Assembly: GCA_002269645.1 (NCBI GenBank)
Contig: NIVC01000036.1
Span: 372,001 to 436,000, forward strand
DNA length: 64,000 bases
Direction of reading: 5' to 3'
From: Macrostomum lignano
Lineage: Eukaryota
The notes under the pieces were generated by a model that saw only the letters and a list, made by a program, of their open reading frames with translations, made no database searches and was not told the DNA's origin. Numbering within the stretch: position 1 is the first letter of the stretch; each line of letters opens with the position of its first letter. The translations under genes and the position numbers were made by a program. This document shows, piece after piece, positions 1 through 64,000 of the stretch.

Positions 1-69
1 TTGCAGCGTAAATTCCTACCTGTCACTGAATCAATACGGCAATGTTTTCTAGGAATATACAGGCCTATA

Positions 70-2270
70 CACTAGAATTCCACCCATCATATACTATGGA
101 ACTTTAGAATCTCACCCATAGATTATAGGACTCTAGAATCTCACCCACTAAATTATAGGACTCTAGAATCTCACCCACTAAATTATAGGACTCTAGAATC
201 TCATCCATAGATTATAGGACTCTAGAATCTCACCCACTAAATTATAGGACTCTAGAATCTCACCCACTAGATTATAGGACTCTAGAATCTCACCCGCTAG
301 ATTATAGGACTCTAGAATCTCACCCACTAAATTATAGGACTCTAGAATCTCATCGATAGATTGTAGGACTCTAGAATCTCACCCACTAAATTATAGGACT
401 CTAGAATCTCACCCACTAGATTATAGGACTCTAGAATCTCACTCTCTGAATTATAGGACTCTAGAATCTCACCCACTAGATTATAGGACTCTAGAATCTC
501 ACCCGCTAGATTATAGGACTCTAGAATCTCACCCACTAAAATATAGGACTCTAGAATCTCATCGATAGATTATAGGACTCTAGAATCTCACCCATAGATT
601 ATAGGGACTCTAGAATCTCACCCGCTAGATTATAGGACTCTAGAATCTCACCCATAGATTATAGGGACTCTAGAATCTCACCCGCTAGATTATAGGACTC
701 TAGAATCTCACCCATAGATTATAGGACTCTAGAATCTCACCCATAGATTATAGGACTCTAGAATCTCACCCATAGATTATAGGGACTCTAGAATCTCACC
801 CATAGATTATAGGGACTCTAGAATCTCACCCACTAAATTATGGGACTCTAGAATCTCACCCATAGATTATAGGACTCCAGAATCTCACCCGCTAGATTAT
901 AGGACTCTAGAATCTCACCCGCTAGATTATAGGACTCTAGAATCTCACCCGCTTGATTATAGGACTCTAGAATCTCACTCATAGATTATAGGGACTCTAG
1001 AATCTCACCCATAGATTATAGGACTCTAGAATCTCACCCGCTAGATTATAGGACTCTAGAATCTCACCCATAGATTATAGGACTCTAGAATCTCACCCAC
1101 TAGATTATAGGACTCTAGAATCTCACCCACTAGATTATAGGACTCTAGTATCTCACCCACTAGATTATAGGACTCTAGAATCTCACCCACTAGATTATAG
1201 GACTCTAGAATCCCCCCCACTAGATTAAAGGGACTCTAGAATCTCACCCATAGATTATAGGACTCTAGAATCTCACCCACTAGATTATAGGACTCTAGAA
1301 TCTCACCCATAGATTATAGGGACTCTAGAATCTCACCCATAGATTATTGGGACTCTAGAATCTCACCCGCTAGATTATAGGACTCTAGAATCTCACCCAT
1401 AGATTATAGGACTCTAGAATCTCACCCATAGATTATAGGACTCTAGAATCTCACCCATAGATTATAGGGACTCTAGAATCTCACCCATAGATTATAGGGA
1501 CTCTAGAATCTCACCCACTAAATTATGGGACTCTAGAATCTCACCCATAGATTATAGGACTCTAGAATCTCACCCGCTAGATTATAGGACTCTAGAATCT
1601 CACCCGCTAGATTATAGAACTCTAGAATCTCACCCATAGATTATAGGGACTCTAGAATCTCACCCATAGATTATAGGGACTCTAGAATCTCACCCACTAA
1701 ATTATGGGACTCTAGAATCTCACCCGCTAGATTATAGAACTCTAGAATCTCACCCATAGATTATAGGGACTCTAGAATCTCACCCATAGATTATAGGGAC
1801 TCTAGAATCTCACTCTCTGAATTATAGGACTCTAGAATCTCACCCACTAGATTATAGGACTCTAGAATCCCCCCCACTAGATTAAAGGGACTCTAGAATC
1901 TCACCCATAGATTATAGGACTCTAGAATCTCACTCACTAGATTATAGGACTCTAGAATCTCACCCACTAGATTATAGGACTCTAGTATCTCACCCACTAG
2001 ATTATAGGACTCTAGAATCTCACCCACTAGATTATAGGAGTCTAGAATCCCCCCCACTAGATTAAAGGGACTCTAGAATCTCACCCATAGATTATAGGAC
2101 TCTAGAATCTCACTCACTAGATTATAGGACTCTAGAATCTCACCCACTAGATTATAGGACTCTAGTATCTCACCCACTAGATTATAGGACTCTAGAATCC
2201 CCCCCCACTAGATTAAAGGGACTCTAGAATCCCCCCCACAAAATTATAGGACTCTAGAATCTATAGAGCC
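70..2270. repeat. Minisatellite, ~30-bp unit (GGACTCTAGAATCTCACCCACTAGATTATA)
   Basis: About 70 near-identical 29-31-bp copies read directly; no unique spacers. Confidence 0.97.
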
Positions 2271-2609
2271 ACTAGATAAACGCATATAATGCAAAATCAC
2301 GAAAATAAAAAGGCTAAACAGCTCAAACACTGACAAAAAACATTTATCTCTATTGTTAAATACAAAATGCTACTACACAGGAGTAAAAAACTACGGGAAA
2401 GACAGAGGTACAAAGCGCATAATTAACTATTAATTAACTTAGGTCATATAAACAAAGAGAAAATGATTTTATATAAATATACGCATGCACATACTTTACA
2501 GATACACCCAAAAATAATCTAATAATCTATTTTATTGAGGGTTAAATAATTCAGTTAGCAGCCAGTGCAGTAGTTCCTTTCTGTCAAGCGGAGTGCAGGA
2601 ACTAAAATG

Positions 2610-3350
2610 AGAGGGGGTTCAAGCACACTGCGGTAGGAGGGGCAAAGGGGTTTAAGCACAAACAGGGGTAACAGGGGTAAGAGGGCAGAGGGGGTTCAAG
2701 CACAAACTGGGGTAGGAGGGGCAGAAGGGTTCAAGCACAAACTGGGGCAGAAGGGGCAAAGGGGGTTCAAGCACAGACTGGGGTAGGAGGGGCAGAGGGG
2801 GTTCAAGCACAGACTGGGGTAGGAGGGCAGAGGGGTTCAAGCACACAGACTGGGGTAGGAGGGGCAGAGGGGGTTCAAGCACAAACTGGGATAGGAGGGG
2901 CAGAGGGGTTCAAGCACAGACTGGGATAGGAGGGGCAGAGGGGTTCAAGCACAGACTGGGGTAGAAGGGGCAAAGGGGGTTCAAGCACACAGACTGGGGT
3001 AGGAGGGGCAGAGGGGGTTCAAGCACAAACTGGGATAGGAGGGGCAGAGGGGTTCAAGCACAGACTGGGATAGGAGGGGCAGAGGGGTTCAAGCACAGAC
3101 TGGGGTAGAAGGGGCAGAGGGGGTTCAAGCACACAGACTGGGATAGGAGGGGCAGAGGGGTTCAAGCACAGACTGGGGTAGAAGGGGCAGAGGGGGTTCA
3201 AGCACACAGACTGGGGTAGGAGGGGCAGAGGGGGTTCAAGCACAGACTGGGGTAGGAGGGGCAGAGGGGGTTTAAGCACACAGACGGGGTTGGAGGGGCA
3301 GAAGGGGTTCAAAAACAGACTGGGGCAAGATGGGCAGAGGGGGTTCAAAC
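2610..3350. repeat. G-rich minisatellite, ~36-38-bp unit (GGGGTAGGAGGGGCAGAGGGGGTTCAAGCACAGACT)
   Basis: Tandem copies visible; source of spurious ORFs 2652-2882 and 3019-3387. Confidence 0.95.
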
Positions 3351-4100
3351 ACAGACTTGGGCAGGAGCTAGGGGCTGGGGCGTTCATTTTTAAGGCATCC
3401 TAGATCGCAGTAATCAATAGCGGTCACTTAGAAACTGTCTATTTATCATTGAGACAAATATTTTTGACAAGCGTCTGTCAGCACACAGAACCAATATTGA
3501 TTAATTGATTGATTGATTATATTTAGGGTTTACCAGTCATAGAATTCACTCAAAAACTAATTTGCTGCACTTCGATTCACTCTCCTTGTAATCATAATAC
3601 ATGTAGTCTCCTTGAACTTTTCAGTGAAGCGGCATCTTGTCTAGACTTGAGAAAATCATTCTTGAGAAAAGTTTTAGATTACACGTCATGTAGACTAAAG
3701 TAAATAAATTTATTTGGAACGAAAAGTACACAAATTAATAATAACAGTCAATTAATTCACACTGATAAAAAAATTTGAAAAAAATTTTTGGTGATGAATG
3801 GTAACTGACTTGAATAAAACACATTGAATCACTATGGATATTCCAATTGGGTCACATTTTTATGCAGACAATAAATTTAAAGAATTGTCTTGTAAAACAG
3901 CTAACAGTGACTAGAAATGGTTTAGGATTAAAACGGCGACTTTAAAGTGTTTTATTTGCTAGACAAATCACAGTGCCTAACAGGCAATATTGCCACACGG
4001 ATAAATTGACAGGGGGTCAAGTAAATCACCATTAATGAGTGCTGAATAAATAATATAGTACAGATGAAGACAGATTAGCAGACTGAAAATTAATTTGCTG

Positions 4101-5072
<972 letters not shown>

Positions 5073-5192
5073 GATAAAACTTGAAACCAAGCAAATATAA
5101 AATATAAATGGTTTCAGAAACAATAAAGCTTCAAAATCTTCAACAAAGAGCTGCAGGACCCAGACGGCAATAAAGGAGAACCAGCCGGTCAA

Positions 5193-7761
5193 CTACTCAG
5201 GCTCCCGACCTGCCGGGGCCAAGTCTGAGCAGTCAGGCTCCGTCTCGTCTTCAGATCGCATGCCGACGCAGCGGATTCCGTTCTTCAACGCTGGGGTGCC
5301 TTTGAATTTGCCTGAGTTGTCAAAAAAATGGGGATAAAAATCCCCACGGTAATTGCAATTTAGTCTAAAACAAATAACTCAAGTTGATTCACTGGAGAAC
5401 AGTGAATTTGAACACGAAATCCTGATTTTTTGTATAACTGTTTTCATTCACTAGTAAGGTCCGCTTTTTCCTACGATCGTTCTTTAAAATTAGATTTTTA
5501 ATATTGCCCAACTGTAAAATGAGATGTACAATTTTACATGAGATCAGATGTAAAATTGATTATGAGATTTGACCGAAAATGATCTTCTATAACCGAATTC
5601 TAAGAAGACCAGAGATTCCCCATTATCAAATTCAAGAGAAAGATCTCCCGTGACCGAAATTCCTAAAGTGAAAAGTCCCCAATGAACGTTACCGAAACAA
5701 CGATTCTACACGACCAAATTCAAGAGAAAGATTCACCATGATCGAATTCAAAAAAATAGATTCTCCATGACCAAATTAAAGAGAAAGATTCCCATGACTG
5801 AAAATCCAAAAGAAAGATTCCTCATGACCGAATTCAAGAGAAAGATTCCTCATGACCGAATTCAAGAGAAAGATTCCTCATGACCGAATTCAAGAGAAAG
5901 ATTCCTCATGACCGAATTCAAGAGAAAGATTCCTCATGATCGAATTCAAAAGAAAAGATTCCCCATGACCGAATTCAAAAGAAATATTCCCCCATGACCG
6001 AATTCAAAAGAAAGATTCCCAAATGACCGAATTCAAAAAAGAAATTCCCCATGACCAAATTAAAGAAAAAAATTCCCCATGACCAAATTAAAGAAAAAAA
6101 TTCCTCACGACTGAATTCAAGAGAAAGATTCCGCATGACCGAATTTAAAAGAAAGATTCCCCATGACTCAATTCAAAAGAAAGATTCCCCATGACTCAAT
6201 TCAAAAGAAAGATTCCCCATGACCGAATTCAAGAGAAAGTTCCCAATGACCGAATATCCGAAAAAAAGATTTCCTATGACCGAATATGTCAAAGAAAGAT
6301 TCCCCATGACCCACTTCAAGAGAAAGATTCCCGATGATTGAACACCCCAAAGAAAGATTCTACATAACCGAATTCCACGAAAAAATACCCTGTGATAGAA
6401 TTAAAGAGAAAGATTCCTCACAATCAATATCAAGAGAAAGATTCCCCGTGACCAAATTGCCATCCAACTACTCACCTAACACTCTGGCGTGAAAGTGCAC
6501 AGTGAGTTTCGCCTCCGAATCGAAGAGGCCCTCAGGCTGACGAGAACTCTCTTCAGAGCCTCTCAGAGTCAGCGACTCTCGCATCAGGCGCTCCTTATGA
6601 GCGAATAATTCGAACCGAAACACGTCAGCTGTGGAGTCATCCGTGCCAGGCTCGAATGACTTCAGTCTGACGAATAAATTGCTGATCGGATCGCAGACTT
6701 CAACAGAGCGACCAAGTTTGTGCTGACTTTTGTCAATTGATACGTCAACTTCGTACACGTGATTCACCTGGATAAGAGAAGTGCAGATGGATTCACTAAT
6801 CCCATAATCTGAATCACTAATCCCATGATCCAAATCCCATAATCTGAATCACTAATCCCATGATCCAAATCCCATAATCTGAATCACTAATCCCATAATC
6901 CAAATCTCATAATCTGAATCACTAATCCATAATCCAAATCCCATAATCTGAATCACTAATCCATAATCCTAATCCAATAATCTGAATCACTAATCCCATA
7001 ATCCAAATCACGTAACCTGAATCACTAATCCATAATCCAAATCCCATAACCTGAATCACTAATCACTAATCAAAATCCCATAATCTGTATCACTAATCCC
7101 ATGATCCAAATCCCATAATCTGAATCACTAATCCCATGATCCAAATCCAATAATCTGAATCACTAATCCTTGATCCGAATCCCTTAATCTGAATCACTAA
7201 TCCCATGATCCAAATCCCATAATCTGAATCACTAATCCATAATCCAAATCCAATAATCTGAATCACTAATACATAATCCAAATCCAATAATCTGAATCAC
7301 TAATCCATAATCCAAATCCAATAATCTGAATCACTAATACATAATCCAAATCCCATAACCTGAATCACTAATCCATAATCCAAATCCCATAACCTGAATC
7401 ACTAATCCATAATCCAAATCCCATAACCTGAATCACTAATCACTTATCAAAATCCCATAATCTGAATCACTAATCCCATAATCCAAATCATGTAATCTAA
7501 ATCACTAATCCCACGAATCCAGATCCTCCACTCTAGTTCAATAACGACACATTTCAAGGTAAAGCATTAAAACACAAAGACCACAAATACATCTCAAAAT
7601 CAAACCTGCAAGAACCCGAGATGAACATCGATGCAATCTGTACTGGTAGCATCAATCAGAATCTCCAGATCGTGATGCGACACCTCTTCTGGATTAAAGT
7701 GCACGTGACCGATAATTCCTTTGCCTGTGGTGCCTTGGAAATTATCATCCGTGCTGCTCAT
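5193..7761 (-). CDS. ADISSP: UPF0687/C20orf27 (ADISSP)-like protein, 188 aa, 3 exons
   Basis: Exons 7606-7761, 6476-6767, 5193-5311 with GT-AG and matching phases. HVHFN...VHLGFLQVNHVYEV...FAHKERLMRE...HARVLGKFKGTPALKNGIRCVG parallels recalled human HVHFD...VKVGFLKILHRYEI...SAHKEGVLKE...QARVMDRHHGTPMLLDGVKCVG. Confidence 0.85.
5700..6455. repeat. Intronic minisatellite, ~28-bp unit (CATGACCGAATTCAAGAGAAAGATTCCT)
   Basis: Degenerate tandem copies in ADISSP-like intron 2 (5312-6475). Confidence 0.9.
6790..7515. repeat. Intronic minisatellite, 33-35-bp unit (TAATCTGAATCACTAATCCCATGATCCAAATCCCA)
   Basis: Tandem copies filling ADISSP-like intron 1 (6768-7605). Confidence 0.93.
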
Positions 7762-8000
7762 CTCACAATTGTAACTTCAGCGTTAAAATTAATTATTCTC
7801 AGAGATGAAGCAGGGCGCAAGACTCAAACTGAAGACGTTGATCAAACTGAAATAAAAAACAGTTCAAAGTTACACTGTTTTGAATTTAACGACAAAATTA
7901 ACCATATAATTTGAATTTGAAAGCAAAAATGCATTAGATATTCAAAATAAATTAGCCAACCCCAAAGGAGCAGTAAATTCTACTTCGAATTCTAAACATG

Positions 8001-9331
8001 AGAGCTTACAGCTACAGCTTACAGCTACAGCTTACAGCTACAGCTACAGCTTACAGCTACAGCTTACAGCTACAGCTTACAGCTACAGCTTACAGCTACA
8101 GCTTACAGCTACAGCTACAGCTTACAGCTACAGCTTACAGCTACAGCTTACAGCTACAGCTACAGCTTATAGCTACAGCTTACAGCTACAGCTAAAGCTT
8201 ATAGCTACAGCTTACAGCTACAGCTTACAGCTACAGCTTACAGCTACAGCTTACAGCTACAGCTTACAGCTACAGCTTACAGCTACAGCTTACAGCTACA
8301 GCTTACAGCTACAGCTTACAGCTTACAGCTAAAGCTTATAGCTACAGCTTACAGCTACAGCTAAAGCTTATAGCTACAGCTTACAGCTACATATTACAGC
8401 TACAGCTTACAGCTACAGCTTACAGCTACAGCTTACAGCTACAGCTTACAGCTACAGCTTACAGCTACAGCTTACAGCTACAGCTTACAGCTACAGCTTA
8501 CAGCTACAGCTTACAGCTACAGCTTACAGCTTACAGCTAAAGCTTATAGCTACAGCTTACAGCTACAGCTAAAGCTTATAGCTACAGCTTACAGCTACAG
8601 ATTACAGCTACAGCTTAGAGCTACAGCTACAGCTTTTAGCTACATCTTATAGCTACAGCTTATAGCTACAGCTTACAGCTACAGCTTACAGCTACAGCTT
8701 ACAGCTACAGCTTACAGCTACAGCTTACAGCTACAGCTTACAGCTACAGCTTACAGCTACAGCTTACAGCTACAGCTTACAGCTTACAGCTAAAGCTTAT
8801 AGCTACAGCTTACAGCTACAGCTAAAGCTTATAGCTACAGCTTACAGCTACAGATTACAGCTACAGCTTACAGCTACAGCTTACAGCTACAGCTTACAGC
8901 TTACAGCTAAAGCTTATAGCTACAGCTTACAGCTTACAGCTAAAGCTTATAGCTACAGCTTACAGCTACAGCTAAAGCTTATAGCTACAGCTTACAGCTA
9001 CAGATTACAGCTACAGCTTAGAGCTACAGCTACAGCTTTTAGCTACATCTTATAGCTACAGCTTATAGCTACAGCTTACAGCTACAGCTTACAGCTAGAG
9101 CTTACAGCTACAGCTTACAGCTACAGCTTACAGCTACAGCTTACAGCTACAGCTTACAGCTACAGCTTACAGCTACAGCTTACAGCTACAGCTTACAGCT
9201 ACAGCTTACAGCTACAGCTTACAGCTACAGCTTACAGCTACAGCTTACAGCTACAGCTTACAGCTACAGCTTACAGCTACAGCTTACAGCTACAGCTTAC
9301 AGCTACAGCTTAGTTACAACCTACAGCTTAC
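8001..9331. repeat. 13-bp minisatellite (AGCTTACAGCTAC)
   Basis: About 1.3-kb array; a diagnostic variant block recurs at ~8631 and ~9034 (403-bp internal duplication). Confidence 0.97.
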
Positions 9332-9844
9332 AGTAATGACTCTAAGACACTAAACCAAGTGCACTGAATAACAGCAATAGTGGCAATATAATTGATTGAA
9401 TATACTAGAAGCAAACGGCTCTGGCAAAAGCAAAAAAAAGCCTCGACATGGCTGTCGGCCCTGTTAGCTAAATCGATTTCTCTCGAATAGAATGCAATAG
9501 AGTGGGCTTGCATTCCGTGCAAGCCAGTGGATCAGAGAAGGGCTACTTCGGCGCATTTTAGTATCGATTCAGTGGGTTCATTTTGGATGGACTTTATCAG
9601 ACAAGAAATAGAGAGGCTGCAAGCCCCATCAAACAGGCTCTCTGTAGGCACATACGATTAAATGGACGCAACCAACGTTGCAAAAATGTATTTCTGAATA
9701 AAGAATAATTCAAGAATCAAAATATTTACTTTTCAAGTAACTACACTCAGCAACATTGAAAAGCCTTCACGTCTACGCAAAGCAGCTACACGAGCTGAAC
9801 GATTGGCTATTGAAAGTTTTTCGACTATGTTTGGGCCATAGACA

Positions 9845-10142
9845 GGAGGGGGGCCTAGCCCAGTGGTCTAGCGCGACGCTCTGTGCTTGGCCCAGGCTCG
9901 ATTCCAAGTGCAGTCACTTTAATTTTAAAGCCAATTAAAGCCAACCCCCAAGGCACAGTGTGAAGTGTACATGCCTAACGATAAAAAAGTTCGGTCCACT
10001 GTACACTCCTGTGTGAGTGTGTGCCAGTGCGTATGACTGCTAAGGGGAGTCAGTGGAATGGGTAGTACTCCTCTCGCTGGTTGTGACAATGTCGCTCAAA
10101 GTGAACCAGGTGCACAATGCCCATGCCTCTAATTAAAAATTG
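9845..10142 (+). mobile_element. tRNA-derived SINE, family A, copy 1
   Basis: A-box TAGCCCAGTGG (9856-9866), B-box GGCTCGATTCC (9895-9905); 12-bp TSD GGGCCATAGACA at 9833-9844 and 10143-10154; three more homologous copies in the window. Confidence 0.85.
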
Positions 10143-11739
10143 GGGCCATAGACAATCAAAATAAGGCAACAAAAAATGAACAGCGAAACAAACCTATTCT
10201 AATTCCCTGTGTGCATGTCTAAATTACAGTCAGTGACGGGTATAGCAACCACGAATGTTTGATCACTAGCTAATGGTTTTTCAGTGACTCCCAACAGTGA
10301 CACTTGAATCACTGAAGCAGTGACGGTGAATGCTTTATGCTTTTAGCTTGCTTTTCTCGTTCGTCTGTTACAATTTGTCGTTTAGTAAAAAATGAGAATG
10401 TACGATACATACGGATTTTTTCGCGGCTTTAGCTTAAGCAATTGCTGTCGTGAAAGAATCTGTCTATGTCGTTTATTATACCCTTTTGTGTGAAATATGA
10501 TTGTTACCGGGTTTCTAGTCAATTCTTCTGTGCAGGCACTTTGAAAAAGCAGTAAAGATAAGCAGTCAATCGTCTATGGTAATTGGAAAGGACAGTGAAG
10601 AAAACAGCTGGCAAACAATCGTATTCTTGCCGAAAACCATAGGTGGTCGGCATAGGTGGTCGAAAACCATAGACAAAAGGATACAATTATCGATTTGCTC
10701 GGCCTTTTAGTCTGTGTCTCTAGGCGAGACCAAATCTACTGCTGCCAAATGGGAGTTGTCAACCTGGCTGACAAAAGCAATACTGTAAACACTGATGATT
10801 TATGAATAAGAAAGTTAACTTACTTCGTGCGTGCGTGACCACTGATACACAAGCACTGAGACTTGGCTCAGTACACAGAAACAGGATGCTCGCGCTGACT
10901 TAAAAACAAGAAATAATCAGTTCTTAGTAGCAGCAGTCTTGGATACTCAAGCTAGCTTTACTTTATTAATCCACTAATTGCAGCCTCGCATCTACCTGGG
11001 TATAGCTTCCTGTTTGTGTAGCGAGAGTAGGTAGAGAGAGAGAAAGATTCACTAGCTTAAATAATATGGACACGTTGTAGCCTGACCCTTCATCAGCTCA
11101 AGGCTGATTGGTCACCTAGAATGGAAAGAAGCAGCATGAAGGATGCGACAGGAGCTCACGACAGAGAGACTGCGCATTGAGACTTCTCTCCCCACTGAGT
11201 CCACTGACTGATGGTATAAGCCTTTATCAATCTTGTCGAAAGGGTTGATTAGTGTTGGATCAGAGGTGCTTAGTTTCAACAGAATTAAAAGCAAAAAAAC
11301 AGAATTAAGCGTTGCATTTCGTGGGCTGGGGGTTGGGGGGCTCCTAGCACAGTGGGCTACAGCATTTGCTAACGAACACTTGCAAGTTAAGAAGAGTTAG
11401 CAGCGGTTAGTATACGGCTTACTAGGCTGCTTGAGTCACTTGTCAAAGATAATAAAGCAAGAGCCCAACTCATTAGCCCTAATAGCCCTGGTTTACTACT
11501 TCAAGTAGAAATAAAAAATGCAAACTATTGAATATGTGTGCAACAATTAGAAATCTTTTGTGAAATTTAAAATAAAAACTTTATGCTACTTAGTATTTTA
11601 AGTAGTATAGTAAACATGAGAAAGGTATTTGGGGTTAAACAGAAAAAAATAATAGGCAATAAGCTCTTTTCTACTCATAAATATATAGATTATAATTGTA
11701 GTTTGTGGTAGCCTGCTAGCCTACACACTTAACCTCACA

Positions 11740-11922
11740 ATGCCCAATTAAGGGTTAGTTGGTCACATGCTTGGGCGCAACCTAGGGATTCACCTGGCCA
11801 TGTTGCTATTTGCTAAGAGCAGTCACATGACTACTATTCCATCCAATAGTGACTTATACGTGTGTGTTGCCAATAGAAATGGCCAAGTGATTCCCAAGGT
11901 TGCGCATGTATGGTTGGTCAAA
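11740..11922. mobile_element. Degenerate palindromic (MITE-like) element
   Basis: GCGCAACCTAGGGATTCACCTGGCCAT (~11774-11800) pairs with ATGGCCAAGTGATTCCCAAGGTTGCGC (~11880-11905); the right side is interrupted by SINE A copy 2. Confidence 0.5.
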
Positions 11923-12282
11923 AGGGGGTCATAGCCTAGTGGTAGCGCAGCTGCTCTGGTGTGCCAGCAATCCAGGCTTGATTCCAAGTGCAGTCACATT
12001 AATTTGGGGCTGAATTCGAATTTTGGCTTGGCTCTGCTCATGCAATTAACAGCCTTGAGAGCCAACCCACTAAGGCGCAGTAAAGTGTACATGCCTAACA
12101 ATAAATAAATTTAGGGCCGCTGTACACTCTTGTGTGAGTATGTGCCTGCGTACAAATCTGCACGCTTGCATGCCTGCTCAGGGGAGTCAGTGGAATGGGC
12201 AGTAATGCTTCTTGCGGGTTGTGTGCCCATGTTGCTTAAAGTGCACCAGGGTACACACAACCCCCTGCCTCTATTTATATTA
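11923..12282 (+). mobile_element. tRNA-derived SINE, family A, copy 2
   Basis: A-box TAGCCTAGTGG, B-box GGCTTGATTCC, shared body (AAGTGCAGTCAC...GGGGAGTCAGTGGAATGGG); 14-bp TSD TATGGTTGGTCAAA at 11909-11922 and 12283-12296. Confidence 0.87.
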
Positions 12283-14443
12283 TATGGTTGGTCAAATAGC
12301 CAAACTGACTTTACAACCTTGACTTTTATTGGGCAATATCTTGCCCTGCCACTGTCTCACACTTTATAAACTAAAAAATAAACCACTTTTTTGCTTTCTG
12401 AACTTAGGCTTGGTGAATATTTTTAAGCTGCCAAAACTTTGCTTGATTTGCATTTAATGTTTTTATTTCATATGAATATTTCACGATTTTCAAAAAAAGA
12501 AGATTTTAGAATATTCCTAGAAAAGGCTATCAAAAAGAAATAGATAGATTATCAAAATGAATTATTAATTTACTTACTAAGAAACATATAAATATTCCTA
12601 ATAAATTATATAAATACCTATAAGTTGCCCATTAATATGAATACACTAAAATATTTGAAATTATTTAGGCCTAAAATTATTACAATATATGAAACATATT
12701 AAAGTAAAACTTTATATGTACTTATAACATTTTCAAATTATATTTATAATATTAGGCCTAATATAGAAACTATATACTGAAATATATAATTTATATATAA
12801 AATATTGGCACCTTTTGGCCTTAAAAAGCAATAAACAAATTTTAATACAATATTACTCATTTGTTTTGGCCTAGTAGTATCTTTTAGGAAATTTGAACAA
12901 ACTTTAATATCAATACTAGAGGTCACAAAATCCTAGATTCTGTCAATCCCAGGATTGATATTTTTCTAGCACCTTGTTGTAAATGTTACGACAGCTAAAG
13001 GGGTAATGCTAGTCTGGTAATCTAATATATTTAACATTTTAGACTATCTAATATATATCACTATCATTATTGATTACTAGGGGCCTATGCAAAGCAATAT
13101 GAATGTATATACATATATTACATACTATATAATAGTACTAGTAGTATGCACATTGCAAAACAAATGTATATGACTCATGGACATGGTTGTGGAGTTGTTG
13201 GCCCATGGCATGAAGCACACTCACAAGGAGTCACAAGGACTCACAGTCACAACATAAGTCACAACCTGAACCTGAACCTACTACTGCCTAGGCATTCATA
13301 TTGTCACTTGTCAGTCTAGAGTCTAGACTCACAACAACAAGTTCAAACTTTAAAATCAAATCTCAATATTAAATGATTTAAACAAGACTCAACTCAAACA
13401 ACATAAAGACCTAACAAAGTGGGCAATGGAGAATGGACATGTATGCATGTATGTTCCATATTTGAACTAACTGCCATTTGATAATAAAATACTTGCTATA
13501 TTATATTAGACATTATAAAAACATAGCATTAAAATTCTGGGTTTAAATCCTGACCCATGAATCCTAGAAAAAGCCCTAAATCCCAAAATCCCAGGATTGT
13601 GACCCTTAGGGGTGGCCTAATCAGTACTAAAATAACAATTATAACCAAGGCCAAAGTCTAAGTTGTGAAACAAATATATTCTAGCAAAACAGCTATCACC
13701 AAAGACACTAGTCTTATTACCAAAATGACCTCTGCCTGCCAAAATGACCTCTGACTGAAATGTCTTGCTACCAAAATGACTAGGTAGGCCTAGGCCTAGT
13801 TAGTATATAGGACTTAATGCATGTGAATTTGTTAAATACCCAACTGATCAAGCCAATCTAGCTAGGGGAAGAGACCATTAGACGTAGCCCATTAAGTTTG
13901 CATTTGCAATAAGCTTATACTTATTTCAATCAATATAGCATCCTAAGATGATGGTGGCAGAAAAAACACTCTAAATATTAAAACGGTTTTTAAAAAATTA
14001 GATCTTATTCGTAGCCTAGCTTGATTCTTAGCAGTTACATCTATAATCTTAATTCCTAAGGTGTCCACACTTTTGAGTATCAGTGCTCTTTGGTACCCAG
14101 AATTTCGGTACCCAAGGTTGCTTTTTGGTGCTTGAAGAATACATACCCTCTTCTTGGTCTTGGGATCCATATTAATCTAGATAATACATGCACACGGTAG
14201 ACCTTTTTAAATCGTTTTACAAGACATCAAACAGAATAACAAATCCAGTTAAGTTTTTATAAAAAAATATTATAAAAGTAAGTAAAAAGCCTTTCCTATG
14301 CTTAAAAGAAATAAGTGATCATAATTTTTTTCTTTGAAAATAATTTTTTAAGTGCTAATATTGTTTTATACACACTTTTAACATGGCATACTCCAACATT
14401 TTTTGTGCCTTTTGTTTTCTATAGACTATTGAATGCTTCCGCA

Positions 14444-22740
<8,297 letters not shown>

Positions 22741-23484
22741 GACTATCGGACGCGAAAGATATTATTAATGTTCGGATTCGGACACAAGTCTAAAGCAAAG
22801 ACTTTAGTTGACAATAAAGTTACGAAACACATTAAAGTTATTTTCTTTACCATAGCCAGACCGTACCATCCGAGCTAATCTCGTTTCGTTAAAACAAAAC
22901 TGAATTTCTCCTACGTATTAGTGTTGACCTGTGCCATGTACTGTTGATTTTCGTGTAGTTTTTCTTGCATATTCTGTGCTATTATCTATCTCAAATTTTC
23001 TGTCTTAAAGATTATGTATATTTTTATCGCGAACCAACATCAAAGCAAAGTAAATAATTAAACTTGAGATTAAGTAAAACAAAAAAAATTCTAAATTTTC
23101 AATGATAATAACAAAAATAACTGCTAAATATTTGCTAGCTACCTAAACTGATTTGTTTTGCTATGTACACATTAGAACGCAACAATTCAAATTCGAGTAT
23201 CTTAATTAAATTTCGATTGAAACTGAATTTTTAAAATATGTTTTAATTATATTTGTTCTTTTAGTACCAGTTTGCAGGTCACAAAAATTATACTGTAAAC
23301 ATGTGATTGTGAACCAACCATATCTGATGCTGTGCATCCCATACACTCGATTGTATTGTACATGCTGCGAATAAAACATCAATTGATAATTTTTTTAATT
23401 TAATAAATATATAAGCGTGACAAATACGATATTATACTGTGACTCAATCCTTCCTGTTATTTGTGATTTATTTCGTCCATTCGG

Positions 23485-23885
23485 CTGGCGCCCCAGTTGC
23501 TGGCGCCCCTGTTGCTGGCGCCCCTGTTGCTGGCGCCCCTGTTGCTGGCGCCCCTGTTGCTGGCGCCCCTGTTGCTGGCGCCCCTGATGCTAAACTCCTG
23601 GTACTAATCCCCTGGTGCTAAATCTCCTGGTGCTAAATCCCCTGGTGCTAAATCTCCTGGTGCTAAAGCCTCTGATGCTAGCGCCCCTGGTGTTAAAGCC
23701 CCTGGTACTAAATCCCCTGGTGCTAAATCTCCTGATGCTAAAGCCTCTGGTGCTAGCGCCCCTGCTGCTAAAGCCCCTGGTGTTAAAGCCCCTGGTGTTA
23801 AAGCCCCTGGTGTTAAAGCCCCTGGTGTTAAAGCCCCTGGTGTTAAAGCCCCTGGTGTTAAAGCCCCTGGTGTTACAGCCCTTAG
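23485..23885. repeat. 15-bp minisatellite grading from TGGCGCCCCTGTTGC to TAAAGCCCCTGGTGT
   Basis: Intergenic tandem copies; 15-bp period explains open frames on both strands. Confidence 0.93.
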
Positions 23886-24051
23886 AGTTACTAAACACGA
23901 GCATGTCTCACAAATAATGTTCTTTTCAACAATTTGCAGTGCAAATTTCACCAGAGCTTTTGTCTGTAATTGAAATGTCTCTGCGGTTTTAGTGAACACA
24001 ACTGTCTAATTTGCACTTGACTGAGGCTCCTAAAAGGAGCCATGTCAAAAC

Positions 24052-24749
24052 CAAGGACGACTTAAGTAGAAGGACGGGAAACCTCGTTTCTTAGAAAAGT
24101 TTTGAAGGCACTTTTTCCCGAAAAAATACACTACGGAGATAGGAAGTTTTCATTTTTTCAGCACAAAAATTGTTATTGCGTTTGATAGGAGGCAGATCCA
24201 GTGTTCATCTTTTGATATGTTGTGCCTTTTTTATTGCTCTATCGATATTTATAAAGCTTTTCGTTCAGAAAATTAGGATTCTATGTTAATTTTCTATTCT
24301 ACGTATATTTCCTGTATCTAAAAATCACAAAAATGCATGACAGAGCTCCAATATTTGGTTTTATGAACCTATTTTATCATCTCTGTTACAAATATTTGCT
24401 ACACAGTCGGGTAAGAATGATAAAAAAGACTCATGAAGCTAAAGAGCCGAGCCGTGGCATTCTAATGTATTTCAAGCACAAGACACGCGAAAATATACGT
24501 AGAATAAAAAATTAACATAGAATCCCAATTTTCTGAACGAAAAGCTTTATAAATATCGATAGAGCAATAAAAAAGGCACAACATATCAAAAGATGAACAC
24601 TGAATCTGCCTCCTATCAAACGCAATAACAATTTTTGTGCTGAAAAAATGAAAACTTCCTATCTCCGTAGTGTATTTTTTCGGGAAAAAGTGCCTTCAAA
24701 ACTTTTCTAAGAAACGAGGTTTCCCGTCCTTCTACTTAAGTCGTCCTTG
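24052..24749. mobile_element. Non-autonomous fold-back DNA transposon (hAT-type MITE), 698 bp
   Basis: About 260-bp near-perfect inverted arms starting CAAGGACGAC / ending GTCGTCCTTG; perfect 8-bp TSD GTCAAAAC at 24044-24051 and 24750-24757. Confidence 0.88.
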
Positions 24750-24927
24750 GTCAAAACCCGAACATTGTTATCAAGTACAGCAGAAAAAGAAAGTGAAAAG
24801 CGTGTCCAACTCAAGTCTTATCTGAAAGCGCCTAAAAGCACCTAAATTTTATTTTTTGAGTCAGAAAGAAGAAAGCAGTAGAAGGTTTTAGCAACAGCCA
24901 AAATTCTATCGAGTGCTGAAATTCTAA

Positions 24928-26794
24928 ATGCACCCAAAAATATTAATCTTCGTATCGATATTTTCTGCAGTCCATAGTCAGCAGGTAATTGTGTTTTAGC
25001 TGTTAAATCATCCTAAGTATAGAATTAAGAAACTGTTTGCTAGTATGCATGTACTCACTGCTAATGTGCCGCTCTCAGGTAACTTGCGTGAAGCAGATAA
25101 ACAACTGCAAATGTGAGACCAGCTCGGGAAAGTTTATCGATCTGTCACCGATAGCCAGTGCTAGCGGTTTTCAATTCAAAAGGATTCTGGGACCGAATCG
25201 GAACTGGGTGTACTCTTACAATCCGTGCACTGGTGTTCAATGCGAGTCTAGCAGTGACGCGGCTAGTTGTCAGAATTCCGCTGCGGGCTCCCAGGTGAGA
25301 CAATCTTGTCTGTTTATTGATTTAACCTCAATCCAAGAGGGCTGATGGAGGTGCAAATGACCGGTGGGACCAGAGTTTACATGCTCTAGTGCAATGTGTC
25401 TCAATTTGTCTGCAGCTTGAAGTCCCATGTCCCTCAAACCTCTTACTGCAGGTGTCGTTTATAAGTTTTAGTGCTCTGAGGACCAGAGCGTCTCTTACAT
25501 AGGGAGAGCTAAAAGATTTGGGGGAGCAATTTGGGGTGGGTGCTTGCTATCTGGGGGTGCTTGCTGTCTGGGGGATGCTTGCTATTTGGGGGGGGGTGCT
25601 TGCTATCTAGGGGTGCTTGCTATCTGGGGGATGCTTGCTATCTGGGAGTGTTTGCTATCTGGGGATCGTTGTTATCTAGGGGTGCTTGCTATCTGGGGGT
25701 GCTTGCTATCTGGGGATCCTTGCTATCTGGGGGTGCTTGCTATCTGGGGATCCTTGCTATCTGGGGGTGCTTGCTATCTGGGGATCCTTGCTATCTGGGG
25801 GTGTTTGCTATCTGGGGATCGTTGTTATCTAGGGGTGCTTGCTATCTGGGGGATGCTTGCTATCTGGGGGTGCTTGCTATCTGGGGATCCTTGCTATCTG
25901 GGGGTGTTTGCTATCTGGGGATCCTTGTTATCTAGGGGTGCTTGCTATCTGGGGGATCCTTGTTATCTAGGGGTGCTTGCTATCTGGGGATCCTTGTTAT
26001 CTAGGGGTGCTTGCTATTTGGGGGATGCTTGCTATCTGGGGGTGCTTGCTATCTGGGGATCCTTGCTATCTGGGGGTGTTTGCTATCTGGGGATCCTTGT
26101 TATCTAGGGGTGCTTGCTATCTGGGGGATGCTTGCTATTTGGGGGGTGCTTGCTATTGGGGGGTGCTTGCTAGCTGGGGATGCTTCTATTTAGGGAGAAT
26201 GCCTGTTATCAGGTTGAAGGATCAAATGAAGCATTCCGTGCTGTAGAGAGCCAAAAAAGGCAGGTATTGAAGCAACCCAACCCTGTCCTTCTTCAGGAGT
26301 TCCTGCTAGGCTTGCAGAGCACGGCCAAGTTTGGTTACGGCAGCACCTACGGTTTGTACATCAAGTACGACAATAAGCAGAGTGGCGGGATCATCCGGGA
26401 GTCCATGGTCAGTCTGGTCTGCTCGCCGGACGCCACGGACAAGTTTGAGCCCACCGATGATGGAGGAATTTCGAGTCCGTTTATATTCCACAGTAAGCTG
26501 ACTTCGAAGCACGCCTGTGAGGTAGACGGTGGAGGTGGCGGCGGCAGCGGTGGCGGCGGCATGAGCGGCGGGGACGTTCTGATCATCATAGTGCTGGTCC
26601 TGCTGGTTGTCTACCTAGCAGGCGGCTTCGCTGTAAACGTTTTTCTATTGAAGAAGACGGCCAATTTGCAGGCGTTGCCAAACTTGAATTTCTGGATTTC
26701 TGTGCCCGGCTACGTCAAGGATGGAGCGACGTTTACCGCGGCTAAAGTGAGAGGCTTGGCAACTGGGAGCAAACAGAACTATGAGAATATCTGA
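24928..26794 (+). CDS. Cation-dependent mannose-6-phosphate receptor / ATG27-like (MRH-domain) type I membrane protein, 256 aa, 3 exons
   Basis: Exons 24928-24984 (signal peptide), 25079-25294, 26297-26794. Cys pattern CKC...IDLSP...YSYNPC...VSLVC...LTSKHAC, TM segment, conserved YLAGG...LPNLNFW...VKDG, C-terminal YENI sorting motif. Confidence 0.85.
25535..26190. repeat. Intronic ~17-bp G-rich minisatellite (GGGGGTGCTTGCTATCT)
   Basis: Tandem copies in intron 2 of the M6PR-like gene. Confidence 0.94.
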
Positions 26795-27656
26795 GTGCTT
26801 ATTTGATGCCAAACTGCAGAGATTCTCTGAAGCATCACTACATTCATGTTCTTGAATGCCTACTTCATAATGAATATCCAAGGATTTTCTAATCTCTTAC
26901 AAATTAGAAGAATAAGAGGATTAAATTCTTGTATAGTACTTGTTGAATTTTTTGGTAAAATAAAAATCAAATAAATTCTTTGTTGTGATCTCAAAACTGC
27001 TTATTTTACTTTTCAAACCAATACTGTAGGAAGAGCCTGGGTCCTAGGAGCAAGCTTTATAGTCAATGGCCTACGGTGGAAAGGATTTTGTCTTCAACTC
27101 CTGTCTGAGCCATCAACTCCCGCACGCTCTCATGAACTCATAAATTCACTACTCAATCATGAGCACTCCAATCGAAGATAATCAGGGCTAACAATATTCA
27201 ATCAGTTTTTTTTTCGAGGATTTAAAAGTACGAGTACGTCAGAAGGACGCAGAAGGACGCTTTCTCGTACACTTGAAAGTTGGGGTAAATTTCTCAAGAA
27301 ACAAACCAAAAAATATGTCATCTTCTTAAGTCCGAGTACGAGTACGAGTGTACTTGCTTTTTCAGGGGAGAATTCAAAGTTTTTCATTCGGAGGCGTGAG
27401 ATCTTCGATTTGCTGATGACATCATGGAGGAAGATGCAGACATCCTGCAGGAGTTTACAAGATGACTTGAAAAAAAAATTGTCAGGAGATACGGAAATTA
27501 GCACTGAGAAAAAAGTAGTTCTTACTGGAAAGATAAGAAATACGGAGAATCAGTTGGGGGATTTTAAAAATTCCGATCGCGATCGTGTACACTTGGAGGT
27601 GATGTTGATCGAGGGACGACCGAGCAGGCAATCTGAAGGAGTGGAGTGGAGGTTTA

Positions 27657-27657
<1 letters not shown>

Positions 27658-27689
<32 letters not shown>

Positions 27690-27706
27690 ATGATTATGAT
27701 GATGAT
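27658..27706. repeat. (GAT)n trinucleotide repeat
   Basis: Seen directly. Confidence 0.9.
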
Positions 27707-27868
27707 CCTACCTCAGTAACGCATTTGTCAGCGAAAACCGGCCGTCATGGAAATTTACACGATTTTCGAGTCTGGCGTCGTTGAAAATTACGAGCTAGAT
27801 GTTGAAAAAATGAATTTTAGTTGCTTGGATGGATGGGCGGCAGGCAATCTGCTGCATCAGTTAGTTCC

Positions 27869-29839
27869 TCAGACTCCGCCCTCATTCTGCGCAGTCACCA
27901 CCAGCTCCATGTTCACATCTAAGTAGTTCTCAGCAAGCCGCCTAGACAGGGTGTTGTGCTCGCACAGAGTCTCGCCCTCGGCTGGTCCGTACTCGACGCC
28001 GGGTCTGAGCAGCTGGGCCATTCTATAGATGGCGAACGCCTGGAAACAGGAGGCCACCTTTACTGGCGCTCCGCCTGAGACGCTGTAGTTGCCAAGCCGA
28101 TCGGCCAAGTCCGAGTCGGACATTCCCGTGTCGGAAAAGTGCCTCGTTTTGAATGTCGTCAAGGTGCAGGGGTCGTATAGACGATTGAGAAAGCGAGTTC
28201 GAGCGCAAAGAGAGTCGAGTTTCGGTCGGGTTGCGAAGTAGTACAGGCCCTGAATTTTGAGAGGCAGTGAATATTATTTAGCCGTTTAAAGAGCAGAGAG
28301 ATTCTGCAAGATAGCCAATGGTTTCTTGAGCTTTTGAGAGGCGTATCCATGTTTTAAAGGACGTTTGCAACGCTTTCGCAACATTCGTCCCGTCACAATC
28401 GTCACTCATACACACGCTCACACAGAGTTTACACCGGCCCTTTGACTTTCTAATAGTGGCTTTTCGAACTACTTGTACTTGCTCGTAGTTGATGTTTTCA
28501 GGGATGTTTTGTATCGCATGCGGGTGCGCTAGGAGGCTACGCGTTGACGCTTTTCCTCGGCATACCTGCAGAATATTCTGAATAGGCCAGGAAGCAAAAG
28601 TCAGATCGGGATCCGTGACAATCAGCAGAGTGGCATTGGACGATTGCCGCTTAGCATAGTCAAGGTAGACATTCCGCAGGGCCGACATGATCAGCGTTCG
28701 GTCCCGTTTCTCCCCTGCCGAGCGACGCATCGACCAGCCGGGCCGGTGCGAGCGGCCGGAGCTGCCGTAGACGAGTTTCGGCTGGCAACGGGCTGCCGCA
28801 TTGACGCGCCCGCAGCCGAGCACAGATACTCGGCGATCTTGCCTGGCCCAGTTGACCAGACGCGCCCGAGTGTCGTCGTGACTGTCGCCTTCGACTAGAA
28901 CAAATCGAGCGTCGGCAAATGCAGCTGAAAGGCGCAGCAAGTTGTCGATGTTGACAAAGAGAGCGTCCGTGGACGCCGAATCGCGGACAGTCGCCGCGAA
29001 CACCACCGATTGACGTCGAGCCCAGTTCGCACCGATTGCAACGCGTCTTTGAAAACTTAGCTCTTCAGTTGAGAGCCGAAGCACGGGAAGTCGCCACTCA
29101 TTGTCGAATTTGTGCATCGAAAGTCGACGGCGGTTTTGTATAACCCGATTTAAACTTTCAGCTTCGTCTAAAGATGTTGAAATTGATGCTTGTGATCGCT
29201 CAAAGTTCTGCTCATGTTCGTTGTAAGCTGAGCCGCTTGAGTCGAGCTGTTGCTTAGTGTTTCTGTGTTGATGTGTTTTTAATTATACGAGCATCTCGAT
29301 AAACTACTAGATATGAGATAGATATGAAAACGAACAAACGAACGAACGAACGAACGAACGAACGAACGAACGAACGAACGAACGAACGAACGTTGAAACG
29401 AACGAACGATTGATGAAACGAACGAACGCATGAATGATCAAATTAACGAAGTGGGTAATGAAACTGGACTAGCTGTTTAAATGCTTACAGGTATAAATAA
29501 TTGCATGAGCACACTAGTGTACGCACCTTATAAGAACAAAATTACTTACCTGGCCGCAGGTGGATCAGACCAAAAGCTCAGAGGAAGCAGCTCGGCACCT
29601 GTCTTTTCATTCACCAGTGGACGTCTTATAATCAGCAAAAGAAGAGTCACTGCCAGAATCATCGCCAAAAGCTGCATCAGATAGCACAGCCGAAGAACTG
29701 AAGGCGAACTGTGCCGACCGATTCTCGTCACTAAAAATCCACTGAAGCTGCTCAGCTTGAGTCTCATCCTTGATGCAGCATTTAATCGTTCTTTCCTCCT
29801 TTTCATCCGTTCTTTTTCTTGTTTATTAAATAGACACAT
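27869..29839 (-). CDS. Type II membrane GT-A fold glycosyltransferase (CAP59/GT69-like or bacterial GT2-like), ~455 aa, 3 exons
   Basis: Exons 29550-29839 (start codon uncertain; TM LCYLMQLLAMILAVTLLLLII), 28566-29262, 27869-28249, phase-consistent. Motifs VVFAATVRD, VEGDSHDDT, MSALRNVYL, DxD (TDPDL), YDP, VKVASCFQAFAIY, CEH. Confidence 0.8.
29328..29430. repeat. (GAAC)n microsatellite
   Basis: In intron 1 of the glycosyltransferase gene. Confidence 0.93.
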
Positions 29840-30249
29840 ATTTTTTGCAAATAGCAAAATATTTTCAGTAACCAATCGCTTTCGCCCACTGCTCACTGCA
29901 ATCCATCTATCACAGCGTCGCTTACTAATGCCTTTTCAGCTATGAAAAATTCAAAAAAGGCCCTCGAGATTGGCAATTTTTAAGTGCCATTACGATAATG
30001 GAAATGGGCATTAACGAAAAAAGTCATCGTCACAATAGAGGCGAGAACAGATTTTTTGCTTTTGCCTCGAGATGCGAACGCTTTTAAAACGCATCATAAA
30101 ATTTTTCGTCATAAAATTAGAGAAAAATATTTATTTGACTTTTTCAGTAAAAATGAAATATTTCACGAATCAACACAATTGTCTTGTTTCTTCTGCTGTT
30201 TTGTCAGCGAAATAAATACTCCAGGAAAAAAAATATCAACTCTCGCAGA

Positions 30250-31703
30250 TTATTCGTTGACGGTCTCCGAGGCACTCGGCGATGGCGAAGTTGACGATCC
30301 TTCGCCAGACGGCGAGCCGGCGCCGCCTTCGCCTTCTTCGCCTCCGGCCGGCTCCTCGTCGATGACGCGTAGAACGGCGGCAGCGGCCTCGCGTTCCATA
30401 GGCGTTGACTTGCTGACGAAGATGCTCGAACCGTTGGTGAGGCCGCAGCCGACTGCGGTAACGTCGCCAAGGAGCATCTGGTGCGGAATGCCAGTCGGCG
30501 AGGACAGCGTGCCCGCCGCCGGGTCGCCGAAGAAACCGTCGCGGCAGAACACAATGTCGGAGTCGGACTCAATGCCGAGACGACAGGAGAAGGCCCTCAG
30601 GGCGGCCTTGATTGGGGCACCCTTCTGCAGGCGGAATCGATAGCCCAGAGTCCACTTGCGCAGCTTCTCCTCGCTAAATAGGCTTTCGGATTTGGCCACC
30701 TGCCGATGGGAAAGAGGATTGGATTTTAAGGATGGGACTTTAAGGATGGGATTTTAAGGATGGGATTTTAAGGATGGGATTTTAAGGATGGGATTTAAAG
30801 TATAGGATTTCGAAGCTGGACTATTATAGGTGGGATTTTAACGATGGAATTTCAAGGATAAGATTTTAAGGATGGGATTTTAAGGATGGGATTTTAAAGA
30901 TGGGATTTTAAAGATGGGATTTTAAGGATGGGATTTTAAGGATGGGATTTAAAGTATAGGATTTTAAGTGTAGGATTTCGAAGCTGGACTTATATAGGTG
31001 GGATTTTAACGATGGAATTTCAAGGATAAGATTTTAAGGGTGAGATTTTAAGGATGGGATTTTAAGAATGGGATTTGAAGGATGGAATTTGAAGGATGGG
31101 ATTTTAAGGATGGGATTTTAAGGATGGGATTTTATGGTTGGGATTTTAAGGATGGGAATTTAAGGATGGGATTTTAAGGTTGGGATTTCAAGGATGGGAT
31201 TTTAGAAACGGGATTTTAAGGATGGGATTTTAAGGATCGGATTTAGGTTTGGTATTTTAAGGATGTGATTTTCAAGATGGGATTTTAGGAATAGGATCTC
31301 AAGGATGGGATTTTAAGGATAGGATTTTAAGGATGGAATATAAGGTTAGGATTTAGGGACGTTAGTTAAAGTTTTTTCTTGCCCTCACCTGCACCAGACT
31401 ATTAAGAACGGCACGATAATCAGGTATCCGAATGCGGAAGTACATAAAATTAAACTTCGAAGCCGTCAGCTTGCTCTGCTCGGCCAGTTTGCCAGATATA
31501 GCGGAGTTATTGTCCTGGTCCATCCAGGAGAACACGTCATCGAGGGGATTTAATCCCGAAGTCAGCGCTTTGTGCACCTGGGCGAGCTGCCGGTTCTCGC
31601 GGACGCGCTGCAGAGCTGGCGCAAATGGAACCGGAGCCATCTGGGGCACAGGATTTAGCTCTCCTGGACAGGATACGGAAGCTGGAACGTGCAGCTGATG
31701 CAT
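30250..31703 (-). CDS. Uncharacterised protein with putative SUMO/ubiquitin-like C-terminal domain (5' end uncertain)
   Basis: Exons 31389-31703 and 30250-30699 joined by a phase-0 GT-AG intron; FRLQKGAPIKAALRAFSCRLG...IVFCRDG...GLTNGSSIFV matches a SUMO-like spacing; acidic tail. Confidence 0.5.
30712..31358. repeat. Intronic 14-bp minisatellite (AAGGATGGGATTTT)
   Basis: Fills intron 30700-31388. Confidence 0.93.
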
Positions 31704-31959
31704 GCTTCTTCAAGGAATGCTACTGGATCAGCTGGTAGTGATGAAGTGTCCTCCTCGCTCTGGTTCTCTGGGGGGTTTGACCTTGGCTGAATTACTCAAT
31801 TCTCTATCTACTGTTTAAGTACAAAACTATAAAATTTTAGTCTATGGTAGAAGCCTAGTGTTAATCTCCTCTGCGACCGTATCGCTGCGATTTTTCGTTG
31901 TCATATAAAGTACTCGTAGCTCATGTACTTTTGGCGAATTTGCATTATGTTCAATTAGT

Positions 31960-33220
31960 AGGGAGAGACAGGTAGGGAGAGACAGGTAGGGAGAGACAGG
32001 CAGGGAGAGACAGGCAGGGAGAGACAGGTAGGGAGAGACAGGCAGGGAGAGACAGGTAGGGAGAGACAGGCAGGGAGAGACAGGCAGGGAGAGACAGGCA
32101 GGGAGAGACAGGCAGGGAGAGACAGGCAGGGAGAGACAGGCAGGGAGAGACAGGCAGGGAGAGACAGGCAGAAAGAGACAGGCAGGGAGAGACAGGCAGG
32201 GAGAGACAGGCAGGGAGAGACAGGCAGGGAGAGACAGGCAGGGAGAGACAGGCAGGGAGAGACAGGCAGGGAGAGACAGGCAGGGAGAGACAGGCAGAAA
32301 GAGACAGGCAGGGAGAGACAGGCAGGGAGAGACAGGCAGGGAGAGACAGGCAGGGAGAGACAGGCAGGGAGAGACAGGCAGGGAGAGACAGGCAGGGAGA
32401 GACAGGCAGGGAGAGACAGGCAGGGAGAGACAGGCAGGGAGAGACAGGCAGGGAGAGACAGGCAGGGAGAGACAGGCAGGGAGAGACAGGCAGGGAGAGA
32501 CAGGCAGGGAGAGACAGGCAGGGAGAGACAGGCAGGGAGAGACAGGCAGGGAGAGACAGGCAGGGAGAGACAGGCAGGGAGAGACAGGCAGGGAGAGACA
32601 GGCAGGGAGAGACAGGCAGGGAGAGACAGGCAGGGAGAGACAGGCAGGGAGAGACAGGCAGGGAGAGACAGGCAGGGAGAGACAGGCAGGGAGAGACAGG
32701 CAGGGAGAGACAGGCAGGGAGAGACAGGCAGGGAGAGACAGGCAGGGAGAGACAGGCAGGGAGAGACAGGCAGGGAGAGACAGGCAGGGAGAGACAGGCA
32801 GGGAGAGACAGGCAGGGAGAGACAGGCAGGGAGAGACAGGCAGGGAGAGACAGGCAGGGAGAGACAGGCAGGGAGAGACAGGCAGGGAGAGACAGGCAGG
32901 GAGAGACAGGCAGGGAGAGACAGGCAGGGAGAGACAGGCAGGGAGAGACAGGCAGGGAGAGACAGGCAGGGAGAGACAGGCAGGGAGAGACAGGCAGGGA
33001 GAGACAGGCAGGGAGAGACAGGCAGGGAGAGACAGGCAGGGAGAGACAGGCAGGGAGAGACAGGCAGGGAGAGACAGGCAGGGAGAGACAGGCAGGGAGA
33101 GACAGGCAGGGAGAGACAGGCAGGGAGAGACAGGCAGGGAGAGACAGGCAGGGAGAGACAGGCAGGGAGAGACAGGCAGGGAGAGACAGGCAGGGAGAGA
33201 CAGGCAGGGAGAGACAGACA
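31960..33220. repeat. 14-bp purine-rich minisatellite (GGGAGAGACAGGCA)
   Basis: About 90 near-identical copies. Confidence 0.98.
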
Positions 33221-33524
33221 GTAATACGAATTTTCAAGTCATATTACTTGTAGCAGCATTTCACACTAAAATAGGTAATAATTCAAACAGAATCCAAGTA
33301 CTTAAGCCGCGTGTATTTATGATAAGCCAGCAAGCCATCTGAGCGAGAAAAAGCTTCTTGCACCAAGCAAATAAGATAATGGCTTGAGGAAAATAAGAAA
33401 CAAGTTAAATCTTCTGGGTTTGATTCACAATAATGGACGGTTACTAAATAATAGATTATTTTACAGCACCGACGTAGTTTGATTATGAAAGGCAGTATAA
33501 GAAGCCACGGGGTATGGGAAGGTT

Positions 33525-33812
33525 GAGAATTGTGAAGTTTGGGGATGGTGAAGATTGGGGATGGTGAAGATTGGGAAATTGTGAAGATTGGGGATTGTGA
33601 AGATTGGGAAATTGTGAAGATTGGGAAATTGTGAAGATTGGGAAATTGTAAAGTTTGGGAAATTGTGAAGATTGGGGATTGTGAAGATTGGGGATGGTGA
33701 AGATTGGGAAATTGTGAAGATTGGGAAATTTTGAAGATTGGGAAATTGTGAAGATTGGGAAATTGTGAAGATTGGGGATTGTGAAGATTGGGGAATTGTG
33801 AAGTTTGGGAAT
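33525..33812. repeat. 17-bp minisatellite (GAAGATTGGGAAATTGT)
   Basis: Tandem copies downstream of the HYOU1-like stop codon. Confidence 0.92.
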
Positions 33813-33963
33813 TTTTAAGTCTGGTGTTTAAATAAAGTCCGTTGAATTTAGCAAAGGTGAAATTTCGCTTGGAGAATGTGAAAATCTTACCAAAACCATC
33901 ACAAAAGTCAGGATAAGGAACTGCAGTCAGCCCTAGAAAATCTCGGTTGAAGTTTATTAAACT

Positions 33964-36900
33964 TTAAAGTTCGCCAATTAGCGAATGAAAATCAACGTCG
34001 CGACGATTTCCTCGATCAATATCGTCATCATCATCCAAGTCTGGATGGTCGCTGTCAGACTCGTCGTCGCTTGCTTCAACTTCGTCCTCACTCGGCAGAG
34101 ACCGTCTTGGGCGAGTAGATTCTGGAATATATTCATATTCGGTGAATTAAGTGTGATTTTCGCCTAATATTAATATAATAATAATTGATTACACCTGCCC
34201 TAATGGCCAGATGTGCAACTGACAGCTCAGCCGCAGCTATTGCGCGGCGCATCTGAAGGCTGCGTACGGCTGTTCAGTCCAAGGACTGGGGGGTCGCCAC
34301 ACACACCGTCAATTACCCCAGCTAATAGGTAAATTTTACAGCTGGGTGAACTGAAGCAATGCAGAGTTGCTAGACACCTAGACATCTAGACACTTATGCT
34401 CCTAGACCCCTAGACCCCTAGACCCCTAGACCCCTAGACCCCTAGACCTCTAGACCTCTAGACCTCTAGACCCCTAGACCTCTAGACCTCTAGACCCCTA
34501 GACCCCTAGACCCCTAGCCCCCTAGACCCCTAGACCTCTAGACCCCTAGACCCCTAGACCCCTAGACCCCTAGACCCCTAGACCCCTAGACCCCTAGACC
34601 CCTAGACACCTCGACCCCTAGACACCTAGACACCTAGACCCCTAGACACCTATACTTCTAGACACCTATACCCCTAGACCCCATAGACACCTAAACCCCT
34701 AGACATCTAGACACCTATATCCTTAGACACCTATACCTCTAGACACCTATACCCCTAGACACCTAGACGGACGTCTAGAACCCTGGTGACTTCTACCGTA
34801 AGATGCGCTCTTCTTCGCACCTGACAGCGTGTCGTCCTCATCGCTGTCCTCCAGCTCATGGCTTAGGCGTCTTTTCGAAACTTTGCTCCGCTTTGAATAA
34901 TTTGCTTTTGTATTCTGATTGGATGGCTTTTTCCCTTGCTCAGCTATCAGACTGGCCAGAGCTTGTCTCTGTTCGTCTATCTGACGGACCAAGACTGGCG
35001 GATTCTGGGTCAGATCGGCGTTGACCAGAGCTGCCTTGGCCGCTGTGAGCCACTTCTGTGGGAGTTTGGATCGATTTTTAAGTGCTTAATATTCCACGAA
35101 AGTGCTTTTTATTCTAAGAAATGGCTTACTATTCTAAGAAATGGCTTACTATTCTAAGAAATGGCTTACTATTCTAAGAAATGGCTTACTATTCTAAGAA
35201 ATGGCTTACGGTTCTAAGAAATGGCTTACTATTCTAAGAAATGGCTTACGGTTCTAAGAAATGGCTTACTATTCTAAGAAATGGCTTACGGTTCTAAGAA
35301 ATGGCTTACTATTCTAAGAAATGGCTTACGGTTCTAAGAAATGGCTGACTATTCTAAGAAATGGCTTACGGTTCTAAGAAATGGCTTACTATTCTAAGAA
35401 ATGGCCTACGTTTATAAGAAACTGCAATTAATATTCTAAGAAATGGCTAAACTATTCTAAGAAAGGGCCAATCTTAGAAATTCTAAGAAATAAGCACAAA
35501 TCAAATCGGCGCCCACCTTCACACTCCTAATCTCGGCTATCAATTTTGAATCTTTTTCAGTTGCAGAAATGTTTGACTCCGCCAATTTTAAAACTGACTC
35601 AAGGCTAGCCAGAGCAGCTGGGCGCTTCATCAACTCGATTGCCCTGGCCGAGACGGCAGCAAAAGTTTGTTTTAATCGTTTCAACTCGGTATTTAGCATC
35701 GTTAAATTTGACGAGGATCCCGCAGCTAAAGCCTGTTCCGCCTTAGCCAAAGCAGCCAAAAGTTCTTGGCGTTCTTTTTTACTCGAGCATCTGGAGTATA
35801 TCGGTTGAACTGTGCTCGAGTTTTTCATTTGGTTGCCATGGTTACCGCTGCTATCATCGCCGAACAGCCTGGCTCGATATTCGATCACCAACGCTTCCAA
35901 ATCGTTGCGAATTTTCGATGCTGCTCGGGTCTCGAGCTCGCGACGACGGAACTGGAGAACGCTGGAGATTTTTGAGGGCTCGTTTGAGATCGTCTTTCTG
36001 TCCTTAGTTTGGCAGCTTAACGCTAATCCTTCATCTGGACACCGCTACCCTCTCTCTGATCCTTCATCTGGACACCGCTACCCTCTCTCTCTGATCCTTC
36101 ATCTGGACACCGCTACCCTCTCTCTCTGATCCTTCATCTGGACACCGCTACCCTCTCTCTCTGATCCTTCATCTGGACACCGCTACCCTCTCTCTCTGAT
36201 CCTTCATCTGGACACCGCTACCCTCTCTCTCTGATCCTTCATCTGGACACCGCTACCCTCTCTCTCTGATCCTTCATCTGGACACCGCTACCCTCTCTCT
36301 CTGATCCTTCATCTGGACACCGCTACCCTCTCTCTCTGATCCTTCATCTGGACACCGCTACCCTCTCTCTCTGATCCTTCATCTGGACACCGCTACCCTC
36401 TCTCTGATCCTTCATCTGGACACCGCTACCCTCTCTCTGATCCTTCATCTGGACACCGCTACCCTCTCTCTGATCCTTCATCTGGACACCGCTACCCTCT
36501 CTCTGATCCTTCATCTGGACACCGCTACCCTCTCTCTGATCCTTCATCTGGACACCGCTACCCTCTCTCTGATCCTTCATCTGGACACCGCTACCCTCTC
36601 TCTGATCCTTCATCTGGACACCGCTACCCTCTCTCTGATCCTTCATCTGGACACCGCTACCCTCTCTCTGATCCTTCATCTGGACACCGCTACCCTCTCT
36701 CTGATCCTTCATCTGGACACCGCTACCCTCTCTCTGATCCTTCATCTGGACACCGCTACCCTCTCTCTGATCCTTCATCTGGACACCGCTACCCTCTCTC
36801 TCATCCTTCAATGTGTTCTCTATCAATTTTTCAATTCTAAATAGTTTCATAGAAAATATTAACAAAAAAGAAATACGAATTCAACTTACACATCTCTGCT

Positions 36901-38314
36901 ATGCTGTCGCTGTTCCACCGATGGCACGGCATAGCCATATTTTACTGTTTGAAATCTAATTGGCTGATTAGCGATCTTATCAGCAATCAATTCTAGCTTA
37001 TCTAACCATAAAATTCCGCTGCTATCGTGTCTAAAAAGTGCTCCAATGCTAATTTGTTTACTATTAGTAGAAATATTGGAAAAATTTGCTCTAAATTTAT
37101 TTCGAATTTGATCAAACTCCATGGTGCAATATTTAACCAGAAGAGTAACACCAAGACACCTGAAACAAATAAGGATTTACGCATTTTTAGCTATTATGTA
37201 CTGCAAATTGTTATGAGATAATTAGTTGCCATGCAGAAGCATTTACTTACCTACGCTGAAATTCGTTCAAATTCGATGTATTATGGTATTCAAGGACAAT
37301 GCAAAACTCATCAGGTAAAGATGCAGCATCAGTCTCGAAGTTGATTGATTTCTTGTTTGGAATTGGATCGCCAATTTTGAATACCGACTGACGATTGACA
37401 TAAGAGCCTGTGATGTTGGCGCTCTGGTTTGATGGAGAGTTTAACTATTTGAGATGGTATGCTTTGTAGCATAACTAGCACTTTGTTTGCACTTTTCACT
37501 CGAGATCTCGTCTCCATTGTCCTTTGCTCTCCTCTCCTTTACTCTTTACTCTCTTTTCTCCCCTAATCTACTCTCCACTCTACTCTACCCTGTCCTCTTA
37601 TCTACTCTCCACTCTACTCTACCCTGTCCTCTTATCTACTCTCCACTCTACTCTACCCTGCCCTCTTGTCTATTCTTCACTCTACACTATTCTCTTATCT
37701 ACTCTCCACCCTACTTTCTCCTCTTATCTACTCTCTATTCTACCATCTCCTCTTTTCTATTCTTTACTCTACTCTACTCTATTTTCTTATCTACTCTTCA
37801 CTCTACCCCCTCCACATATCTACTGCTCTACTCTACCTTCTCCACTCATCTACCACTCTACTCTGCCTTCTCTATTCTACACTCTATTCTTATTTACTCT
37901 CTTCTTTACTCTCACTTCTCACCCCACTTGCCTATCTCAACAAGCAAGGAACCGTGAGGCAAGTCAATCCGAACTCACGGCAGCCACGGAGAACAAATTG
38001 ACATCAACCAATAGCATTTGCGCTGTTCCAGATTTTCTCTTAGAAAATCCGCCGTCACGTGAATGGCGCTTTCTAGCTCGATTAGTTTCCATGGCAACCA
38101 GATGCTGAACGGCTCCCAACGCGGCAGTTTCATCGGTGTTGATCGAATGACCCAGTCTGGAGCTGCATGTAAAAAAATTGATGACTACACAAATTGAACT
38201 ACTATGCTAAGTAAATTAGACTAAACTAAAATAAATTAGACTAAACTAAACTAAACCAAACTAAACTAAACTACGCCAAAATAAACTAAACAACACTAAA
38301 CTAAACTAAACTGA

Positions 38315-38345
<31 letters not shown>

Positions 38346-41300
38346 CTAAACAACACTAAACTAAACAACACTAAACTAAACTAAACTAAACTAAACTAAA
38401 CTAAACTAAACTAAACTAAACTAAACTAAACTAAACTAAACTGGACCAAACTAAAATGGACTAACTAAACTAAACTAAATAAGAAAAAACTGAACTAAGC
38501 TACTGTAAACCGAACTACACTAAACTAACCTAATTGAACTTAAATTAAACAAAACTCATATTAAACTCTCTGTGCATGGGGGGGGGGCTTGGCCCTCATG
38601 GGTGTTAATCGCACAACAACCCTTTCCTAACCCTGCCATTTTACCTTCCTAAGAATTTCATCAGCTCCTCTTGCACCAGCGGACACCGGGATCCGCCGCC
38701 CATCAGTAGCGTATCGCTGCTGCTACTACGGGTGACGTCACCAGCCAATGACGTCATCATTTCAACTGGTCGCCTCAGTCTGTTCAACAAGTCCGCAACC
38801 TTCGTTCTCAGCTGGTCTCGCGTCATCGAACCAGCTCGCCGATTGGCGCTGAGCACCCGAAATAATTGGCCGGCTTCTACTCGGGCCTTAGCAACCGAAC
38901 TAGCGTCCATAGTAACCGGTGATTTTCCGGCGTTAATTAATCGTTCAATAAAATCGAAGGTGCCAAGTGCCGGGTCGTAACCAGTGCCGAGAATTCGCAG
39001 CAGGTAGGTTTGAAAATTCTTGGAACCGGTCACTTTCTGATAAGCTAAAAATATATTAAGGGTTTCAATATCTTTTTAGATGTACGTTATTGTATGTAGA
39101 TGGTAGATTTTGAAGGCCTGTTATTGTATGTAGATGGTAGATTTTGAAGGCCTGTTATTGTATGTAGATGGTAGATTTTGAAGGCCTGTTATTGTATGTA
39201 GATGGTAGATTTTGAAGGCCTGTTATTGTATGTAGATGGTAGATTTTGAAAGCCTGTTATTGTATGTAGATGGTAGATTTTGAAGGCCTGTTATTGTATG
39301 TAGATGGTAGATTTTGAAGGCCTGTTATTGTATGTAGATGGTAGATTTTGAAGGCCTGTTATTGTATGTAGATGGTAGATTTTGAAGGCCTGTTATTGTA
39401 TGTAGATGGTAGATTTTGAAGGCTTGTTATTGTATGTAGATGGTAGATTTTGAAGGCCTGTTATTGTATGTAGATGGTAGATTTTGAAGGCCTGTTATTG
39501 TATGTAGATGGTAGATTTTGAAGGCCTGTTATTGTATGTAGATGGTAGATTTTGAAGGCCTGTTATTGTATGTAGATGATAGATTTTGAAGGCCTGTTAT
39601 TGTATGTAGATGGTAGATTTTGAAGGCTTGTTATTGTATGTAGATGGTAGATTTTGAAGGCCTGTTATTGTATGTAGATGGTAGATTTTGAAGGCCTGTT
39701 ATTGTATGTAGATGGTAGATTTTGAAGGCCTGTTATTGTATGTAGATGGTAGATTTTGAAGGCCTGTTATTGTATGTAGATGATAGATTTTGAAGGCCTG
39801 TTATTGTATGTAGATGGTAGATTTTGAAGGCCTGTTATTGTATGTAGATGGTAGATTTTGAAGGCTTGTTATTGTATGTAGATGGTAGATTTTGAAGGCT
39901 TGTTATTGTATGTAGATGGTAGATTTTGAAGGCCTGTTATTGTATGTAGATGGTAGATTTTGAAGGCCTGTTATTGTATGTAGATGGTAGATTTTGAAGG
40001 CCTGTTATTGTATGTAGATGGTAGATTTTGAAGGCCTGTTATTGTATGTAGATGGTAGATTTTGAAGGCCTGTTATTGTATGTAGATGGTAGATTTTGAA
40101 GGCCTGTTATTGTATGTAGATGATAGATTTTGAAGGCCTGTTATTGTATGTAGATGATAGATTTTGAAGGCCTGTTATTGCATCTAGATGATATAGTTTG
40201 AAGGCCTGTTATTGCATGTACGAGTAGATGATAGATTTTGAAGGCCTGTTATTGTATCTAGATGACAGATTGCCTACTTGCTCTCAGGGCACTTACATGC
40301 AGCAGTGCTGACAGTAAAAGATGCGCCTAGATCGAAGAATGTACGCGACTGAGGCTTGGAACCCAGACTTGACAAGATGCTGTTGCCATAGTTCAGAGCA
40401 ACTGAAACCGAATAAGCGAGGAATCCATTTTGGTTGAAAGTTATCACTTCACCGGATCAAGCTACTTATAGTACCTAAACCAATTTCCTTAAAACTGACA
40501 AGCATAAGGACACAATTAACATCGAACTGACACTTGAAATGATGCACCTGACAACCAACTGACACTCAAAGCTACGGCTCTGACAACCAACTGACACTCA
40601 AAGCTACGCCTCTGACAACCCACTGACACCCAGAGCTACGTTTCTGACAACCCACTGACACTCAAAGCTACGTCTCTGACAACCAACTGACACCCAAAGC
40701 TACGTCTCTGACAACCCACTGACACCCAAAGCTACGTCTCTGACAACCAACTGACACCCAGAGCTACGTCTCTGACAACCCACTGACCCAAAGCTACGTC
40801 TCTGACAACCCACTGACACTCAAAGCTACGTCTCTGACAACCAACTGACACCCAAAGCTACGTCTCTGACAACCCACTGACACTCAAAGCTACGTCTCTG
40901 ACAACCAACTGACACCCAAAGCTACGTCTCTGACAACCAACTGACACCCAAAGCTACGTCTCTGACAACCCACTGACACTCAAAGCTACGTCTCTGACAA
41001 CCAACTGACACCCAGAGCTACGTCTCTGACAACCAACTGACACCCAAAGCTACGTTTCTGACAACCCACTGACACTCAAAGCTACGTCTCTGACAACCAA
41101 CTGACACCCAAAGCTACGTCTCTGACAACCCACTGACACCCAAAGCTACGTCTCTGACAACCCACTGACACCCAAAGCTACGTCTCTGACAACCAACTGA
41201 CACCCAAAGCTACGTCTCTGACAACCAACTGACACCCAGAGCTACGCCTCTGACAGCCTCAGTTTGGCCACAACTGACCTGCAGCGTTGTTGTTGACCAG

Positions 41301-43135
41301 CCGAGCAGCTGGAATCCCGGCATACTGTGCAGCGCGCAGAATTGCGCCACGTTCCGCTTGTCCCCAAAATGGCGGCGTTGCTATGGCAACTTCGAATTCA
41401 CTTTTCGAGCTATTTTTAGTTGTAGAATTGTCCACACTATCGTCGTCTAGAAATGTTTTTGCTGTCTCGATTGCTGCTTCTAGTAGCATGGCAGACAGTT
41501 GCTCCACAGACAAGCGAAGATTTCTGTAAGTTAATGGTAACTTCTAGTGGTCCTTGAAAATGACTTGCTTCGGTTGGAATCGAATTCGAATACTTACCCA
41601 CTAAGCAGAAACTCCAATGTACCGTCCGCTCCAACAACTATTCGATGATGGGGATATCGTTGACGATAGAGTTCCACCATGGGACTGTTTAGTTGGCAAC
41701 CAAGTAGAAGCGGCAGGTGCAGAAAGGTCTGATCTGGATGCTTCTTTGCCTGCCAGTAATGCGAGTTTTACTCTGACATATTTAGCTATACAGTGATGAT
41801 GAACATTTTCTGGTACAATAACAGTACTGATAAAGAGTGTGAAACATACCATAGACAAAGCTGAGTCACCAATAAGACGTTCACCGTCTCTGAAAGCTAC
41901 TGCCGTAGACATTTTTCTCCGAGCTTCGCTAAAATTTTTATATAAATGTTAGCCATCATGGTTGATTATAAAGACATCTCATGTGTCAGTATTGTTTCAA
42001 TAAGATTTAACAGTAGGAATAACAAGTCATCTTTCCGCCCGTCGAACTACCGAGAGGAGAACCCCCCTCTGACAATTTTTTGCTGCCTCGCGGAACGCAG
42101 AACGTAGACACACGAAATTGAAGAACACGGAATGCTAAATGTTCGTTGCGCACCTTCTCGAACAAGAATCAAGTCGCCAGTCTTCCGGAACGTTGAGATT
42201 TTAAACGATTCTACCAGGTTGGATGAATGCTCGAATCGTCTCAAGGCATTGAGTCGTAGACGTCGCCAGCTAATTCAACGGGTTGAGGTTTGTACATTAT
42301 TTAAGCTTGGTCAGCGAAATCAAAGAAATTCGCAACCGGGTGGTTCGTAGTCACCTGGTGCCATCTGTTGAAGGTCCAGAAGCTCTGTGATTCAAACACA
42401 GGTGGTCTATGTGTTGATGAAATTGTGTTGACGGACAGGGTGCATTGAATATCTTGACGGTCTAGAGAGCTGCATGGGGACTTGATTCTTGTTTGAGAAG
42501 GTGTGCAATAGAATTAGTTAACCCGTTGTTCATAAATTTCGTGTGCCTGTGTAGCTCTGTTCCGGCGCAGCAAAAAATATACATATGTACCTCTAAGTAT
42601 ACATATGTACATCTGTACCTCTCGGTAGTTCTACTGTTTATAAACAAATGACTTTACCTGTTTAATGCAATCTCTAATTGTCTTCCTGGCTAAAATTTTA
42701 AACATAATATATGCATGAATAAGGAACCTGAATTATTTTGCTGGATGTAATGGCAATAAAAAATTAAGGTTAAAAATTCAAACCTTTAAGACGGCCACTT
42801 TTATGTACTCAGAGCCAAAATCAATGCCAAGCAGAACTTTTGATCCTGAAATTCAGCATGAAGAGATGCTCAGATGACTTTGCAAATCTTATAAGTTATA
42901 TATGTTGCTATGGGTTGTCATAACGCAGAATTTAGTTATGACACTAATTTTATTAGTCAATTTTATCAAAAAGGCACATACGAAAAGGCACGCTTTTTAT
43001 GAACAGATATCAGTAGTTAATCAAAAAAATTAATTTGTACAGGCATTACATTTTATAGCCTTTATTCTTACCCATCCCAGTAGAAATGGTCATACTGCAT
43101 AAATATAGAACGAATAAGCAAAATTTAATAGACAT
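33964..43135 (-). CDS. HYOU1: Divergent hypoxia up-regulated protein 1 (GRP170, ER Hsp110/Hsp70 family), ~892 aa, 14 exons
   Basis: Exons 43072-43135, 42784-42845, 42658-42689, 41850-41928, 41598-41749, 41279-41523, 40297-40401, 38645-39044, 37979-38162, 37251-37444, 36890-37159, 35517-36015 (acceptor uncertain), 34821-35055, 33964-34121. Signal peptide; LGIDFGSEYIKVAVLKPG, PPFWGQAERGAIL, ALNYG, GGGSRCPLVQ, INTDETAALGA, RNDLEA; ends IGEL*. Confidence 0.9.
34185..34365 (-). mobile_element. SINE family B, 5'-truncated copy
   Basis: Reverse-complement match to the 3' half of 15574-15895 (GGACTGAACAGCCGTACGCAGCCTTC...GCGGCTGAGCTG...GCACATCTG). Confidence 0.8.
34370..34768. repeat. 8-bp repeat (CCCCTAGA)n
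   Basis: HYOU1 intron 13. Confidence 0.93.
35108..35490. repeat. 20-bp minisatellite (ATTCTAAGAAATGGCTTACT)
   Basis: HYOU1 intron 12. Confidence 0.94.
36024..36808. repeat. 33/35-bp minisatellite (CTGATCCTTCATCTGGACACCGCTACCCTCTCT)
   Basis: HYOU1 intron 11; 35-bp units mostly first, then 33-bp units. Confidence 0.96.
37520..37920. repeat. CT-rich low-complexity tract (CTCTA-type)
   Basis: HYOU1 intron 9. Confidence 0.8.
38210..38560. repeat. (CTAAA)n pentanucleotide array
   Basis: HYOU1 intron 8; reads (TTTAG)n on the gene's sense strand. Confidence 0.93.
39078..40270. repeat. 34-bp minisatellite (GTAGATGGTAGATTTTGAAGGCCTGTTATTGTAT)
   Basis: About 34 copies filling HYOU1 intron 7. Confidence 0.97.
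40548..41255. repeat. 32-bp minisatellite (TCTGACAACCCACTGACACCCAAAGCTACGTC)
   Basis: About 22 copies in HYOU1 intron 6. Confidence 0.96.
42039..42636. mobile_element. Old non-autonomous TIR element in HYOU1 intron 3
   Basis: GAACTACCGAGAGG (42044-42057) pairs with CCTCTCGGTAGTTC (42618-42631); inner arms ~42076-42182 and ~42474-42578 are imperfect inverted repeats. Confidence 0.65.
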
Positions 43136-43921
43136 TATTGCAATAAATCGAATAGCGCTGTTAAGTAATTCTTAAATATAATCACTTGGTAATTTATTCA
43201 GGGCAAAATAATCACACGAGGCACATAAAAATTCTTTAGATAAAATTAAAAACTTAGTCTTAGAAAGATAAAGATTTACAATTTTACATGTACATTTTTC
43301 CTCCTAAAAGGTAAGATAAAGACTTGCAGTAATTTTTATCAAGGATAAATGTTTCGTCTGAATGAATTAAAACTCCTCCTAACAGCCGAGTAAACTATTA
43401 AAACACTGCGTACGCGACGACAGTCGAAGGAAAAATGTATTGAGTTAAAAGCGAGCGCATTGTGACACGTAATCTTGAAATTGCGCGCGATGTATTTACA
43501 CGAAAACTGGTTAAACAAATCCTCTGTTGCTTTGCAAATTTTTTTAACATTTAAAACTCTATGGTTCATAATTTAGAGCTTTATAAAGTAACTCCTATAT
43601 TCTCGTGTGCTTTTTGCGTCTGTTTTTGTGTGCGTCGTCTTAAAACGCACAAGCGAATGTCACACTACACGAACCAGTCTTTTAATCGAAGTTAATCTTA
43701 ATGGTGATCTTCACCACGGTCAAATCTTAATTTTACTTTGTTATTTCTCTACGAACTATAATTAAGCTTGTACTATCACTTAATAAATACTGCTTTTCGC
43801 AGGCCTAGGCCTAGCTTTTCTTATATACTATAAATTTCAAACAACTGGAATTGTCTTTGGCTTTGTTTCTCTTGTCCATCTATCTCTATCTGAGCTTCTA
43901 CTATACCTAGCCAGTGTAAAA
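43136..43921. promoter_or_regulatory. Putative bidirectional promoter between HYOU1-like and TFIIS
   Basis: Head-to-head start codons about 790 bp apart; AT-rich with a local cluster of CGCG motifs at ~43400-43660. Confidence 0.45.
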
Positions 43922-46900
43922 ATGTCTGTTGATGGAATAGACTACCAGCGAATTGCCAAGAAGTTGGAGAAAATGACTACCAAGAATAAAATTGTAAGTA
44001 GGCCTAGAAAGTTAACCTCTGGCTCTAAAGCTGTTTTGATTTTATTTTCATGCCTCATGTCTGCAACTATTGCCTATTAGGCCTTCTCAAGAAAGTATTT
44101 GACTATTAGTATTATAATCATCAAGGACTAGGCAAAAAAGTTAGAGTATATTAGACTTGTAGTATATATATCCATTTTTGGTCTAGGCCTTGCATCATTT
44201 ACATGACAACTTTAAAATATAGGGGCCTATTTAATTTAATAAAATTTTATAAAATTTTCTTACTAAGCTTATATATACTACATTAGTATAAAAACCTAAC
44301 CTAGGCCTAGTATTATTAGTATTAGTATGTAAGTAAGGTCTATTCTAGACTAAATTTTTATTTACTAAAGAAAGGCATAAAGCTAGTAATAACATCTTAG
44401 ATTACAACTTCAATTATGCTTGTTGAAATAAATACAAAATAAATGATACATAGATGATTAATAGTTGTCTTCATCTTTTTGGTTTAGTTTAGCTAAATTT
44501 TTTTAGAATGTTAGGCCTTATATTATATTATTGTTTATTAGACCTAACTTGATTAAATCAATGATTGGAATCATAACTCATAAGGAATTTATTTAATAAG
44601 GGTCTTATTCTTAGCCAATCTTAGGCCTATGACTTGCCAATATCAATACGCCTAATATAAAAAGCTAATTTTAATAAAAACTAAGCCTAATGAATAACTT
44701 TGCAATGCAATTACTAAAATAAAAATAAAGAAAAACTTAAAAAGTATTTTGTATTGCTTGTATTAGATAATGATAAACTAGGAGGGCCTATATTGTCTCT
44801 TATAAAGATGGCTCTTAGAAACTTTTAAAAAACTATTCTCAAAAAATCTTTGTTTTGTATTTCTAAAATAATAATAAAATGTTAAGTTCTCTTACAAAAA
44901 ATCATTTAAATATAAGCTTCAAGATAGAGACCCAAACTTTAATAAAGCTTTGGTCAAAGGAAATAGAAAGTAAATTTTTAAATGTATACTTTAATAAAAT
45001 TATTTCTTATTCTTAGTATTTTGAAAGTACTTAGTGGATCTTTTTTATTTACCAAAAGAGGTAGATACCCCTTTAGCTTCTCTCTTCAATTATACATATT
45101 ATATATATTCATATATACAGAATAATATAGAGGCAAAAGACTATGTTTTACCCTAATATGCCACTTCATTCAGAATGCTATTTTTCCTTAACTCTCCAAT
45201 TGCCTCCTTCAGGGTTCTTGCTCTTCATTTAATTTGCTTGTGCTTTGAGTGCAACTAAGTGACATTATTACACAACTAGCAAAATGCATTACCACCCATT
45301 CTGCCAACTCTCTTGAGCAGGCATGCAAGAATATAGACATGTATTTATTCATATTAACCTAGGCACCACTACTACACACTGACACAAGAGTGTAGAGCAG
45401 ACCTAACTTGATTGTTAGGCATGCACACTTCACTGTGCCATTGGGTTGGCCTTTAAGGCCAGTAATTGCACAAGCAGAGCCAAGCCGAGATTCCAATTAA
45501 GCTATCCACAAATTAATGTAACTGCACTTGGAATCAAGCCTGGGCCGCTGGAACATAAGAATGCCATGCCACTTTAGACCACTGGGCTATGGCCCCTACA
45601 GTTTTATTATTTGCTAAAAATGTAGAGGTTAATCCGTATACCTTGAAAAGAACCATTGCACCAAACTGTCTAAATCTCCCAGGATGAGGCCAAGGTGGCC
45701 CGCTACCTGTCCCAGCTGCGCGAGGCCACCATCACCATAGCTGTGCTGCAGAAAACCGGCCTTGGCATTATTGTGAATCGTCTGCGACGCGGACTCAAAT
45801 CCGACACTCTGCTGTCCGAAGCCCGACAGCTTATTAAGAAATGGAAGAAGCTGTTGGATTCTGCCCAGCAACAACAGCAGGCCGCTGCCGCTGCTGCGCC
45901 GTCACCGACAGCTGATGAGAATGGCAGCGGAGCCGACACCACTGAGGCTAAACGACCTCGCGTCGATGCAGACGAAGAGGCCAGTCCGAATGGAAGCAGC
46001 GAAGGCGCCGCCACCGCCATAGCCGCTCCAGCCGTCACTTTTAAAGAGTCCGAGAGACTGCGAACCACCGATTCAGTTCGGCTGAAATGCCGCGAAATGC
46101 TGCAACAGGTTAGCAGTTTTTTGTAAAGTACTTTCTCTTCTTTTATTTGAAAATATTCGCAATATTTCCTGTCTATTATAGATTTTATTTATGTCCTAAT
46201 CAGTGATCCCCACACACCTGTCCTAATCAGTGATCCCGACACACCTGTCCTAATCAGTGATCCCCACACACCTGTTCTAATCAGTGATCCCCACACACCT
46301 GTTCTAATCAGTGATCCACACACCTGTCCTAATCAGTGATCCCCACACACCTGTCCTAATCAGTTATCCCCAGACACCTGTCCTAATCAGTGATCCCCAT
46401 TCCCCACACACCTGTCCTAATCAGTGATCCCCACACACCTGTCCTAATCAGTGATCCCCACACACCTGTCCTAATCAGTGATCCCCATTCCCCACACACC
46501 TGTCCTAATCAGTGATCCCCACACCTGTCCTAATCAGTGATCCCCACACACTTGTCCTAATCAGTGATCCCCACACACCTGTTCTAATCAGTGATCCCCA
46601 CACACCTGTTCTAATCAGTGATCCCCATACACCTGTCCTAATCAGTGATCCCCACACACCTGTTCTAATCAGTGATCCCCACACACCTGTTCTAATCAGT
46701 GATCCACACACACCTGTCCTAATCAGTGATCCCCATTCCCCACACACCTGTTCTAATCAGTGATCCCCACACACCTGTCCTAATCAGTGATCCCCACACA
46801 CCTGTCCTAATCAGTGATCCCCACACACCTGTCCTAATCAGTGATCCCCACACACCTGTCCTAATCAGTGATCCCCATACACCTGTCCTAATCAGTGATC

Positions 46901-47933
46901 CCCACACACCTGTTCTAATCAGTGATCCCCACACACCTGTCCTAATCAGTGATCCCCACACACCTGTTCTAATCAGTGATCCACACACCTGTCCTAATCA
47001 GTGATCCCCACACACCTGTCCTAATCAGTGATCCCCACACACCTGTCCTAATCAGTGATCCCCATTCCCCACACACCTGTCCTAATCAGTGATCCCCACA
47101 CACCTGTCCTAATCAGTGATCCCCACACACCTGTCCTAATCAGTGATCCCCACACACCTGTCCTAATCAGTGATCCCCACACACCTGTCCTAATCAGTGA
47201 TCCCCACACACTTGTCCTAATCAGTGATCCCCACACACCTGTCCTAATCAGTGATCCCCACACACTTGTCCTAATCAGTGATCCCCACACACCTGTCCTA
47301 ATCAGTGATCCCCACACACCTGTTCTAATCAGTGATCCCCATTCCCCACACACCTGTCCTAATCAGTGATCCCCACACACCTGTCCTAATCAGTGATCCC
47401 CACACACCTGTCCTAATCAGTGTTCCAATGATAATAATTAAGTATTCAAGTTCTCCCAACTCCCCACCCGAACGCAGGCACTCGAATCGGACACGATCCC
47501 ATCCGGAGCATACGAGCCCAATTACCTTGCCGCCGAGATTGAGACCTGCGTCCACCTGGAGACTGGCTCGAAGCTGGACATGAAATACAAGAATCGAATC
47601 CGCAGCCGGGTGATGAACCTTCGCGACACGAAGAATCCCAATTTGCGCTACTGCGTCCTCATGGGGAATATCTCCCCGGCGCAGTTTGCCAAGATGAGCG
47701 CGGAAGAGATGGCATCGGACGATATGCGCAAGCTCAGGGAGCGGCTGACCAAGGAAGCAATCGATGATCACCAGATGTCGATGAACAGCGGCACGTCTAC
47801 CGATATGTTGAAGTGCGGCAAGTGCAAGAAGAACAATTGCACTTATAATCAGCTGCAGACCAGATCGGCTGATGAGCCAATGACCACCTTTGTGCTGTGC
47901 AATGAGTGCGGTCACCGGTGGAAGTTTAACTAA
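43922..47933 (+). CDS. TCEA1: Transcription elongation factor S-II (TFIIS), 317 aa, 3 exons
   Basis: Exons 43922-43993, 45683-46108, 47478-47933. N-terminal domain ([14 protein letters not shown]...KKWKKLL), central [13 protein letters not shown], Zn-ribbon CGKC...[24 protein letters not shown]. Confidence 0.97.
45120..45597 (-). mobile_element. tRNA-derived SINE, family A, copy 4 (diverged)
   Basis: Minus strand reads GGGGCCATAGCCCAGTGGTCTAAAG...GGCTTGATTCCAAGTGCAGTTAC; lies in TFIIS intron 1; 3' boundary approximate. Confidence 0.75.
46193..47412. repeat. 27-bp minisatellite (CCCCACACACCTGTCCTAATCAGTGAT)
   Basis: About 44 copies filling TFIIS intron 2. Confidence 0.97.
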
Positions 47934-48489
47934 TTAACAATCTGCAACAATTGACTCGATCATTCATTCATTATTTTTTGTTATATTTATCATTTTTTTA
48001 CTGTGAATATTGATCTGCCGGGTTTGTTTGATAATAATAGTAGTAACAGTATATAGTTACTAAGCCGAATTGCGTTTCAACTTTAATTAAATTAAAATTT
48101 GTACCTTCATTATTGATACTGTAGCTGGTAATGAGTAGGTTTACTATTTCATCTTGTTGCAGAGCAGCTGCGGTTTGTTGTAAAATTAAACAGTAAATAA
48201 ACACGCATAAATAATTAATTGTCAATAAATTCGAGTAAATGCATTGCGTTAATGCATTTTTTTTTCGATTGTGTTATGAAACTAAGCCATTGACTTCAGG
48301 ATGTAATTGGATCTGCGAGTTTCTGAGTCTTTTTTAAAAATATTTTATAGGTCTACTTATGTGAGTAGTCAGGGGGGACATGTTCCTCCAGTAAAATCTA
48401 TGGGTGGGACATGCCAATGCTTTGTTCCCCCTGCCCACCTTTGTTGACCTGTTATGGAAATTAATGATGTTGCTTCAGGGCGACAAAAA

Positions 48490-48875
48490 ATGGAGCCTGC
48501 GGTGCTAAAATGGAGCCTGCAGCGCTAAAATGAGTGCCTGCGGTGCTAAAGTGAGTGCCTGCGGTGCTAAAATGAGTGCCTGCGGTGCTAAAAATGAGTG
48601 CCTGCGGTGCTAAAGTGAGTGCCTGCAGCGCTAAAATGAGTGCCTGCGGTGCTAAAGTGAGTGCCTGCGGTGCTAAAATGAGTGCCTGCGGTGCTAAAAT
48701 GAGTGCCTGCGGTGCTAAAATGAGTGCCTGCAGCGCTAAAATGAGTGCCTGCGGTGCTAAAATGAGTGCCTGCAGCGCTAAAATGAGTGCCTGCAGCGCT
48801 AAAATGAGTGCCTGCGGTGCTAAAGTGAGTGCCTGCGGTGCTAAAATGAGTGCCTGCGGTGCTAAAGTGAGTGCC
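48490..48875. repeat. 21-bp minisatellite (ATGAGTGCCTGCGGTGCTAAA)
   Basis: Intergenic, about 18 copies. Confidence 0.95.
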
Positions 48876-49211
48876 GACAACCCCCGATTCTGACAATAAT
48901 GTACATGTACATACAGAATTCTTGACTTTGTCCGCCCCACCATAAAATCCATGGTGACGCCCCTGATTCTTAGTTTTTTAGTGGACCGGTTTAGTTGATA
49001 GATAAATTTAGTGAAGCAACTAGAAACTACTATCAATAGTGTAAAAGCAAATTCTATTTCGCTCCTAAACGATGCCCTACTACATACATGTTAAAAGTTA
49101 TTGTTAAACCCATTGCCACAAAAACTGTGCCAGTGGTTGAGCAAAGTATCATAATTGCCGAAGTTTTTTGTTTATTTCAATTGAATATTGTCAGAGTAGA
49201 TTGCTATTGTT

Positions 49212-50503
49212 CTAAGCGATCTCCCGGTAGACCTTCACGGCCTCGGCCTGCACCGTTCTCGCTATGGCATTGACCTCGTGAGTGTAGTGATCCCGGTTCT
49301 TCGGCACCAGTTCCGCTTGGATCTCGACGTTCATGAAGACAATGTCCACAATGCCGTTGTTAACGAAAATTCCTCTAGAATTGCCTTTCATGTCGCCTTT
49401 CAGGATGTTAACGTGGCTAAAATGAATTAGGGATAATCATTTCTATAGCTACTAAAGTTACGAGTTTTTGTACGAGAATACGAGTACTAAGCTGGGAACT
49501 GGGATGTAAAATATGTACACTGTAGTGACTTACTGGTCAGCCCAGTTCATGTCCGAACTCATCCAGCCCATCATGAGCGCCTGCTGCATATCCGCTGGGT
49601 ATTGACTGACAATTGACGGTATCATGGACGCTGGAAGCTGCCTGTGATTGACTTGATTGTCGCGTTTCTTCCACGACTTGATGAGGCAGCTGTTGCAGAT
49701 CACTCCAGATGGTGCAGAGACTTTGAGAATTTCGGCCATCTCCAGAGCCATTTGCGATATAGGATTGGAGTTTGATGGAGTGGCATCAAAGCTGGTTGTG
49801 GCTGCAGGTTGCAGATGGCAGAATAAGAGTTTTTAAGTGAGGTGCAGCAAAATACATGTAAAACAGAAGTACAAGTTGAAGAAGTGAGGTGCACAAGAAG
49901 GGAGGTTCACAAGAAGAAGGAAGGTTCACAAGAAGTGACGTTTACAAGCAGAAGGGAGGTGCACAAGAAGAAGGAAGGTGCACAAGAATAAGGGAGGTGC
50001 ACAAGAAGAAGGAAGGTGCACAAGAATAAGGGAGGTGCACAAGAAGAAGGAAGGTGCACAAGAATAAGGGAGGTGCACAAGAAGAAGGAAGGTGCACAAG
50101 AATAAGGGAGGTGCACAAGAAGAAGGAAGGTGCACAAGAATAAGGGAGGTGCACAAGAATAAGGGAGGTGCACAAGAATAAGGGAGGTGCACAAGAAGGG
50201 AGGTTCACAAGAAGAAGGAAGGTTCACAAGAAGTGACGTTTACAAGCAGAAGGGAGGTGCTCAAGAAGGGAGGTTCACAAGAAGAAGGGAGGTGCACAAG
50301 AAGAAGGGAGGTGCACAAGAAGAAGGTAGGTGCACGAGGAGAAAAAGACAAATGCAGCAAATATGACACTGTTAAATGGTCCATCATTTGACAATGAAGA
50401 ACTTACAAACAGCGATTTCCTCCTCAGCAGGAACCGCAGTGCAAATTGTTGTAGTAGCCAAAGCAACTAAAACAATTAGCGATTTTCCGTTGAGTGACAG
50501 CAT
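49212..50503 (-). CDS. Uncharacterised secreted protein, 189 aa, 3 exons
   Basis: Exons 50407-50503 (MLSLNGKSLIVLVALATTTICTA signal peptide), 49534-49801, 49212-49416; GT-AG sites, phases 1 and 2 consistent; family not recognised. Confidence 0.7.
49885..50335. repeat. ~19-bp purine-rich minisatellite (GCACAAGAAGAAGGAAGGT)
   Basis: Intron 1 of the secreted-protein gene. Confidence 0.92.
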
Positions 50504-51167
50504 TTTGATGTAAAAGTACCAGAATTAAACTCTCCGAAGACTGTTAAATCTTAGAAAAGAACTCCAACCGAAAGAAGTTTCGGCTTGTTATAATCACGGG
50601 TTAGAGTCGAAAATGATTTATCGTGAGAAAGCTGTCAAAGCTGGCATGTCAAAGATAAAAAAATTTGATACTTCGGCAATCAGAATGGTAGCTTGTTTTT
50701 ATAACGAAACGTGTCATTTTCTCATCGACATCAACAATTTATTGAGTGCACATAAATCTGTAGTCAAAATGGATCGTCTCTTGATAGCGGCCGATAGCAA
50801 CCGTAGAAAGAAGTGGACGAAAAAAATTCCGAATACTAAAGTAGGATTGGATAATTAATTTTTAAAGCTATGGAGCCAATGCAGTGCCGTCGGAAAAATA
50901 TGTACAACTTAAAATTGCCTTTATTTGATAGCGTTCTGAGCAAGCATGTGGAAAACTATTTTGTGATTTGACGTTTATTACTGCATCTGCAGTGTTACTA
51001 CGAGTATAAGAAAAACCGCGTTGTTGCTTTCTAACGGCCAACTGTTTTAGGCTTACTCTGTGCGTCTCGACGTCCGAAGTCTACTAATAGTACGCTCGTA
51101 GTATGAACTGGCACCAAATGGATTGGGAGCTTTAGTACTATGATGAAATAAGTAGCGTTACCATGCA

Positions 51168-51625
51168 GGCGTTGGGACGCTTAGGTAGAGTGTGGGTCCT
51201 GAGGCGTTGTGAGACGCTTAGAGTAGAGTGTGAGTCCTGAGGCGTTGTGAGACGCTTAGAGTAGAGCATAGGTCCTGAGGCGTTGTGAGACGCTTAGAGT
51301 AGAGTGTGGGTCCTGAGGCGTTGTGAGACGCTTAGAGTAGAGTGTGGGTCCTGAGGCGTTGTGAGACACTTAGAGTAGAGCGTAGGTCCTGAGGCGTTGG
51401 GACGCACGGAGTAGAGCGTAGGTCCTGAGGCGTTGGGACGCACGGAGTAGAGCGTAGGTCCTGAGGCGTTGGGACGCACGGAGTAGAGCGTAGGTCCTGA
51501 GGCGTTGGGACGCACGGAGTAGAGCGTAGGTCCTGAGGCGTTGGGACGCACGGAGTAGAGCGTAGGTCCTGAGGCGTTAGACCGCTTAGTGCAGAGCGTG
51601 GGTCCTGAGAAAAATGCACAGAGTA
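51168..51625. repeat. 36-bp minisatellite (GGTCCTGAGGCGTTGGGACGCACGGAGTAGAGCGTA)
   Basis: About 12 copies, intergenic. Confidence 0.93.
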
Positions 51626-53037
51626 GAGCCCGGGTCCTGTTCGAGGCGAAAATCGAAACCTTCGATCCAGTTATGAGTACAAATACGAGTATAGTAGTTC
51701 AGAGCTTGAATATCTCAAGCGTAGGGACGCGTTACGACACTCAGTAAAAATAAAATTGAGTATGAGACCTACTGGCAGATGTGGCAGTCCAGAAAGGAAA
51801 ACACAAGAGTAGGAGCTTACAGAGAAGACCGTCGTATGCTTAGTGCTGGTCGTTACTGTCGAAATAGAGACCCGGGCCTGATATCATATGTACGAGCCGT
51901 ATATAAGTTCAAGTTAACTTCAGAATTCAATGTCAGGCCTGCATTGTCGTATTCGAATTGAATCTATTCAAAATTTTTGTTGGAGACCGGTTCGAAACAT
52001 TTAGGAAAATGAACTGACTTAAAGCTAACCTTCTGCCCTCTTAGAATGATTCCACAGCTGTCACCAAAGTTGTGAAAGGGGTGAACTTCTGTCTTTAATG
52101 ATAATCTCACTGCTGATACTAAGACTGTAACAGTGCTCTAATTGTTTTTTCTTTTAATTATCCTAGATGCTGCCACCTAAGTTGTTACTGGGGCTAAATC
52201 TCTATACTGGTATATGTACTGCGTGTATGATCTTTCCAGTCCTGAGCGTTTCCGAGATCAGACTCGAGATCTAATTAGTATTTCTTCTCCTTCCAACGTT
52301 CTACTTCTCAGTAGTACATACTGTATGCGCTTCCTTCTACCTTACTTTGTCATAAAATGAATTAACTCGGAAAAACACTTCTTAAAATATTTATTCGGAA
52401 CTCACTATTAGCTTTTCTCAATTAACCAATAAAGATTGCTTCGAGGCTCGACACGAGTCAAGTTGTTCTCTCTTCAGTCTTTGCCAAAAATCGCGTCTAT
52501 ATACGACCTATTTATACTAAAATTTTAGTTCATTTAAAACAAAAATAATTTTGAGAAATACGAGTTTTAAAACAAATTGTTTTATTAGAAACAATTTAGC
52601 ATACAAAGTTGGATTTTCGCGTACAAATAAATAATAAAAAGGCTTTCCACAGAACAATTTTTGCACTTTTCCTAATACGAAGAGCTACAAGAAGCTACAT
52701 ATTGAACTTTTATGATCTTTCATCTTGAAATTGTAACCAGTATATTTTAGAATTCGTCACATTTAAAGCTACTTTGCATACTTCAAACTAAGTTTTTATG
52801 TGTAACATTTATAATTCGTTAATTTAAATGTGTGATAAAGTTCACTGGATAAATACCAACAAAAATTAAAAAATTAAAACACATGTAATTGATAATCTTG
52901 AAAAATATAAACAACAAAAGTTTCAACAAAAGTGAAGTAAAAAGTGTTTCAAGTGAACCGCTGTCTGTCTGTGATTGTTCGTTGTATACCGCGCCCCTGC
53001 TTAGTATTTGATTTTTTAAGTTCATAATAAATCCAGC

Positions 53038-53958
53038 TCAGCGTAGGGCCCAGTTAAGTATGCTGGCAGCACCGGCAATGGGACTCGTCACCACAGCGCC
53101 AACGGCGCTCCCAGTGTCGGACAGAAGCTGAGTCACTGGTCCGTAACCTCGACGGCATTGCTGAACCTGATCCATGGCAGATCTTCTGCTGTTGTCCATC
53201 TCCCGTCTCATACAATCCGCTTCGGCTTTCATTTGGGCCACCTGAATTCTCATCTGAGTCGTCTCTTCATCTTTCTGCTGTTGCTTCCTCTCAGCCTCTT
53301 TCTTCTTTGCTTTTTGCTTCTTTGTCTGAGCGTCCAAGTCTTTTTGCGAGTACTTCTGCGGATTATGTTTGCTAACATCGTCCACTAGGCTCAGCAAGGC
53401 AGCCACCTGCCTCTCTTTGAACTCTTCATCACATTCATCGCCATTGTCCATCAGAACGTATCGGTCTCCGAACTTGTTCAACAACTCGTTCAGCCCCGGA
53501 ATCGAGGCTCGGCCTTTGTCCAAAATCTCCTTGAATTTGTTGACGTCCTTTTTGAATTTTCCGCCGTGGCTGAAAACAACAATGGCTCTCTTGTGCGACT
53601 CGGGACCGAAGACGTCCACAGACTGCTGGATAGCTCTGCTCTCTTCGTCGGTGAATCGAGAGTCTGCTCGGAGCAGGACGAAGAAGGCGTCAACCCCATT
53701 TGGACAGTTGTTCAGAGCGTTCAGCAGTTCTTTCTCCGGCATGGTAGGGTCCTTCACGTCCATGGTGCCTGGCGTATCGACTATAATTAGCAGGCGACCC
53801 CGGGCAACTTTCATTCGACCCTGACAATCCTTGGTCTCCGAGTCGAAGCCACAACCGACTTTAAATTCGAAGTCGCCATACAGAGCGTTGGCTAGGGAGC
53901 TTTTGCCAGAGCCAGTCTTGCCGATCAGGACAACTGTTGTGGGCGCTGCAGTTGCCAT
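53038..53958 (-). CDS. GIMAP/AIG1-family (immunity-associated) GTPase, 306 aa, single coding exon
   Basis: G1 GKTGSGKS, G2 SET, G3 DTPG, PNGVDAFFVLL, RFTDEE, FG...IVVFSHG, RYVLMDN; then a charged coiled coil and hydrophobic tail; 5'-UTR intron 53973-54048. Confidence 0.92.
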   Translation of the reverse strand: MATAAPTTVVLIGKTGSGKSSLANALYGDFEFKVGCGFDSETKDCQGRMKVARGRLLIIVDTPGTMDVKDPTMPEKELLNALNNCPNGVDAFFVLLRADSRFTDEESRAIQQSVDVFGPESHKRAIVVFSHGGKFKKDVNKFKEILDKGRASIPGLNELLNKFGDRYVLMDNGDECDEEFKERQVAALLSLVDDVSKHNPQKYSQKDLDAQTKKQKAKKKEAERKQQQKDEETTQMRIQVAQMKAEADCMRREMDNSRRSAMDQVQQCRRGYGPVTQLLSDTGSAVGAVVTSPIAGAASILNWALR

Positions 53959-54150
53959 AGCGAAATATTTGCCTACAATGTGCAAGCGGTTTACCAATAA
54001 TTATTTAACCAATTAAGAGCTTGCTGCGTGCAAAAGCAGGTGACTTACCTGTAACAATTTTCAACAGTCTGAAAGAAACCAATCCAAGATACGAGAGAAT
54101 CTCTTCCGATGTGCTGATGCGACAATGGAAGCGGCCGTCGGTCCTACCTG

Positions 54151-54158
54151 TATTTATA
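54151..54158 (-). promoter_or_regulatory. Putative TATA box (TATAAATA) of the GIMAP gene
   Basis: Canonical sequence about 110 bp upstream of the 5'-UTR intron donor. Confidence 0.5.
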
Positions 54159-54183
54159 GTGTCAAAAGAAGCGAACACTATAA

Positions 54184-54780
54184 ATCAGGTACCACAATAA
54201 CAGATTCGGTTTGATAAAGAAGGCACTAAAAATGATGGCGCTAGTTGGAGGTTCGAAGTTCCCTTTCTAAAAATACCGCAAATATTTTCAACTGTCATGT
54301 CAGTACAGCCGATGCTCGGTACTCGTAAACACTGAATCAGGTACCACAATAACAGATTCAGTTCGATAAAGAAGGCCCCAAAATTAATGGCGCTAATTGG
54401 GCTTCGAAGTTCCCTTTCAAAAAATAACCGCAAATATTCAACTGTCATGTCAGTACAGCCGATGTGCGCAGGTACTCGTAAACACTGAATCAGGTACCAC
54501 AATAACAGATTCGGTTCGATAAAGAAGGCACTAAAAATGATGGCGCTAATTGGAGCTTCGAAGTTCCCTTTCTAAAAATACCGCAAATATTTTCAACTGT
54601 CATGTCAGCACAGCCGATGTGCGCAGGTACTCGTAAACACTGAATCAGGTACCACAATAACAGATTCAGTTCGATAAAGAAGGCCCCAAAATTAATGGCG
54701 CTAATTGGGCTTCGAAGTTCCCTTTCAAAAAATAACCGCAAATATTCAACTGTCATGTCAGTACAGCCGATGTGCGCAGA
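54184..54780. repeat. Tandem repeat of four 152-155-bp units (ABAB) upstream of GIMAP
   Basis: TCAGGTACCAC anchors at 54185, 54337, 54490, 54645; alternating variants GGCACTAAAAATGATGG and GGCCCCAAAATTAATGG. Confidence 0.93.
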
Positions 54781-54874
54781 CGGCATCATTTTCAGCATGT
54801 GGACTCTCTCTCTCACCCTGAGAGAGTTGTTATTTTAACCGACATAAGAGGCAGTGCAGCTCAGAGGTAAACAC

Positions 54875-55045
54875 ATTATCTGGGGTAATTGAGATGCGTA
54901 TGGCGACCCCCCTCCCCCCAGTCCTTGGACTGAACAACCGTACGCAGCCTTCAGATACGCCGCGCAATAGCTGCGGCTGAGCTATCGGTTGCACATCTGG
55001 CCGAACTGGGTCAGGTGTAGTCAATTATTACTGTACTAATAACTG
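54875..55045 (+). mobile_element. SINE family B, 5'-truncated copy
   Basis: Matches the 3' half of 15574-15895 (CTGGGGTAATTGAG...GGACTGAACAACCGTACGCAGCCTTC...GCACATCTG...TCAATTATT). Confidence 0.8.
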
Positions 55046-55275
55046 TTACACATTAATTCATTCGGATTTATAGAAGAGTGTTTATATATTTATAGACCGT
55101 AGACGCCAGCCATTACAATAAGGATTTATCAATCCGAAACGCTTGCTGAGTTTTGACCATAGACCTCGGCAGACGAGCACTCTTCTTCATTGACCTTCCT
55201 TCTTCCGTGTGCTCGAGGCTCGTGCGTTTCAATCCCTCGGTGTCAACACGCCTTTAAAGAAAACTACGGTACACG

Positions 55276-58200
55276 ATGAACTTTAACTGTCCTCCGCCTG
55301 AACTGCCCGACATGAACAGATTGTGTCGCATGGATTTCTGCCAAGCCTGCGACCTGTTCCCCGTCGACATGGGCATCGACGTCGGCCCGCTGCAGGCTCG
55401 AATCAACGAGTGCAAGCGCCGGTACCACCGGGAGGTCTGGAAGATCCTTTGTGACGGCGTCGACGGGATAGAAGACCAGGAGGCGGGCACCAAGGACGGC
55501 AAGAGTGGCGCAGTCAAGGAGTCGGACAGAAGCGCCCGAGGCGGCGCCGGAAAGGCGAAGTTTGCCGGCGCCGGGAGGCCGGGCTTCGGCCATTTGGAAC
55601 TAGACGGCGACAGGCGAGACGGGAGAGCGGTCAGAAACCAGGAGGACTTTGAAGACATTCTCAAGGATTTGGACGCGGTGAGATTTCCGGGTTGGAATTG
55701 ATTTCTATCTACTTGAACTGACTGTAGTTAATATTACAGTGAAACCCGTTGTTATATCCTATAGCTCCTTAGCAACCATCCCCGCTTGATCCAAGCTCCT
55801 TAGCAACTATCCCCGCTTGATCCAAGCTCCTTAGCAACCCTCCAGCTTGATCCAAGCTCCTTAGCAACCATCCAGCTTGATCCAAGCTCCTTAGCAACCA
55901 ACCCTGCTTGTCCAAGCTCCTTAGCAACCACCCCTGCTTGTCCAAGCTCTTTAGCAACCATCCCCGCTTGATCCAAGCTCTATAGCAACTATCCCCGCTT
56001 GATCCAAGCTCCTTAGCAACCACCCCTGCTTTACAAGCTCCTTAGCAACCACCCCTGCTTGTCCAAGCTCCTTAGCAGCCACCCTGCTTGTCCAAGCTCT
56101 TTAGCAACCATCCCCGCTTGATCCAAGCTCTATAGCAACCATCCCCGCTTGATTCAAGCTCTTTAGCAACCACCCCTGCTTGTCCAAGCTCCTTAGCAAC
56201 CACCCCTGCTTTACAAGCTCTTTAGCAACCATCCCCGCTTGATCCAAGCTCTATAGCAACCATCCCCGCTTGATCCAAGCTCTATAGCAACCATCCCCGC
56301 TTGATCCAAGCTCCTTAGCAACCACCCCTGCTTGTCCAAGCTCCTTAGCAGCCACCCCTGCTTGTCCAAGCTCCTTAGCAACCACCCCTGCTTGTCCAAG
56401 CTCCTTAGCAACCACCCCTGCTTGTCCAAGCTCCTTAGCAGCCACACCTGCTTGTCCAAGCTCCTTAGCAACCACCCCTGCTTGTCCAAGCTCCTTAGCA
56501 GCCACACCTGCTTGTCCAAGCTCCTTAGCAGCCACCCCTGCTTGTCCAAGCTCCTTAGCAACCATCCCCGCTTGATCCAAGCTCTTTAGCAACCACCCCT
56601 GCTTGTCCAAGCTCCTTAGCAACCACCCCTGCTTGTCCAAGCTCTTTAGCAACCATCCCCGCTTAATCCAAGCGCCTTAGCAACCATCCGAGATCGATCC
56701 AGGCTCTTTAGCAACCATCCCCGCTTAATCCAAGCGCCTTAGCAACCATCCGAGATTGATCAAAGTCCCATAGCAGCCATCTCATATTGATCCAAGTCCC
56801 TTAGCAACCATCCCTGCTTGATTCAAGCTCCTTAGCAACCATCCAAATCGATATGAATTCCTTAACAACCATAACAACTGTTTCTTTTAATATTTATGTC
56901 CTTAGCAATCATTTAATTATGTCACCATGGCAGCTAGTCAAGCCTCATCTAAGACGCCCTAGCAACCACCTGTCTCCTCATTCCTCAGCGCACGGAAGAT
57001 ACCACCAAAAAGAGAGAAAACAGGAACAACAAATCGCGACCGCCCCCAAGGAAGCTCAACAACCAGTCGAACTCGACCGACTCGCCAGCCTCGAGCTCTC
57101 GTCGCCGTCCACGCAGTCGCTCTGTCGGGGGCGTCCCTGTCAGCGGAAACGCGACCAAAGCCGGCATGGCGTGGCTGCCCATTCAGGCCGAACTGCAGAA
57201 ACTCCGCAGCTCGCTGGCGGCCGCCGCTGCTCTGGCCGCAACCGCCACTGCGGCTACAAAATCTCGCCGGCGTAACAAAACTCGAAGCGACGACTTTGAC
57301 GAAAGCAAGGGTGACGACGGCGAGAAGGACACTGGCGAGTTGGTTGAAGAGACCACCCTGACGGGTGAAAGTCGATCTGAACCTCAACGGGGACAAACGC
57401 TGGTGGTCACGGTGAGGGATAGGGATCTGGGATAGGGATCTGGGATAGGGATCTGGGATAGGGATCTGGGATAGGGATCTGGGATAGGGATCTGGGATAG
57501 GGATCTGGGATAGGGATCTGGGATAGGGATCTGGGATAGGGATCTGGGATAGGGATCTGGGATAGGGATCTGGGATAGGGATCTGGGATAGGGATCTGGG
57601 ATAGGGATCTGGGATAGGGATCTGGGATAGGGATCTGGGATAGGGATCTGGGATAGGGATCTGGGATAGGGATCTGGGATAGGGATCTGGGATAGGGATC
57701 TGGGATAGGGATCTGTAATAGGGATCTGGGATAGGGATCTGGGATAGGGATCTGGGATAGGGATCTGGGATAGGGATCTGGGATAGGGATCTGGGATAGG
57801 GATCTGGGATAGGGATCTGTGATAGGGATCTGGGATAGGGATGTGTGATAGGGATCTGGGATAGGGATCTGGGATAGGGATCTGGGATAGGGATCTGGGA
57901 TAGGGATCTGGGATAGGGATCTGTGATAGGGATCTGGGATAGGGATCTGGGATAGGGATCTGGGATAGGGATCTGTGATAGTGATCTGGGATAGGGATCT
58001 GGGATAGGGATCTGTGATAGGGATCTGTGATAGGGATCTGGGATAGGGATCTGTGATAGGGATCTGTGATAGGGATCTGGGATAGGGATCTGTGATAGGG
58101 ATCTGTGATAGGGATCTGGGATAGGGATCTGGGATAGGGATCTGGGATAGGGATCTGGGATAGGGATCTGGGATAGGGATCTGGGATAGGGATCTGGGAT

Positions 58201-59325
58201 AGGGATCTGGGATAGGGATCTGGGATAGGGATCTGGGATAGGGATCTGGGATAGGGATCTGGGATAGGGATCTGGGATAGGGATCTGGGATAGGGATCTG
58301 GGATAGGGATCTGGGATAGGGATCTGTGATAGGGATCTGGGATAGGGATCTGGGATAGGGATCTGGGATAGGGATCTGGGATAGGGATCTGGGATAGGGA
58401 TCTGGGATAGGGATCGGGGATAGGGATCTGGGATAGGGATCTGGGATAGGGATCTGGGATAGGGATCTGTGATAGGGATCTGGGATAGGGATCTGTGATA
58501 GGGATCTGGGATAGGGATCTAGGATAGGGATCTGGGATAGGGATCTGGGATAGGGATCTGGGATAGGGATCTGGGATAGGGATCTGTGATAGGGATCTGG
58601 GATAGGGATCTGTGATAGGGATCTGGGATAGGGATCTAGGATAGGGATCTGGGATAGGGATCTGGGATAGGGATCTGGGTAAGGGATCTGTGATAGGGAT
58701 CTGGGATAGGGATCTGGGTTAGGGATCTGGGATAGGGATCTGGGATAGGGATCTGGGATAGGGATCTGGGATAGGGATCTGTGATAGGGATCTGTGATAG
58801 GGATCTGGGATAGGGATCTGTGATAGGGATCTGGGATAGGGATCTTGATGCGCAATAAAATCTAGGTAGCTGTGCAGATAGTAACCAACTAGGGGACCAT
58901 TGCTCAACCCCCCTGACCAACCCCCGCAGCTGACACTCAACTCAGAGAATCGCACAGTGGCGGCCTGCTCCAGCACAGCCAGCTTCCGCACCGACACGGC
59001 GACCTCATCGGCCCCAATGCGAATATCCAGCTCCGCTCCGACGGCAGGAACTGCTCTGAGACCAGCCACTGCACTGAGGTCAGCCACCACCACAACAGAC
59101 AGCGGTACTCCAACTCGTTCGACAACTTCCAATTCGAAGCGTCAAGTTCGTTCAGAAATTTCTTTTAGTAGCAGCAAAATTCGCAGCAACGGCAGCGGTG
59201 CGTTGGGACGCGCTACAAAATCGACTGGGGCGGCGGCCACGGCGGTAGCGGGATCAAAGTCTGAGACAATTAAAAGTTCGCTGAATGAGCAAACTTCCAA
59301 CGAGATGAGAATCAGTGAGCAGTGA
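55276..59325 (+). CDS. Uncharacterised protein, ~406 aa, 3 exons; Cys-containing N-terminus, low-complexity S/T/R-rich remainder
   Basis: Exons 55276-55677, 56989-57411, 58930-59325, all phase 0 with GT-AG; GC-rich coding-like composition between repeat-filled introns. Confidence 0.62.
55765..56850. repeat. ~30-bp minisatellite (CCAAGCTCCTTAGCAACCACCCCTGCTTGT)
   Basis: Intron 1 of the 55276-59325 gene. Confidence 0.95.
57416..58846. repeat. 13-bp minisatellite (GGGATCTGGGATA)
   Basis: About 110 copies starting 4 nt after the donor at 57412. Confidence 0.98.
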
Positions 59326-59634
59326 ATTATTTGTAGTGAGTTTTTTTAGTCTAAGTGTAGCATGAATTCAAGTATATCCGTAATAAGTTCGCGCACTACT
59401 ACTTGCAGTCTGCATTTCTGCGTCTTTGATGACAAATTTTCTTTGCTTATCAATTTTTAAAAAATCCAATTTCACAATATAGGTCCTTATGTTTTTAGAA
59501 TACTACTTAGTAAAGCAACTATAAGTAGAAATTAAGGGCTTTGCATGCGTTTTTAGACTAAAAGAGAAAATATTTTTGTCAGTTTTTATAGAATCGTAAA
59601 TATTACAGAAGAATGGTTTGGACGGAGTGGGCTA

Positions 59635-60435
59635 TGGATTGGTGTGGGTTGGTTAGGGTGGATTGTTGATTGGTGTGGGTTGGTTAGGGTGGATTGTTGA
59701 TTGGTGTGGGTTGGTTAGGGTGGATTGTAGATTGGTGTGGGTTGGTCAGAGTGGATTGTAGATTGGTGTGGGTTGGTCAGGATGGACTGTGGATTGGTGT
59801 GGATTAGTCAGGATGGACTGTGGATTGGTGTGGATTGGTCAGGGTGGACTGTGGATTAGTGTGGGTTGGTCAGAGTTGATTGTGGATTGGTGTGGGTTGG
59901 TCAGAGTGGATTGTGGATTGGTGTGGGTTGGTAAGAGTGGACTGTGGATTGACTTGGATTGGTCAGAGTGGATTGTGGATTGGTGTGGGTTGGTCAGAGT
60001 GGATTGTAGATTGGTGTGGGTTGGTCAGAGTGGATTGTGGATTGGTGTGGGTTGGTCAGAGTGGATTGTGGATTGGTGTGGGTTGGTCAGAGTGGATTGT
60101 GGATTGGTGTGGGTATGTCAGAGTGGATTGTAGATTGGTGTGGGTTGGTCAGAGTGGATTGTAGATTGGTGTGGGTTGGTCAGAGTGGATTGTAGATTGG
60201 TGTGGGTTGGTCAGAGTTGATTGTGGATTGGTGTGGGTTGGTCAGAGTGGATTGTGGATTGGTGTGGGTTGGTCAGAGTGGATTGTGGATTGGTGTGGGT
60301 ATGTCAGAGTGGATTGTAGATTGGTGTGGGTTGGTCAGAGTGGATTGTAGATTGGTGTGGGTTGGTCAGAGTGGATTTTAGATTGGTGTGGGTTGGTCAG
60401 AGTGGATTGTAGATTGGTGTGGGTTGGTCAGAGTG
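59635..60435. repeat. 31-bp GT-rich minisatellite (GGTGTGGGTTGGTCAGAGTGGATTGTGGATT)
   Basis: About 25 copies, intergenic. Confidence 0.95.
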
Positions 60436-60921
60436 CATCATAGTGGGGTCAGAAGCATTGAAGCTGAGACAATTCAACAGCCGTCGACAATGCAACGGTT
60501 GAACTTTTGCAATAATTCCGTTGAAATTCATGCTTCTATTCATAATTCATGCATAGGGAAAGGCAATGTTGAGCTGCGAATTTGCTATGTTAACTTTCTA
60601 AAAATATGCACCAAGCATTATGAGTCCGGCACTATGTTTATTGCCAAACAGAAAGGGAGACGGAGAGAAAGGCTTTGGCACTCGTCAGATTGCCCTGCCA
60701 ACAACAGCCTCCTCAGCTGCCCGCCTTCATCTCTGCTTTCCATAATCTACACACGCGCGCGCGGCACCTCTGCCCCCTGCCTCATCAGAGACTTCCCTAT
60801 TGGATCTCGTGGGATCTCCTCTCTAGGTCCTGCCCGGGGCAGCAACGGTGTTCACCCTTCACCGGATGGCGGAGGCTGGGGGCGAGACCCAGAGCCCATT
60901 CAAGCGATTGGGGCAGCAGGT

Positions 60922-60928
60922 TATAAAA
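60922..60928 (+). promoter_or_regulatory. Possible TATA box (TATAAAA)
   Basis: About 175 bp upstream of the putative ATG at 61100, after a GC-rich patch. Confidence 0.3.
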
Positions 60929-61099
60929 ATAGATCTTTTTTTCTAGCAGGACCGAGAAGCCACAGCCAAGCCTTCCTAGCAGCTTTCGTAGAAGCTTGAA
61001 GCCTAAAAGCGTAGCAGGACAAAAACTGGCAATGAATTGACTATAAAGTTACAAATAATATCCATTGCTGACTTATCAATAAGAACACCTGAAGCGGAA

Positions 61100-63957
61100 A
61101 TGTTCTCCACTTTTTCTGGTGGCCGACGCTATCCGGGCTCAATTTCGCACCGGCACAAGCACGTGACCTTCGGCAAAGTTGCCATCGGGGTTGCCAAGGG
61201 CACCGCCATGATTGGTGAGTGAGGGGGGGGCATTGTTGTTGACTGGCTTGGAAATCTCTGCGACTCTCATCTCTCTCTCATCTGTCGGAACCTCATCTCA
61301 TCTCTGCCTCTCTATATCTCTTGCTCTCTCTGAATCTCATCTTTCCATCTCTCAAATAATCCCAGATCTCAATCCCAGAATCTCATGTCTCACTCCCAGA
61401 TCTCATCTCTCCTCTATCTCAGAATTTCATCTCTCAGAATCCATTCTCAGAGTCTCATCTTTCCTTTCTCAGAATTTCACATCGACCTTCTCAGAATCTT
61501 ATTTCTCCCTACTCAGAATCTCATCTCTCCCTACTCAGAATCTCATCTCTCCCTTCTCAGAATCTCATATATACCTTTTTAGCATCTCATCTCTCCCTAA
61601 TCAGAATCTCATCTCTCCCTTCACAGAATTTCATATCTACCTTTTCCGAATCTTATCTCTCTCTTCTCAGAATCTCATCTCTCCCTTCTCAGAATCTCAT
61701 ATATACCTTTTTAGCATCTCATCTCTCCCTAATCAGAATCTCATATATACCTTTTTAGCATCTCATCTCTCCCTAATCAGAATCTCATCTCTCCCTTCAC
61801 AGAATTTCATATCTACCTTTTCCGAATCTTATCTCTCTCTTCTCAGAATCTCATCTCTCCCTTCTCAGAATCTCATATATACCTTTTTAGCATCTCATCT
61901 CTCCCTAATCAGAATCTCATCTCTCCCTTCACAGAATTTCATATCTACCTTTTCCGAATCTTATCTCTCTCTTCTCAGAATCTCATCTCTCCCTTCTCAG
62001 AATCTCATATATACCTTTTTAGCATCTCATCTCTCCCTAATCAGAATCTCATCTCTCCCTTCATAGAATTTCATATCTACCTTTTCCGAATCTTATCTCT
62101 CTCTTCTCAGAATCTCATCTCTCCCTTCTCAGAATCTCATATATACCTTTTTAGCATCTCATCTCTCCCTAATCAGAATCTCATCTCTCCCTTCACAGAA
62201 TTTCAAATCTACCTTTTCCGAATCTTATCTCTCTCTTCTCGGAATCTCATATCTACCTTCTCAGTATTTCATTTCTCTCTTGTCAGAATCTCAATCTCTC
62301 CCTTGTCAGAATTTATCTCTCATTTATCTCAGAATTTCATCTCTCCCTTGTTGGAATCTGATCTCTCCTCTATCTCAGAATCTCATGTCTCACTCCCAAA
62401 TCTCATCTCTCCTCTATCTTGGAATCTCATCTCTCCCTACTCAGAATCTCATTTCTCCCTTGTCAGAATCTCCTCTCTCCTATTCTCTTCCTAATTTATC
62501 TAATAATTCGGTCAAACCAGTGTTACAAAAATCTCAATAAACCCCCCAAACACCAAAATTGCCGCCTGCAGTGATCGGTGTGCCAGTGTGCACCATAGCC
62601 GCGGGCATTGGAGCCACCGCCATAGTGGCCTACGGCCTCGCCAGCCCGTTCTATTACGGCGGCAAGAAATTAGTGAAGAAAATTAGACGTCAAGTGCGAA
62701 AAAAAGAAGAGCTGGAGTGCACGGACCGGCTGACGAGAGAGGACATCCTGGTCTGGCTGGAGAACTGCGAGGGAGAGCCGGGTGAGTCCGTTGTTGCCGG
62801 GTGAAATGGATTTAGGTGAATAGATTAAAGTGAATGGATTAGGGTGAATAGATTTGGGTGAATAGATTAGGGAAAATAGATTAGTGTGAATAAATTAGGG
62901 TGAATAGATTAGGGTGAATAGATTAGTGTGAATAAATTAGGGTGAATAGATTAGGGTGAATAGATTTGGGTGAATATATTAGGGAAAATAGATTAGTGTG
63001 AATAAATTAGGGTGAATAGATTAGGGTGAATAGATTAGTGTGAATAAATTAGGGTGAATAGATTAGGGTGAATAGATTTGGGTGAATAGATTAGGGAAAA
63101 TAGATTAGTGTGAATATATTAGGGTGAATAGATTAGAGTGAATAGATTAGGGTGACTAGAATAGGGTTAATAGATGAGGGTGAATGGATTAGGGTTAATA
63201 GATTTTGGTGACTAGATTAGGGTTAATAGATGAGGGTGAATGGATTAGGGTTAATAGATTTTGGTGACTAGATTAGGGTTAATAGATGAGGGTGAATGGA
63301 TTAGGGTGAATAGATTAGGGTGACTAGATTAGGGTTAATAGATGAGGGTGAATGGATTAGGGTTAATAGATTTTGGTGACTAGATTAGGGTTAATAGATG
63401 AGGGTGAATGGATTAGGGTTAATAGATTTTGGTGGATAGATTAGGGTTAATAGATTAGGGTTAATAGATTAGGGTGAATAGATTAGGGTGAATAGATTAG
63501 GGTGAATAGATTAGGGTTAATAGATTAGGGTTAATAGATTAGGGTTAATAGATTAGGGTTAATAGATTAGGGTGAATAGATTAGGGTGAATAGAATTAGG
63601 TGAATAGATGAGGGTGAATGGATTAGGGTTAATAGATTAGGGTGAATTGATTAGGGTGAATAGATTAGGGTGAATAGATTAGGGTTAATAGATTAGGGTT
63701 AATAGATTAGGGTTAATAGATTAGGGTGAATAGAATTAGGTGAATAGATTAGAGTGGATAGATTTGGAAGAATGGATTTGGTTTTGCCCTCAATTGACCT
63801 CATGAATTAAAACACGTGATGCGAGACACAAAGAGAGCGATCGTGCGTGAACGCTGGCAAGAAATTGTATCCGGATCCGATATTTACAATTCCAGCTTCC
63901 ATTTCAAAGACTGCTGCACCAGTTAGTCATAGGTTAGTGATAGAACTGTATCATTAG
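61100..63957 (+). CDS. Small uncharacterised membrane protein (last exon tentative)
   Basis: Exons 61100-61214, 62572-62781, tentative 63896-63957; phases consistent; Gly/Ala-rich hydrophobic segment VAIGVAKGTAMIVIGVPVCTIAAGIGATAIVAYGLASPFYYG followed by a basic stretch. Confidence 0.5.
61265..62495. repeat. ~22-bp pyrimidine-rich minisatellite with a 132-bp higher-order unit
   Basis: Monomer CTCAGAATCTCATCTCTCCCTT; anchor AATCTCATATAT at 61737, 61869, 62001, 62133. Confidence 0.93.
62808..63775. repeat. 14-bp minisatellite containing TTAGGG (TTAGGGTGAATAGA / TTAGGGTTAATAGA)
   Basis: About 68 copies following the donor at 62782. Confidence 0.96.
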
Positions 63958-64000
63958 CAGTCAAAAAGTCATCTGCATCCTCTTTTCGTACATCTTTCTG

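What the first reader, a model, noticed from the sequence alone, without database searches (positions are those of the whole stretch)
27869..29839. Intron-containing glycosyltransferase of a type I associate with bacteria, giant viruses and fungi: HGT candidate
Seen: motif order VVFAATVRD - VEGDSHDDTRARLVNW - RTLIMSALRNVYL - TDPDL - YDP - VKVASCFQAFAIY - CEH. From recall this matches microbial GT-A proteins (ENDSTDNT...RLAYxRN...DLD...YDxWA...VxSAFGGLAIY...CEH) and fungal CAP59/GT69-like mannosyltransferases, not standard vertebrate Golgi GTs. The two spliceosomal introns, N-terminal TM anchor and stem show it is integrated as a Golgi-type enzyme. Inference: horizontally acquired or patchily retained enzyme that may build unusual surface or mucus glycans.
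Basis: partly seen in the sequence, partly recalled or inferred. Interest (0 to 1): 0.7.

Follow-up and report, generated by a model that had tools for sequence, protein, structure and literature searches.

The report
Giant-virus-type glycosyltransferase gene in an animal
This is an intact, intron-containing animal gene for a membrane-anchored sugar-transferring enzyme; its only animal relatives found are in the flatworm Macrostomum lignano and its next closest relatives are in giant viruses, so it was probably captured from such a virus.

Summary
On the minus strand, three exons (29767-29550, 29262-28566, 28249-27869) join across two GT..AG introns into a 431-aa protein. It carries every quoted motif in the stated order, one N-terminal membrane anchor and a stem. 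With a deep alignment it models confidently as a GT-A glycosyltransferase (pLDDT 89.8).

The window protein does not match Pfam PF11735 (CAP59/GT69) or any other Pfam family. The closest named relatives (38-47% identity) are a multi-copy family in Macrostomum lignano. The four copies examined there have no intron.

Scores then drop sharply to about 320-aa proteins from metagenomes and IMG/VR giant-virus genomes. All five long contigs I inspected look like giant-virus DNA. The best structural match is a Marseillevirus glycosyltransferase (TM 0.79/0.82). Many viral members pass the PF11735 cut-off. Prokaryotic relatives were five unverified MAG contigs.

The gene sits among ordinary animal genes (meckelin, an ATG27-like exon, an AIG1 GTPase), has host-like GC3, and no other virus-like gene was found in the window.

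Best reading: an old capture from a giant-virus-type source into a macrostomid-like flatworm lineage, followed by duplication and, in this lineage, intron gain. The direction of transfer, the donor sugar and expression are untested.

The parts
27869..29767 (-). Whole coding gene, from ATG to stop, with 3 exons and 2 introns; it encodes a 431-aa type II membrane GT-A glycosyltransferase. It is single copy in the window.
   Evidence: Exons join in frame. Homologues at E = 1e-72. tblastn of the protein against the window finds only this locus.
29768..29839 (-). Possible 5' extension. The stretch is AT-rich, so it may be 5'UTR or promoter instead.
   Evidence: The ORF runs 29546..29896. No homology support either way.
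29550..29767 (-). Exon 1 (218 nt): cytoplasmic tail, membrane anchor and start of the stem.
   Evidence: Ends ...GCGGCCAG before the donor GTAAGT.
29627..29683 (-). Signal-anchor / transmembrane segment, residues 29-47 (YLMQLLAMILAVTLLLLII). Arg residues flank it on both sides.
   Evidence: Kyte-Doolittle 19-residue mean 2.63; it is the only hydrophobic segment. M. lignano and viral homologues also have an N-terminal hydrophobic segment.
29263..29549 (-). Intron 1 (287 nt, GT..AG, GC 0.37). It holds a run of short 4-nt repeats (GAAC-type on the + strand as read).
   Evidence: Unique in the window. Predicted only; no transcript evidence.
28566..29262 (-). Exon 2 (697 nt): the stem and the N-terminal two thirds of the catalytic domain.
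28866..28895 (-). VEGDSHDDTR, residues 196-205: the acidic nucleotide-sugar-binding motif that follows a beta strand. E197, S200, D202 and R205 are invariant in the 71-sequence family alignment. G198 replaces an Asn present in all 70 other sequences.
   Evidence: It aligns with the equivalent motif of the GT2 enzyme sll0501 in the PDB profile search.
28605..28613 (-). D290-P-D292: a DxD motif at the end of a predicted beta strand, the presumed divalent-metal ligand.
   Evidence: D292 is invariant and D290 is conserved in at least 90% of the 71 sequences. Strand E165-169 of the model precedes it. Coordinates.
28250..28565 (-). Intron 2 (316 nt, GT..AG, GC 0.45). It splits the conserved block ...NILQ | GLYYFA.... 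It is absent at this position from the four M. lignano genomic copies examined.
   Evidence: Unique in the window.
27869..28249 (-). Exon 3 (381 nt including the stop): the C-terminal third of the catalytic domain.
27956..27964 (-). C401-E402-H403: the Cys is invariant and Glu and His are conserved in at least 90% of the family. Inferred roles: His as a third metal ligand or catalytic residue, Cys in a disulfide.
   Evidence: The roles are inferred from general GT-A knowledge and were not tested.
27890..29069 (-). GT-A catalytic domain, residues 138-425; it spans intron 2.
   Evidence: AF2 model m62f471d7d2ca, pLDDT 89.8, pTM 0.91. Foldseek gives GT-A enzymes in the PDB and a Marseillevirus glycosyltransferase with TM 0.79/0.82.

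Best explanation
The locus is an intact single-copy nuclear gene of an animal, probably a macrostomid-like flatworm. It encodes a type II membrane protein made of a short cytoplasmic tail, one signal-anchor helix, a stem of about 90 residues and a lumenal GT-A glycosyltransferase domain.

How it most likely works (inferred): it sits in the Golgi or ER membrane. It binds a nucleotide sugar through the VEGDSHDDT motif and a divalent metal through D290-x-D292, possibly with H403. It then transfers the sugar to a glycan, protein or lipid acceptor. Five Cys are conserved in the ten-sequence alignment A4 (C223, C232, C320, C373, C401); two of them, C232 and C401, are invariant across all 71 family sequences. 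This fits disulfides in a lumenal domain. By analogy with the only characterised distant relatives, fungal GT69 Cmt1-type alpha-1,3-mannosyltransferases, the donor may be GDP-mannose; this is a weak inference.

Origin (inferred from distribution and a rough tree): the gene belongs to a small clade of the window gene, at least six M. lignano paralogue clusters and a few unnamed environmental sequences. That clade sits on a long stem within a family otherwise found in giant viruses (Nucleocytoviricota, including Marseillevirus-type genomes).

The most likely history is one old horizontal capture from a giant virus, or from the same gene pool, into an ancestor of this flatworm lineage. Composition then adapted to the host, the gene duplicated, and the window's lineage gained two spliceosomal introns.
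For: Shown:
- The gene model is in frame with canonical splice sites.
- The fold is GT-A.
- There is a single membrane anchor.
- The window protein keeps 33 of the 38 family columns that are at least 85% conserved, not counting the start Met.
- An exhaustive profile search of 1.84 billion representatives gave 1261 relatives. The top hits were M. lignano (549-314 bits). Scores then dropped to 142 bits and below for unnamed proteins of about 320 aa.
- All five long contigs carrying such relatives are dense, intron-free and giant-virus-like. They carry RNA polymerase Rpb2 split by an HNH endonuclease, Rpb5, SNF2 and PIF1 helicases, RING proteins, kinases and many ORFans.
- There are 26 IMG/VR loci, including complete 347-380 kb viral genomes and GVMAGs, at 22-33% identity.
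- The best structural match is a Marseillevirus LCMAC102 glycosyltransferase: E = 2.4e-25, TM 0.79/0.82, 27% identity.
- The viral homologues also have an N-terminal membrane anchor.
- In an NJ tree of 172 sequences, the flatworm-type clade was recovered in 200 of 200 bootstraps. Its stem length is 0.45 against a median internal branch of 0.04. With midpoint rooting it sits seven nodes deep among environmental and viral sequences.
- The gene is linked to host genes that have introns: meckelin, an ATG27-like exon and an AIG1 GTPase.
- GC3 is 0.60 against 0.60-0.74 in the neighbouring genes.
- No other region of the window resembles the 37 viral or MAG loci.
- Three annotated M. lignano paralogues are single-exon genes on host contigs of up to 439 kb, one of them next to a tubulin gene, and a fourth, inverted copy in L031 aligns without a gap.

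Precedent: giant-virus-mediated transfer of a glycosyltransferase to eukaryotes has been reported for kinetoplastid FUT1 (PMC9472816, citing Irwin et al. 2022).
Against: - Thirty clusters were looked up and only the M. lignano ones were named. Other animals or protists could therefore be hidden among the environmental sequences.
- The tree is distance-based and midpoint-rooted. It has no fungal GT69 outgroup, and the sister relationship to env_P0009 has only 59% support.
- The long stem branch could pull the clade to the wrong place.
- The direction of transfer cannot be read from these data. Virus to animal, animal or protist to virus, or both from a third source all remain possible.
- There is no expression evidence.
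- The window protein alone has Gly where all 70 other family members have Asn, inside the nucleotide-binding motif.
- The window's species is not identified. The best hits of its meckelin exon are only 45% identical and none is from M. lignano.
Confidence: 0.68

Rival explanations
1. Vertical inheritance with massive loss. An ancient opisthokont or eukaryotic GT69-like gene was kept only in this flatworm lineage among animals, and giant viruses captured their copies from eukaryotic hosts.
For: - PF11735 is defined on fungal (opisthokont) enzymes, and the viral relatives match it.
- The flatworm clade has a long stem and deep internal divergence (38-47% identity among members), so it is old.
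- Host-like composition and introns fit long residence.
Against: - No other named animal appeared in a search that read 1.84 billion representatives.
- The flatworm profile scores viral-type proteins at 72-142 bits. The fungal-based PF11735 model gives flatworm proteins at most 23.6 bits and the window protein nothing.
- The four M. lignano copies examined are intronless, which is unusual for an ancient animal gene.
Confidence: 0.17
2. A decaying or non-functional relic. The reading frame is still open, but the enzyme is inactive or not expressed.
For: - The window protein uniquely has Gly at a position where all 70 other family members have Asn, inside the nucleotide-binding motif.
- There is no transcript evidence.
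- The protein is too divergent to match Pfam.
Against: - The reading frame stays open over 431 codons across three exons with canonical GT..AG sites.
- It keeps 33 of 38 conserved family columns, including the DxD and CEH motifs and the conserved Cys, similar to M. lignano paralogues at 32-35 of 39.
- The model folds with high confidence.
Confidence: 0.1
3. Acquired from bacteria, as a generic bacterial GT2-like enzyme.
For: - Weak GT2 signals: 48 of 71 relatives hit PF00535 at E <= 0.01, mostly below its cut-off, and the PDB profile hit is a cyanobacterial GT2 at E = 0.07.
- Five prokaryote-labelled MAG contigs carry relatives.
Against: - Only 5 loci were found in 185,579 species genomes. All are on MAG contigs of 4-23 kb. 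Four are 24-27% identical; the fifth is a 62-residue match at 44%. They may be mis-binned viral DNA; this was not checked.
- There are no NCBIfam matches.
- The conserved Cys pattern and membrane anchor fit a eukaryotic or viral secretory enzyme.
- The scan used one exact peptide pattern, so it could miss divergent bacterial members.
Confidence: 0.03
4. Contaminant or mis-assembled viral or protist DNA, not an animal gene.
For: The nearest non-flatworm relatives are viral or environmental.
Against: - Two predicted spliceosomal introns.
- The same contiguous sequence carries intron-bearing animal genes on both sides.
- GC3 matches the neighbours.
- A dispersed SINE-like repeat and tandem arrays typical of the rest of the window surround the gene.
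- M. lignano paralogues lie on host contigs of 37-439 kb.
Confidence: 0.02

Closest known systems
Uncharacterised Macrostomum lignano proteins (BOX15_Mlig023516g2, Mlig031518g1, Mlig030790g1, Mlig008975g1, Mlig008488g1-4, Mlig033934g1; some UniProt entries are labelled 'Glycosyltransferase family 2 protein')
   Same: - Same clade: 200 of 200 bootstraps, 38-47% identity over the whole catalytic domain.
- Same membrane anchor plus stem architecture.
- Same insertion relative to the viral proteins, between the LGCG block and the RNxYLD block.
   Different: - The four M. lignano genomic copies examined have no intron; the window gene has two.
- The window gene is not an orthologue at high identity, and it has Gly for the family's invariant Asn.
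- M. lignano has many copies, including an inverted pair. The window has one.
Membrane-anchored glycosyltransferases of giant viruses (Marseillevirus LCMAC102 A0A481YUL9; homologues in 347-380 kb IMG/VR genomes and GVMAGs)
   Same: - Homologous over the full domain: tblastn E down to 6e-26 at 22-33% identity, hmmsearch down to 1.8e-36.
- Near-identical predicted fold (TM 0.79/0.82).
- N-terminal membrane anchor.
- Shared acidic motif, DxD, CEH and conserved Cys.
   Different: - The viral proteins are about 300-340 aa with a short linker. The window protein has a stem of about 90 residues and an insertion of about 10-15 residues.
- The viral genes are intronless and lie in viral genomes.
- No function has been shown for this viral family. 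The family assignment of the large IMG/VR genomes rests on genome size only, compared with 0.35-0.39 Mb for Marseilleviridae in PMC9614988.
Fungal CAZy GT69 / Pfam PF11735 CAP59_mtransfer (Cryptococcus Cmt1 and CAP59, Neurospora GT69-2, Aspergillus ClpA)
   Same: - Distant homology shown transitively: viral members pass the PF11735 cut-off, and the flatworm profile matches those members at hhalign probability 100%.
- Type II membrane architecture. Golgi localisation has been shown for the Neurospora enzyme (PMC8092235).
   Different: - The window protein does not match PF11735 at all, and M. lignano paralogues fall below the cut-off.
- Alpha-1,3-mannosyltransferase activity with GDP-mannose is known only for the fungal enzymes (PMC8092235). 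Here it is an analogy, not a finding.
- No fungal sequence could be compared directly.
Solved GT-A enzymes (human COLGALT1 GT25, 9evj; GT2 and GT27 enzymes; mimivirus R699, 9dyt)
   Same: GT-A Rossmann-like fold with a DxD motif (Foldseek probability 1.0).
   Different: Only fold-level likeness: TM no more than 0.59, 9-14% identity, and no sequence-level PDB hit.

Membership tests
GT-A fold glycosyltransferase superfamily | Single Rossmann-like alpha/beta/alpha nucleotide-binding fold | tested here: met
   AF2 model with pLDDT 89.8 and pTM 0.91. 141 PDB chains at E <= 0.001; the 50 best listed are all GT-A glycosyltransferases.
GT-A fold glycosyltransferase superfamily | DxD (metal / nucleotide-sugar) motif after a central beta strand | tested here: met
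   D290-P-D292 follows model strand E165-169. The second Asp is invariant and the first is at least 90% conserved in 71 sequences.
GT-A fold glycosyltransferase superfamily | Glycosyl transfer from a nucleotide sugar | not testable with these tools
   No biochemical data; inferred from fold and motifs only.
Pfam PF11735 CAP59_mtransfer / CAZy GT69 | Whole-protein score at or above Pfam's gathering cut-off (28.8 bits) | tested here: not met
   The window protein gives no hit even at E <= 10. M. lignano paralogues score 16.7-23.6 bits.
Pfam PF11735 CAP59_mtransfer / CAZy GT69 | Homology to sequences that do pass the PF11735 cut-off | tested here: met
   hhalign of the flatworm alignment A2 against eight PF11735-passing viral or environmental sequences (A6): probability 100%, E = 2.8e-47, 268 columns. 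63 of 71 family members hit PF11735 at E <= 0.01.
Pfam PF11735 CAP59_mtransfer / CAZy GT69 | GDP-mannose-dependent alpha-1,3-mannosyltransferase activity (Cmt1 type) | not testable with these tools
   Known for the fungal enzymes only (PMC8092235).
Pfam PF11735 CAP59_mtransfer / CAZy GT69 | Branches with fungal GT69 in a phylogeny | not tested
Giant-virus (Marseillevirus-type) membrane-anchored glycosyltransferase family | Full-length sequence homology to viral members | tested here: met
   26 IMG/VR loci with tblastn E from 6e-26 to 4e-6, covering residues about 23-303 of the 311-residue domain.
Giant-virus (Marseillevirus-type) membrane-anchored glycosyltransferase family | Close structural match to a viral member | tested here: met
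   A0A481YUL9 (Marseillevirus LCMAC102): E = 2.4e-25, TM 0.79/0.82, rmsd 3.2, 27% identity.
Giant-virus (Marseillevirus-type) membrane-anchored glycosyltransferase family | Encoded in a viral genome | tested here: not met
   It has introns and lies between animal genes, and no other virus-like gene is in the window. It is therefore a cellular homologue, not a viral gene.
Pfam PF00535 Glycos_transf_2 (GT2) | Score at or above the cut-off (23.3 bits) | tested here: not met
   No hit for the window protein. Relatives are mostly below the cut-off and match only the first ~50 profile positions.
Horizontally acquired gene in an animal genome | Physical linkage to bona fide host genes and host-type gene structure | tested here: met
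   Meckelin exons at 17932-20194, an ATG27-like exon at 26180-26794 and an AIG1 GTPase at 53038-53997 lie on the same sequence. The gene has two GT..AG introns and GC3 like its neighbours.
Horizontally acquired gene in an animal genome | Absent from other animals (patchy distribution) | tested here: inconclusive
   Only M. lignano appears among named hits of the exhaustive search.
Horizontally acquired gene in an animal genome | Nested within the donor clade with strong support in a rooted tree | tested here: inconclusive
   NJ tree: clade monophyly 200 of 200, but the sister group has 59% support, rooting is by midpoint, and there is no cellular outgroup.

The most novel reading that the evidence does not exclude
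An ancestor of macrostomid-type flatworms captured a membrane-anchored glycosyltransferase directly from a giant virus (Nucleocytoviricota). The gene was kept and multiplied into a lineage-specific family. In the window's lineage it gained two spliceosomal introns de novo. It now builds glycans that other animals cannot make.

This would be a clear case of giant-virus-to-animal gene flow. It would imply past infection of, or close contact between, such viruses and flatworms. It would also give a dated example of intron gain in a transferred gene.
Probability: 0.45. Interest if true: 0.72.

Novelty: new variant of a known kind. Interest (0 to 1): 0.55.

Why it matters
Documented transfers from giant viruses to animals are rare. 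Glycosyltransferases are the class of viral gene most often reported as co-opted by eukaryotes, for example kinetoplastid FUT1 via a giant virus (PMC9472816, citing Irwin et al. 2022).

This family offers three things:
- an animal clade whose nearest relatives are viral;
- intronless copies in M. lignano and an intron-bearing copy here, which is a natural comparison for intron gain after transfer;
- a handle on a large viral enzyme family with no characterised member, lying just outside Pfam's CAP59/GT69 model.

If the flatworm enzymes are active, they could explain lineage-specific glycans. The finding is not a new kind of system: it is a divergent GT-A glycosyltransferase.

Tried and rejected
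- Sequence search of the window protein against Pfam, NCBIfam and PDB sequences found nothing. A profile search of the PDB gave only a marginal GT2 N-terminal motif hit at E = 0.07.
- The first AF2 model, from a 4-sequence alignment, was too poor to use (pLDDT 49). It was replaced by the 71-sequence model.
- The word-indexed search with profile A3 returned only 5 proteins because of its candidate cap, so it gave no names for distant relatives.
- The genome-contig scan with A3 failed for lack of a usable pattern. It was repeated with the 10-sequence alignment A4.
- Looking up the window's own proteins in public assemblies did not work. The source assembly and species stay unknown.
- Rfam found nothing in the window.
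- The meckelin exon search identified the window as animal but gave no close species.
- Thirty clusters of relatives were looked up for organism names, and only the M. lignano ones were named.
- I tested for a larger endogenous viral region by tblastx of the whole window against 37 viral or MAG loci. Only the glycosyltransferase matched, plus a tandem repeat at 51.4-51.6 kb, so this idea was rejected.
- I tested whether the introns are copies of a repeat (introner-like). Neither intron has another copy in the window.
- Literature searches for the M. lignano gene identifiers, and for CAP59 together with giant viruses, found nothing. The tokyovirus glycosyltransferase table did not identify this family.
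- Silent versus replacement substitution rates were not computed, because at 38-47% protein identity silent sites would be saturated.
Full report
**1. The observation**

The region 27869-29839 holds a minus-strand gene. Three exons (29767-29550, 29262-28566, 28249-27869) join in frame into 1296 nt, giving 431 aa. They are separated by two GT..AG introns of 287 and 316 nt.

Intron 2 is demanded by homology. Exon 2 ends at ...NILQ and exon 3 begins GLYYFA..., which rebuilds a block that is invariant in the M. lignano paralogues of alignment A1. Reading through would shift the frame.

Intron 1 lies in the unconserved stem. It is supported by a consensus donor, an in-frame stop just upstream of exon 2, and the fact that exon 1 supplies the only hydrophobic segment (residues 29-47). 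It has no transcript support.

The gene is single copy in the window.

**2. What the protein is**

The window protein alone matches nothing in Pfam, NCBIfam or PDB sequences. The word-indexed search of 5.8 billion proteins found only three hits, all Macrostomum lignano hypothetical proteins at 38-46% identity.

A profile of the conserved domain was read against all 1.84 billion representatives. It found 1261 relatives at E <= 0.001 and 286 at E <= 1e-10.

With a 71-sequence alignment, AlphaFold2 gave a confident model with pLDDT 89.8 and pTM 0.91. Against the PDB the model is a GT-A glycosyltransferase but has no close solved relative; the best match is human COLGALT1 at TM 0.58 and 12% identity.

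Family-wide invariant or near-invariant residues sit where GT-A enzymes bind nucleotide sugar and metal:
- the acidic motif VEGDSHDDT (196-204);
- D290-x-D292;
- C401-E402-H403;
- several conserved Cys.

The window protein keeps 33 of the 38 columns that are at least 85% conserved. Uniquely, it has Gly where all 70 other sequences have Asn.

**3. Who the relatives are**

The top hits of the exhaustive search are M. lignano proteins from at least six 50%-identity clusters. A few unnamed fragments from a Logan run and a JGI sample also score high.

Scores then fall from over 300 bits to 142 bits and below, for unnamed proteins of about 310-330 aa from metagenomes. I could inspect five long contigs carrying such proteins, and all five are dense and intron-free with giant-virus-type gene content:
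- RNA polymerase Rpb2 interrupted by an HNH endonuclease, an SNF2 helicase and OGFr_N (L038);
- Rpb5, a PIF1 helicase, RING and collagen-like proteins (L039);
- Fapy DNA glycosylase, an AAA ATPase, RING and other glycosyltransferases (L001);
- DUF5856 or DUF5857, kinases, NUDIX and many ORFans (L040, and L041 on a 311-kb Tara scaffold).

A scan of IMG/VR found 26 loci, including complete 347-380 kb viral genomes and GVMAGs, at 22-33% identity. Those genome sizes fall in the 0.35-0.39 Mb range given for Marseilleviridae (PMC9614988). I did not verify the family of those records.

The best structural match in BFVD is 'Glycosyltransferase [Marseillevirus LCMAC102]' (E = 2.4e-25, TM 0.79/0.82). 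Sylvanvirus and ChoanoV1 proteins follow. The viral proteins also start with a membrane anchor.

One motif scan of 185,579 prokaryotic species genomes found five loci, all on MAG contigs of 4-23 kb. I treat these as unverified.

**4. Relation to CAP59/GT69**

Sixty-three of the 71 aligned members hit PF11735 at E <= 0.01, the best at 7e-15. Viral ORFs in L004, L009, L013, L015 and L018 pass its gathering cut-off at 29.8-44.7 bits. M. lignano paralogues reach only 16.7-23.6 bits, and the window protein does not hit at all.

A profile-profile comparison of the flatworm alignment with eight PF11735-passing sequences gives probability 100% and E = 2.8e-47 over 268 columns.

I file the protein as a cellular member of a giant-virus-centred sister family of GT69, not as a GT69 member.

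What is known of GT69 comes from fungi. Cmt1 transfers mannose from GDP-mannose in alpha-1,3 linkage, and Neurospora GT69-2 is a Golgi protein (PMC8092235). No member of the viral branch has been characterised in the papers I read (PMC9614988, PMC12866637).

**5. Is it a host gene?**

Yes. The same sequence carries:
- meckelin/TMEM67 exons (Pfam E = 6e-78 and 7e-42);
- an ATG27/mannose-6-phosphate-receptor-like exon 1 kb from the gene's 3' end;
- an AIG1 GTPase.

The best hits of the meckelin exon are animal sequences at no more than 45-48% identity. GC3 of the gene (0.60) matches its neighbours (0.60-0.74), and its introns have the lower GC of non-coding sequence.

No other part of the window resembles the 37 viral or MAG loci collected. 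It is a lone gene, not a block of viral DNA.

In M. lignano the paralogues lie on contigs of 37-439 kb beside ordinary genes such as tubulin and an ankyrin-caspase protein.

**6. History**

In a neighbour-joining tree of 172 sequences and 294 columns, one clade holds the window protein, six M. lignano representatives and two unnamed sequences. It was recovered in 200 of 200 bootstraps. It sits on a long stem (0.45 against a median internal branch of 0.04). With midpoint rooting it lies seven nodes deep among environmental and viral sequences.

Its immediate sister, env_P0009, has 59% support. The next group out includes a cluster whose member lies on the virus-like contig L040. The position of the window gene inside the clade is unresolved.

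All four M. lignano genomic copies examined are uninterrupted: P0006 and an inverted neighbour, P0001 and P0002. Viral genes are intronless, so the simplest reading has three parts:
- one old capture;
- duplication within the lineage;
- gain of two introns in the window's lineage.

Neither intron is a copy of a repeat found elsewhere in the window.

**7. Limits**

- No fungal GT69 sequence could be placed in the tree.
- The tree is distance-based.
- The long stem could mislead placement.
- The direction of transfer is not shown.
- Expression, localisation and the sugar transferred are all inferred.
- The source species is unknown. A tRNA-derived SINE-like repeat shared with an M. lignano contig hints at a related flatworm, but the meckelin search returned no M. 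lignano hit.

**8. Verdict**

It is only indirectly right on CAP59/GT69, not supported for bacteria, and untested for glycan function. Giant-virus-mediated transfer of glycosyltransferases to eukaryotes has precedent (PMC9472816), so this is a new variant of a known kind and of moderate interest.

Noticed in passing
window 9852-10067, 11932-12215, 17245-17526, 45273-45565; L031 11548-11811: A dispersed repeat of about 280 bp has at least four copies in the window at 76-94% identity to each other. One end looks like a tRNA-derived SINE head with box-B-like GGCTCGATTCC on the reverse strand. A copy at 69-84% identity lies in the M. lignano contig, between the two inverted glycosyltransferase genes. 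This hints that the window's species is related to Macrostomum. It is not proof, because SINE core domains can be widely shared.
   Followed up: partly
window, 32 arrays, e.g. 101-2262, 4104-5074, 8003-9312, 18532-19379, 31960-33221, 39086-40271, 46192-47426, 57416-58845: About 39% of the window (25.3 kb) is tandem micro- and minisatellite arrays with periods of 4-308 bp, many over 1 kb long. These produce most of the long 'ORFs' in the six-frame list.
   Followed up: partly
window about 14300-22700 (+): A meckelin/TMEM67 gene. Exons at 17932-18500 and 19400-20194 match Pfam PF09773 (E = 7e-42 and 6e-78). They are separated by an intron filled with a (GTCT)n array at 18532-19379. Best database hits are only about 45% identical (reptiles, fish, a snail, a rotifer), so the source species has no close annotated relative.
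   Followed up: partly
window 26180-26794 (+): An exon with an ATG27 / cation-dependent mannose-6-phosphate-receptor-like domain and a C-terminal membrane segment. It converges tail to tail with the glycosyltransferase gene about 1 kb away.
   Followed up: no
window 53038-53997 (-): A single long ORF for an AIG1/GIMAP-type GTPase (Pfam PF04548, E = 1.7e-36) with a coiled-coil-like, Lys/Glu/Gln-rich tail. The exact protein is not on record in the public gene-call collection.
   Followed up: no
L031 10001-11152 (+) and 12418-13404 (-): M. lignano carries two copies of the glycosyltransferase as an inverted, tail-to-tail pair about 1.3 kb apart. Only the first is in the listed gene calls.
   Followed up: partly
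P0012 (M. lignano UniProt A0A1I8FAJ4, 646 aa): A protein named 'RING-type E3 ubiquitin transferase' ends with a 69-residue piece of this glycosyltransferase domain (profile positions 178-246 at residues 578-646). This is probably a merged or truncated gene model from an older assembly.
   Followed up: no
window 28890-28892 (residue G198): The window protein has Gly where all 70 other aligned family members, viral and flatworm, have Asn. The position is inside the nucleotide-binding motif. It could change donor binding or signal relaxed constraint.
   Followed up: partly
L038 1-2305: On one giant-virus-like environmental contig, the RNA polymerase second-largest-subunit gene is split by an HNH endonuclease ORF. 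Rpb2 domains 1-6, then HNH_3, then Rpb2 domain 7 appear as separate calls.
   Followed up: no
window 30250-30699 (-): A 149-codon ORF ending about 480 bp upstream of the glycosyltransferase start, with an acidic Gly/Ser/Pro-rich tail. It has no Pfam match and is possibly the last exon of the next gene on the same strand.
   Followed up: no
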